Assembly (NCBI GenBank): GCA_946965045.2
Contig: OX337233.1
Coordinates: forward strand, 2,542,001-2,606,000
Direction: 5' to 3'
From: Epithemia pelagica
Lineage: Eukaryota > Protista > Bacillariophyta
DNA: 64,000 nt
Shown: positions 1-64,000 of the stretch, one piece after another
How the letters are laid out: each line of letters starts with the position of its first letter
Numbering within the stretch: the stretch's first letter is position 1
Translations under genes and position numbers: made by a program
The notes under the pieces: model-generated
The model's input: only the letters and a program-made list of their open reading frames with translations
Told to the model about the DNA's origin: nothing
Database searches by the model: none

Positions 1-1439
1 GCATGTATTTGGCTGGTGGCCCACTTCCACTCGGATGTCTCGTAATGAGAGTCGAGCTGATGTCTGAAATGCACTCACATCCCGAGAGTGCCATGGCTGC
101 CTCCAATTCTCGTTGAAATAGGCACAACATATGACGGACCGCCTCCTGTCCTCCTGTTGCCAGGGCAAAAAACACGGGTTTCCCGATTCCTACGGCCGAT
201 GCTCCCAAAGCCAAGGCTTTCAAAATGTCGGTACCCCTTCGAACACCACCATCCAAAAAGAAAGGGACACCACGGCCCCGAACGGCATTAACAACTTCTG
301 GTAAGGCATCGATGGCTAACATACAGCCGTCTAGCTGTCGACCACCATGATTCGAGACCATGACGGCATCAGCTCCGGCATCCACTGCTAAAATGGCATC
401 TTCGGCGGTCATAATGCCCTTGATAACAAGCGGAAGGTCCCTACAAGCCGTTTGTTGTTTCATCCACCGAACGTCGTCCCAGCACAGATTTTGCTCAAAG
501 AGCAGTTCTGAATTTTGATCCCATGATTTGTGTTTCCTGGCATTGTACGTTTTGTCCATTTCGTGTGACTCTCCTTCGTCTTTGTACTTATCATAGTTGA
601 CAAGACGATGAGGTGGAGGCAGGGCATCAAACCCATTTCTCGCGTCGGCTTCTCGGTAGCCAAATCTCACAGAGTCCACAGTCAAGAAAATCGCTCGACA
701 ACCAGCGCGTTTGGCCCGTTCGATCAATCGAACTGTTGTATCACGCTGTTTGAGTATGTAGGCTTGGTACCAAAGCATAGTATTGGGCGATGTCGAGACT
801 GATGCAATCTGTTCAATCGATCTCGTAGAGTGTTGACTTATGCAAAATGGGACACCAGCCTCTCCTGCAGCCGCTGACGCGCCAGAACGAACAGTGAGCA
901 AACAGGAAGAATGTGGAGAAGGGTGCTTTGCATGTGGAGGTCCCACTGAGACTACCACAGCGACTGGGTTGTTGCTACTCACATGCCGATGCACATTCCC
1001 CTCGCCCCGATGGATCACAGAGCGCATGAAGGCCTGCCGGGCTGATGAATAGCGGCATGCTCATTTCCATTACGGTGGTGGACCGACCTCGTCCAAAGGC
1101 GATTCTGGTAGCCGTGGAAAGTTTTCCAACCGGTCGCATCATACGTGGACGAAGATACCATCCCTCCCAGGCCGAACGATTCTCGGCCAACGTTTGTTCC
1201 TCATCGGTACCGGATGCCACATACTCGTAGACAGCCGTGGACAAGGTCAGTTTGGCACATTTCTGATAATCGTTCACCGAACATATTGAGTTGGAGGTTG
1301 ATGGAGTGATACTCTTGGTTGCGGTTGAACTATCCAAAAGATTTGCTTTCGGGACAACCGCCGACATTAGTTCAACTCTACTAACAAGACCTTCGATGGA
1401 TGTGTCCGTCTTTTCGCTGGTCTCGCTCTTTCTCGACAT
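1..1439 (-). CDS. FMN-dependent alpha-hydroxy acid oxidase/dehydrogenase (glycolate oxidase-like); 2 exons (1439-983, 873-<1); runs off the window start
   Basis: Exon 1 encodes YEYVASGTDEEQTLAENR and MPLFISPAGLHAL. Exon 2, read manually on the minus strand, encodes LWYQAYILKQR, LPLVIKGIMTAEDA, VSNHGGRQLDG and FLDGGVRRGTDILKALALGA. Intron 874-982 has a GTGAGT donor and CAG acceptor and keeps the frame. Confidence 0.92.
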
Positions 1440-2112
1440 ACGTTCGTCCTTCTCTTAGTTCAACTACTCGTATCTCGTATGTGCATTATGCCTTTTGATA
1501 GGCCTCATAACTCATAACTACCTACTCCTTCTACCGTGCATCATGCAACGGTCGCAGGACAGGCCTTCCTGCGAACACACGCATACGCGGCGAACGCGAA
1601 AAATGCGCTCCACACTCCACACACTTTTCTCTCCCTTCATTTTTTTCGTTGTCCATCGTTTTTGGTTATCGACCGACCCTTACGTATTCCTTTTTAACTG
1701 AACGTGTTGCTGCTGAAAGCAACGCAGCAAACGACGAACACAAGGCATACAACGATCCATTCCATCTCTCCGAAGTCAGACTTGTTTTCTTGGAGAAACT
1801 GGCCTTCGCTTCTCACACACAAGCACAGAAGGAGAAGCCCCGAGCCTTGATTCTCGTTCGTCACGCCAAGCTTCAGACGTGACTTTGCCTCCATACCCAT
1901 CCGTTTTTTTCTCCATCTTGCAATATTTCCTTCTATGATATAAGGACGCGCCGACACCTCATCTTTTCCAATTTCCTCACAACTGCTTCCCTTGACGGAG
2001 ACTACCCATTCCTTTCCACTTTTTTCAATTCTCCGACCAGCTTCAAGAGGAATCTTTTCGAATTCCATTGTAACGAAAGATTGTGTTGAGTTGTCACCGA
2101 TTGCGAGGAATC

Positions 2113-2958
2113 ATGTCAAGAGGCTGGGGTGACGAATCTTCTTCGGACGAGGAGGAGGAAAACGAAGTCTCCGAGGTTCCTCCCCAACCAGAAAGTGTGA
2201 GCAATGGCCAATCTCAAGTGAAGGAAGACGATGGCTGGGAAACTGTTCCAGAGACAAAGGCTGCCTCCGTGGCTGCGATACAGCCCGACATGAATGGTTC
2301 GCAATCCGTGCCACCAGAAACGCAACAGAAGCAAGAAGAAACACCAGATAATGGAGAAGATGCCGATAATGAAGCTGAGGATGAGGATGAGGATGACGAC
2401 GATCAGGCAGAAGAAGAAGACGAAGATGAAAAAGAGCGACAAACGAGATTGGAAGCAGCAAAATTGGCGGCTGCCAAAAAGAAAGAGCAGGCCGCCCAAA
2501 AGAAATCAAGCTTGAAGGATCAATTGAATGACCTCGACGACATTCTCAACGAGTTCGGCATCAATACAGCTGCTTCGACGGAGGAGTCACAGCAACAATC
2601 GCCGACCAAACAGAATGGCGAAGGCAGTCAGGAGGGTGAAGCGAATGGTGGATTGTCCAACAACAGTAAACGACGGAAAAACAAGAAAAAGAAAAAAGGT
2701 GGAGCTGACGCAGCAGATACCAATGTGGAGGAGACAGACGCTACTACTCCCCTGGAGACAGTGGCAGAGCCAAGTAAAGCGCCGGATGTTGCCGCGGTGC
2801 TCAAAGCCAAGTCGACGAGTAGGCGCAAGCCAAGTACGAAAGGGCCATCCTCTTCTTCGTCTGCAGCTGCTGCCGCGGCGAAAGAGTTGTCCAAGTCAGC
2901 AACTGGTACAACCAACAAAAAGAAAAAGAAGAAAGATTCCCCTCAGTTTGGGCGCTAG
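2113..2958 (+). CDS. Hypothetical low-complexity acidic/Lys-rich protein
   Basis: Open frame starting MSRGWGDESSSDEEE, with D/E tracts, a short coiled coil and poly-K (NLS-like) runs; no recognised domain. Confidence 0.65.
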   Translation: MSRGWGDESSSDEEEENEVSEVPPQPESVSNGQSQVKEDDGWETVPETKAASVAAIQPDMNGSQSVPPETQQKQEETPDNGEDADNEAEDEDEDDDDQAEEEDEDEKERQTRLEAAKLAAAKKKEQAAQKKSSLKDQLNDLDDILNEFGINTAASTEESQQQSPTKQNGEGSQEGEANGGLSNNSKRRKNKKKKKGGADAADTNVEETDATTPLETVAEPSKAPDVAAVLKAKSTSRRKPSTKGPSSSSSAAAAAAKELSKSATGTTNKKKKKKDSPQFGR

Positions 2959-3515
2959 AGAGTCATCTATGAAAAGTCAAAATCTGTTCCAATGAAATGT
3001 CAAATCTGTTCCAAAGATTAAGGAACAACAAAGAAAAATCACAATGGAAGAAAGGAGAGTGAATCTTCTTTTTCATTTTCTCCCTAGATCCAAGGCACGG
3101 TATGGCCACAATGCCTCCCATGAGGAGACTTCTAAACTATTTCAGCTCAATCTGGTTTCCCTTACTGCTTTTATTTATCTTGTCTCTAGTGTGTCGTGTA
3201 TCCCTAGTACCGTCATTCATCATCCGCTACCTCGAGACCAGAGAGCTTTCACGGCAAAAGCGTGTCTCTGATCATGTGGATCTCTCTTAATGAAAAGAGA
3301 TGGCCCAGGTATGCTTCCCAATGACTACGTTTCCGCTTCTATCGTTTCCATACGGTCTTCGTTCATCTTCATATCTAATTGAAATCACAGACAAAATTTC
3401 AAAAGTTGACAACAAAGCCGTCTTGACCTTCTGAAGAGCCATTCATGACATGAGCTTCTGCTGACTTCGTAAGCGTTATACTGTCCATCCAAGTACGAGC
3501 CAAATGGTCTTGTTC

Positions 3516-4610
3516 TTACACATACGTGAGAAGAACAATATCGTAGACGACACTGATTGACAAAAATATGAGAAACCGTTGAAACCAGGGCATATTGCCC
3601 TTCCCAATGGCTGTACCCACCCATGGACAGGTATGATCGAATTGCTCGACAACGGCTTGCACTTCGGGATCAAATCGTGCTCCGGGTGGACGATAAGTCA
3701 ATGCTTGATCATTCCATCGCCATTGAGGTGCATCGCGTTGCCGTAGACTGCTTGGTATTCTTGGGTGACGGTACAAAATACCAGGATCACTACAGGCCGC
3801 CTTGAAAAGGGACAAAAACATGGCGAACGAACTAAAGGCCCAGGTAACAATGACTGCCACATGCAACTCGTCGTCGTCGTCCACATCCCACATGGTTCGA
3901 TAAAAGGTCCAAAATGTCAAACCCAATAGAACTGGAATAGTCAAAGTCGCGGTAATGATAAAGTAGGGACCGACCACGCAGACCAATTTGGGTCTCATAC
4001 GTCGTCGTCGCCGCCGCCGACCTGTCCCTGATACTGTCGCCGTTGCAATGGACCGTTGCGTCTCCGAGTCGACACCCGTTCTCACCATGGATTCTTCATC
4101 ATCGTCGGTTCCTTCAATATCGTCATTCTCATCAATGTAGTCTGGTTCATATTCCACCATGCGCTGTCGAAAAACGACCAAATTCCCCACACGACCTACA
4201 GGTAAACATTGGCAACAACATGCAGTCAAATACACGTAGGAATGTCGTGAATGTTCTACGGCCATGCAGGACGAGCAAATTTGGAAACAACTTGATTTTT
4301 CATCGGCCCATGTAGGCTTGGTATACCCAACTGCAAACGGTGATGCTTTCCATTGTCGAATACTTTCTTCATTGTACTCATCGTCCGCAACCGACACAGA
4401 GGCCGCAATGGCATTAGAGCTGGCAATCACCTGTCCAAAGGTGAGCGCTGGCGTGTTGGCAGGACTTGTGCGGTTGTTCCGATCCTCGCGGCTCGGTGGT
4501 TGGAGTGGTGTCATTGGAATTGGAATCGTCGCCGAGGATGGAACCGATGAAGACCCTCGTTTGATGCTTGAATCGGCATTCTCGTCATCCAAGCTATCTC
4601 GTCCCTCCAT
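3516..4610 (-). CDS. DHHC-family palmitoyltransferase-like protein (DHTC variant)
   Basis: Two TM helices, then ACSDPGIL...YRPPGARFDPEVQAVVEQFDHTCPWVGTAIGKGN, then one TM. First ATG at 4610. Confidence 0.8.
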   Translation of the reverse strand: MEGRDSLDDENADSSIKRGSSSVPSSATIPIPMTPLQPPSREDRNNRTSPANTPALTFGQVIASSNAIAASVSVADDEYNEESIRQWKASPFAVGYTKPTWADEKSSCFQICSSCMAVEHSRHSYVYLTACCCQCLPVGRVGNLVVFRQRMVEYEPDYIDENDDIEGTDDDEESMVRTGVDSETQRSIATATVSGTGRRRRRRRMRPKLVCVVGPYFIITATLTIPVLLGLTFWTFYRTMWDVDDDDELHVAVIVTWAFSSFAMFLSLFKAACSDPGILYRHPRIPSSLRQRDAPQWRWNDQALTYRPPGARFDPEVQAVVEQFDHTCPWVGTAIGKGNMPWFQRFLIFLSISVVYDIVLLTYV

Positions 4611-5010
4611 TGCAATGCTCCTCCTTTTTGCGTTGATAGAGCGCAGAATCAATAGATTCACACAATCTCAGTCTGGCTCGATCAGATCTTCTACGTGTGG
4701 CTGGATCTCAATCAGTTCCTCTCAATTGATAGCTTCATAAGCTCGTTCTCACTGAACACTGGACGGGAGACGCTTCTTGGACGTTCTCGGTTCTTGTCAA
4801 CGTTGAAAAGTTGCCGTCGCCTCAACTTCCCATTTTGCCTCCCGCCGACGAATCGCGACCATCGGTCGCCCTTGTGAAGGGCGAAAATGTGTCTGACTTT
4901 CTTTCGGGACATTTTCAAGACAAATTCTACGGTACTCAAGTTCTTTTTGCTCAATGTGCCACCCTTTTTTGTTATTGCGCGAAGAAAAATCTCAATCGAA
5001 TCGAAACAAC

Positions 5011-5955
5011 ATGGAATCAAGAGCTACGGCCGACGATGCTTCCACCAACACCATGACCCTCAAAAGTAGAATATCAGAGGCATGGACCACGATCATTTCC
5101 GCTCCCAATCATCCCATTACTGTCCACATGGCCGTGGTGCTGGTATTTGTAACGCATGGATTGATGAACGCTCTCTTGCTGTCGGGTTGGAACAACAGCG
5201 GTGGATTGAACCGATGCTTGTATTGGAATGGTGATAAGACCGAATGCTCTGTGGATCAGTCATGGGTCTTGAATTTCATGTCCTTGGGCCAATTTCATGT
5301 TTGTCTCTTGATCGCTGCCTTGGCAACCATGTCTGTTGGACACATCCTCTGTGAACATCGCCTGGGTTATCTGGTGGGGACCATAGCTGTTTCCTACCTA
5401 TCCAATGGAATATTCATGTTAGATCGTTTGAATCAACCCTTGGCCCTTTTGCAGGCATTCATTTTTGTGGGTATGCTTATAGCCCTTGCTGTGCATACGG
5501 CCATTGCTGTCTCTGATTCAACGCCGCAGTCTCCAGAGCTCGACGACATAGTAGACGAGAAAAAGACACCAAAACTCGTTTCTGTATCTACGCTTGTCAT
5601 GGGACTTCTCTGCGTACTGTCATCTTTCCAGGTCTTGGAGATGACAGTCTACAACGTTGATGGAAGTGGCAATTTGTTTCGTGGAGACATTGTCGATGCC
5701 AGTCTCTTTCAAAACATGACACATGCTGCGGCAGCGCACCGAATGTGGGTTACCTTGATATTGGGGTGGACGACCATTTTGGCAACGCCTCTTCAACAAA
5801 AGGCCGTATTTGTAGCACATGCCACGGCCTTGTGTGTGGGCCACATGGTGTTGACCATGACCTCACAAGGACAACTCACGCAACCCGATCAGTTGCGGGC
5901 AGCCTGTGTTGGAAACTTTTTTACCATGCTGGTTGCAATCATGGGTTTGTATTGA
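5011..5955 (+). CDS. Hypothetical multi-pass membrane protein
   Basis: Long ORF with about 7-8 hydrophobic segments; ATG at 5011; no family recognised. Confidence 0.65.
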   Translation: MESRATADDASTNTMTLKSRISEAWTTIISAPNHPITVHMAVVLVFVTHGLMNALLLSGWNNSGGLNRCLYWNGDKTECSVDQSWVLNFMSLGQFHVCLLIAALATMSVGHILCEHRLGYLVGTIAVSYLSNGIFMLDRLNQPLALLQAFIFVGMLIALAVHTAIAVSDSTPQSPELDDIVDEKKTPKLVSVSTLVMGLLCVLSSFQVLEMTVYNVDGSGNLFRGDIVDASLFQNMTHAAAAHRMWVTLILGWTTILATPLQQKAVFVAHATALCVGHMVLTMTSQGQLTQPDQLRAACVGNFFTMLVAIMGLY

Positions 5956-6179
5956 ATTTCGTGTTGGGGCTCCTGTTGGAAGCGTTGAGCGTAGTGCATA
6001 CAAGTACATGTGGTGTCAGAGGTTACGAGCATACAATGAAAGGAATTCATCAGCATTTTCAACGGAGTGCCCCTACAGATGAGCAAAATCTCAATGCGTT
6101 CACTACAAAATGATTGGTAGCAGTTAATGAAGGAAATGGACTTGGCAAAGGTATTCATGCTATAAGATAATTGTGTACA

Positions 6180-7007
6180 TTATCGTAGGGGAACGATTTC
6201 GCCTTCTCCAATATCAATAAAAACAGCAGACTCTGGAACATTGAATTTATCGACAATCATTTCGGCAACATCGTACACATGGTCCCCCTGAATAATGATT
6301 TCTTCATGTTTTCCATCGGCTGTTTTCTTTACCGATGAACTTCCCGCAAATCGTTTGGAAAAAGCCTTGCTGGCTTCCTTCAGTTTCAAACCAGGTATGC
6401 TTTCCATACCCGCAATGACGGTCAAATTCCGCTTCTTCTTCTGCGCCACCTTTTGTACAATGACACGAATTTGCGCTTCGCCATCGGTGGCGTGTTTGGC
6501 GGCAACTCCTCGACGTTTCCGTCTCTCCGAGGCTGAGGGACCAGCGTTCACCGCATTGTCATTCGTGTCACCCTCTTCCTCTTCATCCTCCTCGTCTTCC
6601 TCATCTTCGTCTGCATAATAAGGATCATCCGGTTCTTCTCCGTATTTCTTGACCAATGCAACAAAGAGTTTGTCTTCTTTGCCCGCATACTTCTCCAACA
6701 AAGCTGGAATACCATCAATTTTCTCAGGAACATACTTTTCATAAAAGGCCGTCAACCGTTCTTCCGTGGTCCACGGACGTTCTGGTCGTGGTGGTTTCGC
6801 AGATGCGGTGGAGGCAGGAGCTGCTTGAATGGCTGATCCTCTCAAGGATTTGTAGAGTTCCGGGTAATACTTTTGCAACCATGGATTGCAGTGGCTTTCA
6901 AAATCCGGACTGTATTCGCAATATTCCAGCGGCATTCCGCAGGGACCGCAATAAAGGACCTCCCTTCGTGGAAGAATTGCATCGGTGTTGACAGCTTCCT
7001 CGGTCAT
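6180..7007 (-). CDS. DENR: Density-regulated protein / translation machinery-associated 22 (SUI1 domain)
   Basis: N-terminal VLYCGPCGMPLEYCEY Zn motif; C-terminal SUI1 domain (KRNLTVIAG...FSKRFAGSSSV...EEIIIQGD). Confidence 0.9.
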   Translation of the reverse strand: MTEEAVNTDAILPRREVLYCGPCGMPLEYCEYSPDFESHCNPWLQKYYPELYKSLRGSAIQAAPASTASAKPPRPERPWTTEERLTAFYEKYVPEKIDGIPALLEKYAGKEDKLFVALVKKYGEEPDDPYYADEDEEDEEDEEEEGDTNDNAVNAGPSASERRKRRGVAAKHATDGEAQIRVIVQKVAQKKKRNLTVIAGMESIPGLKLKEASKAFSKRFAGSSSVKKTADGKHEEIIIQGDHVYDVAEMIVDKFNVPESAVFIDIGEGEIVPLR

Positions 7008-7282
7008 GGTCCACTATCACACTCCCACAAGAACACAATGGGGAATGGGGAAGCTATTCTATCTCTGGTGACAAAAAAAAACATGCGGACAGATTGGTTT
7101 TTGCGTTTGGTTTTGTCCGTGGCAGCTGCTATGATGGCTACCCGCCGGAGCCATTAGCGAAGAGAGTTTGATACCCTGAGTACTCCTAGAGGTAGTACCT
7201 TAGAATGTGTAGCTTGGGATTACTCCTCAGGTACACAATTGATGGTGTAACGAACATATGAGTAACTAGAGGGATCGCATCT

Positions 7283-8728
7283 TTATCTAGTCGATGAGAC
7301 CGCCTCCAAGGGCCTGTCACTGAACAATTGTGTTCCATCTTCCTCTAAATCCTTGGTCTCGTTCGACAAACCATTCTGTTCCTCAGTCCTGTTGAAGAGA
7401 AACCGTCTCATTTTGTAAACACCCAAGGCGGGTCCCGGTGCAAGAAGGAGAAACAAAAAGCCTTCCGATAATGGTACTCCCAGGAGCTGAATGCTGCCAA
7501 TCGTGATGGCAAATCCAATCGCATTAACAATTGTGAGGGCGGTGCCTTTACTTTGTGCCGGTGATGCTTGTGCCACAAGACTGCTAAACTGAGGAGAATC
7601 CGCCGCCACGGTTGTTCCCCATATCAAGTAAAAGATCAATGTGACGGCTGGAACCGACACATAGAAGAAGAACAGTGGTGACAAAAGACAACAACATCCC
7701 GATATCAGTAACGATACCAACGCGACGCGTCCTGATCCAATCGAGGCAGAGAGACGACCACCCACGGCGCAACCAAAGGCTCCAACGGCAATGACCGCAA
7801 ATGTCATCACGGATTCATCCCATGACGAATTCTGTCGACTCAAATAGGCTTCCCAAACTTGGGGGCACCACGTCCAAAAGGCATACAATTCCCACATGTG
7901 TCCAAAATATCCAAAGGCTGCAGCTGCGAAATCCCGCGACTGGAACAACCTCCAAAAGACTCGCGCATCAAACATGGTCTTGGTTGCCTTGCGGTGAGGT
8001 CCATCCGCTACGGCGAAAAACAACAACAGTCCACCGGACGCTGCCAAGAGAGACGTTTCGTATAGCAGCCATTCCCAGGGTTGGGGAATTTGACGTAACA
8101 GAAATGGAAACGCTGTTCCAAGAACCAGTGCACCTACAAGCAGACCCAAGGCCTGACCCAATCCTTTCTCATACCAGTCGGCCGCAACTTTCATCCCCAC
8201 AGGATAAATGCCAGCCAGAGAAACACCGGTAAGAAAGCGTAAGATTGTCATGCCCGCAAGATCACGGGCAATTAGTGGAACAAGTCCATTCAGGAGAGCT
8301 CCTGTCAGTGCGCTCAACAAGAAAATCCATGTCGGCAAGAATCGATCTGTAATATTGGATGCCGCAGACACCAAGGTGCCAATGATGAATCCAGCTTGAA
8401 CGGCCGACGTCAATATTTGCAGCGACGAGTCTGGCAAACCATACTCGTCCTAAAAATCTGAAAGGACGGCATTTCCGGCAAACCATAAGGACGTCCCAGC
8501 AAACTGAGAATAAACAATACATGGGAGTATTCGAGTCGGGATTTCTGTATTGTCGGAAGGAGATGGGGCTTCGCCATGGATTCGCTCGCTGTCCGAATGG
8601 TAGACCTGGTCCTCACGATCGGCATCGCCATCTGGACTCCTTTCTTCTGATCTGATTTGAGTTTCGCTGCATGGGTCAGTGACTCCCATACATTCAACCT
8701 CATCTGTTTTCGTCACTCGATGATTCAT
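7283..8728 (-). pseudogene. Bacterial-type MFS transporter interrupted by a single in-frame TAG at 8450-8452 (nonsense allele, sequencing error or readthrough)
   Basis: ORFs 8450-8749 and 7283-8437 are in the same frame: ...LWFAGNAVLSDF*DEYGLPDSSLQILTSAVQAGF.... MFS motifs LRFLTGVSLAGIYPVGMK and GYFGHMWELYAFW are present. Confidence 0.8.
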
Positions 8729-10312
8729 AGTTTCCGTCACAATCAACAATGGAAGGCAATTTGTTTGCGATGAAAGCGACCCTGTATGTTAGACAACGCG
8801 ATGTGGTTGCTTTGAATATACCCATTACACGAACCGAGTCAATGCCCAAGCAGCGTCCTCGCTCTTACGGCTTCGGCGTCGATCGATGGGCCGTCCTCGA
8901 CCCACTGATGCCCATCGTGCCCGGGCAGAAAAGTGGAGAAGGAACAGAATCGTAGCGTTACATGTTGTAGTGTTACGGAGAAAAGTTGAAGGGATTTACT
9001 CCTAATAACGCTTAGGAGTAGATGCGATGTGGTCGACATACAGTCGGAGAACAGTACCCTTCGGGATGGAACGGCAAAACGCAACCAGAGTGTTGAGTGT
9101 TGAAGTTCTACTTGACTGTTTTACACTTTTAAGCTTTAATTAACAACTTTTAACTTTTTTCATGAAAGTCAAGTCAATTTCCAGCCGAGATCCCATGACT
9201 TTTCTCTTTTCTCAGTGAAATCAAGTTGGACAGCACCACATTTTCAACTTTGACCTAACGTTTTTCATAAAGTCAAGTTCTGAACTATGACCTTCCAGCG
9301 TCAGCGTGAGCTGCGACTTCTACCATTACTCGTATCTCGAATCGTGGAAGTCAATAATATCTTAGTTTCTGACTTCTGACTTTAAGTCGACTTTTCTTTC
9401 TGAAAAAGTAAAAAGTCAATTTGCAAAACTTTTGTGGCAATTGAATTGGAACTCCATTGTTCCTTTTTCAAGAATTTGTTGATTTTGTGTGTTCCGTGTT
9501 CCAAGATCTCTAGTAGAGGTCGGTCCCGCAACAGCTCATCTCTGCTAGAGTGCGCTGGAGAGGTCTCTGCTGGAACTAGGTATGCGCATCCGCTGGAGAT
9601 AAGACTACCTGTGCTACCATGATAAAAATGCCTAGCTAGGGGAGTACTCCTAGTAACGAGAGCACTTATCTTGGTGAGAGCTTTCCTTTCCAGTGGTGGA
9701 ATAGTTGCTTGGTCTCCAGCAGAATCTTTTTGTTTTGTTGCCATGTCAATATTATCTCCTTTCAAGAATACACTGATAGGTGTCCTCTTACAGAACCTTC
9801 ATTTTGGGGGTGTGCTTCGGACTGCTATCCATATTGCACTCTTCCACAGTTGAAGAGTCATCATTGTTATTGCAATCAGACATTTTGGAAGGCTGTGTGG
9901 AGCAAATGAATGACACAGAGTGACCAGTATGAAACAAACAAATGAGAAAGGATAAAAGTGACCAGTGCAGAGAAAAGAGTACGGTGACTAACGTATACAC
10001 GCAACAGAAAATCTTTGCTGGGGATTCTCTAGCGCTGGATCTCCAGCGCTGAAGATGCGTGACTGCCTACTGCCTACCGCAGAACCAAGAACTGACTTCA
10101 AAGTTAAAAGCTGAGTTGACTTCATTTATGGGCTGCCAACCCGTAATTTGCAAATTCCTGACCCCCCATAGCCCTGGACCCCCCATTTAACTTCAGCGTA
10201 CATCGCTCCCTTAATTTTTATCTGTAGGCTCTTGACCAACTATAGGGTTACCCCCACATTCCTCACTCCTCACGTTCAAGCCTTTCTATCGCAATGGCTC
10301 ACATCTCACATA

Positions 10313-12231
10313 CTCCCTCCGGCTCTTTTTTATCGCACGAAGTTTTGAAAAATGACATAACGTCTCGAGCGCCAGCCCGTTGGCGCTAAAAATTATATAG
10401 ATCGAAAGCTCTTTACAAGACCTACATTTCGATGTATAATTTGTATGTTCAATCTCTCATTCCTGGAGAGTTGTGGGCAACTAAAACAGGAAAATTGACA
10501 AAGACAGACTTTTGCGTACCGGTTCTTGACCCCCAGGCCCACCCAAGCCATGCCACCTTCAGGGCAGGCCCGCAGGGGTGCAAAGTACAAGGAGTTACGG
10601 TCAGAAGACCGTGGGCGTGCGATTTCCATTCTCATGGCTTCTTGCCAGAATGGGTCCTTGCCTAGAGGTGCTCTTACATCCGTCGCCAAAATGTTTGATG
10701 TGCACCCCTCCACCATAAGTAGATTGTGGAAGCGTGCCGAGCGCACACGTGCCGAGGGCCTAATTCATTCGCCCGAAATTTCATCCGGGACAAGCTTGCG
10801 CGGACGATTTCGTATTTCTTCTTCTCCTACGGTTAGGGAAACGGTTAAATCCATCCCCCTCATGATGCGTCGATCTCAGAATCAACTCTCCGCCGTTCTG
10901 GGTGTGGCAAAATCCACGGTGCAGCGATGGATCAAGAAAGGCACTCTTCGATCACACACCAGTGCTTTGAAGCCATACCTGACAGAAACCAACAAACTGG
11001 CAAGATACCTAATGGCAACTTCATTCATCAATCCCCAGAAACCCGGTGAGTACCAAGACATGATGGATATGATACATGTGGATGAAAAATGGTTCCATGT
11101 TTCAAGGGATGGACAGCGCTTCCTGTTGACAGACGATGAAAATGACCCCCTGAGAACCTGCAAACACAAAAGCCACATCACCAAAGTGATGTTCTTGTGT
11201 GCAATTGCTCGTCCTCGCTTTGTTACAGCACTGAATCAGTGGTGGGATGGAAAACTTGGCATTTGGCCAGTTGGTGAGTGGGTTCCAGCACAGCGAAACA
11301 GCGTGAACAGGCAGAGAGGGACCCTTGTGTGGAAGAACACTTCTATCACTAGGGATGTCTACAGGGATCTACTAATGGAATGTCTCATGCCAGCTATATT
11401 GGAGAAATGGCCAGAAGCTGACAGGAACAGAAGGACCCTGAGGATTCAGCAGGACGGAGCAAAAAGTCACATTCAAGAAGGGGACATCTACTTCGTTGAA
11501 TTTCTGAGGGCCATGGAGGAGTTGGGAGTCAAGGCTGAGTTTTTCACCCAAGCTGCAAACAGTCCTGATACAAATATCTGTGACCTGGGTTTCTTTCGTG
11601 CAATCCAGAGTCATAGTTTGATTGTTGGGTCGAGTGAAGGGCAACTGATTGAGTCGGTGCTGTCTGCCTTTGCTTCATACCCTAGACAGAAACTGAACCA
11701 CACATGGCTTACCCTCCAGTCCTGTTTCAATCAAATAATTGAACAGGAAGGAGGGAATGACTACAAGATTCCACATATGAACAAACAGGGCATGGAGAGA
11801 AGGGGGGAGCTTCCCCATGTGCTGCTAGTCACAGACGCTCTCTCCAGCCCTACAAGCAGCAATCTGCAAGAGTAGAAACTAATCCTATTAGTCCTACAGA
11901 ATACCTGGTTGACCTCCAATTGAGCAAGGAGGCAACCAGGGGCTACGGCCAATGATTGTACCCATAGGATAGATCATTGTGTATTGCGTTGTTGTTGCTG
12001 CTGCTATTCGTGGTTTTTTTTGGTGGAGGGAGATTGCTGAACCGTTGAGGAGTGAAGATTGAAGGAATGGATAGATTTTGTGGCACGTGTCACAGGGTAT
12101 GTTCATCTCTAAAATTCGACTCTGAATGAGCCGGCCATCCTCCTGTAGAAATGTACCAGGTCCTACGACGGGTGTTTATGCGACTGATTTTTAGAAAAAA
12201 AATTCGTGCGATAAAAAAGAGCCGGAGGGAG
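10313..12231 (+). mobile_element. Complete Tc1/mariner-superfamily DNA transposon (plant-mariner/Stowaway-type TIR), 1919 bp
   Basis: Perfect 29-bp TIRs CTCCCTCCGGCTCTTTTTTATCGCACGAA at 10313-10341 and 12203-12231, flanked by TA at 10311-10312 and 12232-12233; the transposase ORF lies inside. Confidence 0.95.
10550..11875 (+). CDS. DDD transposase (mariner-like, intact)
   Basis: HTH region (LTSVAKMFDVHPSTISRLWKR); catalytic motifs IHVDEKWF, IQQDGAKSH and NSPDTNICDLGFF. Confidence 0.93.
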   Translation: MPPSGQARRGAKYKELRSEDRGRAISILMASCQNGSLPRGALTSVAKMFDVHPSTISRLWKRAERTRAEGLIHSPEISSGTSLRGRFRISSSPTVRETVKSIPLMMRRSQNQLSAVLGVAKSTVQRWIKKGTLRSHTSALKPYLTETNKLARYLMATSFINPQKPGEYQDMMDMIHVDEKWFHVSRDGQRFLLTDDENDPLRTCKHKSHITKVMFLCAIARPRFVTALNQWWDGKLGIWPVGEWVPAQRNSVNRQRGTLVWKNTSITRDVYRDLLMECLMPAILEKWPEADRNRRTLRIQQDGAKSHIQEGDIYFVEFLRAMEELGVKAEFFTQAANSPDTNICDLGFFRAIQSHSLIVGSSEGQLIESVLSAFASYPRQKLNHTWLTLQSCFNQIIEQEGGNDYKIPHMNKQGMERRGELPHVLLVTDALSSPTSSNLQE

Positions 12232-12442
12232 TAAGACGGGAGGGAATCAAAGAGGAGAAACAAGACATACCACATGATGGGTATTGTAATTAGGGTTCAG
12301 GCTGCGCTTCGAAGCATAGCCTTTCTGGATTCTACCGTAGTTCATCCAACCCTTCTTTACACCCCCGATGCTGAACATGAACGTTACTATGAAATTTAAT
12401 GATTGAAAATTGCCGGCCCCCAAAGTCGATTCATTTGCTTTG

Positions 12443-13017
12443 GACGACTATGTCATTCATGACTGAATCCAAGACTCAGATCCAATTTGCGATGGATACT
12501 CCAATGGAGTCGACTTGGACTCAAGAGATACTAGGGGTAGCTATGATGGCAACCAAACTGGAGTCGACATGGATTATACTTGATGCAATCAAGTAGGAAC
12601 CTAATAGATGCGTGGGACCTATTGTACTCAATCCTAGCTACCAGAAGAGATTGCTGCTTTCCTACCAAAACCAATTGGTGACAGAATCACCAGCATTTAG
12701 GTCCGGATCTACTCCTACCTCTTCTGAGTGTAGCTAGCGGTCTACTAGATAGCATAGCTACTCACTACTCATACAACCACCCGAATGTGATTCGGATGAT
12801 GGGCAGACGACTATGTCATTCATGACTGAATCCAAGACTCAGATCCAATTTGCGATGGACCAATGGAGTCGACTTGGACTCCAGAGATACTAGGGGTAGC
12901 TATGATGGCAACCAAACTGGAGTCGACATGGATTATACTTGATGCAATCAAGTAGGAGTAAGAACCTAATAGATGCGTTGTCCCTATTGTACTCAATCCT
13001 AGCTACTGAGAGATTGC
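12443..13017. repeat. Direct-repeat pair of ~210 bp (12443-12654 and 12806-13017)
   Basis: Near-identical copies GACGACTATGTCATTCATGACTGAATCC...GTACTCAATCCTAGCTAC, differing by small indels and a few substitutions; period ~363 bp. Confidence 0.9.
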
Positions 13018-13526
13018 ACAACTTTGTTTGGCTAGGTGTTAGTGACATAGTTGCTACTCTCACTAGAGGACGTGGGGAGATGTTTCGTGGGTTGGTTCGT
13101 TGGGCGTGATTCTGACGTGGAACAGCGTGGTGAAATGGTTTTTATTTAATGGATTGATAAAACAATGGATGACCGTTCTTCGATCATTGTTTTTCTTCGG
13201 GGCTGAATGCTTTTGAATAGGGGTTGGCCCGCATCGTACCGCATCGGTCAAGAAGGGATCGACGGACGAACGATGACCAAGTAAACGCACCCAAGGAGTT
13301 CCTGGAAGATTAAGTTGTGTTGGGACGGTCATTGGATGACCGACCCAACAAAGTTTCAACAATCATAAATTGTTGGAAAGAAGCTTTGTGAAGAGCACCG
13401 TTGGATTTGATCACCCATTCGGTTCTTTACATTCTTCTTTCGCTTCGGTTTTTCTCCCTGTTCGGCCGTGCCATCCACCTCTTCTTTGTCCTCGGTTTAC
13501 GTGTAATCCTCGGTTTACGTGTAACG

Positions 13527-14108
13527 ATGGGTGAGTTTGAGTGGGGAAGTACTCCGGATTCTTCGCCTTCTGTGGGGTCGTCAGGTGAGTCGGTTGTGTT
13601 TGTGACCGGGGGGGGGACCCTTCGTTCGGGTTCTCTCTTCGGTGTTGTTCGTCTCGAACAAGATACGTTCGAAGCGTCTTGTCGGGGCATAATTGGGGCA
13701 GGGCAACGCGTATGTGTTCGGGTTGGATGTTCTGTGGCTTCGCATGCCGCCAAGAAGCAAGTATGGAGCAAGTTAGTGGGCGATGACCCTTCGGGTATCT
13801 TCATTCGGGGTTCTGGTGGTTCCTCAAGTTCGGATTCTTTGGAAACCGTCTTTTGCCAACCAGTTCTTCCGGGCAATTGTATTCGTTCTATTGACTGGAA
13901 CGAGATGGAACTTAGTCCTCGCTCTCTAGAGAGCTGGCAGGCAACCTTTGCATCCCTCAAGCACGCCGCCTCCGAGGCAGGCGATGAGGTTGATCTCACA
14001 ACTGTTGCTAAAGTCATGGAAAACACCAAGGCGGAGGTAAAGTTCGTCGCGATGACCCCTAATCCTAAGAGAGTGGCTAAGCGAGGGCACGCAAACGGTT
14101 ATGAGTGA
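13527..14108 (+). CDS. YR retrotransposon ORF1a (gag-like N-terminal part, Cys/His motif)
   Basis: ATG at 13527; CRGIIGAGQRVCVRVGCSVASH possible Zn knuckle; its stop overlaps the start of the next ORF (ATGAGTGA). Confidence 0.55.
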   Translation: MGEFEWGSTPDSSPSVGSSGESVVFVTGGGTLRSGSLFGVVRLEQDTFEASCRGIIGAGQRVCVRVGCSVASHAAKKQVWSKLVGDDPSGIFIRGSGGSSSSDSLETVFCQPVLPGNCIRSIDWNEMELSPRSLESWQATFASLKHAASEAGDEVDLTTVAKVMENTKAEVKFVAMTPNPKRVAKRGHANGYE

Positions 14109-17100
14109 AATCGAGGAGGATCTAGATGTTAAACCGTCCGCGGTCGATACTCCCCAGAAGAGACGATCCGTGGTTCCCTGGCACGATGTCCCAGAAGATA
14201 TTGGCAATCAGCAAGCCACTCCCAGTGTGAAGGTCCTGCAGGGTGGCGCGTGGAGCAACTTAGTTGCTAATGTGAACACGCTGAGGTTGGAACATGAAAA
14301 GGAGAGCAAGGAAAGAGATTCGATGGAGGAATCTCTGGATGATGAGATCGAGGAGATCCACGTCAAGCTTTCGGTCATTCATGCCTTGCTGGGTGAGAGA
14401 TCCCCGGATTTCGGTACGCAGTCGGCGTTTGAGATTTTGGCAAATTGTATGACAATGATTCATTCCTTGCAGGATGCGGTCGGAAAACGTTCGGAGAAGG
14501 CAATGGATGCCGAAGTTGTGCGTCGCTTAGAGGCTGTGGATCGCAAGGTAGATCAAACAATGGCGTCATCGAAGGCACTTGTCCAAGAGGGTTTGGATAA
14601 GTTTTTTGGCGACAAGAGTGAGTTTAGACAGCAGTTTGTCAACCCGACCCTCTCTCTTCTCTCTCGTTCGTCGGTGCACAAGAGTGACCCAGGAGGCAAG
14701 TGGGCGACCATGTTCTCTGACTTGGTCACTCGGCTGGAGGTTTTGGAACAGAGCTCCACCCAGCAAGGATGGACTCAGAACACAGGAAGTGGAGGAGGCT
14801 CATTTGGATGGGGTACTTCATCTTCTAAGGTTGCTGGTTTGAGTGTTGCCCCGCAGTCTGTGAGTTTTGCTGGAGGGGAAGACGCTGACAGGATGCAGAA
14901 GGAGTTTGCTCGAATGAAGGAGGAGTTGAAAGAGTTACGGTCGGAAATGAGGGATCTCCAAGACCAGGCTGAGACGGATGCGATTGCTGTTGGATCCATA
15001 GTTTTCACAACTCGAGGGTTTTGTGTTTCCTGGATGGCCCGCCACGACGTTACTGCGGACCCGCACGTTTTCGTGGATGCAGTTTCGTTGTTATCGTTGG
15101 CAACGTCGGACGTGAGTTTGGATGAGGAGCGAGCGGCGAACCTTCGGGCCACCACGGCAAAGGTCAGAGACAAAACGCCATATCACACGGCGTATATTGC
15201 GTCGTTTAACCTTGAGGTCCCTCCGTTGCTAGGGAAAGGTGCAGACCAGTCACAGACGACGAATTCGCGGGCGCTAGGTGGGGCACCCAAATTTGAAGAC
15301 TTTCATCCACCCTCTGGTAGAGAAGGTATCCATCAGAGGATCCTGGACCACGTGAAGGACGGGAAAAGAACTCTCGAGCAAGCAATCGGCGATTTGTTTG
15401 CGTTTGGCACGGAACCGGCAAGTGTCGCCCATGAGTTGTTGCTTCAAAGCAAAACCTTTTGGGACGACCTGTGCCATTGGATCGTGCGTTACCATCAGCA
15501 GGTGCAGGCGGAAAGTGAAGCCAGTTCCCAAGAAGTCTGGATTCTGATTTCTCATTGTGTCCGCGCGATCTTTCGAAGTCTCAGAGAAGCACGGGCGCCA
15601 GGACGTGCAACAAACACACCACCTGGCATGCTGTGGGGCACCTTGCGGGCGCACGAAGTGATGAAGGCCTACCGCCAGGCGGACTTCAGTGGACATCCAA
15701 AAATAGCACTCATCTTGCATGAGCATTTGATCCGGTTCGCAACACCGCGTTCCAAGTTTGCTGCTTTGAAAACAGGTTTGGAGGATCGTCTGGATATATA
15801 TATAGTAAATTCTAGAGTTTAAGACTATCCTAGGCATGTGGCATACACAAGGTGGACTCGTCTACCGTGGCCGTAGCGACGGATTTGGATGAGGTGAATG
15901 AAATGAAAGGAGGTGTGTCAGATGGCCAAAGGAGCGGCGAACTTGGTTCGCATGGGCGGGATCTTACGACGGGTGGTTATTATCACCCTCAGTGTTGGAA
16001 ATTGAATTGGAGTGTTGGCGCCTGGAAGGTTTGAAATATTCTCGGATGTCGCGTTGTCGGTGAGGGAGGGGTAGAAATGAAACTGATGTGGTCGGTTTGG
16101 ACTGCTGGGTGCCCGGCTGTTGGACTGGGAAGAAGGTGCGGATGTCGGTAGTGTGGAGGCGAGTGTGAGTGTCCTTCCGTTGTTGGCCAAGTGCAACAAC
16201 CGGGCCGACAACTGTGATCCAATCTTTGAGCTCCGCCGTGGATGAAGTAGACAGGCGTTGGTCTAGCGGGCATTCAAACGGTGTACGATCCGCACTTAGG
16301 AGGTTTGCACTTGCTCGATAGAGTTGTCGGACCATGCTCTCCATTCTTTGTCGTGTGTGGGGGCTATCTGTGCGAAAATGTTTGTGAACACGAAGATTTC
16401 GTTGATGCCATAAATCGTAGCTGGCATGCCAGAGATGGGTCACCAGGGCAGGTGCCCAAGGCGGTGGTGGACGTTTTTGATTGGTGATGTGCGGATTGGC
16501 CTCGAGATACTGGGTCTGGTGAAGGCGCCATCCTTTTGGAATGAATCCGCGGAAAACTAGGATTGGGTCGATGTCGACAAGGTCGCCGTCGGGGGAATCA
16601 TGGGCCTCCTGTTCTGGCGGTGTGGCTAACCGTTGTTCAAAGCATGTGAGGAGATGTTCTTGGAGTGTGGGCTCCGTGTAGAGATTGGTAAGTTCGTCCC
16701 GGAGGTTGGACAGGAATTTGTCTCGCCATGGTTGGGAACTTCTACACACATACAAATGATTTTGTGTTTCATCGAGTGGGCAGCACGAACAACTGGGTGA
16801 TACTGGTTCGTATTTGGCGAGTCGGACGTTGGTGGGCAGCCAACCGGCTAAGAGTTTAACCAGGAAGGGGCGGGAGATGGACGTCTGGGAGCACGCTTGT
16901 TCAAAGGCCATCCAGTCAATGCAGTCGTGGGTTGTAGGGGTCCATTGGTATTTATGCTGGAAATACGTAGCCAATTTTTTGCCGGGGACGATCTTGCGTA
17001 AGACCTTGAGCTCATCACCGGAATGAGGGCCGTAGGCCTGAGTGACAAGGCGGATCTTGCAATTAGGAAGCAGGGGGTACCATGGTCGGTCGTTTGTCTG

Positions 17101-18206
17101 TTGGCGGTCAAGGGCGATCGTTGCCATTTCGTCGGCCAAAACATTGAGTTGGGCCAGCCTGGGAAGAAAATTAAAACTGACGGTAGCATCTTGGTGACCT
17201 TTCACGTGTTCAAAGGTGACATAGTATGGAAATACTTTGAGCACCGCAAAAATCTCGATGAATACATCAATATCATTCCTGGTGTAGACGGAGGAGTACC
17301 ACAGCTCGCCGTAGCTTCGAAGCTCATCAAACCGTTGGATAAAGCTTAGGCTGTCCGTGTGGACGAGCCATTTCTGGATGGGGTTGCCGGCGAAACCGAA
17401 GTACTGGACCGCATGCTGAAGGAAGCATAATAAACACCAGATCGACCATGTCTCGGCACGGAAAGATGACATTGGCCAGCCCGGGACTGACCCATATGCT
17501 TTGAGCCAAACGTTGGTATCATTCCCAATCACCCATCCGTAGGAACCGTTGGGGGCACGACAACCACCATCGCAGACACAATGGAGTTGATGTAGTCGGG
17601 ACGGCTGGTTGAGGAGCTGAAAGATCTGTTGCAGTCCCTGATCCGAGGCCACGAAATCAATGTTGCGGTGAAAGGGCGGCCAGTAGTGAGTGAAACTTTC
17701 CAACAGGCCGTGGGGTGCCACAGAGGGGAGGGGGAGGTCATAGATGTAGTCCAAGGCTGGAGGCACCGCGCATAATCGGCGTGGCCAGTCCACCCGGGTA
17801 GGGAAACAGTTGGGGGGGAGCTTGGTAATGGGATGGAGTTTAGGAATGTCAATATGCCGGTCATAAAGCGCGGAGCACACCCCGTCGGGAGAAGTGTAAT
17901 ATCTTATAAAGAAATTGCCTTCACCTCGGATCAATAACTGGTCTGTTTCAAAATGATAATAAGCTGGCCATAGTCTCTCCGTAGATTGCGGTAGCCATTT
18001 TTCCAAACGTTCACTAAGAGTGTCGGTGTGGGCGTTTCGGCAAAAAGTGCGACGGAGGAACCGACGGAAGATCTGCCACTGGGCGGGGCCTGGGCATTGT
18101 TGAATAGGCCATAATTCCTGGTCGAGAGGATCGTCTGGATAAGTTGCAACGATCAGTGAACTCTGTAGTGTCGTCCAATAACAAAGGATCGGCCAAGAAA
18201 GCGTGA
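14101..18206 (+). CDS. YR retrotransposon gag-like ORF1b, split by the LINE; reconstructed as join(14101..15796,18142..18206), 586 aa
   Basis: Removing 15797-18141 (the LINE plus one TSD copy) gives an open frame ...GLEDRLD-KLQRSVNSVVSSNNKGSAKKA* (stop 18204-18206). The protein is rich in coiled coils. Confidence 0.75.
15797..18125 (-). mobile_element. 5'-truncated non-LTR retrotransposon (LINE with RNase H, Ambal/L1-like), inserted antisense in the YR element
   Basis: 16-bp TSD GAGGATCGTCTGGATA at 15781-15796 and 18126-18141; (TA)n 3' tail at ~15797-15803 on the minus strand; stop at 15964 followed by a ~167-bp 3' UTR. Confidence 0.92.
15964..18125 (-). CDS. LINE ORF2 C-terminal fragment: RNase H and CCHC-type Zn knuckle
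   Basis: RNase H motifs CVCDGG, SSFRAET, VHTDSLS, HVKGHQD and LNVLADEMA; Zn knuckle CSCCPLDETQNHLYVC. The first ~66 aa of the tracked 785-aa ORF are antisense host-element sequence (YPDDPL is the TSD). Confidence 0.88.
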
Positions 18207-18218
18207 TATGATGAGATC

Positions 18219-21200
18219 GTGAAAAATGACGGCGGTCGGAAGCGAAAGGCGGTTGAAGTGTTGGATGTTGAAGCGATGAATGAAGAAAAGAGCGAAGACG
18301 AGAGTGATAACAGCTCGTCAAAGTTTAATTGTTATGTAGAAAGACCGGCGTTTTGCCTCTCGCCTGTTGGAGTGGAGGAGCGAAAGATTACTCGCTTAAA
18401 AGTAGGCAAGGGTGATTGTAAGATTGGATTGGCGAGCGGTGGAACCCCCTTTTGGTTTTGGGCGGTGTCATCGCTCGGCCATGTGAAATGGATTGATACG
18501 CCGGAAGAGAAGGTATCCGGTGGTGAGACTGGCTCGTCAGGTTGGGCGAAGTTGGCGATTATACGGGAAAGCAAATTGACGAGAAATAAGGGAACCAAGA
18601 AAATGAGAATTGCGGTACGGCGGCCACAATCCTGGAAGGATCGACCCGATGTTGATATTGTTTTGTTCGATGGGGGTTGGACGCCAACCCCGCGTCATTC
18701 GGTATGGAAAATGCCGACGGTACAGGTGGTTTGTTGGATTGGAGGTCGACAAGGAGCAGGACCGTATCGTCATGATGCAAATTGGACCACGACGGTAATT
18801 CGGTTACGACACGACGAATTGGGCGGCGTTACGACACAAGAATCCTTAATTCATGTGGCTGAGCGGGTGGTTGAAGGTAGACCGCATCGATTTGTTGATT
18901 GTTGGAGGAACTTTGTGGAGCCAGGTTTGGAAAACACGACGATGAGTGGTGTGGTGGACCCAACGATCAATGGGCAGGATTGGCCAGCTCCTTCAGCATA
19001 TGACCCGATGAAGGAAGGTGTCAATATCGTACACCGCAAAATGAATTGGAAAAAGGATCGACATCGAATGCATGTGTTGCCAAGTGTGTTTACAACATCG
19101 TGTCATGTCAAACGTCGGCTTTCACCAAAAGAATTAGCTATCGCTCTGGACTTCCCAGCAGAGCTCCACAAACATGGATCGTCGGAGGAGTTGAATTGTT
19201 GGTTAGATGAACTCTTGGTTCCATTCAAGTGTCGAGTTCAGGTGGCGCTCTCATTACGAGAATGGATGAGTGGTACCCAGGAGGAACAAGAGAACGAACC
19301 ATTGGATCAGGACTCGATGGATCAGGCCGGGAAACGAGATTTGGGGACAAGCTCTGAAGAAGCACGAATGACGGAAGCTGAAGCCTTGTATTCAGCACCT
19401 GACAGTGAGGAAGGAGTTGGTTCATTGAATGTTGAGGAACGACGTGAGGATCGAAATCTCAAAGCGACAAAGTCAGACGATGCGGAAATCCCGACTTACC
19501 TGTGGGATGATCGTATTTGTGACAAATTGGGAATTCGAGATGTGAGGAAGCAAGCGGAGTGCATCAAGGCGCTGAACGTAATCAGAGGGGCCGCACTAAG
19601 GTACTGGAAGCGACGGGTTTGTTCGGACTTTTGGTCGTGGTGGCGGTTTCAGCGTTTTGATCAGGACAATGGCGACACTACGTTGAGAGATCGCACTTGG
19701 CAGGCCGGATTGAGCGCTTTGTCGCACGCATCCCAAGCCTCATGGTGGGATTGGGACAAGGGGTCGTCCCCATTTTTCTGGAGGATGCCGGATCCTCAAT
19801 GGCTACGCGATATGCGGGACGGGATAGCACCCATGTGGATAGGTGAACCCCCGTCGTATCGCAGGAGGCAGCAAGCCAATCCAGACGAGAAGCAAAGAGC
19901 CTTCGAAAAGAAGAAACTGACGAAGGTGAGATCGCGAGGATATATTGCTCCAACCAACGGCATTAAATCCTTGACAAGCTTCTTTTCTGTCCCTAAAGGA
20001 GAGGACGACATCCGCATGGTATACGATGGTACCAAAAGCGGACTGAACGACTCCCTGTTCGCACCTTGGTTTGGGTTAGGCAACGTGAATTCCATGTTGC
20101 GTACAGTGGAGTCAAGAACATGGTCAGCAGACAACGATTTCGGTGAGATGTTTCTCAACTTTTGGTTGCATCCGGATTTGAGAGCATACACAGGCATTGA
20201 TATTACTGACCTTTTCCCCGAAGAGTTGAAGAACCGTTACGGACGGACTCGATTATGGGAAGCATGGACGAGATGCGCCATGGGTCTGACAACATCACCA
20301 TATCAAGCGACACAAAACGCACAACGAGTAAAGAGACTCATTTTTGGGGATAAGTTAGACCCGAAAAACATCTTTGGATGGGTGAACGTTCGGTTGAACT
20401 TACCAGGTGACGCAGATTATGACCCAAGCGTGCCATGGGTTAGTAAGATTCGAGACGACGGCGTCATCGCAGCTGATGTCCACCCATATGTGGACGATTT
20501 GCGAGAGACGGCACCATCAGAGGAAGAAGCTTGGGCGGCTGCAAGCAAGATGGCGAAAGGAGCGTCCTTTTATGGTTTGCAGGATGCAGCAAGGAAGCGC
20601 AGGCCTCCGAGTAAAACGCCTGGCGCATGGGCCGGAGCTGTAGTGGGAACGGATGAGAAGGGGCAGGTGTACAAAACGGTGTCCCAGGAGCGCTGGAAAA
20701 AGACAAAGGGCCATATAAACACTCTCAAGCAGTGGGCCGAAGAAGGAGGAAAGATTGATCGCAAAGAATTGGAGAGAGTTAGAGGCTTTCTGGTTTATGT
20801 TTCTTTGACGTTTGACACAATGGTACCTTACCTTAAGGGAATCCATCTCACGTTAGAAACTTGGCGGTCAGATAGAGATGCGGAGGGTTGGCGACTTCCG
20901 GAAAAGGATCGTCAAAAGAGGAAGCTTAGCGAGTTGAACAAGAGCGAGGGACCGCCAAAGAAGGTGGATCCTGCTCCTCGTTTTGCTAGCGATGTCGCAG
21001 CCTTAGTGGAATTGACGAGAGACGAATCGCCGCCCAGGATCTTGGCTCGCCCAACAAAGGGAGCGAAAGCAGCGATTATCTTCGGAGATGCCTCTGGGGA
21101 GGGTTTTGGCTCGTCGCTCTGGCTGTATGGATCGCAGACCGTGGAGACAGAACACGGATTATGGACCAAGGCATATGGTGGCCGGTCTTCAAATTACCGA

Positions 21201-22013
21201 GAATTATACAACTTGGTTCTCAGGTTGGAAGCGTTGGTCAACAATGGCACCATACCGAAAGGATCGGAAATTTTTATGTTCACGGATAATTCCACGGCAG
21301 AGTCGGCCTTTTTCAGAGGAACTTCATCGACTCCACTATTGTATGATCTTGTATTGCGAACGAAGCGGCTTGAGATGACGGGTCAAGTTTTCGTTCGGGT
21401 AATCTGGGTGGCAGGAACCAGGATGATTGAGCAAGGGACGGATGGTCTGTCCCGTGGCGATTTAATGACGGGAGTTATGGCCGGCGGAGACATGCTTATG
21501 TATGTTCCGTTGAACAAGACGGCGGAAGAAAGACAGAGTGGATTGGTTGCTTGGCTGAAGAGTTGTGGACCCTCTTTCCTTTGGAAAGTTCTCGACACCA
21601 AGGACTGGTTTGATCGGGCGTTTGAAGACGATGATTTCATAAGGATGCCACCACCAGCTATTGCTGATGTGGCCGTTGATCAGTTGTGCGAGGCGCGACA
21701 TGTGCGAACACGTACAGGACACATATTCATTTGCCCTGCCCTCATGACGAATCGTTGGCGCAAGAAACTCGGCAAAGTGGCGGATTGCGTTTTCACTGTA
21801 CCAGTGGGCTGTGCTCTTTGGAGTAAATCTCAACACGAACCTTTGATTGTTGCATTTGTTTGTCCGTTTCTTTATAGGCGTCCCTGGCAAGTTAAACGGA
21901 AGAAGACTCTATTGGAGCAAGTGGACGGGGAACTGCAAGGGCTGTGGGAGGCCGGTCCAACCGCTGTCAGGGATTGTCTGCGCAAACTTTGGGAGTACAA
22001 GGGGGACGAGTAA
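18219..22013 (+). CDS. YR retrotransposon pol: putative C5-MTase-like relic, W-rich region, reverse transcriptase, RNase H and DIRS-type MT-like domain
   Basis: RT motifs FFSVPKGEDDIRMVYDGT, DNDFGEMFLNF, MGLTTSPY and YVDD. RNase H motifs IIFGDASG, SSNYREL, FTDNSTAE and TDGLSRG. C-terminal FIRMPPPAIAD...HIFICPALMTNRWRKKL. Confidence 0.88.
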   Translation: MKNDGGRKRKAVEVLDVEAMNEEKSEDESDNSSSKFNCYVERPAFCLSPVGVEERKITRLKVGKGDCKIGLASGGTPFWFWAVSSLGHVKWIDTPEEKVSGGETGSSGWAKLAIIRESKLTRNKGTKKMRIAVRRPQSWKDRPDVDIVLFDGGWTPTPRHSVWKMPTVQVVCWIGGRQGAGPYRHDANWTTTVIRLRHDELGGVTTQESLIHVAERVVEGRPHRFVDCWRNFVEPGLENTTMSGVVDPTINGQDWPAPSAYDPMKEGVNIVHRKMNWKKDRHRMHVLPSVFTTSCHVKRRLSPKELAIALDFPAELHKHGSSEELNCWLDELLVPFKCRVQVALSLREWMSGTQEEQENEPLDQDSMDQAGKRDLGTSSEEARMTEAEALYSAPDSEEGVGSLNVEERREDRNLKATKSDDAEIPTYLWDDRICDKLGIRDVRKQAECIKALNVIRGAALRYWKRRVCSDFWSWWRFQRFDQDNGDTTLRDRTWQAGLSALSHASQASWWDWDKGSSPFFWRMPDPQWLRDMRDGIAPMWIGEPPSYRRRQQANPDEKQRAFEKKKLTKVRSRGYIAPTNGIKSLTSFFSVPKGEDDIRMVYDGTKSGLNDSLFAPWFGLGNVNSMLRTVESRTWSADNDFGEMFLNFWLHPDLRAYTGIDITDLFPEELKNRYGRTRLWEAWTRCAMGLTTSPYQATQNAQRVKRLIFGDKLDPKNIFGWVNVRLNLPGDADYDPSVPWVSKIRDDGVIAADVHPYVDDLRETAPSEEEAWAAASKMAKGASFYGLQDAARKRRPPSKTPGAWAGAVVGTDEKGQVYKTVSQERWKKTKGHINTLKQWAEEGGKIDRKELERVRGFLVYVSLTFDTMVPYLKGIHLTLETWRSDRDAEGWRLPEKDRQKRKLSELNKSEGPPKKVDPAPRFASDVAALVELTRDESPPRILARPTKGAKAAIIFGDASGEGFGSSLWLYGSQTVETEHGLWTKAYGGRSSNYRELYNLVLRLEALVNNGTIPKGSEIFMFTDNSTAESAFFRGTSSTPLLYDLVLRTKRLEMTGQVFVRVIWVAGTRMIEQGTDGLSRGDLMTGVMAGGDMLMYVPLNKTAEERQSGLVAWLKSCGPSFLWKVLDTKDWFDRAFEDDDFIRMPPPAIADVAVDQLCEARHVRTRTGHIFICPALMTNRWRKKLGKVADCVFTVPVGCALWSKSQHEPLIVAFVCPFLYRRPWQVKRKKTLLEQVDGELQGLWEAGPTAVRDCLRKLWEYKGDE

Positions 22014-23424
22014 GCCTTGTTGTGGTATCTGGCATGCGAAATGTTATACTCAACTGTCGGAAGACAGGTTTCCAGTTTATGAGGCTGGGGATTTGGACGA
22101 TGCCTTGTTGGACACCGAATTGCATTGCGAATTGGCTGATGATGAGAAACGCTTCCGAGAGGCTCGCGTTGGAGATGACCTGATGTGCAACTTCCAATGC
22201 GACGAATGCAGTTTCTATAACATGCAGGGAAGATTTCCGAGTGACCACAAGGAAGCCGACAAGCTATTAATGTTGTGCATTCGGAGGGCGACTTTGGATT
22301 CGTTTTGGTCACGAGAACGCACCACAGTAGAAAAAAATTGGAGGGAGGTTAGAGGTTTGATCGAAGCAGGTGAAACAATGGGCTTAGACCAACCTTTGCC
22401 GCAACGAGGACCGTGTCCGGTAGTGGATGATCAAGGCATGAAGGTAGCTTGTCTCATGTTAATCAAGACAATGAATCAGGGCCGAAACTCGAGGCATATT
22501 CAGTTCGAGTCGGCTCGCAAGGTCAGATCAGCAGTGTCAAATTTTTATCATACATTGCCAGGTGGCACAGGCTTGGCAACCGTTGGATATGGTGACCGTG
22601 GTGGATTGTTCTTTAGTGGGAGTCCGACAAATTCTCACTGGTACAAACGATTCATGACCGGCTGTCATCGACGAATGGGGGATGTTTGGATCCCAGACCA
22701 AGCCACAACGTTGGACGAAGTAAAAGCAGGATTAGCCGTCTTAGAGGAGGAATGGCAGGGAGGTTTGCAGGGGGCAAGAAAACTTGAAGTTGCTTTGACG
22801 GGCGCGTTGGTAGTGGTTGGTTTCGTGGCAGCGTTGAGGGGAGAAGAAATCCCACAGATCGACATCGGCTTGATGAGGAAATATTGGGTTGAGGGCCTTG
22901 AATACCCAAGAAAAAGCCATGTTCCGTTAGCATTGGCTGGGCGGTTTAAACAAACCAACGGAACCTTCAGAATCTACATCCACCCGTTGGCAGACAAGAC
23001 TAGCTCGGGTATTGAAGTGCGATTGTGGTTGGAACGAGCCATTCGATGTTGGAATGCAAATGGAGTCACCTCTGGCCCGTTGTTTCGAGTGACAAAAGGA
23101 AAGGGCAGGATTGCAAGAGCTTCTGTGGGCGACTTGGACATTCTATTTCACGATTTGTGGAAACGAGTCCAACACCGTTTTCCCCAACTCATTCCAGACA
23201 CCACAAAAGTTGAAGAAGCATTTAGCGTCCGTCGTTCTCTTCGGAGAGGAGCAACCACCGAAGCGCAAAACAGGGCAATTCCCACAGAAGTGCTAGAAGC
23301 AAACAATAGATGGAGAAAGCATCTGAAAGGAAGGGGAATCCTCCCCACCATGTCGATGGTTGAAAGATACACTGATGCCAAGGCATCAGTAGAAGCCTTG
23401 GTGAGATTCTCAGAATTGATGTGA
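21847..23424 (+). CDS. Tyrosine recombinase with Cys/His-rich N-terminus, overlapping the end of pol
   Basis: AALRGEE (R), GRFKQ (K), RRSLRRGATT (xxxR box), NNRWRK (W) and VERYTD (Y); N-terminal CKGC...CANFG...CCGIWHAKCY...CNFQCDEC. Confidence 0.85.
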   Translation: MLHLFVRFFIGVPGKLNGRRLYWSKWTGNCKGCGRPVQPLSGIVCANFGSTRGTSKPCCGIWHAKCYTQLSEDRFPVYEAGDLDDALLDTELHCELADDEKRFREARVGDDLMCNFQCDECSFYNMQGRFPSDHKEADKLLMLCIRRATLDSFWSRERTTVEKNWREVRGLIEAGETMGLDQPLPQRGPCPVVDDQGMKVACLMLIKTMNQGRNSRHIQFESARKVRSAVSNFYHTLPGGTGLATVGYGDRGGLFFSGSPTNSHWYKRFMTGCHRRMGDVWIPDQATTLDEVKAGLAVLEEEWQGGLQGARKLEVALTGALVVVGFVAALRGEEIPQIDIGLMRKYWVEGLEYPRKSHVPLALAGRFKQTNGTFRIYIHPLADKTSSGIEVRLWLERAIRCWNANGVTSGPLFRVTKGKGRIARASVGDLDILFHDLWKRVQHRFPQLIPDTTKVEEAFSVRRSLRRGATTEAQNRAIPTEVLEANNRWRKHLKGRGILPTMSMVERYTDAKASVEALVRFSELM

Positions 23425-24172
23425 GGAGGTGAATCTTGAGGAAAATGAAGAGATGGATGACAAGATACGAGGGGAACGACCACACAGGGTGAAGACTCGA
23501 CTGTACTCCCTAGTGGGTACGTCCAGGTCGCTTGTTGTTGTCAGCTTGACTGTTGAAGATTGGGGGGCTAATTCTCCAGGTTGGATGCTGGGGGTTGGCA
23601 CCCTACAGCAGCTGACTACTGTACTACTGCGAAGAGATTTCGAGAGTGCAGGCTCACTTTGTGAGTAAAAGGAGAATGGCTCACTAGTTGGATACACGCT
23701 CGCCCACAGCAGACGCGCATCGTTCAGAATCTGGAGTTCTGGCAGCGCGGCGCGATTCCGGATCCTTCCCTACATGGGACTGATGGGTGGGGGGCCTATA
23801 CCCCCCCAGTGTTGGTTAAGTACTTTAATATAATGTTATCAGGTTGATGAACGAGACAGGAACGCTGAAGTGTTGCGATTGCTTGGAAGAGAGAGGATGA
23901 AGTACCGGCGTTTTTTGCCTTACATGGGAAGGTTTTGGTGTAAAGTACTGAATTTCGACTCTTGAGCTAAAAAAGTTTTTCTAGTCTTTGATGTTTTTCA
24001 ACCCCCAGACCCCCTTAGCCTGCCGGCTTACCCGACACGTTCATTCTGAACTCAGTCGAACATTGCTTATGTAGCTCCTCAGCTCTCTGTTGACGATGTT
24101 GAACATACTCCTAGAGGAGTAAAACACTGAAAAGGAATACTCTTTTGTCAAATATATTAACGAAGCATAGTC

Positions 24173-25027
24173 TTAGTTGGATGTTGATCCTGAATCTCCA
24201 TTTCCTTGACGCACCATGATTTTGAGCAGAATGGGGATGGTTTTCGTGGCATCCCACATATACGGCATCGACTGTATACACGTCGTCGCCACCTGGAATC
24301 CATAGCGCTCTTCACACAGAGTAAAAAATGCATCGTCATGGTCTTCCAATCCAGGAATATGATGGGCATAGGTAAAAATAGCGCATCCGTGTGCGGGGTG
24401 AAGGAGTGCCTGCAACGAGGCCGCCAACTTTTCATGCAAACTGTGATTCCACAAACACTCTGACAAGAGTGCAACATCAAAGAATGCTTGTGGAGAATTG
24501 TTTCGGCGAGCTGCCAATGCAGTAGTCATAGGTTTTGTCGAAGTTCCCCATTCATGTCCAATCACAGCCACTCGGTCTACCACATTATTCCCGAGGTCGT
24601 TCCAGTTGTAGCCTACAGTCTCTCGAATGGCTTGGAGCATGTCCTCGTCAGGGTAGTCCGTAATAGCACTGAAACTTGATCCACTCTTTAAGGCTGCCAA
24701 GGAAGGCAGTGCTGTTCCTGCTCCGAATTCAATCGTCGACTTATCCTGGACGAGAGCAGGATTTTCCAACAGGTATTGAGCCATGTACCGAGATCCACTC
24801 CACACCTGGTGTGCAAACAACGTCCCCTTATCAGGAGGCTGTTGTACGAGAAAGGAGACGGAGCCAACTGGAATGCGTGATTGGTGCAATGTGGTATTCA
24901 TGTTCTGGTCGTCATCGTCGTCATCATGGTCAAAAAGGGCAAAAAGACTCCCTCCTGTATCATGGTCCTCTACAGGCTCTGTTTTCGTCACATCCTGTGG
25001 CTGATATTCTTTGGGAATGGATGTCAT
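24173..25027 (-). CDS. Protein N-/lysine methyltransferase, family 16 (EFM7/NNT1-like)
   Basis: LFAHQVWSGSRYMAQYL, IEFGAGTALPSL, ITDYPD, LLSECLWNH; the start codon is uncertain. Confidence 0.8.
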   Translation of the reverse strand: MTSIPKEYQPQDVTKTEPVEDHDTGGSLFALFDHDDDDDDQNMNTTLHQSRIPVGSVSFLVQQPPDKGTLFAHQVWSGSRYMAQYLLENPALVQDKSTIEFGAGTALPSLAALKSGSSFSAITDYPDEDMLQAIRETVGYNWNDLGNNVVDRVAVIGHEWGTSTKPMTTALAARRNNSPQAFFDVALLSECLWNHSLHEKLAASLQALLHPAHGCAIFTYAHHIPGLEDHDDAFFTLCEERYGFQVATTCIQSMPYMWDATKTIPILLKIMVRQGNGDSGSTSN

Positions 25028-25205
25028 GGAATGCTCTTGAGCTTTGTCTTTGTCATTCTTGCCATTTCGTTTGGTTCCGTTGCAGTTCTGTAGGAAAGAC
25101 ACGCGGTTGATTTATGGGACGATGTGATGGCATGCGCCCGACGAAGTGCAGACCATCTGACGTCATTATCTGATGGACTGTGATGGATCATCTTTTCATA
25201 TCACC

Positions 25206-26024
25206 ATGGTGTTCCTTTCCGGTCTTCTCACGAGCTTGCTGGTGATCCATCAAAGCACAGCGGCATTTCTTCCCAACCATGGAGCTCTGCCATGGGGAAG
25301 GAGACATGTCGTCGATGAAAGCTGTAGGTTCATGTTCACGGGGATCATTGAAGAAATGGGAAGTGTTGTGTCGCTGGTCGAAAAGGACGACATGCTGCTG
25401 TGGGATGGATCGACTGGCAAGGGAACCGAACTAACCGTAAAGGGCCAGGTAGTTCTGGAAGGAGCGTATTTGGGTTGCAGTATATCTGTCTCGGGCGTTT
25501 GCTTGACGGCTACGCAACTCGAACCCGATCAATTCACCGTCGGCCTGGCACCCGAAACCTTGCGACGAACCTATTTTGCAAGCCTCAAGGAGGGTGATGC
25601 AGTCAATTTGGAACGTGCGAGTGAAATTGGGGGACGAAACTCGGGTCATTTTGTGCAGGGTCATGTCGATGATACCGGAACCATTCTGGAAAAATGGCAA
25701 GATCAAGATTCCTTATTCTTCAAGATTCATGTCGAGGATTTGGAAGTATTGTCGTTCATTGTGCCGAAAGGATTCATTGCCATTGATGGAACGAGTCTAA
25801 CGGTTGTTGACGTGAATAGAGAAGAGCAATGGTTCACTTTCATGTTGGTGGACTATACTCAAAAGAAAATTGTTGTAACGGCCAAAGAGGCAGGTGACCG
25901 TGTCAATCTAGAAGTCGACGTATTGGGCAAATATTCACAAGCAGCACTTGCCACTCTTATTCCGAGACTAGAAGCCTTGGAAGCCAAAGTGAACAGCCTT
26001 GAAAAGCAGCTGTCGGCACAATGA
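25206..26024 (+). CDS. RIB5: Riboflavin synthase (alpha chain) with bipartite plastid-targeting presequence
   Basis: Canonical MFTGIIEEMG; GCSISVSGVCLT, VNLERA, GHFVQGHVD, GFIAIDGTSLTV, VNLEVD; signal peptide ending TAA-FLP. Confidence 0.95.
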   Translation: MVFLSGLLTSLLVIHQSTAAFLPNHGALPWGRRHVVDESCRFMFTGIIEEMGSVVSLVEKDDMLLWDGSTGKGTELTVKGQVVLEGAYLGCSISVSGVCLTATQLEPDQFTVGLAPETLRRTYFASLKEGDAVNLERASEIGGRNSGHFVQGHVDDTGTILEKWQDQDSLFFKIHVEDLEVLSFIVPKGFIAIDGTSLTVVDVNREEQWFTFMLVDYTQKKIVVTAKEAGDRVNLEVDVLGKYSQAALATLIPRLEALEAKVNSLEKQLSAQ

Positions 26025-26459
26025 GGCTTCTTAGACCAATCCTTACTGTAAAGGTATTTAGTTTTTCTTTGCCTTCAAAGAATCGTTCTATGACGGTTAC
26101 GATACAGCGATGCTCAGCACTGTCTCAATAGAAGTCTCTTATCTTATGCTCGACCTCAGTAATGACGACCAGAGATTCCAACTTTGAACAACCGAACAAT
26201 TGAGCTTTCTTTCACTACACGAATACCAAGATCGAGACCATTGAAATTCGAAGGAAACTCCGATGATTTCAAGACATCCATTATCCATTCTCGTAAAAGT
26301 AGGAGTTGCTCGGCTTCGCTTCATTTGCTCCGAAGGGAATTGATTGCTTGGTCGATAACTCCTGAAGAAACGAGTTCGAATGCAGTTGTTCTCGTAGCTT
26401 CATGTTCTCCATGCCAACGCTCTCTTAAAAGCCCCTTTTGGATATTTTAGCTTATCTCA

Positions 26460-27008
26460 TCACATTTTCGGATCATTGCTTTGTTCTGCTGGTGCATTCA
26501 AAACGTTGGGTTCATAGAGCCCAATCATGATACCCTCAGGCGTTCGCATCGCCGCGACTTTACCATGTGCAGGATACTGGATCGATCCATCTAGATGTGC
26601 TCCAGCTTGTACACAGGCTGCAACACGTTGGTTCATATCTTGCACTTGAAAGGTCAACATGGGCGAATTGCCAGTGGCCAGTTGCGATTCGGTGGACGTT
26701 GCGGACAAGTGAAGACGAATGCTTCCATCCGTCAACTCGGCCCAGTCCTCTGTTCCACGCATGAGTGTCAACCCCACAGCCTTGCTATAGAATTCCGTAG
26801 CCTTCATGAGTCCCTCTCCTCCACCTCGAACCATGACGACGATGCGTGCAAGACGGGATGCCGTTGGAGGTACCATGGTCATGATGGCGTCGGTGTTCGG
26901 TATCTTTGAAGGATCCTCATGATGGATTTTGGTCTTGTGGGACTCAACTACTCCTATTTTAGCAACCCCAGAGCTACTTATCTTCCCAATATTTCGTGAC
27001 CTTGCCAT
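26460..27008 (-). CDS. Glyoxalase/bleomycin-resistance (VOC) family protein
   Basis: ATEFYSKAVGL...PMLTFQVQDM...AGAHLDGSIQYPAHGKVAAMRTPEGIMIGLYEP. Confidence 0.8.
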   Translation of the reverse strand: MARSRNIGKISSSGVAKIGVVESHKTKIHHEDPSKIPNTDAIMTMVPPTASRLARIVVMVRGGGEGLMKATEFYSKAVGLTLMRGTEDWAELTDGSIRLHLSATSTESQLATGNSPMLTFQVQDMNQRVAACVQAGAHLDGSIQYPAHGKVAAMRTPEGIMIGLYEPNVLNAPAEQSNDPKM

Positions 27009-27281
27009 TCAATCAAATTGGATGACCACGACCATGTCGTATGATCTATTCCTCTACAGGGTAACGGGACATAGGGAGAGGAGGGCACAGGACACGTGAA
27101 ATGAACTGGGATAAGAAAACCTCCCAATTTCCTTAATGGGGCGAAAGTCCTAAATCCTAAAGCTATTCTCAGTACACAACAATCGGACACAAACTGTAAC
27201 ACATGTTTCTTCTGGTCAGCATACTCATTCTCTTCTAAGCACGGAAGTCACGTAAAGCTCGTGATTTGGGGGTAGCCTTTC

Positions 27282-27938
27282 TTATCGCGATCCGGGAATG
27301 CGAAGTTGGTCCATGTACCTCCACAGGATATTTGGATTGACGAGCTTGTCGACTTCATAGATCATTCCAGGACCCACTTCGTAGGTTTGCAGTACCTTGG
27401 CTCCATTGATCAAAAGACCTCCGTCATCTTGTCCTCCTACACCGAACATTCCTCCAGTCTTGGTCCGATCCACGTTGACAGCCTCTCCGCCCAAGGTGAC
27501 GACACCGCCCGAGTTGTACAGTTGTTCGTACGTGACTGTTTCGGCTACACAATGAAAGGCGCCAATCTTATTTTTGGTCTCGGTATTTCGAACATCTTCC
27601 ATTTGTTTCAACTTTTTGTCACCCAACTCTTGAAAGGCCTCTTCGGTTGGAACAAACATGGTGTATCCATCACCGTCACTGAGCTTTTTCCAGAGCTCGT
27701 CGTTCTTGTCAATTAAATTGTAAAACGCCGGATAGTTTTCCAAGAATGAGCGTGCTTCCACAAGACTTTGTTGATCCGAAGAAAAACTACTCCACAGGCT
27801 TGTCGTCGGTGGGACAAATGCCTCTTTGATGGTAGGGTTCACTGTCTTTGTTTTGGTGTGAACAATGGGTACCACGTGAAATGCTAGACCCAACCCTCCA
27901 TAATAGAAAATGGTCAAGAGTAACACAAGGCCCACCAT
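27282..27938 (-). CDS. Fasciclin (FAS1) domain protein with signal peptide
   Basis: YTMFVPTEEAF H1 motif and INGAKV...IYEVDKLV H2 motif; hydrophobic N-terminus ending GLA-FHV. Confidence 0.85.
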   Translation of the reverse strand: MVGLVLLLTIFYYGGLGLAFHVVPIVHTKTKTVNPTIKEAFVPPTTSLWSSFSSDQQSLVEARSFLENYPAFYNLIDKNDELWKKLSDGDGYTMFVPTEEAFQELGDKKLKQMEDVRNTETKNKIGAFHCVAETVTYEQLYNSGGVVTLGGEAVNVDRTKTGGMFGVGGQDDGGLLINGAKVLQTYEVGPGMIYEVDKLVNPNILWRYMDQLRIPGSR

Positions 27939-28558
27939 TGCCAATTGTTCGTCTCGTTTCTTGCCACAATGATGCGATGATGCTCCACTACTAGCAGAAT
28001 CTTTCTCGGTTGCGGTTTGCGGTTGCCTTCGAATGGGGGTATGATGTCAGCCAGATGAGTTGACTGGGATCAATCACGTTCGGAAGCTCGGTCGCACACA
28101 CAGATCCGAAATCCGCGCTATACAATATGACCCTCCCTCTAACCTTAGGTGGAACAATGTTCCATGCACTCATCGTCCGACCTATGGGAAAAGAGAAAGA
28201 AGGAGGATGATTGAAATGATCGACCTATACAATAATGGTGTGCGTAGATGCTTTCTTGGGACTTGGGAATTGAAGGAGTTCAGAAAAGGCTACCCACCAT
28301 TATCCATCCATTACGATGAACGGGGGGGGGCAGACTTTCCACCTTCCACCCACCAAAATGGGGTCGACTCTTCCATTTTCGGGTATGTATTGGATCTTGT
28401 TTCTCCAAACTCCAAACGTGTTCACGTCTTGCAAAATGCATAAAGGTTCTGCAATCATGGATCATGGATCATGGACCATGCACTTTTACCAGTGCCGTCT
28501 CTTCTATCGTAAACATAAAACAAAAACCTAGTACTTTGGAGCTCATCTCTCGACAACA

Positions 28559-31500
28559 ATGTCGGGCAGCAGCAACAACAAGAGCAAGAACGGTTCGAAC
28601 CGCAAGAAACCGGTCCAAAAATTACGTACGGCCGAAGATGTCTTGCATCGGTTGCGATGGTGTCCCTTGCCAGAAGAGAGGGGTGCCGTCATGATAGGTT
28701 ACGATGATCGAGTGAGGGGTCCGATGGAAACGGCCTTGGATGATTTTTCCAGTATCCAAGAGGGTGGTGACATTCCTGAACATCGCATTTGGTATTTTCG
28801 ATGCCAACCACCTTCCCTTGTTTTGTCGACAACAACGGAACCAACGCCTGGCAGTGAACAACACGTCGATCAAACGGACCCAAACGCGTTAGAATCAGTA
28901 TCGCAACGTCCGACAGGTGATGCTTCCGATGATTCCATTGAAGCAGCGTCGGAAGAAGCCAATCCTCACGATCCCATCTCTCGTCTCAATGACACGGAAA
29001 TCAACGACATGGTTCTCTGGGATCGATTGGGAAAAGTGGACATGCTCTTTGGATCTGGGGTGGGAAAAAGTCCTCACAAAATTTCACCAACCACGACGCA
29101 AAATATCCGAGCGGCCATGTCTAATATGCAACAGATTGAAGCAGAACGATTGGAACGCCGACAACAACGAGATCATGAACGTCAACGCTTGGCCGCCAAA
29201 CGACAAGCACGAAAACAGGGATTGGGAATATCGGCTGCTAATGATGACGACAAGAACATGTCATCCGTGGGTGATACCTTCGCAACTGCGGCGTCGGAAA
29301 ACACGGCCAGCAACCACAATGGAACTGTCGCCACTGCCAATAACAAGTCCTCTCATGCGCATCGACGAGAACAAGAAAGATACACCTGGCATGCGACGGG
29401 TCACTTTGACTATTCAAAAGAAGAAGGATCATGGAAGCCCTCTGTGGCGCACGAGCTAGGCAGAAGTACAAGTCCAAATGAGAGCATGGATCGCGAACTC
29501 AAAATCGTTTCATGGAATGTCTTGTTTGATCTACACAATGACCACGACAACAACATTGTCGACGTGACAGAGACTCGACAGGCCGAGGAAAACAGTGAAG
29601 ATGATATACGTCGCTGGACCAAACTCATTGCGGAATTGGCTGGGTCGGATGCAGACATTATTGCCCTGCAAGAAGTTACACCAACCTTTCTTGATCTTTT
29701 GGTGTCATCTCGGTGGGTTCAAGATAAGTTTTGTCTGAGTGCAGCTCCTGGCCATACTGAAACCGTGACTCCCAGTGGCAATATGGTTCTTTGGTGCAGA
29801 TCTCAGGATCGACTGAGACCACTCTCGGCATGGATCTGTCGGGATGGTGCTGTAAAACAACGATCCAATATGGTGCTCTTGGAATGGAACCATGTTGTCC
29901 TCTTGATTGCCAATCTTCACTTATTGGCCGATCCCTTGCAAAGATCTGCTGCTGCAGCACGGCATCGTGAACTCTCGTCTGTCATCGGACAACTCCAAAT
30001 ACTCGAAAGCAAGCTGTGGCAACGCCAAAACCAACCAAACAACAACCGTATTCGTGCAACGGTTCCCATTGTGCTGGGTGATTTCAATGCAAATGAGCAA
30101 CAAAAGGAATTGCAGAATGGATGTTTTGAAGGCGAGGCAGTTTTGGGGAACCGGTTCAGCCAAGGCTTCTTTGTCGATACATGGGCTGTCCTGCAAAAGA
30201 GCAGTATGCCCGATCAGCTCTCTGATGGGTTTACGTTCGACCCTCGAACCAATTCGAGAGCTAAGCGAACAAGAGCCTTGACGACACAAACTCTGGCTCC
30301 AAAGCGGAATGATCGCATATACATTGCTCGGCAGTGGACGAGTCAGGATCCAACGGACGACATTGCCTTGCTTCCAATATCAGGAGAATTGCTCTGCCAA
30401 AATGATTCCATGCCGCCCTCGGATCATTTTGGTTTGTCCATTTCCTTTCGACAAGGGCCCTTACTGAATCACCCTGCCACGGGACCTACGCTGTGTAACC
30501 CTGGCCACATCGAGCGCAACGCCTGGGCTGCTTCCGCGGAGTCAACAGTTGATTCTCTACTTGGAATTGTGCTGGGACGAAGCGTTGTCGGTGGTGTTTC
30601 GTTTTGTGACTCTTCATCAACACTACCAATCCCGCATATTACAATGCTTCATGGCTTTGCTGACTTTGGCTCGAGTCAGGGCAAAAGTTTGGCGCTTCAA
30701 GCCTGCACAAACGCCGTGGATCATTTCTTGAAACACCAAGAACACGATCACCAGGATGGGTTCAGTCTTACCTTTTCTCCATCATGTCTTGAAGTACTCT
30801 CTCACCAGTCGTCAGCAACTTTGGTTGCCTCGCCCGAAATGGAAAGAGAATCAAGCTCATGGTTACGTGATTTATACGAATGCTTGATTGGAACCTTCCG
30901 TCGATGCCATCAACAAGAAAGTCGGTTCGACTCTGGATGGAAGCCTCATGTGTCATTGGGACAATACGGTACATCGATCACTGCTCGATCTCGGTTAGTT
31001 GAGCTGCGGGAAAGCGAGCGGTGGCTTACTGAGGATTGTGTTATCCCAGTGTATGCGATTACGCTGTTTCAACGATACAAGGTAGACGGGAAGATTTATG
31101 CTGTTGCTTCCGTTCCCCTTTCCAGAAAGCCTCCTTCTCCGTGTCGTCATCCCAGAATTGTAAACACTGTCTTCTCAGACATGGGGGAGTCATGGTCTCG
31201 TTATTTCCGGGGGCAATGCCAAGCATTGATTTTGGAAGTTGACAGGGCTTGCCGCCACTGCGCATCAGTTCTGAATTGCGGCCGTGCAAGTATCATCCCA
31301 ACAGGATCCTATGCAATCGGTGTTGGGTTGCCAGATATTAGTGACATTGATGCAGTGGTTCAAGTAAGGGCTACCGATACCTCTGTGAGAATCTCAAGCA
31401 GATTATTCTTTCATGAGTTGGCGCAGCACCTTGTGGCCATCCATCCTGGCGCCAAAATTCGGTCTCGGGTAGCAGGAACGTCAACCGCCCCGCTTGAAAT

Positions 31501-32524
31501 ATTGACTGTGAAATTGTGGCCTTGGGTTCCGCCAATTGATATGGTGATGTCTTTCTTAGATACCTCGGACAAACCAGTGGACAACGGGAGCCTCAGAGCC
31601 TATCGCACAATTGATGACATTGAAGCTATACGTCGAGCCTTTGAGGGGATTGGTGGAGATGAGTTCGGCCCTTATCGTTTGTTTCAGGGAGTTCTTCGAG
31701 TTGTGAAGTTGTGGGCATATAGAGAAAATATATACGGAGCATCCATGGGGTATCTGGGAGGTGGTGGTTTCTCTGTTCTCGTTGCCAGGGTTCTTCTTGA
31801 TGGATACAGATGCGGTACCCTCAGCTTGAATGATTCAATAACAGCTACAAACTATTTCTTCGAAACAGCATCACGGTGGACATCTATCATATTCACACTG
31901 TCCCCGGAATTGGAAGGCAAGGAAGTGACGAGAAGGGAAATGGATCGGGCAATATCTCGCGGAACCATGTGTGTCCTTGCTCCATCAAGCGATGGGAACC
32001 ATGGACGCAACAGCCTGAAAGCAACAACTCGTGCGACTCTGTCCTCGTTTGCAAATGCACAGATGTTGAAGGCTGAATCACTGTTTGAAAACCAGCCATC
32101 GATCGCAGAAAAGGCCGAAACGTTGTATTCTCACGCAATTCGTCTTCAAATTGGTATTGACAAATCGATATTGTTAGGTGGAGGAGCGGCAGAGGGAACA
32201 ACTGAACGTCCATTGATGGCAGAGATCAAGGCATGGGGAAATTCGCATGTTCTCAGGGTCCTTGGCGACCTCGAACGACGTTTTGCTACATTCTGTGATC
32301 ACGTGCGTCTTTTCTCGAACTCCATCAAGAGCACAAATGATCCGACCCTCTACATTGTGTGGTTCATGGGTGTGGATTGTTTTTCAGATTCGGTTGCTGC
32401 TTACCTTGAACACTATTCGGATGTCTGGAACAAGGAGACGCGATCTGAACTTCCTGATTTGTATCAATCAATCACAACCAATGTTGGATTTATTGATATG
32501 AACAAAGATACATTATTCAAATAA
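28559..32524 (+). CDS. Multidomain RNA end-processing protein: MJ1316 - EEP phosphatase/nuclease - 2H phosphoesterase - poly(A) polymerase-type nucleotidyltransferase
   Basis: MJ1316: LRTAEDVLHRLRW, IGYDDR, IPEHRIWYFR, VLWDR. EEP: SWNVLFD, LQEVT, NLHL, GDFN, NDRI, SDH. 2H: PHIT and PHVS. PAP: TGSY...SDIDAV, VVKLWAYRENIYGASMGYLGG. Confidence 0.85.
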   Translation: MSGSSNNKSKNGSNRKKPVQKLRTAEDVLHRLRWCPLPEERGAVMIGYDDRVRGPMETALDDFSSIQEGGDIPEHRIWYFRCQPPSLVLSTTTEPTPGSEQHVDQTDPNALESVSQRPTGDASDDSIEAASEEANPHDPISRLNDTEINDMVLWDRLGKVDMLFGSGVGKSPHKISPTTTQNIRAAMSNMQQIEAERLERRQQRDHERQRLAAKRQARKQGLGISAANDDDKNMSSVGDTFATAASENTASNHNGTVATANNKSSHAHRREQERYTWHATGHFDYSKEEGSWKPSVAHELGRSTSPNESMDRELKIVSWNVLFDLHNDHDNNIVDVTETRQAEENSEDDIRRWTKLIAELAGSDADIIALQEVTPTFLDLLVSSRWVQDKFCLSAAPGHTETVTPSGNMVLWCRSQDRLRPLSAWICRDGAVKQRSNMVLLEWNHVVLLIANLHLLADPLQRSAAAARHRELSSVIGQLQILESKLWQRQNQPNNNRIRATVPIVLGDFNANEQQKELQNGCFEGEAVLGNRFSQGFFVDTWAVLQKSSMPDQLSDGFTFDPRTNSRAKRTRALTTQTLAPKRNDRIYIARQWTSQDPTDDIALLPISGELLCQNDSMPPSDHFGLSISFRQGPLLNHPATGPTLCNPGHIERNAWAASAESTVDSLLGIVLGRSVVGGVSFCDSSSTLPIPHITMLHGFADFGSSQGKSLALQACTNAVDHFLKHQEHDHQDGFSLTFSPSCLEVLSHQSSATLVASPEMERESSSWLRDLYECLIGTFRRCHQQESRFDSGWKPHVSLGQYGTSITARSRLVELRESERWLTEDCVIPVYAITLFQRYKVDGKIYAVASVPLSRKPPSPCRHPRIVNTVFSDMGESWSRYFRGQCQALILEVDRACRHCASVLNCGRASIIPTGSYAIGVGLPDISDIDAVVQVRATDTSVRISSRLFFHELAQHLVAIHPGAKIRSRVAGTSTAPLEILTVKLWPWVPPIDMVMSFLDTSDKPVDNGSLRAYRTIDDIEAIRRAFEGIGGDEFGPYRLFQGVLRVVKLWAYRENIYGASMGYLGGGGFSVLVARVLLDGYRCGTLSLNDSITATNYFFETASRWTSIIFTLSPELEGKEVTRREMDRAISRGTMCVLAPSSDGNHGRNSLKATTRATLSSFANAQMLKAESLFENQPSIAEKAETLYSHAIRLQIGIDKSILLGGGAAEGTTERPLMAEIKAWGNSHVLRVLGDLERRFATFCDHVRLFSNSIKSTNDPTLYIVWFMGVDCFSDSVAAYLEHYSDVWNKETRSELPDLYQSITTNVGFIDMNKDTLFK

Positions 32525-32598
32525 GTTACAAAGTCTATAAGCGCGGCTAACACTAATAAGCTGCTGTTACCGTTATCTCGCGATTGAATTCAAAGGCC

Positions 32599-35500
32599 TC
32601 AGTTTTTGCCGTGCTTCACAGCCTCCAATCTTGCTCGGAGGTTGGCTGCAGCCGTGGTTCGATCTAAGGTACCAGAAGCAGAGGAGGATCTGGCAACATG
32701 CCTTTCGCGCACACCGTCCGCAACTTTCGGTACGCCTCGACCGCTTTCGGAAGGCGCGCCCCTCGTCACCTTGGATGGTGATGGCAATGCCAATCCGGAT
32801 TGTGCCGATGCTCGTCGAGAGGGTGAGGGCTGCGCTAAGCGCGATCGAGGAGAGGGGTGTGCCAGGCGGGTGGACCGCGAAGGTCCAGAGGTTACAGAAG
32901 TTGACACTGACAACCTATTTGGCAGAGGGTCTGCGGTTGGTTCTTTCTCAGGAGCTTGAGCAACGGCATCCTCTCCAATTGCGGGTTGCACAGCTCGTTC
33001 CGTCGCTTGTAGACGAGTGCGTAATTTACGCAATCTTTCAGACATTGAGTTGCAGCTCTCTGAATTAGCAGGGCTTGATGCCCCGGAAGCAAGTTGGTCT
33101 TCTATGAATTTCCGAAATGGAGGTGAAACTTCTTCAAGGTATGCTTCAAGCTCTGCGGTTCCAAATTCATCTTTGTGACGCCGGAGTTCAGCTAGAGCCT
33201 TGCCACGATCAAGACCCTCCTTCGAATTTCCAAGGGCAGTAACAAGCTCAGCAATAGATGGCCCTCTCGTGTTGTCCGAATTCTCGTTCCCAACGTCATT
33301 CATTTCAAGAGCCAATCCTACCCTGAGATCTTCTTCGGATAAGGAACTGACAAGATCAGCCAAAGAAGAGTACTTCGTAGATATGGCTGCACCCTCCATG
33401 ATTTTCCTTATCTGACCTGATCCACCATGTACCTTTAATATGGATTCAGTTAAACTCGACACCATTTCTCTGGACGCATCGCTGTATGGTCCATGGCTGT
33501 CCCTACAACGGTCCAGTGTGTCATCCATGATGGAGACCAAAGACTCCATATCCATGCTTGTCAAAGTGTAAGGGGTTTCAGCCGCTTCTTCGGCCTTAAT
33601 AACTCGCAAAAACAATCTTGAAATTACCCTCGAAAGACGACCATTGAAATCTTTAGCATCACTAAGTTCGGCGTCATTGGCTTCAGTAGCGAGTTGCTGT
33701 TGTATAGTAATTAATGCATGAAATGAGGTGTGTCTTGGAGCTCCAGTAGCTGCATTGACTGCTGTTTTGTTTATCGCTTTTGCCATCTGCGCACAAGTCG
33801 CGTCGTCAAGATCTGATTCAGCTGAAAATCTGGGGTCGAGCAGGATCGTAGCAGTCTCCCGTACAAGTAAAGTCAAGTCATCAAGACCGACATTCGATGC
33901 GACGTCAGAAAAACGAAATAACGCCATAAGCGTAGCCAGTGACACCGATAGTAACGGGATGGAGATTCCGGCAGTGCTGTTGGATCCAAGACAAGACAAT
34001 GAAAATCGAATGACACTTCGAGAAACATATTAGACAGGTCAGTTATGTACACACAGACTCGCCTCCTTTCTTACCTTATGAGGTGTGAGATTAGAACACT
34101 AACATTCTCCACCAAAACTTTTTTGAGTGTCGTTTGTCCACCCCCATTTGTCTCTGCTGAGTTAGCTAGAGCGGTGTGGACTTTCTTCAAAGAACGTGTT
34201 GTCGTCAAGATATCAGGGTCGTCATCAAGCAATGGTGTTGACCTAACAAGGAGAGCCTTCACATGGCTAAGCACTCTCTTGTATTCTTCTCTTCCATCTC
34301 CCTGAGCTAGAATGGCCGAAATGTCATCGAAGTCTCTTTCTCCTTGGGGAGGCTTTTGATCAGCATCCGAACCCTTGTTTTTTTCCTTTATTTTCAACAA
34401 GCGTGCCCTGAGGGACGCAGCGGTTCCAAGAGTACCGCCCATCTGTGATGTATGATGAGAGACGATAGGTTGAGAATCTGCCATGTCATTGATGGAATTG
34501 CTTTGCGCCCGTGCTGTCTCCACCGGGTCGTGTAAAACCTGGGCGCGGAACAGATCGGAAGACACCGAATCTTGCTGAGAATCAGCTAGGCGCTCGTCTG
34601 CGCGAGACATTGCCGATTGACCAAAGGCAAATGGATCATTTGGATTCAACGTTGATCTTTCTTCGTGACGACCAATTTGTTCTAAGGGTTCTGCCTCCGA
34701 TCTCAGGTTGAAAGCTGGAAGCTCATCTTGGAGAGTGGCACTCCGTTCGGATCCTGGTGTTTCGTGAGATGCAACTCCGAAATTTCTTCTTTCCGGTGTC
34801 AATTCCACAGGCACATCATTCATCTTCTTCACCGAAGGGATCGGGGGAGGCAGGAGCTCCTTTCTTGACCCATTCTTTTTCCATCGCTCTTCGATAGCCT
34901 CCTGCGCTTTAGAACTCAGAGCAGTGCCACATATTTTCGCCAGCTTTGTAACATCCCCGTTCATTCGTCGAACAATTTCTTCCATTAGATCCAACGCTGC
35001 AGCCTTCGTTTCGGGAAGGTGCTCTTCGGAAAGTGACTTTGCGGCTACAACGACACCCTTTTTCCCAATTCCAGGCAGTCCAGCAGTCACAACGCACTCG
35101 CGACAAATTGCGAACGCCAACGCCCTTGCTTTCGCGTGGTTTGAGCGCTCAATCACTTGAACGCATGCAACTGGGCCCAATATTTTGGTTGAAATAAGGG
35201 TTTCAGAGCGAAGTTGACCTACTATCTCCATAAAAGACTCGCGAAAGCGACCTTTTGCATTGCTTGTTTTCTCAATAAGAAAAGGAACAATCACGCATAC
35301 TTCGTCTTCGGAGAGTCCTCGTTTAAGTTCAAGGAGGAATCCAAACAGTTTGTCGATGAGCGATAGGATTGATTGTAAACCAACAGTTGCTTCTTTACAA
35401 CAAAGAACAAACGCTATCCACTTCAGCATGCATTCCAGGTGAATATCGACGACTTCATAGCTACCGCTGTCTAACTCCATTGTGAGGGCACGTTCGAGCA

Positions 35501-38500
35501 ATTCACAGCCTTCTTTAGCGTCATCTTGTTTCTTAATGCCTCCAGGCGGGAAAAGTTTTGCTGAACTGGACGGTGGAAGAGCGGTGCTCCATGATCTTTT
35601 GAGATTCATGAATAACGGCCCGTTAGGTTCTTCCGGAAACTGAGGCCACGCAACGTACTTCGGTTGAATTGCTCGTCCTCCCGTACGTGGTAACAGAGGG
35701 TGTCCTGACGATTCCTTAGATGGTTGATGTGAGGGAGGAAGCTGGTTACGACTACGACTCATCTGCTGGCGATTAGAATGTTTTGGCTCCTGTCGCCCAA
35801 TCGATCCCCTTCTCGATGAATTTCCAACCGAACCAGGTTCTTGCCGGCTGATCGATCCTGACCTATTATCGTTGATAGATGCGCGGCCACCAGGGATTTT
35901 TGCGGCGGGCGAAGATTCCCCCGCAACATGAGATGCTTTGGACGCGCGGGTATCCGGTGACGGAACATTTTCTTTTTCACCAGTTTTCATACTGGAAGGT
36001 TTAGCGAGCTTGGCAATCAATGGAGCAACACTGCGTTGTTTAGCGGGTTTCATAACGTCAACTGTCTGATGACAAATGGATGTTGTTATCACGTCGTGTT
36101 CGATCGATTTTTCGATCAATGAAAAAGCAGCACTCCTTACTTCTGCTTTAGAGGAGGAGAGACAGTCAATTAACACCTTTGCATATCGGTCTCCAAGAGT
36201 GCTTCCCTGGGATGAGCTGATTTCCATAAAGTTGGGCAGGTATTCAACGAAGGAATGCAAGCAGGAAAGCAAGTCGGCCAAACCAGTGGACCTTAACGCT
36301 GTATCATTGAACTCGCTCGTGAAAGCAACAAATAGAGCCTCAAGTGAATCTTCGTTGGGTTCTGACCCTTCTAGGGATGATGACCGGACACCAGAGGTGA
36401 TTGCGTCAATAGCTGCATCGCGGACGGGTTTCTTGATGTCATGCATACTCGAGTTGACGAGGGCTGGAAAAACAATTTTTCCGAGGCGGCTTTGCGTCGG
36501 TTTATCGACTTTTGAAACAAGGTCCCCAATGGTGCGCGCGGCAAGGGGTCTGAGATTAATTTGTGTATCAGTGAGACGATCTCTGAGTGCCCTGCACAAT
36601 TCGACCATGAACCTTAAGTTGGCCCCAGAAGCGTCAAGTAAGCCATTGCAGCTCTTGAGCGAAGTAGACACTTCCTCAATCGCTTCTTTCCGCATCTTCC
36701 ACGCAGCTTTGCCATCTTTAGAATTCATTTTTGAAACGATGTCAACATCGAGAGAGGAGCTAAGATCTGTTCTGGGGATATCCATTTTCATGGTTCCATT
36801 TGCACCCGCCTCATCACCTGCACTAGCACAGCTTCTACAAATTGATTGTTTGGGCCGATCTTTTGAACCTTCTTGTGGATCATATGGGTTTGATTCGAAA
36901 GCTTGCTCCAACAAAGCTTGGTGAGAACCGACGGACATTTGAAGAGCTAGAGCTTTGAATGCAGGACCCAGTTGTTTGTGCAATTCACCGATAGCGACCG
37001 ATGCCTCCTTTTTGACTTTGGGATTTGAAGATCCGACCTCTCGCAACAACCAAGAAACAATTTCACTTATAGATGGTCCGATTGACTGCGCACCGAAATC
37101 ATGGCAAAAGGAGACAAACAACCTGAGCATATTTTCATGTCCTATCGGAGATTTTACAGATTCAAGCGCAGCCACGGCTTTAAGAAGTACTTCGTTTGGA
37201 TGAGCAACAACACACAACCAAGACAAAACTTCGGAGCACGAGCCATAGAGTTTCTTGTCCTGAATCTTCAGGACAGCCGCGGTTGCTCCGTCAGCCACAG
37301 CCCATTCCATTAAAGGAACATTGGCAGATTCGTGATAAGCGCACACTTCCGAGAATAACTGTAGTATACTCTTCATGATGTTCACGTTCGTCTCCTTGAA
37401 TCCCCTTGTGTGCTCCTTGGTGACAACAAGAATAGATGAAGAATTCTTACTCGTATCCTTCGACGACGTATCGACCTGTCCTGTCTCAATAAACCCACTC
37501 AAAGTTTTAATGGCGTCATTTTTTAGAGTCCATTTTGAGGAGCTTAATCCAGCTAGAACGCCTCTGTCGTCCTCCTCTGAATCCCATTCTGGAATTCCAA
37601 GCTGCGCTAAATGGTCCACTGCTTCTTCAAGTTCCATTGAAGATAGATTCCTTGCACTCTCGTTCACAGTAGAAACATTTGTTGTTGCACGACTTGAACT
37701 ATCGGTTGCAGTAGGCTTCTTTGGTGGGTGCCTAGTTCGAGATGTTGTCACAGTAGCCTGCTCCCGCCGTGTCGCCGCAGAAGTCCGGCGTAGACTCATC
37801 GAACCACCTGCTGTACTCTCGGGTGACACCGTTCCTCGTCCTGATCCGATGGGTGCTTTGGTGGGACTCGACTTTGTTGGGGTGCCAGAAGACATCGAGG
37901 CGGAACCAGTAATGGTCTTGTATGCTCTTGCATGGGTGCTTTGCAAGGACTCAATCTTGCTGACTACAATTTCTTCGAAATCTGAACTCTCCAACGACTT
38001 CAATGCATGGAAAATATTCATGGCTTCCTTTCGTACTCCTGCATCAGAATCATCAAGCTTTAATGTTGCAAGCTTTAGTATGGAATTGACGTGCTGTGAC
38101 GAGAGGGACGACCGAGGTCCAGCACTTCCGTTCCGATTCACGCATCGGACAAGATACTCGAGAGAAGAGGTTCGAGCGATGGCATTCTTCTCTTTCTTTT
38201 CATCCACGGCAGCAATAATCGCGTCCTCCTGGTCCAAGATGTGATCAAACGAAAGTACGTTACCAAACAGAGCATCCACGGCACTTCCAGCCGCTTTTGT
38301 CAGCTTCTTGTCCTTCGTTAACTTCAATAGGGTTGGGAGCACTGGTCTGAGTTGAGGAAACAACCGTTCTCCCACTCCCTCAGCCAACATGGCAATGACT
38401 TCCATGGCTTTCGAAACGACAGCAAAATGGGTGTGTTTGAGAAGCTGCTTCATTTCGCTAATCAAAGGAATATAGTTGACTGTTGGTGACGGCTGCACAA

Positions 38501-41500
38501 GTTTGTACGGCTTCTCGCCTCCAGCTTCAATGGCAGCTTTCAAGGCAGCCACCTTCTCTGACCACTTTTGGTTATCTATGCGAGTTGGGTACTCCGTTTT
38601 CGGAAGAGCTGCTATTAAATTCACCGCGGGCCGTGCAGCATATCTTTGAGCTTCAAGCTCCGCGGTGCTAGGCCGCAGAGAACTGGGATCTCCTGATTCC
38701 CCGCTACCATCACCACTATCATTTCCAGATGCACTGCGCAAGCGTCGGAGAGGTGGTGAAGCATCTGGTTGTTTTGCTAGAAGGCCATCGAGTTCAGATA
38801 CTTGTGCGCTTTTCATCTGGTCAATAATTTTTTGAAACGAGCCTTTTGATAACGCCCGACAAAGTTCAGCCATAATCATGAGACCAATTTCCCTCACTTT
38901 AACGTTCGGATTGGACAAGATCTGAGGAATGGCGGATTCCACGGCATTAAGTGGAAGGACGCTGACACCAAATTCTACGCAGGCAGAATGGACAAGCGAT
39001 CCAGATGCCAAGACAACTTTGGGCTTCTTTGATTTCAGGCCTTCCGTCAACAGAATTTCAATAACTGCATGAGCCGAAGATGTTCCCTCTACTCCGACTT
39101 CCATGAGCTTAAGCGCAAGATCGGAAGCGAGCTTAAGCGTAGATGGTCTCGAAGATAACCCGTTCTTTTTGACCAAGGACATTGAGATCATGGCAGCTTG
39201 TTCGGCCTCCCCAGCTTTTCGACAATACTCTGCGTAAGTTATCAAGAATTCCAAGGCCTTGTCCAGAGCTCCAACGTTGGTGTCTTCGGCCATTTTCGCA
39301 ACCATTCCATCAAGATTTTCCATGACTTCATCACTGTCAACCTTCCCGATAGAGTCTTCATCGCTTGACAAACTCTTTAGTTTTCTGTTCAGAAGTTCGT
39401 AGGATTGAACTCGCAATTTCCAGTCTTTGCTGACAAGAGCAGAAGGCAAGGTTTCTTCCGTTACTTCTTCTTCCGAATCAGGCGCACTTCCAGAAGATGG
39501 AAAGGGTGACGGGGATGGAGGAGCCTTTGTCACAACAGGAGATTGTCTCTGCATTGGCACCTCGGGTCGTTTGTCGACCACCGCCTCCTCGCGGTCATCT
39601 CCTGCATCAAATCGATTTGATGCAGATCCAGCCGAGATGGCACGGAGCTCCGCCAACAATTCGGCATCTTCAGCTGCGCCCCCACGATCTCCATTAAAGG
39701 TATTTGGAAGAGACGATTTCAATCCATATCCGGCACTTTCGTTTGTGGATTGAGCAGGTTCAGGGGCAGTTTGAGCATTGGATTCGGACGAACTTTTCCG
39801 TTTCCACGGCGGTGTAGAATCGCGTTTGTTTCGGCCCACACTCTTTTTTACCGCCACTGGCGACTGTCGTGGCATGGGTGCTGTCGAAGGTTTGTCGGCT
39901 GGCTCGTCTGGTTGGTCGTCTCCGGAAGCAAAGCGACTTGCTGACGACCCAGCCGAAATGGCACGGAGCTCCGCCAACAATTCCGCATCTTCGGCCGCTC
40001 CTCCACGATCCCCACTAAACGTATTAGGCAGGCTGGATTTTAATCCAAATCCTGCACTTTCATTGGCAGGCATGACATCTGCCGATTCTTTGTCCTCAGT
40101 GGCAACAGGTTGTGAAGCTGGCTGCGCGTTCGATTTGGTCGAGCTCTTGCGCTTCCACGGCGGTGTAGAATCACGCTTGTTGCGGCCCGCCGGTTTCTTT
40201 GCCGCTACCGGAGACTGTCGTTGCATCGGAGCCTCTGGCTGTTTTTCCACCACCGTTTCTGGTTGGTCATCTTCGGAAGCAAAGCGACTTGCCGAAGAGC
40301 CAGCCGAAATGGCACGGAGCTCTGCCAAAAGTTCTTCATCTTCGGCTGCGCCGCCACGATCTCCATTAAAGGTATTTGGAAGGCTTGATTTCAGTCCATA
40401 TCCGGCACTCTCGTTGGAAGGCATAACATCTGGTGCCTTGGATGACTCAGTGGACGCTCTGCTGGTGCCCGAGTGTTGGTTGGAATTTTTGCGTTTCCAC
40501 GGAGGTGTCGAATCGCGTCGCGACCGCGAGGCTGGACCCGCACGCAAAGTCTGTTCCCGAGACTCAACCGGAGGCTTGTCATCCTCGTCGTCACCGAATC
40601 GGCCCGCTGCTCCCGAGGAGGATGAAATAGCTTGCAATTCGGCAAGAAGCTCGGCGTCCTCTGCTGCTCCACCACGGTCGCCATTAAAAGTCTTTGGTAA
40701 CGACGATTGGATGGGACCACTTTCTCTGGAAACGCTCTCTTCTTTGTTTGATTTATTGAAGCCGGACGACGACCTCGATGCTCCTGGACTTGCCCGGGCA
40801 GCGATATATCCTGGTTCATCGTCATTATTGTCATCCTCGGACACAAAACGATCTGATTTGTTGGAAATGGCTCGAAGCTCTGCCAAGAGCTCTGCATCCT
40901 CTGCTGCGCCACCTCGTTCACCCGTAAAAGTGTTGGGAAGACTTGACTTGATGCCACCGTGAGTAGTCCTCTTGTTTGTACCAGGACTTTGTGGGGGTTG
41001 CGCTGGGCTTCGACCAGGGGAAGCAGCACTCGTCGACTTTTGGGGAGTCGATGATCTCTTTGTAGAGCCATTTTTCCTCTTCCATGGGGGTGTTTCGTTG
41101 GGATCTCGTTTAGACTTTGGGCGAGGTGGTGATCGTTCCGGTGCTGCAGCTGGAATCTCCGCAGTCTGATTCTCGTCCTCATCGGATTGGAAGCGACCGG
41201 CACTTGCAGATTTGTCGGAAATAGCTCGCAGCTCTGCCAACAGTTCTTCATCTTCAGCTGCTCCACCTCGATCTCCTGTAAAGGTGTTTGGTAAGCTTGA
41301 CTTGATACCTCCTGTAGCACTGTTTTTGGCAGGGGAAGCCACGACCACCACGTCGTCTTGCTGTCCCTTGTTGTTTCTGTTGGACGCGCTTTTTCGTTTC
41401 CATGGTGGTGTCCCTCGTGTTTCCCGCTTGGACGATGTACGAGATGGCGGCGGAGGTTCTGGCGCATCTTGTACAACCGTTGTTGTTGCGTGTATCGGCT

Positions 41501-42332
41501 CCTCAGCTCCTTCGTCCGATGCAAACCGATCCGAAGCACCCGATTTCGCAGATATGGCTCGCAGCTCCGCCAAGAGCTCGGCGTCTTCAGCCGCTCCACC
41601 ACGATCTCCACTGAAAGTACTAGGAAGGTTAGATTTTATTCCATAGCCTTGCTCTTCGTTTGCAGAAGTGGCCTCCAATCCGCTCGATAGTGGGACGGCA
41701 TCTTCTTCCTCCGATCGGAATCGATCGGCGGCACCCGACTGTGACGAAATCTTTCGAAGCTCGGCCAAGAGTTCGGCATCTTCCGCGGGACCTCCGCGAT
41801 CACCCTGGAAGGTAGAAGGGAGGTTCGACTTGATACCCTGGCCTCCTTGGGGCGCCGGGGAAGGCGATCGTTGTTTCAAGTCGGATTTGCGGCGTTCGGT
41901 TTCGACTCGATCGACCACAGCAGCAGGAGGTTTGCGATTGCGACCAGCCGAAGTGGGAGGCGTCTGTGGCTTTTTGGCACCTGCCTTCATGGGAGGTGTA
42001 CGACTTCCGGCCGGTGATCGACGAGAGGTGGCAGGGGACGGAGCACGACGTACGGGTGTCGTTGTCTTGTTGGTTCTCGTCGTGGCAGGCGATGGTGTTC
42101 GTGTTCTACCCCCTGCAGGGGAGGCTTGTCGAGAAGGATGCTTCACGATAGAACCCGATGGGTCCTTTCGTGACGGAGTAGATGACTTCTTGGTTGCATT
42201 ATTTGTAGTGACAGTATTTTTTTCAGGCTCCTTTGTGAGATCGTCGTCGTCGTAGTCGTCGAACCGGGATGTCGCCGAACGATTGGAGATGGCTTTCAAT
42301 TCTGCCAGCAGAGCTGCTTCGTCTTCGTCCAT
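32599..42332 (-). CDS. CKAP5: XMAP215/ch-TOG/MOR1 microtubule polymerase with a repeat-rich N-terminal extension; complement(join(32599..33976,34075..42332)), ~3211 aa
   Basis: TOG starts LVSKDWKLRVQSY, NQKWSEKVAAL, SSSKWTLKNDAI and AAWKMRKEAIEEV; HEAT repeats; C-terminal LRARL helices. Intron 33977-34074 (GTAAG...CAG) keeps the frame (HLIS-TAGI). Confidence 0.9.
39610..42332 (-). repeat. Coding repeat array: 8 full copies plus 1 partial copy of a ~40-aa unit GIKSSLPNTFxGDRGGAAEDAELLAELRAIS...RF
   Basis: Counted directly in the 2756-aa ORF; interleaved with five TPPWKRK motifs. Confidence 0.93.
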
Positions 42333-42743
42333 CTTTCGCAACTGTTGGCTGAATCACCGATGCCAACGACACGGGATCGTAATAGGACACGGCACAAACG
42401 GATGTAACAGCGACAATCAAATAATGGAGGATGTTCCAAACTTCACACACTTGTGCTTCTCTGCTTTCGCCCTCGTCGTCTTTGCCCACTGTCACTCTGT
42501 GTGACACCGAAATCTCGCAATCGCTCCACCTGATGGGTTGGCGTGCGCGGCAAAGAGGAGGAGGACGGGTAAAAAGCTGTTTAATCGAAGGAGAAATGAG
42601 CCGATCCGTCAATGGCCCGCGCTTCGACTCCGCACTAAAATCCTTAACCCTATACAGCAACAACATCATCAACAAAATGGACGAACGACGATGGACTTTG
42701 TCCTCTCCAGTACGACCTTGACACAAACTTCATTGACACAAAA

Positions 42744-43328
42744 ATGGCTACCCCTACAGAACAGTCTACGCATACATTGCTAGACTCCTCCAAGGTAGCG
42801 GCTACACCAGACATCAATACTCCTGTTGGAGAAGAGAAAACAGCAACATCCGATTCGGACCCGCCCCGGGAATATCCATTGCCCTCCACTACGAGCAGCG
42901 TATCGGATTCTTTGTTGTCCGGTGACAAAGAAGCCGCGGTGCGCCATGCCGAGATGGAGGGTTATCTTGCGTCGCAGCAGGAACCAGAAACTAAGAAACA
43001 ACGCCGATCGACGCAAAAGAAGAAGAAGAAGAAGAAGGTTCCTACAGAAAACCACCTTAAACTACGAAGCCTCATCGACGCCTATGGTGATTGGGAGGAA
43101 AAGCTTAAGGACAAGCTTCGAAAGTCGGAATTCTGCTTGTGTGTGGGGATTGTCATGAAGTACGCCACTGAAGATACCTATCCCAACGACGATCCTGATG
43201 AGAACCCAGAGCATATGCTCTTGGCCCGTCCAGGATGGGAGCTCTTTCGTGCATACAAGAAGTTTGCGGACAAACATCCAGAGTGCAGCAATCAGACAAA
43301 GCACAGCGGAGAGTGGGAAATGCAGTGA
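42744..43328 (+). CDS. Hypothetical protein
   Basis: 194-aa ORF with a low-complexity N-terminus, poly-K, and a globular-looking C-terminal half. Confidence 0.55.
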   Translation: MATPTEQSTHTLLDSSKVAATPDINTPVGEEKTATSDSDPPREYPLPSTTSSVSDSLLSGDKEAAVRHAEMEGYLASQQEPETKKQRRSTQKKKKKKKVPTENHLKLRSLIDAYGDWEEKLKDKLRKSEFCLCVGIVMKYATEDTYPNDDPDENPEHMLLARPGWELFRAYKKFADKHPECSNQTKHSGEWEMQ

Positions 43329-43438
43329 TCATTTTTGCTATCACCAATAGCCCGCCATTATATATGAATACAAAAAGGCAAATGTTGTAACGCCACTGTG
43401 CTCGCCAACAACCCCATGAAGACCTTGGATAAATTTTC

Positions 43439-43777
43439 ATGGATGTTTCAGACTCTGTGATCGGGTTAGTTTACCCTGCAATTCGGACTGTTCGGGCAAT
43501 CGAAATGAAGCACAACGCAAACGATGTGCTGTGGCTTTCGTATTGGATTGTATTTTCGGTTTTCATCGTCATCGAAAACTTCACAGACTTTCTTCTCTAC
43601 TGGATCCCCTTTTACTATGCCTTTAAGACGGCGTTTTTCTTGTGGGCATTCCTTCCTCAAACAAGTGGCGCTAAGGACCTGGTGAAGAAGAGTCAGTCAC
43701 GCATTGATGCCGCCGTAGCAGACGCTAAGAAAGAAACCGCGAGCTCCATCGCAGCCGATGATAAGAAGGATTCGTAG
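43439..43777 (+). CDS. TB2/DP1/HVA22 (REEP/Yop1) family protein, short and possibly truncated
   Basis: IGLVYPAIRTVRAIE...WLSYWIVFS...WIPFYYAFKTAFFLWAFLPQTSGA. Confidence 0.75.
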   Translation: MDVSDSVIGLVYPAIRTVRAIEMKHNANDVLWLSYWIVFSVFIVIENFTDFLLYWIPFYYAFKTAFFLWAFLPQTSGAKDLVKKSQSRIDAAVADAKKETASSIAADDKKDS

Positions 43778-44643
43778 GGTGCGCATGGGAAGTGTTCGCA
43801 TGAAGTCGAGTGCAGCACGTAAAAGTAGTTGTTCTTGCCATGCTCAGGTTTTCTTTGATTCGTCCCGATTCCTACCCCACGCATGTCATGTCATGTGATA
43901 CTGCTGCCGCGGCGAATCGGCTTGCTACGGTAGATCAATAGTACTTCCCATAGCGTCTGGCACTGTGGTAGCTTCCCTCCTCCATCGTTTTCGGGTCAAT
44001 CGAAGGCCCAGAGAACAAACAGATGATAAAAAGTCCACCATCGATCATATTCAGCATTAGCTTCAATTTTTCTACCCCTGCTCAGACTCTTCCTCGAGAT
44101 CATAGTACTCAAGCCATGCTTTGGAAGAGACCCAATGACCAAGAAGAGGGGAAAGACCATGTTTGCGTCGTAGGGATCTCGTGATGGCTTCGGAAACATC
44201 AATTCCTGAGCTCATTTCAGCAAAGTAATTTCACAAGATGGCATCAATGTGTTCCTTATAAAGTTGTCTTGCTCTCTATTATATTTTGTGCAGTTACTTT
44301 TGACTACGGGACTCGCAATCAACATTGGAAGACGGCCATGGTCATTGCGAAAGAAAATGTGAGGGGAATCACCGTGAAATTTGAAAATCTATGATAAAAT
44401 CCTTAACCCTATACGGCCCCTTAGCATTTGGAATTTGGACGGCCTTAGTCACTCGAGGACGAGGACGGAGAGACTACCTCCACCCCCAATGGACTTTGGG
44501 GGAGATTCCACTGCTGCCCCCGACTGGAATCTCTGCGAACTTTCTCATTCTTCACACGTTGTTCCTAGAACACATCAGTCCGAGATCTTTGTTAACCTGA
44601 AGCAACAATCATTCCAATCAACAATCCCAAAGACTGAGCAACA

Positions 44644-45126
44644 ATGGGTGTGAATGTTATAGCCACAAGCTTGATGCCAATTTCTCAGATTGCGGCATGG
44701 TTTGCCCTTTCCAAGACGGACAGTGCCAGCGACCCGACAAAAGCGCTCTACTTGACGCTGGGTGCCACGGCGGCCTTTTATTGTGCATGGGCCTTGTTCA
44801 ACGTGTTTGTCGAAAATGATACGAATGAACTGGGACATTACACAATGGGACTTGCTGCGATTGGCTGCTTTTGTCAATCCAAGTATGTTTCTCTGGCCGG
44901 TATTGGTCTCGTCATTCTCAATTTCATCCTGGCTCTCTGTTTGGTCTTTGGTATGAGCGCGGCGGATCTGGCTCATGCCGCCAAAGATTCGGATACATGG
45001 GCAGGAATTGCATGGTCATGGATTTTCCGTGCCTTTGCCATTTCCAGTACGGTCTTTTGGTGTTTTGCGTTTCACAAGGTTTTGAAAACTGACTCTACGA
45101 GCAGGGCTCCGTACCAAGCAGTATAG
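44644..45126 (+). CDS. Hypothetical small multi-pass membrane protein
   Basis: 160-aa ORF with about 4-5 hydrophobic segments. Confidence 0.6.
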   Translation: MGVNVIATSLMPISQIAAWFALSKTDSASDPTKALYLTLGATAAFYCAWALFNVFVENDTNELGHYTMGLAAIGCFCQSKYVSLAGIGLVILNFILALCLVFGMSAADLAHAAKDSDTWAGIAWSWIFRAFAISSTVFWCFAFHKVLKTDSTSRAPYQAV

Positions 45127-45666
45127 GTAGCTACCTATTTGTACTCTGGGTTCTTGGATATGACTTGATCTTTATTCCATCTCAATAACACCATCTCATC
45201 TCAACGAAATACATGACTAAACCACCCCTTTCTCGAACATAATCTTGTGAGGCACCCAGCTTTGGGAACTGAGATAGTTTATTTGCGCATGGATAACATA
45301 ACGGCAAAGGTTATACTTCTTGTGGCTATTCCGCTCTGAAGCTGCTGTAAACATAATTGCATCTTGTCTCAGTTTGACAATTACAGGTTTTATGAATGTT
45401 TCGTAGTCATTTTGATTTTGTTCGAATGCTTGTATTGCCATGGGATAAGCATGTGATTGCGTTCGTGTTTTGCAATAGTGGGCCTAAAGGTTTGTTTGCA
45501 AGGGATTCACTGAGCGGGGAACTCCTTAGGATATGATTCCCACATTTGGCAATCACTTTGTAAGCACTTTGTATGACTTTTGTCTGACAAGTCAGATACA
45601 TGACAAATATAAGGTGCAAAGTAAAGCGTCTCTGCTTCCCTGCCTTGAGTGACCATAGTCGTCTGA

Positions 45667-47538
45667 CTACCTGACACTGTTGCCTCGGCGTACGACCGAC
45701 GGGCTTCGAGGGATCCCACTGCCCGGCAAGACCCTTCGGGCGATGGACGCGATCAGGCGCAGTGTTCCCAATTGTTTTGTATCTTCCGCGGCAGGTATGA
45801 CATCAATGTTGCCAGACCCGGACAGCCCAAAATCTTGGCCCAACGCTTTGGCAGCCTGTCTTCCAGTCACCACAGCTTTTTCCGTGCTCCAGGATGCATG
45901 GCCAGTTCGGTCCACCCAATCTACACACGCATACAGTCCTTTTTGCAACCGCACAGGAGGCGACCAATCGGCGGAACCCACGCAAAAATGAGAAACCGCA
46001 TCTCTGGCGCGAAAGACTGAAGAGTCCAACACTCCCAATTGGCCTGGAAGTAGCTTGGCGTCCAACGCTGCAATTATTGCGGTTAGGGCAATGTCGAGAA
46101 CTTCTTCATCCTCCTTGTCCGCCAAATCACCGGCACGGAAAAAGTCAATTTCAAAGGCGCCAATGGCATCTTCCTTGTCCGAAGGCACGCGATATTCATC
46201 CTGTAACCTCGACAAATCGTAGACACAAAACCCAGTTTCCACCAAAGCAGGAATGTTCCCAATGCCAGCTCCACAGACAACCACAGGTGACTCCTTCATG
46301 TGCTCTGAGATGCGATCTCCTGTTGTCTTATCCACAAAAATCCGAACCGCGACACAAGTGATACCCCTCAAATTTTTCCACTTGCCAGTAATACTTTCCA
46401 AGGCTTGCAATGGAGGACAGGATTGCACAAGACGACCAGCTGTGGTGGCACCGACAGCCAGGACTACGGCATCACATGCGATTGGGTCCATGGTTTCGTC
46501 GCTCAACATGACCAGAAACGGTTTTCCGTTGGATGAGGAGGATTCAATTGCTGTCACTTTGGACTTTCCCCGAATATCTACGTTGCCAGCTTTCTGAAGG
46601 TATGTGACCCATGGATTGAATATTCGTTCCGTGATGCTTCCTCGACACCAGCGAACATCAAATGCCCCACGCGTTTGTAAGGCAAACACATGGAAACAGG
46701 AGAGTGCCGCTGCAGCAGAGCAATCCCAGCCAGGTGCCATTGGAAGAACATGGAGTATGGGAGACACAAGTTCGCGATACAAGCTTGGCGAGAGACCAGC
46801 TACTTGTCGAAACAGATTGTCAGCTGATATTTTGTCGTAGCGCAACCAGGATTCACGGTCTTCCTGTCCAAAGTCTACCCAAGGACCTAGTAACCCCAAA
46901 CCTGTCACACGGTCGGCAATGCTCAGTCGAGAGTCATCTTCAAATTCTGCAAGTAACGCAAGATCCAATGGAGGTCGAAGAACGGGAGCCAGAGTTTCCA
47001 GAAGTTTGTCGGGGTTTGGGAGCAAAGCCACTAGACTGGAAAGTGATGGTAGCGTCTCAGAAGCTTCGTCCAGGTCTTGTCCAAGGACAGGAGCGACGGC
47101 CACCTTTCCTTCAGACGACACAAGAGTTGAAGGGGTGAATGGCGTCAATTCATCATCGAGTTCTAATCCGATTCGTTCCATGGCGGCAAATGTGTTTCGA
47201 TATTCCCTCCAAAAGCCGTGTATGCCCGCTTCCACGGATCGATTCAGCAAGGGAGTCCTCCATCCTCCTGCAAGACCACCAGGCCCTCGAGGAGAAGCGT
47301 CGAGAAGATGCACTTGCACATTTTCTCCCAGTGTCGATACTGCGTCGGCGGCACTGAAACCAGCCCAACCTCCGCCAATGACGACCACAGAGACTGCCTC
47401 GGACGACGAGGATGCCAGATCAATAGATAAGCTTTCTCGGAGGTATCTGCGTCTCTCGATTGCCGTATGAAGAAACGCTCCCACTGGAAAAGCAAGGCAA
47501 ACCCACAAGAAGTGTAACGATGACCTCCAGCCCGCCAT
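45667..47538 (-). CDS. FAD-dependent oxidoreductase (amine oxidase/carotene-desaturase superfamily), probably plastid-targeted
   Basis: VVVIGGGWAGFSAA, LLDASPRGPGGLAGGW, VEAGIHGFW, CDAVVLAV, SWSTEKAVVTG; signal peptide ending VGA-FLH. Confidence 0.85.
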   Translation of the reverse strand: MAGWRSSLHFLWVCLAFPVGAFLHTAIERRRYLRESLSIDLASSSSEAVSVVVIGGGWAGFSAADAVSTLGENVQVHLLDASPRGPGGLAGGWRTPLLNRSVEAGIHGFWREYRNTFAAMERIGLELDDELTPFTPSTLVSSEGKVAVAPVLGQDLDEASETLPSLSSLVALLPNPDKLLETLAPVLRPPLDLALLAEFEDDSRLSIADRVTGLGLLGPWVDFGQEDRESWLRYDKISADNLFRQVAGLSPSLYRELVSPILHVLPMAPGWDCSAAAALSCFHVFALQTRGAFDVRWCRGSITERIFNPWVTYLQKAGNVDIRGKSKVTAIESSSSNGKPFLVMLSDETMDPIACDAVVLAVGATTAGRLVQSCPPLQALESITGKWKNLRGITCVAVRIFVDKTTGDRISEHMKESPVVVCGAGIGNIPALVETGFCVYDLSRLQDEYRVPSDKEDAIGAFEIDFFRAGDLADKEDEEVLDIALTAIIAALDAKLLPGQLGVLDSSVFRARDAVSHFCVGSADWSPPVRLQKGLYACVDWVDRTGHASWSTEKAVVTGRQAAKALGQDFGLSGSGNIDVIPAAEDTKQLGTLRLIASIARRVLPGSGIPRSPSVVRRGNSVR

Positions 47539-47863
47539 TGTAACGATTATTTTATGTCTCACCCATTCTTGTCGACACCCTCACCCCCTCCCCTCTCCAT
47601 CATATCCCCAAACCTTATCTTCAATCTATGGAAAACTATGTAGACTACCTACTCCCAAATCCGAAAGGAAAATGGTCTACTGTTGCAGTTGCAATGGGTT
47701 CCAATGAAAACAAAGATCCAAATCGTATTTTGCAGCATTGCATAGCTATTAGCTTAAGGGGGAAGGATGGTATGGGTTTGTGATGTTTTGAGATCCAATA
47801 CCACAACTAGGTATGCGCTTTACTGAAGTAGCCGAAACGATGGCTTCGAAGCAGGGCGTCCGC

Positions 47864-49801
47864 TTACGAACCAAATCCCGGAGGAGGACGAACAGATCGT
47901 GATTTCGCATGGTTTAAGTTTGAGATGCTGTTCCGCCCAAACATTGAAAACTTGGGTGGACCAACTTCAGTATCAAGCCATTGATCATTGGAGAGCAAGT
48001 TTCGGGAATGTTGATGAGTTCGATCACTGCCAGTGAGGGGCTCCGAATTGGAGTTTTCCTCTTGATGAGTTCGATCACTGCTGGAGAGCGATGAACCATT
48101 CATTGAACGGCGACGCCGACCTAAACTGAACCATCCCTTCTTCTTTTCTTCAGCGACTGGTGCGACTTCTGTTTGGCTCTCTTCCACACCCAAGGCAGAG
48201 TTGCGGCGCACTGGTCGTTGCTGGCGAGTGTCTCGTTGCGACCCACCGGAACTGGTTGACCTCTGTGCCACATGCTTTCGTGGTGGACTAGCTTGGGGGT
48301 CTTCGTAACCATAGTCACCGTAGCCATAATCACGTTTGTCCTTAGTTTCAACTTGCGAACATAGCGGTTCAGACGAATCCTCATAACCTTCCTCATCTTC
48401 GTCCAAGTCCTCGTATTCATCAGCAGAAACGACTCCAGGACGGCCAGTGGCCCCAGAATCGTTCTCGATGTCTGCAAGCAAGTGTGCTGGAAGACGTCCT
48501 CGAAGCTCCTCTTCAGCAATCGGTAATGCTGCGGCGTTCTCTGTCAAGGATGTCAACGATGTGTGACCTGTGGTCTCATCGCCCCAGGACGAAGACGCAA
48601 TATGTGCCGATTGTGCCCAGATACGTGAAGATGCAGTGGCCCCTTCGTGAAAATCATCATGCTCATCAAGATCGTAGGCACTGCTGATATCCGACATGTT
48701 ATCTATATGTGCAGGGACATACTCAGATTCATTGCGCATTGTTCCGTAGGAAACACGTGTTCCGAGATCAGTGTCCTGTGTGAGATAGCTCGATGATTCG
48801 GATGAATCATCCACAGGCTCCGCAGTGGACGCCACCGTGGTAAACGTGGAATCTTCATACTCAAATTTATCTGAGTAGTACGCAAATTGACTACCCGCCA
48901 CTTTCACGGTTTCACCCACACCGGTTACTAGTGCATCGTTCTCTCTTATCGCGGAGAGCTGGGGACCGCTGTTGCGACGCATATTCATAATCATTTCTCG
49001 CTGTTTTTCTTTCTGTTGTAATGCATTGATCAGCTCTCGTTCCCATGGGACTCGAGCATGTTTGTATAGTTCCATACATCCCAAGGCCTCGCGTACAAGT
49101 GTAGGTTGATCTGCGTTTAATGTTCGGCCAAAAACGTGGACCATGAGATCATCCATCTCACGCGGCAACAGGACTGAGGCCTGGCCATTGCTGACCTTCC
49201 TCATGTATGGCAAGTAGGTAGTTGTATCCCTCATATCACATGATGGATGAGCCAGGCGCAAAGCTCCAAGATCCACTTCTAGACCGTGTCCAACCAATAT
49301 TTTTCCACATAGAAGCTTCCCCACTTTTGCACGAGCATTCTTAAAGTGCAAAGCGGAAGTCATTGCAAGTAATTCAGCGGTGATTCCTGTTTCTTTTGTA
49401 CGATAATCAAATACCTCTTCTGGAGGCACCTTGACAAAAGTATCAAGGACAACCTGGTTCTCCCAATTCACCAATGTCACTCTACCAGCAGCCAATTTTT
49501 CACCATTCGATCCCGTAGCTACCATACCACACCGTAATGCAAAATAGAGGTCCTTTCGTTTCATGGGTTCATCATGTTTTGGATTGAGCTGTTGATTGGT
49601 TCTCACAGGTCTGCTAAGTGGACGATCCGAAGTGGGTCTTGGACCCGTCGCTCGCATAGGTGGTACACCTCCACCTGTGCTTGGCTTTTTCGCTCTTCTT
49701 CTCCGTCTGGTTCGTTTTTGCCCATTGCTTGCTGGGCTTTCACGTGTCGCAAGATTCGATGAATTGTTACCACCTCCTTTCTGGTTTTGAAGGTTCCGCA
49801 T
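47864..49801 (-). CDS. REX4-like DEDDh exonuclease-fold protein, catalytic motif degenerate, with a long acidic C-terminal tail
   Basis: YFALRCGMVATG (canonical ALDCEMVG), RVTLVNW, VFDYRTKETGIT, KILVGHGLEVDLGAL, MRDT. Confidence 0.78.
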   Translation of the reverse strand: MRNLQNQKGGGNNSSNLATRESPASNGQKRTRRRRRAKKPSTGGGVPPMRATGPRPTSDRPLSRPVRTNQQLNPKHDEPMKRKDLYFALRCGMVATGSNGEKLAAGRVTLVNWENQVVLDTFVKVPPEEVFDYRTKETGITAELLAMTSALHFKNARAKVGKLLCGKILVGHGLEVDLGALRLAHPSCDMRDTTTYLPYMRKVSNGQASVLLPREMDDLMVHVFGRTLNADQPTLVREALGCMELYKHARVPWERELINALQQKEKQREMIMNMRRNSGPQLSAIRENDALVTGVGETVKVAGSQFAYYSDKFEYEDSTFTTVASTAEPVDDSSESSSYLTQDTDLGTRVSYGTMRNESEYVPAHIDNMSDISSAYDLDEHDDFHEGATASSRIWAQSAHIASSSWGDETTGHTSLTSLTENAAALPIAEEELRGRLPAHLLADIENDSGATGRPGVVSADEYEDLDEDEEGYEDSSEPLCSQVETKDKRDYGYGDYGYEDPQASPPRKHVAQRSTSSGGSQRDTRQQRPVRRNSALGVEESQTEVAPVAEEKKKGWFSLGRRRRSMNGSSLSSSDRTHQEENSNSEPLTGSDRTHQHSRNLLSNDQWLDTEVGPPKFSMFGRNSISNLNHAKSRSVRPPPGFGS

Positions 49802-51456
49802 CAGCTCTTGCGAGCGATGGGCTTCCGAGAGGGCAAACCCTAACTGTAAGTAGAGAAAACAAGAAAGATCAAAGTTTATCAGATCCCAGATTCAGTGAAA
49901 CTACAGATTTGATAATGTGAATTGAAAAGGAAGTGCCGATTGGAACCAACCCAACCCAACCATCACTGTACCGTTTCCGATGCAGTGAGGTTTCAGTCAG
50001 GTCAATGATCCGGATGATCAGCAATTGTGCTCGATTACTTCCTCCGAAGGATTGGCAGGATGTTCGCCGTTTCTTGGGAGGAAGCAAAGCTTCAAACAGT
50101 GGAAGAAACCAGAACCCTGTCCATCAATAGCGCTCATAATTTCTCACCACAAGTTCATAGACAAGGGAATCTGTTGCTGCTGCGATGTACTCACCATTGT
50201 GCAAGTGACCTGATTCCAATTCTACCTGACCTCCTTTTGATGATAGAAGGAAAAGGCGATGGAAGCAGCGGCGGCGAGCCAAGGAGCAAGGAGCACGATG
50301 AATCTCGGTCTGAGAATTGGACAAACGAGAGGAAGTTGTGTATATTTTTTATAACAACCCACAACATCAAGCACTTTTGCAAGCAAACTGCGGCGGTGTG
50401 CCGTGGGCCGTGCAGGTGCAGGCGATCGGGTCTTTGGACCTCGCCACCTGATTGGTCGAGACTGGTTCCTCTTTTGTCTCCATCCAAACATGCGATCTCC
50501 TTGGAACCTTCCCTACTTTCTGCCGTACAGCCACTGATTTTCTGTTACGGGTAGTGGCCGCGACCCGCGACTCGACTTGTTCTATGTGGTGTGTGGGTGT
50601 GGTGTCATCAGTCATCACACGTTACCGTTACCGTTACTCCACAACCTCGAACCCCGCGGCGAGACAAAGTTCCGAAAAACTTCGCAAAATCAGAAACGAA
50701 CCAGTGAATCACGGACAAAAAAACTAGACGACGCATGGGGTTCATTAGAAGCAAGCATCATCGGACATAGAAGTGACATATCTCGGGCATTGTTTTCTTA
50801 TAACTAAACTGCTAAATAACTCGCATCATATTCGCGAGCCTTCTCACGCTGGCTCGTCCAAGGAACCATGACGACACAACTTTTTCACCTCACTACGTCA
50901 ACTATAGCATGGTCAGTACTCGTACTCGTAGATAGACAGACAGGGTTCGTGAGTTCTCAAATCGCGTTTGGGAGCTTCTTCTCTTTGATTTATGACGGTG
51001 TGAATCAGACCCTTCCCACTGGGGAGTAAAAATACGTCCGTCCTGCTACTGCCCCTCTTCCGCTTCTGACTTCACACTTTACCGTCAAATCAGTGTAAAT
51101 TCTACTCCCTACCAGTTACCCCAACTAAAATTCATGCACATGCTTAAAGTTCCAGTTGGGCCTTTTTCAACTGTCCTCAATCAAGGGGCGTTTTTCTGTT
51201 ATCCAGCTAGGTAGTAGATGGGCATATCTCTCACATTTTTTTGTTTTGTCCAGGATCCAGGAAAACCATGAAACAATGTTCAACGTTTGACCATCAGAGA
51301 AGGAGCAGGTAGCTGGTACCCTTAGTCATACTCATCGGTGAGTTGTCCTTTGACAAGTTAACCATGGGCCCAAGTCAACGTGGAGCGAAAGGAGCCTTCC
51401 ACGTCCAGACGGAGGGAGAGATAATCCTGAAAATCTTTTCTTATTTGCACTATAAA

Positions 51457-52581
51457 CTATCGTGCCGACGAACTGGTTCGCATCCACTTTCCAAGGCTAC
51501 TGGATGAAGAGTTGGCCTCTGGTGCAGAAAGTCGAATAATCGTACCACTCAAATCTGAGTCATGCTTGAATACTTTGACGTCACGTGGCGCAGCCACCGG
51601 CGAACTATGAGGAGGCGACAACTGGCTCGCCGTTGGATGCTTTGTAGGAACCGTCATGTAATGGGACACGGGCTGATTGACGGAGCACGTGGATTGACAG
51701 TGGTCCCAAAAGGCACCACGTACGGTTTGGCCAGTGGACCAATACCCATACGAACGGGCCAATGCAGAATATCCTTGCTTTCCAAAAGCCAGAGATTCCG
51801 TTGTCAATACAGAATAGCTTCCGTACATATCAATCTCTCTCCATTGGCACTGTGGAGATAGGACCAAGACATTGTTGATCCGGATTGTCTTTTGTGCGCT
51901 AAGATCGCTGGTCTTGTCCGCCACCACCGCTTCAGCTCCAAACTTGATGCCCGAAACAATTGGAAAACGGTCTACCAGCTTCGTGGGGCCCATCCGAAGG
52001 AATGAAGGTATTCCTTGATTGTTGGTACAAACACCATCGTCGGCGGTGTTGAGCCCCTGTTCCACGGCCTCCACCAAGTCCGTTCCGTTGACTTGTATGC
52101 CAACCAATTTTTCATCAACGGGTAGCAAATTTTGGAGCTTTTCCATCGTGAAGTTTCCTGGTCCCAATTTCGCTTGGCAGACTTCCCCCGTCAAAAAGAC
52201 CATATCAAAGGAACTTCCATAGTGAGCCAAGATATTCTCAGCGACCAGCAGGCATGTTTCTCGTTTGCTGCAGGGCATTCTGCGACACAGTGGCTGTTGA
52301 AAAAACAGCTCCATGGGAACTGTTGGAACCGGGCATGTTTCATTCAAGACTCTGGTGTCCTGGTCAAAGGCCGGAGGACTGTCGCGAAAGCAAAATGGTT
52401 CGCCATTGATTTCATTTTGCTCCTGCAGGGGAATCTGTCGAATGCGGACACCTTTGGCAAGGGGAAGATCAATCATTCGGCTGCCTTGGGGCGTGGCAAT
52501 GCGCGTCTTGAAACCACCCATGGCATGATGAAATGTCAAAGCCAGAAACACAGCCGTTACTACAAACTCTCGAAAAGACAT
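51457..52581 (-). CDS. Secreted protein with a stand-alone 5'-nucleotidase C-terminal-like domain
   Basis: Signal peptide; FDMVFLTGEVCQAKLGPGNFTMEKLQNLLP, IQVNGTDLVEAVEQGL, RFPIVSGIKF, YSVLTTESLAFGKQGY. No metallophosphatase motifs upstream. Confidence 0.65.
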   Translation of the reverse strand: MSFREFVVTAVFLALTFHHAMGGFKTRIATPQGSRMIDLPLAKGVRIRQIPLQEQNEINGEPFCFRDSPPAFDQDTRVLNETCPVPTVPMELFFQQPLCRRMPCSKRETCLLVAENILAHYGSSFDMVFLTGEVCQAKLGPGNFTMEKLQNLLPVDEKLVGIQVNGTDLVEAVEQGLNTADDGVCTNNQGIPSFLRMGPTKLVDRFPIVSGIKFGAEAVVADKTSDLSAQKTIRINNVLVLSPQCQWREIDMYGSYSVLTTESLAFGKQGYSALARSYGYWSTGQTVRGAFWDHCQSTCSVNQPVSHYMTVPTKHPTASQLSPPHSSPVAAPRDVKVFKHDSDLSGTIIRLSAPEANSSSSSLGKWMRTSSSAR

Positions 52582-53257
52582 GGTGAGGGAGGAGCCTGTT
52601 TTGGTCAATGGATGGATACAACACTGGATTGGAGCTGGAAAGTGGAATCATTTGGTTGGTTTCAAAATTGTGACGACGTGATTCAACGGTCCATGCTCAC
52701 AAAACTTTCATTGTCGCGCACCCGGTGTGTCGAATCCCCCAAACCCCAAATTGTTCCTGCTCTATAAGACAAAACGCCATGGGCGTTCTCTGGATCATAA
52801 TAATATCTCTCGATTGTGTGAAACGGGTGGAATTCTAAAATTGTCCTTGCCACGGCTCGAACGGACTGGCTGGACCATAATGTTAGTTTTAGATGCCAAA
52901 CGAAACAATGGACTACCTAGCACTGTATCGGGAAGCTGTGACTATCGTGTCATATAGTTCCTCATGTCTCCATAGCATGAATCAATGGACTGGCGCTGTA
53001 TCGGGGAGCTGTGACTAATATCGTGTCATTGTTCTTCATTTCTCCATTCCCTAGTTCCGTTCATTTGCTTCCCCCCTTGCCTCCTCCTTGTCAAAGTTCC
53101 ACTGCTGAGGCTCCTCTTCCTGTCTCGATTGATTCTATTCCTTGGCCAGGTAGAGTTGGTGCAGTGGTGAGAGAACCATACCGAAACATTGGCCCATATT
53201 CCATATTGTGTTGGTACCAAATGATGCAAGCCGTGTTGGTCTTGCTGCATGTCGGTG

Positions 53258-54736
53258 TTAGCGCTGAGGCAAACCCAACCGTGCATTCCATTCCTCTTCG
53301 GTTCCTGTTGTTGTTGTTGTTGTTGGTGGATTGGACCGGACGGGTCGCACGACAAGGGGGGCATTGCCAAATCCATTCACACCGCCCTTGTCCTGGGACG
53401 ACAAGGATGCGACATGTGTGCCTCCATCGGTACCGGACGACTCGGAGGAGGAAAAGGGTGGTTCCGGGACGGCCGCTCGACGATATTCGGTGGTGATGCG
53501 CACCGTCGTATCCTGGTGGTGGTCGTCGTCCTTGTTGCTGCGTTGAACTCGTACCAGGACCAGATCAATTTGAGAACCGGATCCCAAATCATTTTCAATC
53601 CCAGCACGTACGGCTCGAATCAAGAGGTCCAACCCTTCCTCCAAGGTCAGATCCTTTTGGTTGTTGTTTTTGTTGGATCCACGGTGTCGCAACAGTCCTT
53701 GTTCCAAAATGGCCATGGCCGCCATGCCTCCACTTCCCAGTGCGGCAAAGGGAACAGTGGGAGTATCCATGGACCCATGAGGATGCAACACTCGGAGCAG
53801 GGGGGTCCAGGTTTGAGGACAAATCCCACCCACAATCAAATTGGCTTGACAATTTCCAGCCTGTTGATAGAGGTGGTTTCGTAACCAATGACACACGCTC
53901 GCCAGGGACAGCCGTGTCGTCGTTGTGGCATGGTGGTTCGTTCCGTTGGCGGGACGAATCCGGTACACACTCGTCGAATTTGGGTGGGCGTGGTAGAGAT
54001 CCTGGTTTGGAGGAAGGGAATGCTGAGGTTGGTTGCCAATGGTGGAGTCGTACACGAGGGTTTGATAGTGGAATTGATACCGACACGATCGAGCCACATG
54101 TTGCAAATCGGCCGACGTCCCCGCCCCCGCCGCCCAAACAAGGGAGGATGCCACGAGTGGATGCAACTTTTCGGCCCGTGTATCGGCCACCGTACTGTCC
54201 ATGGTCGCTCGGGTATCGGCCGCCAAGAGACAGTACTCTGTTCCAACGACCAGACCGGCAATGGTGGTTCCCGTATGACGGACCCGAGGCAAGGGTGCAT
54301 TCCGTGCTTGTTCTAGTTGCGGTGATGGCGATGGGGATACCAAGTTGTCCTTCCACGCATGTCGCAAAGGAGAGGGCTCTTGCAAGGCCCTGGCAGAGAC
54401 GGACGAGGATAATAGGAGATCCGGAAATCGACCGTTACTATCGGACATGGCGTCCTTGGTTGTTGTGGAACCAAGAATGGGGGTTTCGCCAAACAAAAAG
54501 TCATCCACCGGAATGCTCATTTTGGAAGACAGGTAGGACCGTTCGGTTGCGGTTGTGGGGTCGGTGACCAAGAAGGGGTTTTCGGCACCAGCGTCACCAA
54601 GAATGGGCTGTTGTGGAAAGAGGGTTCTGGCACTTTGTCCTTCACCGTACTTCCCTCCAGAGGCTTGGCAAAATCCTTCCAGACAAGAAAGGATTGCCAT
54701 GCAAAACAGTAAATCTCTTGCAAATCGCCTCATCAT
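53258..54736 (-). CDS. 20S proteasome beta2 (PSMB7/PUP1-like) subunit with signal peptide and 156-aa leader
   Basis: HTG-TTIAG (Thr1 codon 54266-54268), AADTRAT, EKLH, AGAGTSAD, LGSGGMAA, NDLGSGSQID. Confidence 0.85.
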   Translation of the reverse strand: MMRRFARDLLFCMAILSCLEGFCQASGGKYGEGQSARTLFPQQPILGDAGAENPFLVTDPTTATERSYLSSKMSIPVDDFLFGETPILGSTTTKDAMSDSNGRFPDLLLSSSVSARALQEPSPLRHAWKDNLVSPSPSPQLEQARNAPLPRVRHTGTTIAGLVVGTEYCLLAADTRATMDSTVADTRAEKLHPLVASSLVWAAGAGTSADLQHVARSCRYQFHYQTLVYDSTIGNQPQHSLPPNQDLYHAHPNSTSVYRIRPANGTNHHATTTTRLSLASVCHWLRNHLYQQAGNCQANLIVGGICPQTWTPLLRVLHPHGSMDTPTVPFAALGSGGMAAMAILEQGLLRHRGSNKNNNQKDLTLEEGLDLLIRAVRAGIENDLGSGSQIDLVLVRVQRSNKDDDHHQDTTVRITTEYRRAAVPEPPFSSSESSGTDGGTHVASLSSQDKGGVNGFGNAPLVVRPVRSNPPTTTTTTGTEEEWNARLGLPQR

Positions 54737-54966
54737 TGTCGCGGTTGTTCTCTCCTCTTTGTTGTCAAAGCTCCTTTTCTGGGTTGACGCGGCGATTGTT
54801 TCTTCCAAAGATCTTATCGCGTTTCGGTCGCTCCAACGGCGTATCTTGTATCTTCGACATCATGTCTGATTGGATTGGGATCGGCATTACGTGTGGCAGT
54901 GATGCGTTCCGACCAATGCAGAGAGACTTTCATGTGTGTTTCTCAGTCCTCGTTATGGACCAACCG

Positions 54967-56731
54967 CATGTGGTGGTGGTGGTGGCTCTTGATCGCGGCG
55001 ATGGTTGCCACGGCATGCTTTGATTGGCAGCAGCCGTCGCCGCTTCCGTGGATGGGTGTGGTGATGGCAGCAGCACCACCACCAGCCTTTGGGAGTTGTC
55101 CCAAACCAGGGACTGCTTTCTGGTCTCGGCGAATGCCACGATGGTTCGGGTTGCCTCCTGGTGGTTCTCCTTGTGCCAGCAGCAACAACAACAACAACAT
55201 TATGCGGCATCTGCCACCATTCCACCGCTATCCAACTCATCGTCCATCTGCCACTCCTTCAACGACCGAGAGCATCAGTGCACACAATCCAAACGACTGG
55301 ATACAGGACGTGTTGCGTCAGTGGGATTTGGAAATTGCCTACTTTGACAACCATCGTGGTTTAAAAACCCTCCGGGATCGTTTGCCGGGAGAGACTCTGT
55401 TGGCCATTCCCCTCCAACAGGCCTGGACACGACATTCCGTACTGGAACGGTTTCCCACTGCCTTTGGTCCTCCAGTGGTGGAGCGTGGGAGGACCAGCAA
55501 CAACAACCACACGGGTCCTGGTCTGACAGAAGAACAAGTCTTGATTGTGGGCTTGCTCTTGCTCCAACACCACGCACCGGAGGATCCCTATATTCAAAGT
55601 CTCCCTCCCATTCAGGCTTCCATTCTCTTTGCCATGTACACCACAAACGCCTCGGGGTCGGTCTCTTTGCAAGCCTTGGACTTGGCAACCTGTCTTCCTT
55701 CCACCTACCAACGATTGATTCAGGCCTATCGTCAGTATGTGCAACAACTGTACGAGTCTCTACTCGAGTATTACCAAGACCTGGTCGACGCACAAGACTC
55801 CTCTGGAATTCTTCCCACCGACACGACGGCATCCCATCCTGCCGTGTCCGATGCCCAGATCGTACTCGATCTGTTGCGGCACTCCAACTCTTCCATTGTG
55901 GTGGGGTCCCAAACTACTATTCCTCCACCCCGTGACTTTGCCTGGGCCTTTGGGACCATTCGGTCGCGCAGTATTGGCATGGCGGCGAACGAACTGAATC
56001 CAGAAGATATCAATGTTGATGATGAGGATGATGATACACTGTTACGCGTCTTGGTCCCCGGCTTTGATTTGCTCAATCACCAATTTGGGGCCTCCGTCCA
56101 ACGAGCCGTACAAAATCACTCCTTGGTCATTTTTTCCAATGACACCTATCAGGCCGGAGACCAAGTCTTTATTTCCTACGTGCCCACCCCAGACGACGAC
56201 GACGACAAGGACCAGGACCAGCAGACAACACCACAGGGAGCCAAACCACGCGACAATTTAAATCTCTTGTTAACCTATGGCTTTTGTCCTGGTCGCCACA
56301 ATCCCGAACAAGTCTTGTTTTTTGATCTCCCCAATGTCTTGGACGCGTGTGCCATGGTTCGTCCTCAGTACTTTTCGCCTCTTGTGCAACGGCAATTACA
56401 GCAGCTCTTTACCAAACTGGGCAAAGATCGAGAACTGTATAGTTTTCAAGGAGACACGAAACAGCCCAAATCGTGCTTGGTCCAAGCCATTGCCGTCATG
56501 GCCGAATTGGAACAACAATTGGTGTCCCAACCCGATCCACTCTTTGGTGACGACGTCTTGCAAGCTCTGTTGCAAACACGAAGCCAAGAACTGGAACGAG
56601 GTCAACAACACACCCAACAAATGATGGAAACCATTCCTTCGTTGGACGACCATGGCTGTCTGGTCGACCTTTTGGAATCCGTCGAAACTCTTCTGTCGGT
56701 AGAACAAGGGTATCTTTCCTTCATGTCTTGA
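54967..56731 (+). CDS. SET-domain (Rubisco LSMT-like) lysine methyltransferase; start uncertain
   Basis: HRGLKTLRD...GETLLAIP, FAWAFGTIRSRS, LVPGFDLLNH, GDQVFISY, LLLTYGF; hydrophobic N-terminus. Confidence 0.82.
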
Positions 56732-57645
56732 TGATGACGAATCTTTCCTTCATCTCATGATGACGACGACAAGACAAGACGACGACGATAAAGTGGTTTT
56801 CTCGTTCTCTTCCTTTGTCGCGTTGTCCAGTCCCCACATAATTTCTGCTTGCAACGACTATGGTGCCTGATGGTGCGTGCCCACCAAGTGTACCGGGTTT
56901 GTGGAAGTGCGTCGAATGCTTGTACATGACAGTCGTGATGAGGTACCGTTGGTTTCCGTGGTTTCCATGGTGAATGTACTCCTGCTTTCTTTGTGGTCTA
57001 AGCAGAGGATCCCAGGCGTTGTTTCCAATATGTACAGCACAACTGTCTTATGTGGTTTCAAACTTCGGCTTATTTTTTGGAACCAAATCAATGCGATCGT
57101 CCTTGTGTTATTCACTGTGAGACACTGGTGGTACTATTGGTAATTGGTAGGAGTAGGAGTCTAATCAAAGAGGATATACCCTAAAGATTGCGCTTGCATC
57201 TAGGCTGGATAGCAAACGAACTTTGATGGGGGAAATCGCATCGCATTGGTTTTTAGACTGCAGACAGACAGACGGGATTTTTTGGAAACTGAGATAACAG
57301 ATAACAGATGGGTGCAATTCCAGTACCGGTCGTTCCAGTGTTCCGCACCGGATGGAGGGGGAATTGCGACAGAAGCAAGGACACTTTTCATTCGATCGAC
57401 GCTCACAAATTCCGATTTCCGATTGACAACCTGACTCTTGTCTCTTCGGCATTTGACGACAAGCAAGAGAAGAAAGTCAACGGTCTACATCTCTGGGACT
57501 CCTTCGTGTTGTCATTACCCATTCTTCGCTTTACGATACTGCGTTGGCAGCATTCTCCAAAGACGATTGAGAAGAAGCCAACGAAACATTCCCAAGGAAA
57601 ATCATAAACTCTTGGATGCCAACAATGCTTTGTGCAAGCTTCAAC

Positions 57646-59258
57646 ATGTCGATTGTGACCGTCATGATAGTCATTGTCACAATGGCGATGCCATTCTCAT
57701 GCGCTGCATGGTCCCTGTCCAGGTCCTCAAGTGTCAGCTCCTTCACGGGTCGTTCTGGTTCATTCTTGTACGCGTCGCCGACCAAACGAGCAGGTGGTGG
57801 TGGCATGTCATCCTTGGTCATGTACGACAGTAGTCGTGATCCTCCCAATGACAAGCATGGCAGTGGCGGTAGCAGCAGTAGTAGCAGCACTCCCAATGCC
57901 TGGACGGTCCTCTCCAACACGGAACAATGGATATCCGCCACCTTGCACAGTAGCAATTCTCCAGGTGGTCAAAATCCCTATTCGCGCAAGGAAGTCTCCT
58001 ATGTCTGCGAGGCTAGTGGCGAATCAGCCATTATTGTCGCCAATCTCTTTCGTCGTCTCAAGGAAGCACGAGAACTGGGAGAATCGCATGGCCGACAAGA
58101 AGTGACTCGAGCCGAACGGGTTGGTACGTTGTTTCCCTCGCATGGCATTTCTCTCATGGCTACACAAGCTGTCGCAATATTTCCCTGACACAGTTTGCCT
58201 AATTTGCTTTCCTCACTGTGGTTTCTGCAGGTTCCTCCTATCATCCCAGCACGTTGCGTCAAACCCAACTCGTGGTCATTCCCAGCAATGACATTATGCA
58301 ACAGAACTTTACCGTTTTTAATGAAATGATTACGGCCGTTAATGACGCTCGGCGTTCAGCTCGTGATTATGTCACTGAAGCGCACTGGCAGCGATTGGAC
58401 GATGCTGAAGATGAGGACGAAGAGGACGACAAGGAATGGTCTGTTTCCGTCAATTGTGCTCATTTGCACCCAAAGTTTGGGGAAAAGACACCACGAGAAG
58501 AAATGAAAGAGTTGCAACAATTGGATCAACCAGGTGAAGTCGTCGATGTGCATTATCAAGAATTTCTCAAAAGACGTGTCCTGGCTCGACAATCTCCCTA
58601 TCCCACGGTTGTGATTGAAGTACGAGCCACACCGCCACCCGATTTCTCAGGAGCATCACCACCCCCATCGACGACCTTGTCGTCGTCAACTGCTTCTTCT
58701 ACCCAGAAGGAAGGAGACGTCACGGCAGCTGACATTATGAAATTGGAGCAATTGTTTGGAAAATCCGCTCACATGAACCACCCCACCAAACATACCACCA
58801 AGAAGCAAGAAGAAGAAGCCTTTTATTCGGCCATTGGGGATTCCATTCAAGAATTATCGGCTGTTTCGGCACTCACCATGGCACAAAACTACATGGCTAC
58901 GGCAGATCCGACGATACCTGCCACGGCAGCCTTTACCGAATCCAATACGGAAACGGTCGATGAAGCCTACGAATTTATTTTTACCAATGTGGCCATGATG
59001 GCCGAGACCGTTCACCGTCAACAACAACGTGGTCGTGGCGGCGGTGAGGACGATGTCCGTCATTACGTCGTCATGCCCCATTTTGTCACATCGGCCGCCA
59101 CCTCTCTGGAAAAGTTTTCGCGACAATGCCAGTCAATTCTGGATACTCTCCCTGATCTTGCGAATCGTATTGACATTGAAACCTACCATCCAGAACATGT
59201 TCACGAAGCCAAACGATCACCCATGCCCATTATCCTCCTTCGATGGAAGTCCAACTAA
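57646..59258 (+). CDS. Hypothetical protein with signal peptide; join(57646..58123,58231..59258)
   Basis: Two ORFs joined in frame by intron 58124-58230 (GTACGT...CTGCAG); N-terminal signal ending CAA-W. Confidence 0.7.
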
Positions 59259-60132
59259 GGTAGGTCCAGAGGGCAGGACCGTTCAGGGATGAACGCTCCA
59301 CCTCTTCTATCTGGACGACTTTAAATTTCGGAATCCACTCGCCCACAGTCATACCCAGTATCAGGCACAACACCCACCTGTCCATACCCGCTCCCACCCA
59401 CACACCCATCCATTGGCGTACTGCGTCATGGAAGCACGCACAACAACGTTGGGACAAACGCAATCCCGATGGCGCACGATGCAGTTTATATCAATCGCTA
59501 GTCTACTAGTATGAAGAAGCTATCGCATTAAAATCTAAGCACATACTCTGGATCATCGTCTTCTGTTGTCTTCTGCTAGAGAGAGCTAGGATTGTGAGTT
59601 GTGAGTAAGAATATGTCGGCTCTCATGGGATAGCCCGCCGACGCCGACAGCGTCGAACACTGCACTGGCTGGCTCTCTTACAATACTGTGGACCAGATGG
59701 TCTACAGACACAAAAATTTGTGTGGACACCACAAACTTCGAGCGAGAATTACGTCCATCTGCGCGAACGAGAAGATTCTTGTCTCGCATCTCCTCCGCTA
59801 CCTCTCGTCGAACTCGGGCACGTCGGATCGGAATTCGGAACATTTGTTTGATGGACAATGACGGAACGGTCATCTTGCCCAAAAATTCTGGGTTGCGCGA
59901 GTGGTCTTCTCCACCATGAATACTTGACCGAATGTTCCGAGAGACAAGGGAGTTGTGCTAGCATCCATTGCCTTCCTCGATTTTTCATCGTCATTGCTCT
60001 TGAGGATTCTATTTCGACAGACCCATTCGGTTGCAGACAAGTTGACAATTACTATGCTCTTAGCCCGTGGAGGTTGCTACTCCATCCATGGACATTAATC
60101 ACTAGATTCTCTTCACAAACTCGTTTCTCTCT

Positions 60133-61551
60133 TTAGACTTCGGCAGCGTCAAGTCCGAACTTGCGCTTGAACAAACCGTAATAGTCCACCTTTCCAGAGT
60201 TGACCGCGTCGACCAATTCCTTGCGCTTGGGGGTCAAGCCCGACTTGATGGCAGGCTCCAAACCTCCACGGGGGATACCAGCTTCGGTGTTACCCCAGAC
60301 GAGCTTGTAGCGGTCCGTGTTGGGGAGGGCCCGAGTTCCAAAGGGCGACAACCACATGCGAAGCATGAGACGTCCACCATCACCGCCTTGCTTGGATTCC
60401 GTGACTTCGCCATTGAAGCGCCACGAGTCGCGACCATGGTAGACGACGTGGTTGTTGAGCCAGTAGACCATACCAGTCTGCATCATAAAGTCGACACTTT
60501 CTTTCAATCCAATCTCTTCAATAATGTCAATGGCTTCAATGCCTTCTTCGTCGAGCTTGGGGACTTCGGGGAGCACTTGAGCATTTTCAATGTAGGAAGG
60601 AGAGACCTGAGAAGTGAACTTGCCTTGTTCGACGGACCAGACCGGCAAGTCAAAGAATCCGTTGACACCTTCCCAGATACGGTAAAAGGGTTGGTAGAGA
60701 CGGGCACAGAGTTCGGGGAAATCCTGGAGCATATTGTTGTGGACACGCACCGCGCTGCAAACGCGGCTGGCGCCACCCGCTGCGGCCGGACGAATACACA
60801 TGAGTGTAATGACATCGCAGCGGTCCGTGTGAAGACGGAAGTAATTGTTCGCTTGAAGACCATTCTTGGGAGTGTTGCCAACCATTTCGGCCTCGACGCG
60901 ACCGAGGGGCAAACCAAAGCCACGAGACTTGGATCGAAGACCAGCAGACGACTGGGGAATCCAGCGTCCAAGATAGCTGTTGACACCTGCATAAATGATA
61001 CCAATGTCTTCAATGGAGTAGTCTTTGACGGGCATGTTCTTAATCATGACGGCACCAGTGCCGTTCTCGAGTTCTTCGGCCATGTCAAAGAGCTTGGTGC
61101 CGAGGTCCTTGAGGGGAAAGTTTTCTTGAGTGACACCCAATGGTTGCCATCCATCCTGAAGATCCAATCCACTTCCTTCAGCCTTGCAAACAGCAAGAGC
61201 TTCCTTAATCTCTTCAAGGTCAGACACAGAAAGCTCGAGCCCCCAAAAGGGCGAGGCCAAGAGATCGTCCTTTCCCCAGTCGCACGTTCCTGTGATGGGT
61301 TTCAGGTCGTCGACGGTAGGAAGATTCAGATCATTGAACGAAAAGGTCTCCGCTGGAACGGAGGAGGACAACTGGGTTTCAAACAGCGTCTCGTTGGTCA
61401 CCATCCCTTCTTCACGGAGCGTAGCGACCATCGAGAGAGGGGTCGAAACACTCCACGATTGCGACTGGCGTAACACATTTTTTTGCTTGCCAACAAGAAA
61501 AGACAAAGATTGTTTCGTGAAAAGAGTGAACAAGAAAAGGGAAAGTTTCAT
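60133..61551 (-). CDS. TauD/TfdA-family Fe(II)/2-oxoglutarate dioxygenase, probably plastid-targeted
   Basis: LHTDRCD (HxD), LMCIRPAAAGGASRVCS, NNHVVYHGR, RLMLRMWL; signal peptide ending SLS-FLV. Confidence 0.85.
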   Translation of the reverse strand: MKLSLFLFTLFTKQSLSFLVGKQKNVLRQSQSWSVSTPLSMVATLREEGMVTNETLFETQLSSSVPAETFSFNDLNLPTVDDLKPITGTCDWGKDDLLASPFWGLELSVSDLEEIKEALAVCKAEGSGLDLQDGWQPLGVTQENFPLKDLGTKLFDMAEELENGTGAVMIKNMPVKDYSIEDIGIIYAGVNSYLGRWIPQSSAGLRSKSRGFGLPLGRVEAEMVGNTPKNGLQANNYFRLHTDRCDVITLMCIRPAAAGGASRVCSAVRVHNNMLQDFPELCARLYQPFYRIWEGVNGFFDLPVWSVEQGKFTSQVSPSYIENAQVLPEVPKLDEEGIEAIDIIEEIGLKESVDFMMQTGMVYWLNNHVVYHGRDSWRFNGEVTESKQGGDGGRLMLRMWLSPFGTRALPNTDRYKLVWGNTEAGIPRGGLEPAIKSGLTPKRKELVDAVNSGKVDYYGLFKRKFGLDAAEV

Positions 61552-62997
61552 CCTTCGACCTCTCAACCAGGAAGACGACGATTGCAGTACGACCTTTGCT
61601 ATCGTTTCGACGAGCTCGATATATTATGAACTCATGCGCATGAATGGTAAGATCGTGGGGGAACGCGACAAAAGTTCTGTTTGGCAGATGACGACGTAAA
61701 GCTTGGTACATCTGGTAGGTTGCTAACGGGGAGGCCACGGCATATTCGGCGTACGTCGAACAACCATGAGAGATATCCGGCGGTCAATTCGGATTTTGAC
61801 GATGCAAAGGCGAACAAAGATTAAGTTTAGCGGTAGGAGGCCATCAAAGTGGGGGTCCGTATCTTTTCGGCGTTCAATGAGGCAATGAAGATCTTTCCAA
61901 GCATCTGGTCATGGCCCCACCTCTTACGTAAGCAAACCGAAAAGATTCCATGGAATTTTGAAGAGGTATCTTCAGCATTGGCAATTTTTCACCCACAAAT
62001 TTGGAATTTTTGGAAAGGAAGACTCCAAGGCGAACAGGGACACCACATCATCTGCCAGTGCAGGCTATTGTATGGCCCATGTGGTCCCCATTGTCATGCA
62101 TCACTTGTCATTCACGCAAAGCTCGCATCACCACAATGCGACATCTGAAATTATGTCGTGGCTCACATATTCTTACTCTAACAAAATAGCAGACAATAAG
62201 GGTACGACACATATCAGACTCTAAAAAGACATATCAGATTTCGCCTTGCACAGAATTTTCTGAGATATTAGACGTGCACGTGTACAAACGCACTCGTGTT
62301 CGCGTAAGCAGTCGCGCGGAAGTGGGACTCATATCTCATCTCCACACTCTACTAGGGCGTAATAAAGTTGGATCACGCGTGACTGACACGATGTGGGGCA
62401 TCCACCCCACAAGGAGAAAGGATGCTATCCACTCTACCGCCTCTTGTTGGACAACCTGGGGGAATAGCTCGTAGACCGACATGAAACTAGGAGTACTCTC
62501 TTGACATTCGCCCTGAGATTATCGAAGATGAAGGTTCATGGGAAATGGAAACGGCAACCAGTGCCAGCGTGTTACCGATTCTCCAGTCGAAGGCTTCGCA
62601 AACAAAAATAGAAAGGTGCGAAAAAGCCTTCAGTGAGCAACTGCTTGGCGAATGCCTCGTGCAAGGAAAGGGATTGAGGCTATTCCGTGTCAGGACAATA
62701 TCCGCCTGTCCTCCCTTGTCTTTTCTTGCCTCCACATCAAAAAGAGTAAACGCTACAAAGCCCGGGAGACTGAGATGAAAAATTTAGAATATTAGCAAAT
62801 ACAAAGGGAAAGTTCCAGTGCTCCAGTAAATCTACGAAAGACGGAGAGGGCGCTCCGTCGTGCTATCCAGAAGTCATGGACGCCCGCAGCTGGTGATGCG
62901 TACACTCTCCAGTCCGTCCACGATCTGCATGGCCCAATGTATAGTTTGCGTGAAGGACAACAACAACAAGAGAGCTCGTCCTCATTTGTTCCACTTC

Positions 62998-64000
62998 TCA
63001 TCGGTTCTTACCAGCCAATTTCAGACCGCTTTCCGAAGCATTCATGTGAGCAGGTATTAGTTTTTCCAATACGTCTGGTGCAACTGATAACTCATGGCTC
63101 GTGAACTCAAAGAGCAATGGAGGAAGGTTTCCACCACCGTTAGGAAGTTTCGTAGATTCTTGTCTAAGCTCGTCAAAGAACGGGTGAGCACAGCCTTCCA
63201 AAGGAGCAATGCGTTTGGAAGGAGTATAAGCCAACGTTCTCGCAATAAAGTCCATCGCGTCTACAGGTGTTTTATTCCGGAAGATCTTCTTCCATTGACA
63301 CCCTTTGATCTGAGGAAATTTAAACTCCATATAATTGGAGTTCATGCTCCTTATCTCTTCCTTTGTTGGAGTCCCCAATACCTTGATAATTTCAACGAGT
63401 TGATCAACTCCCGAGTCTCCAGGGAACAACGGTTGCCCCAGCAACAGCTCTGCCCCCACACACCCCTGTGACCAAATGTCGATTGCGGTTGTGTAGTCTG
63501 TAGATCCAAATATGAGTTCCGGAGCACGATAGTATCTCGAGCATATGTAACTAACATTTGGTTCACCTGGAACAAGCGCTTTCGCACTGCCAAAATCACA
63601 AAGCTTAAGTTCCTGCGTTTGAGGATTCACCAACAGATTCTGCGGCTTAATATCTCGGTGGCATATACCCAAAGTGTGTATGTGTGCCAGAGCCCGGCTA
63701 AGTTGATACAAATACATCTTCACGAGAACTAGCGGTAAGTTCATCGCGTGCTTCTGATGTCGCCGGCTGATTGAATAAACCGTCTCTGGCACAAACTCAA
63801 GCACAAGGTTCAAATACAGATCGTCTGGCTTTTCTCCCTGAAAAGAACAAAAACAAACATCAAGTCGAGAATCAGCGTACCGTTTCCATTCAGGAAGGAT
63901 ATGACAGTAAACGAACATGAAAACTTACCTGAGAATAGAAGCAATGCTTCAAGGCAACGATATTTGGATGTGGATCTTTCACTAGCTGTCTCATAATCTG
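62998..64000 (-). CDS. GSK3: Glycogen synthase kinase 3/shaggy-like kinase, 5' incomplete; intron 63838-63928
   Basis: [52 protein letters not shown]; the upstream exon [23 protein letters not shown] joins GEKPD. Confidence 0.95.

Follow-up and report, generated by a model that had tools for sequence, protein, structure and literature searches.

Retrotransposons bearing DNA methyltransferases (DNMTs) with conserved key residues have already been published. According to the accessible text on SymbioDIRS-Dnmt3 of Symbiodinium, the DNMTs of these elements have their key residues in place, fall within the Dnmt3 group, are recovered by PF00145 and, when placed in yeast, methylate CG (de Mendoza et al., 2018, PMC5890265). 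The accessible part of the EpiLTR preprint describes chromodomain-bearing, Gypsy-like elements from Cymbomonas and Euglena, which carry DNMT4-related DNMTs and keep the Dam Asn-Pro-Pro (bioRxiv 10.64898/2026.05.21.726589). DIRS1-class elements, a stramenopile one included, keep an inactive N6-adenine methylase domain, as stated in the accessible sections of Iyer and Aravind (2012, PMC3537659).

In this study, we analyzed a stretch of 64,000 nucleotides from the diatom Epithemia pelagica, hereafter the window, together with relatives of a retrotransposon lying in it. The element is DIRS-order-like, and its first Pol domain is predicted to have a C5-DNA methyltransferase (C5-MTase) fold. As far as the accessible text of PMC5890265 goes, it shares with SymbioDIRS-Dnmt3 a DIRS-like organization with a C5-MTase and reverse transcriptase (RT) in a single Pol ORF and a separate, here putative, tyrosine recombinase (YR) ORF, purifying selection (Ka/Ks < 0.2 in SymbioDIRS) and congruence with the RT tree; unlike those elements, it is missed by PF00145, has lost the catalytic and SAM motifs and finds its best structural matches among bacterial-type enzymes. 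The combination of a DNMT and a Dam-like domain in one retrotransposon is common to EpiLTRs and DAM-DIRS elements, whereas here, in contrast to the EpiLTRs as described in the available text, the element is putatively of the YR type and both methyltransferase-like domains lack the catalytic motif (bioRxiv 10.64898/2026.05.21.726589). The C-terminal methyltransferase remnant is likely the same thing as the inactive adenine methylase of DIRS1-class elements, but that domain, in the account available, lies downstream of RT and RNase H, while the cytosine-5 fold found here is upstream of RT (PMC3537659). The words "diatom" and "stramenopile" do not occur in the available text of the SymbioDIRS paper (PMC5890265), nor "diatom" and "inactive" in that of the EpiLTR preprint (bioRxiv 10.64898/2026.05.21.726589). 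Full-text searches of mainly open-access papers turned up no description of a retrotransposon that carries a dead C5-MTase.

Architecture of the element and its gag-pol junction

The element comprises the following features.

13392..15796, + strand: overlapping gag-like ORFs (13392-14108 and 14056 onward), 5' part as far as an insertion
15797..18125, - strand: LINE-like fragment interrupting the gag-like ORF and flanked by a 16-bp duplication of its target site (15781-15796 and 18126-18141)
18126..18203, + strand: remaining 3' portion of the gag-like ORF, sharing the frame of the pre-insertion part and of pol
18204..18206, + strand: single TGA between the gag-like ORF end and pol, same frame, the likely read-through site
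18207-22013, + strand: pol ORF, 1268 aa between stops
18410..19265, + strand: pseudo C5-cytosine DNA methyltransferase domain (pol aa ~69-353, ~290 aa), assigned from fold, motif counts and selection
19452..21000, + strand: RT (fingers, palm, thumb; YVDD at 20487-20498), assigned by Foldseek and VIA-align
21063..21461, + strand: RNase H, assigned by VIA-align
21492..22010, + strand: Dam-like adenine-methyltransferase remnant, assigned from motif and position
21847..23424, + strand: putative tyrosine recombinase ORF with an N-terminal Cys/His cluster, overlapping the pol end, assigned from motifs

Pol thus reads leader, pseudo-C5-MTase, variable acidic linker, RT, RNase H and Dam-like remnant, with RT followed by RNase H as in the DIRS order. 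The top Foldseek match of the RT was that of CaMV (E 6e-16), and VIA-align aligned it with MMLV RT at Z 18.9 (rmsd 2.6, 243 aligned); the RNase H (model residues 538-670) aligned with RNase H1 at Z 12.7 (rmsd 2.4, 122 aligned). In 31 rows, the Dam-like remnant shows W/R-x-PPP, with neither Asn nor Asp ahead of PP, and the pattern expected after this motif, and it is missing among the matches listed for the 853-aa model, a list that spans only residues 79-670. The "gag" label is given by position only, with no Pfam match. The putative YR ORF, likewise without a Pfam match, is kept 3' of pol across loci and contains LRGEE, RSLRRG, NNRWRK and MVERY, which place R, RxxR, W and Y at the positions expected of a tyrosine recombinase. 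Terminal repeats, whether inverted with an ICR or split direct, were not found in the window copy; among its relatives, the assemblies of three end in identical stretches of 115-127 nt, and in one the YR is followed by a direct repeat of 792 nt. Contigs from sequencing runs span 18093-20276 with zero differences from the window. A neighboring gene carries an ASAFAP-like transit-peptide motif, which would point to a diatom host.

One in-frame stop joins gag to pol in the window and in 10 of 16 loci, three further loci of the 16 have gag and pol in frame with one additional stop, and in five loci Met is absent ahead of the first strand of the domain. These reading frames suggest that pol is made by stop read-through from gag. 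Read-through would not be the sole route, because a Met stands close to the pol start in the window copy and in the copies most closely related to it, and because one locus (L033) shows an overlap in a different frame.

Predicted fold of the first Pol domain

Pol aa 53-362 were modelled with AlphaFold2, without templates, from 105 family sequences of which none matched PF00145; the model had a pLDDT of 90.4 and a pTM of 0.88, and the five models lay at pLDDT 87-90. Foldseek against the PDB gave 36 matches at E<=0.001, led by M.HhaI (6e-7), and the rows listed among those 36 were all C5-MTases. VIA-align against 48,161 chains gave 19 at Z>=8, every one of them from the C5-DNA-MTase family. The top chain, 10mh (M.HhaI), reached Z 17.2 at rmsd 3.9, with 261 residues aligned within chain residues 2-327, a match that extends across all of M.HhaI including the small domain, and the closest unrelated fold had Z 6.7. 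DNMT3 chains scored Z 12.0-12.3 against 17.2 for M.HhaI, which measures fold and not phylogeny; in sequence, the domain has diverged too far for an alignment with DNMT families. The predicted model has the large and small domains of a class I methyltransferase with motifs I to X in order, and the domain has in common with M.HhaI, M.MpeI, M.HaeIII, Dcm and DNMT2 the predicted full-length topology, the small domain and motifs IX-X. Unlike these enzymes, it has no FxGxG, PC, ENV, QxRxR or GN, its catalytic loop and the helices that follow are shortened, and identity in the structural matches is 7-12%. As a lead only, the top two ESM Atlas matches (score 0.90) carry PF00145 in 20% and 29% of their members.

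At the level of sequence, none of the 105 members matched PF00145 at E<=0.1, Pfam gave nothing for the window protein at E<=1, and PDB sequence searches gave nothing significant. Against 26 bacterial C5-MTases hhalign found nothing in global mode; in local mode it gave a probability of 7% and E 0.005, with a score of 27.4 compared with 18.3-25.4 for 25 block-shuffled controls, and it registered motifs VIII, IX and X but set the IV-like strand on motif VI. Motifs IV and VI were assigned from strand order.

A sequence-only reading of the window had proposed seven segments resembling C5-MTase motifs in a domain fused to RT. All seven lie in the pol frame, in the order proposed and upstream of YVDD at 20487, and in the AlphaFold2 model they fall on strands and helices in the expected order:

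18420-18455, + strand: I-like
18483-18497, + strand: II-like
18648-18674, + strand: IV-like
18720-18743, + strand: VI-like
18795-18866, + strand: VIII-like
19107-19157, + strand: IX-like
19212-19256, + strand: X-like

The fusion is borne out by the structural matches of RT and RNase H in the same pol. The resemblance to C5-MTases holds for the predicted structure (Z 17.2, Foldseek 6e-7) and fails for the sequence profile (PF00145, 0/105).

Loss of catalytic motifs and retention of the domain

Motifs were counted in an alignment of 110 domains out of 156 proteins, from which 46 shorter or repetitive ones were excluded. The catalytic and SAM motifs are gone from nearly every row: FxGxG 0/69, PC 1/103, EN 1/106, PQ 0/109, RxR 6/109 and GN 0/85, the lone PC row and the lone EN row being different sequences. 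An acidic motif II persists in 9/77 rows, the window copy among them. In 26 bacterial references, which were chosen for FxGxG, PC and GN, the corresponding counts were FxGxG 26, PC 22, ENV 26 and GN 26. No member with intact catalytic motifs was found among the 110 aligned domains, and visual inspection of five deep-branching loci (L019, L020, L032, L033 and L035) revealed none either. The interval from the strand-4 Asp to the end of strand 5 is 28 residues (26-31, n=100) versus a reference median of 47, the catalytic-loop region thus being shorter by about 19 residues, and that from strand 5 to the motif VIII Gly is 28 versus 40. What the family has kept is RxLxxxE (86/92) and [DE]xP (85/92), which form the RxLxxxE...FP scaffold of motif IX, together with HxxLGG (97/109) and PxK (78/89).

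The domain is likely a disabled enzyme, because the residues that such enzymes need are missing, and the earlier proposal of catalytic death agrees with the counts for PC, EN and RxR across the family. The roles of the ENV Glu, the motif VIII Arg residues and the catalytic loop are established from M.HhaI. Since the ENV Glu, the motif VIII Arg pair and about 19 loop residues are absent, canonical base flipping, which had also been suggested, is unlikely. An active C5-MTase with unrecognizable motifs, methylating its own cDNA as in SymbioDIRS-Dnmt3, is barely credible: the shared architecture with elements whose domains methylate CG in yeast, as reported in the accessible text (PMC5890265), and a Cys somewhere in region 155-165 in 14/103 rows would favor it, but there is no conserved Cys, Glu or Arg pair, the loop is short, the SAM motifs are gone, and the window copy lacks PC and has no Cys at aa 149-168. 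We also consider improbable a repurposed enzyme, in which H202, T209, D/E/Q155 and K341 would form a new active site for other nucleic-acid chemistry. These residues are conserved (H202 96%, T209 88%, K341 92%, position 155 acidic in 78%) and none belongs to a C5-MTase motif; against this, a conserved Cys or metal-binding cluster is absent, and Trp, Gly and Pro dominate the conserved set.

The family comprises 212 clusters, and one MMETSP transcript is among the homologues, a further hint of a diatom host. All 36 long matches (at least 150 aa past the domain; 35 by phmmer, 1 by eye) run into the same Pol type, none of them gypsy-linked, and the domain was present in 30/30 Pol rows scored. The domain tree and the RT tree share common groups. 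In a standard search, 15 of 49 metagenome loci gave no domain match, two of which matched in a more sensitive search; most of the other domain-less loci begin inside or just ahead of RT, L017, L028, L029 and L047 are the remaining loci without a domain match, and in L012, a decayed locus, little of the domain is left. No relative was found in viral contigs and no longer fusions (1326-3785 aa) were found, the latter being weak evidence.

Fifteen pairs were compared for dN/dS, and none of the usable ones includes the window copy. Six diverged pairs gave 0.10-0.16 for the domain, 0.04-0.06 for RT and 0.26-0.57 for the linker; six others gave 0.38-1.28, these being near-identical and mostly broken copies, and three were saturated. 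Between related subfamilies in one sample, 24 of the 32 domain differences listed fell at third codon positions (40 best-supported of 311 rows). Judged from these substitutions, the domain is under purifying selection, in line with the conservation across copies expected from the first reading. A neutral relic, that is, a decaying passenger, or a modelling artefact in which a Rossmann-like lookalike passes for a C5-MTase is very improbable. It would accord with the missing sequence-level match, the hhalign probability of 7%, the 7-12% structural identity and a rate of evolution about three times that of RT, but it is opposed by a dN/dS near 0.15, by members kept at about 20-30% identity to the window copy, and by the gap between Z 17.2 and 6.7, the agreement of five models and the ESM Atlas lead.

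Possible roles of the retained domain

We give slightly less than an even chance to the reading that we favor, in which the domain is kept as a non-catalytic, cis-acting nucleic-acid-binding module of Gag-Pol for the element's own RNA or cDNA. A C5-MTase may have been captured once, ahead of RT, by an ancestor of the element clade, as fold, universal position and tree congruence would indicate, and the alignment counts show that the sampled members had not yet diverged when the SAM and catalytic motifs disappeared, together with about 19 residues of the catalytic-loop region. The predicted two-lobed scaffold with its basic surface has since been maintained by purifying selection, as the dN/dS values and the net charge show, and the inter-lobe cleft may bind nucleic acid. 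Given the frame relation, the domain is likely produced within Gag-Pol by read-through of the gag stop and would therefore occur at Pol's low level, together with RT. It would hold template or cDNA in reverse transcription, circularization or transfer to the recombinase, and might also protect them from methylation by the host.

Net charge is positive in 60/67 near-complete domains (median +2.8 per 100 aa versus +1.1 in references), and K/R occupy 13 positions in at least half of the rows, for example 220 (83/108), 303 (89/94) and 341 (82/89). This positive charge is modest and compatible with other roles too. The most invariant residues, W193 (110/110 rows), H202 (96%), G206, G207 and W167, could equally serve to contact a protein partner or to make up a new active site.

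DNMT3L is a catalytically dead C5-MTase fold kept by selection, a host gene product that partners active DNMT3 and works via protein binding. The domain has in common with it a dead fold retained under selection; unlike DNMT3L, the element encodes no active partner, and the likeness implies no kinship; DNMT3L does not figure in its own right among the structural matches listed. A comparable protein scaffold, which dimerizes Pol or docks it on Gag, RT or recombinase in the particle, is rather unlikely. In its favor, the helices covering one sheet face of the model are shortened or absent: H113-116 is the sole helix joining strands 4 and 5, and strands 5 and 6 are joined without any. Conserved Trp and aliphatic residues are found on this face, and the position of the domain is between Gag and RT, along with a variable linker. 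Less easily accommodated are the conserved basic residues and the small domain, the DNA-reading part of C5-MTases, which is retained in the fold match.

Somewhat less probable still is an anti-silencing decoy or reader that occupies CG or methyl-CG on genomic copies, poisons the DNMT of the host or directs integration according to methylation. Diatom transposable elements are silenced through DNMT5-dependent CG methylation, according to the available part of PMC9998398, and within the window CpG is depleted in a mariner-like element (o/e 0.60), whereas in the retrotransposon it is not (1.05 in pol and 1.10 in the domain, with 0.90 in the remainder of the window). That the retrotransposon shows no depletion also fits the favored reading. 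The missing depletion is weak support, because SymbioDIRS with active DNMTs show none in the account available (PMC5890265). Moreover, a domain made by read-through in Gag-Pol would be scarce and particle-bound, and therefore ill-suited to titrating a host enzyme in trans.

Returning to the nucleic-acid-binding module, a wider version seems to us speculative and unlikely. It holds that the captured C5-MTase of an entire, ancient algal YR-retrotransposon clade has become an obligatory non-catalytic replication or counter-silencing domain, which is read through from gag, clamps cDNA and hides its CG sites from the methyltransferase of the host or steers integration, with RT set between two pseudo-methyltransferases and the fold maybe transferred to further classes of retrotransposon by shuffling. 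Being compact, well predicted and easy to express, the domain lends itself to a direct test of function.

Captured retrotransposon DNMTs have so far been explained by self-methylation. A fold under purifying selection without its catalytic motifs indicates a domain worth keeping even when it does not methylate, a point also relevant to the inactive adenine-methylase domain of DIRS elements, long without an explanation, and surveys based on PF00145 undercount such captures. If a dead domain is obligatory across the clade, it would represent a class of transposon-borne pseudo-enzymes invisible to domain annotation.

Layout and expression of the element

The ∼290-aa domain with a predicted C5-cytosine DNA methyltransferase (C5-MTase)-like fold belongs to an element of ∼11 kb comprising gag-like ORFs, pol and a tyrosine recombinase (YR)-like ORF. 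The features of this part of the window, a neighbouring DNA transposon first, are:

10311-12233: Tc1/mariner-like DNA transposon with 36-bp inverted repeats; HTH transposase ORF at 10499-11872
13392-14108 and 14056 onward: two overlapping gag-like ORFs, assigned by position, without Pfam match
15797-18125, minus strand: LINE-like fragment that interrupts the gag-like ORF, flanked by a 16-bp target-site duplication
18207-22013: pol, a 1268-codon open frame with the domain at its start
21847-23424: YR-like ORF of 525 codons, overlapping pol; tyrosine-recombinase-like motifs, without Pfam match

A Pfam search of the window proteins returned nothing for "gag" or "YR", both names being given from position and motifs, and it found no match in the LINE-like fragment, which carries a short TA-repeat tail. 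The gag-like frame agrees on either side of this insertion. Because the fragment splits the gag-like ORF, the copy is probably disabled in cis, with pol intact. The two ORFs at the 5′ side lie in different frames and share 53 nt, where a frameshift or a separate ORF is possible; in L018, one of the metagenome loci with related Pol elements, their counterparts are in frame with a stop between them. Elsewhere in the window, the Tc1/mariner-like transposon is CpG-depleted (o/e 0.60), and a 2760-aa ORF (34074-42353, minus strand) has units of 65-186 codons that recur around 39500-41800. A riboflavin-synthase-like gene at 25206 has an N-terminal signal with an ASAFAP-like motif at its end, which we take to point to a secondary-plastid alga, compatible with a diatom and no proof of one.

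In three sequencing runs from one study, the contigs covering pol showed no differences; their depth was roughly half that of the right flank, consistent with a single hemizygous copy. In the assembled runs the element ends (12000-13800 and 23500-24100) were 20-50 times deeper than pol and were joined across internal gaps (13228>23905 and 13367>23818), which fits many short derivatives, non-autonomous or solo-repeat. Additionally, the L020, L033 and L035 contigs (8.4-10.7 kb) contain whole elements and have identical ends of 115-127 nt, so that they assemble as circles. These may be intermediates in circular form or split direct repeats that have collapsed; in L035, a direct repeat of 792 nt lies downstream of YR.

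A TGA (18204-18206) closes the gag-like frame, and pol follows directly in frame. The gag end and the domain were both present in 16 loci. In 10 of these (L003, L005, L010, L018, L020, L027, L030, L035, L045, L049) a single in-frame stop separates the two, and in three the frame is shared but an additional stop intervenes; six of the loci in frame are close kin and so not independent. The others comprised one overlap in another frame and two decayed loci. The stop was TGA in the window and in 7 of the 10 single-stop loci, often followed by C. Two loci with the additional stop (L006 1748-2722, L008 3959-4933), of one subfamily, have a highly charged 324-codon ORF that sits in frame after the gag stop and ahead of the second stop, which precedes pol. 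Five loci had no Met from the stop to strand 1, and an early Met occurs in pol of the window copy and of its nearest kin. Judged from these frames, read-through of the gag stop likely yields a Gag-Pol fusion; the phrase stop-codon read-through was absent from the papers listed by a literature search. One homologue is an MMETSP transcript.

Predicted fold and loss of catalytic motifs

The sequence-only reading had claimed a C5-MTase fold upstream of the reverse transcriptase (RT) from seven motif-like segments, all of which were found in the pol frame in the order it gave. Template-free AlphaFold2 modeling with 105 family rows gave pLDDT 90.4 and pTM 0.88. Foldseek against PDB matched 36 chains (E ≤ 0.001), among the matches listed all C5-MTases with M.HhaI best, and viral C5-MTases were named among its BFVD matches. 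VIA-align of 48,161 chains gave 19 with Z ≥ 8, every one of the C5-MTase family, the next fold reaching Z 6.7; the best match, M.HhaI (10mh; Z 17.2, rmsd 3.9, 261 residues), spans 2-327 and therefore includes the small domain. Model strands and helices coincided with the placements of motifs I, II, IV, VI, VIII, IX, and X.

At the sequence level the domain went unrecognised: the window protein had no Pfam match, PF00145 was found in 0 of 105 family members, and PDB sequence searches gave nothing significant. An hhalign comparison with 26 bacterial C5-MTases gave a weak match: the probability was 7% and E 0.005, and the score of 27.4 compares with at most 25.4 for 25 block-shuffled controls and with 11.2 for the reversed control. 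VIII, IX, and X came out in correct register, and the IV-like strand was wrongly matched to motif VI. The ESM Atlas gave a lead of two clusters (score 0.90), in which 20 and 29% of the members carry PF00145, and a profile of seven close homologues found 212 family clusters (E ≤ 0.001; 150 listed) among 1.84 billion representatives. Since sequence searches miss the fold and hhalign is weak, the assignment rests on predicted structure, by which it is well supported.

Motifs were counted in the window domain aligned with 110 homologous domains, drawn from 156 proteins after omission of 46 short or repetitive ones, with rows covering each motif as denominators. FxGxG (0/69), PC (1/103), EN (1/106), PQ (0/109), and GN (0/85) were lost entirely or nearly so, and acidic motif II (9/77) and RxR (6/109) were rare, so that the absence of PC, ENV and RxR first seen in the window extends across the family. 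The single PC and EN rows are different sequences, and inspection of deep-branching loci by eye found no intact motif set. RxLxxxE (86/92), [DE]xP (85/92), and PxK (78/89) were retained, and HxxLGG is family-specific (97/109). Between the strand-4 Asp and the end of strand 5 lie 28 residues (26-31), where the references have a median of 47, and the stretch that follows has 28 vs. 40; catalytic loop and two helices have therefore been trimmed. In M.HhaI, such parts attack and hold the flipped cytosine. Because they are lost, methylation by the domain appears unlikely, as does the canonical base flipping that had been suggested as its role. Judged by its motifs, the domain is catalytically dead across the family; a cryptic active methyltransferase is the least probable reading of all.

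Selection, distribution and known relatives

Nei-Gojobori dN/dS was estimated for 15 pairs of loci. In six diverged pairs the domain gave 0.10-0.16; in the unbroken L006, L007, and L008 it gave 0.14-0.15, with 0.04-0.06 for RT and 0.35-0.57 for the linker. Six near-identical pairs, mostly broken copies, gave 0.38-1.28, and three were saturated, both window-copy pairs among them. For relatives of the window copy from the same sample, 32 differences in the domain were listed, and 24 of them fell at the third position of a codon (p = 2e-6, binomial test vs. one third; best 40 of 311 rows by support). That the domain is a relic or artefact is highly improbable.

The domain was present in 34 of 49 metagenome loci, themselves found via RT motifs, and a sensitive search found it in 30 of 30 Pol rows scored, deepest branches included (L032, omitted from this step, had matched in the earlier standard search). 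All 36 listed hits with at least 150 residues beyond the domain run on into the same kind of Pol. The groups of the RT tree reappeared in the domain tree, where branches are long and support is modest. The simplest reading is a single capture that preceded the spread of the clade. The domain is kept by selection and ancestral to its clade.

As the sequence-only reading had stated, captured DNMT domains are known: de Mendoza et al. (2018, PMC5890265) describe DNMT-bearing elements of DIRS-like, LINE and Gypsy type from dinoflagellates and from a charophyte. In architecture the window element resembles a DNMT-bearing DIRS element; the published DNMTs retain key residues, and some methylate CG, whereas the window domain falls outside C5-MTases in catalytic membership tests. 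The accessible text of a 2026 preprint (10.64898/2026.05.21.726589) reports LTR elements that carry both a DAM and a DNMT, from Cymbomonas and Euglena. Available parts of two diatom DNMT reviews or surveys (PMC9998398, PMC3145265) do not mention TE-borne DNMTs in diatoms, and a Chaetoceros preprint has "LTR/Ngaro" among its repeats and gives no detail on their domains. DIRS-order definitions follow the available part of PMC6681497. Searches of openly available main texts turned up no description of a retrotransposon with a dead C5 fold.

Putative role beside the reverse transcriptase

The model of pol aa 416-1268 (pLDDT 89.4) matched retroviral and caulimoviral RTs and RNase H. A putative Dam-like methyltransferase remnant lies at 21492-22010; none of the 31 rows shown has the Asn of Asn-Pro-Pro, so RT is bracketed by two apparently dead methyltransferase-like domains. 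Since neither Asn nor Asp precedes PP in these rows, the remnant is probably the inactive adenine methylase which the available text of Iyer and Aravind (2012, PMC3537659) gives as a feature of DIRS1-class elements.

The domain would be made at the level of Pol and tied to RT by a variable acidic linker. Net charge was positive in 60 of 67 members, with basic residues conserved. Of the rival readings, a protein scaffold is unlikely, an anti-silencing decoy or methylation reader somewhat less probable than that, and a repurposed enzyme improbable. Given the Pol-level tethering, both lobes, positive charge, conserved basic residues and missing cofactor and catalytic motifs, our best reading, held tentatively, is that the domain may serve the element as a cis-acting, putatively nucleic-acid-binding accessory.
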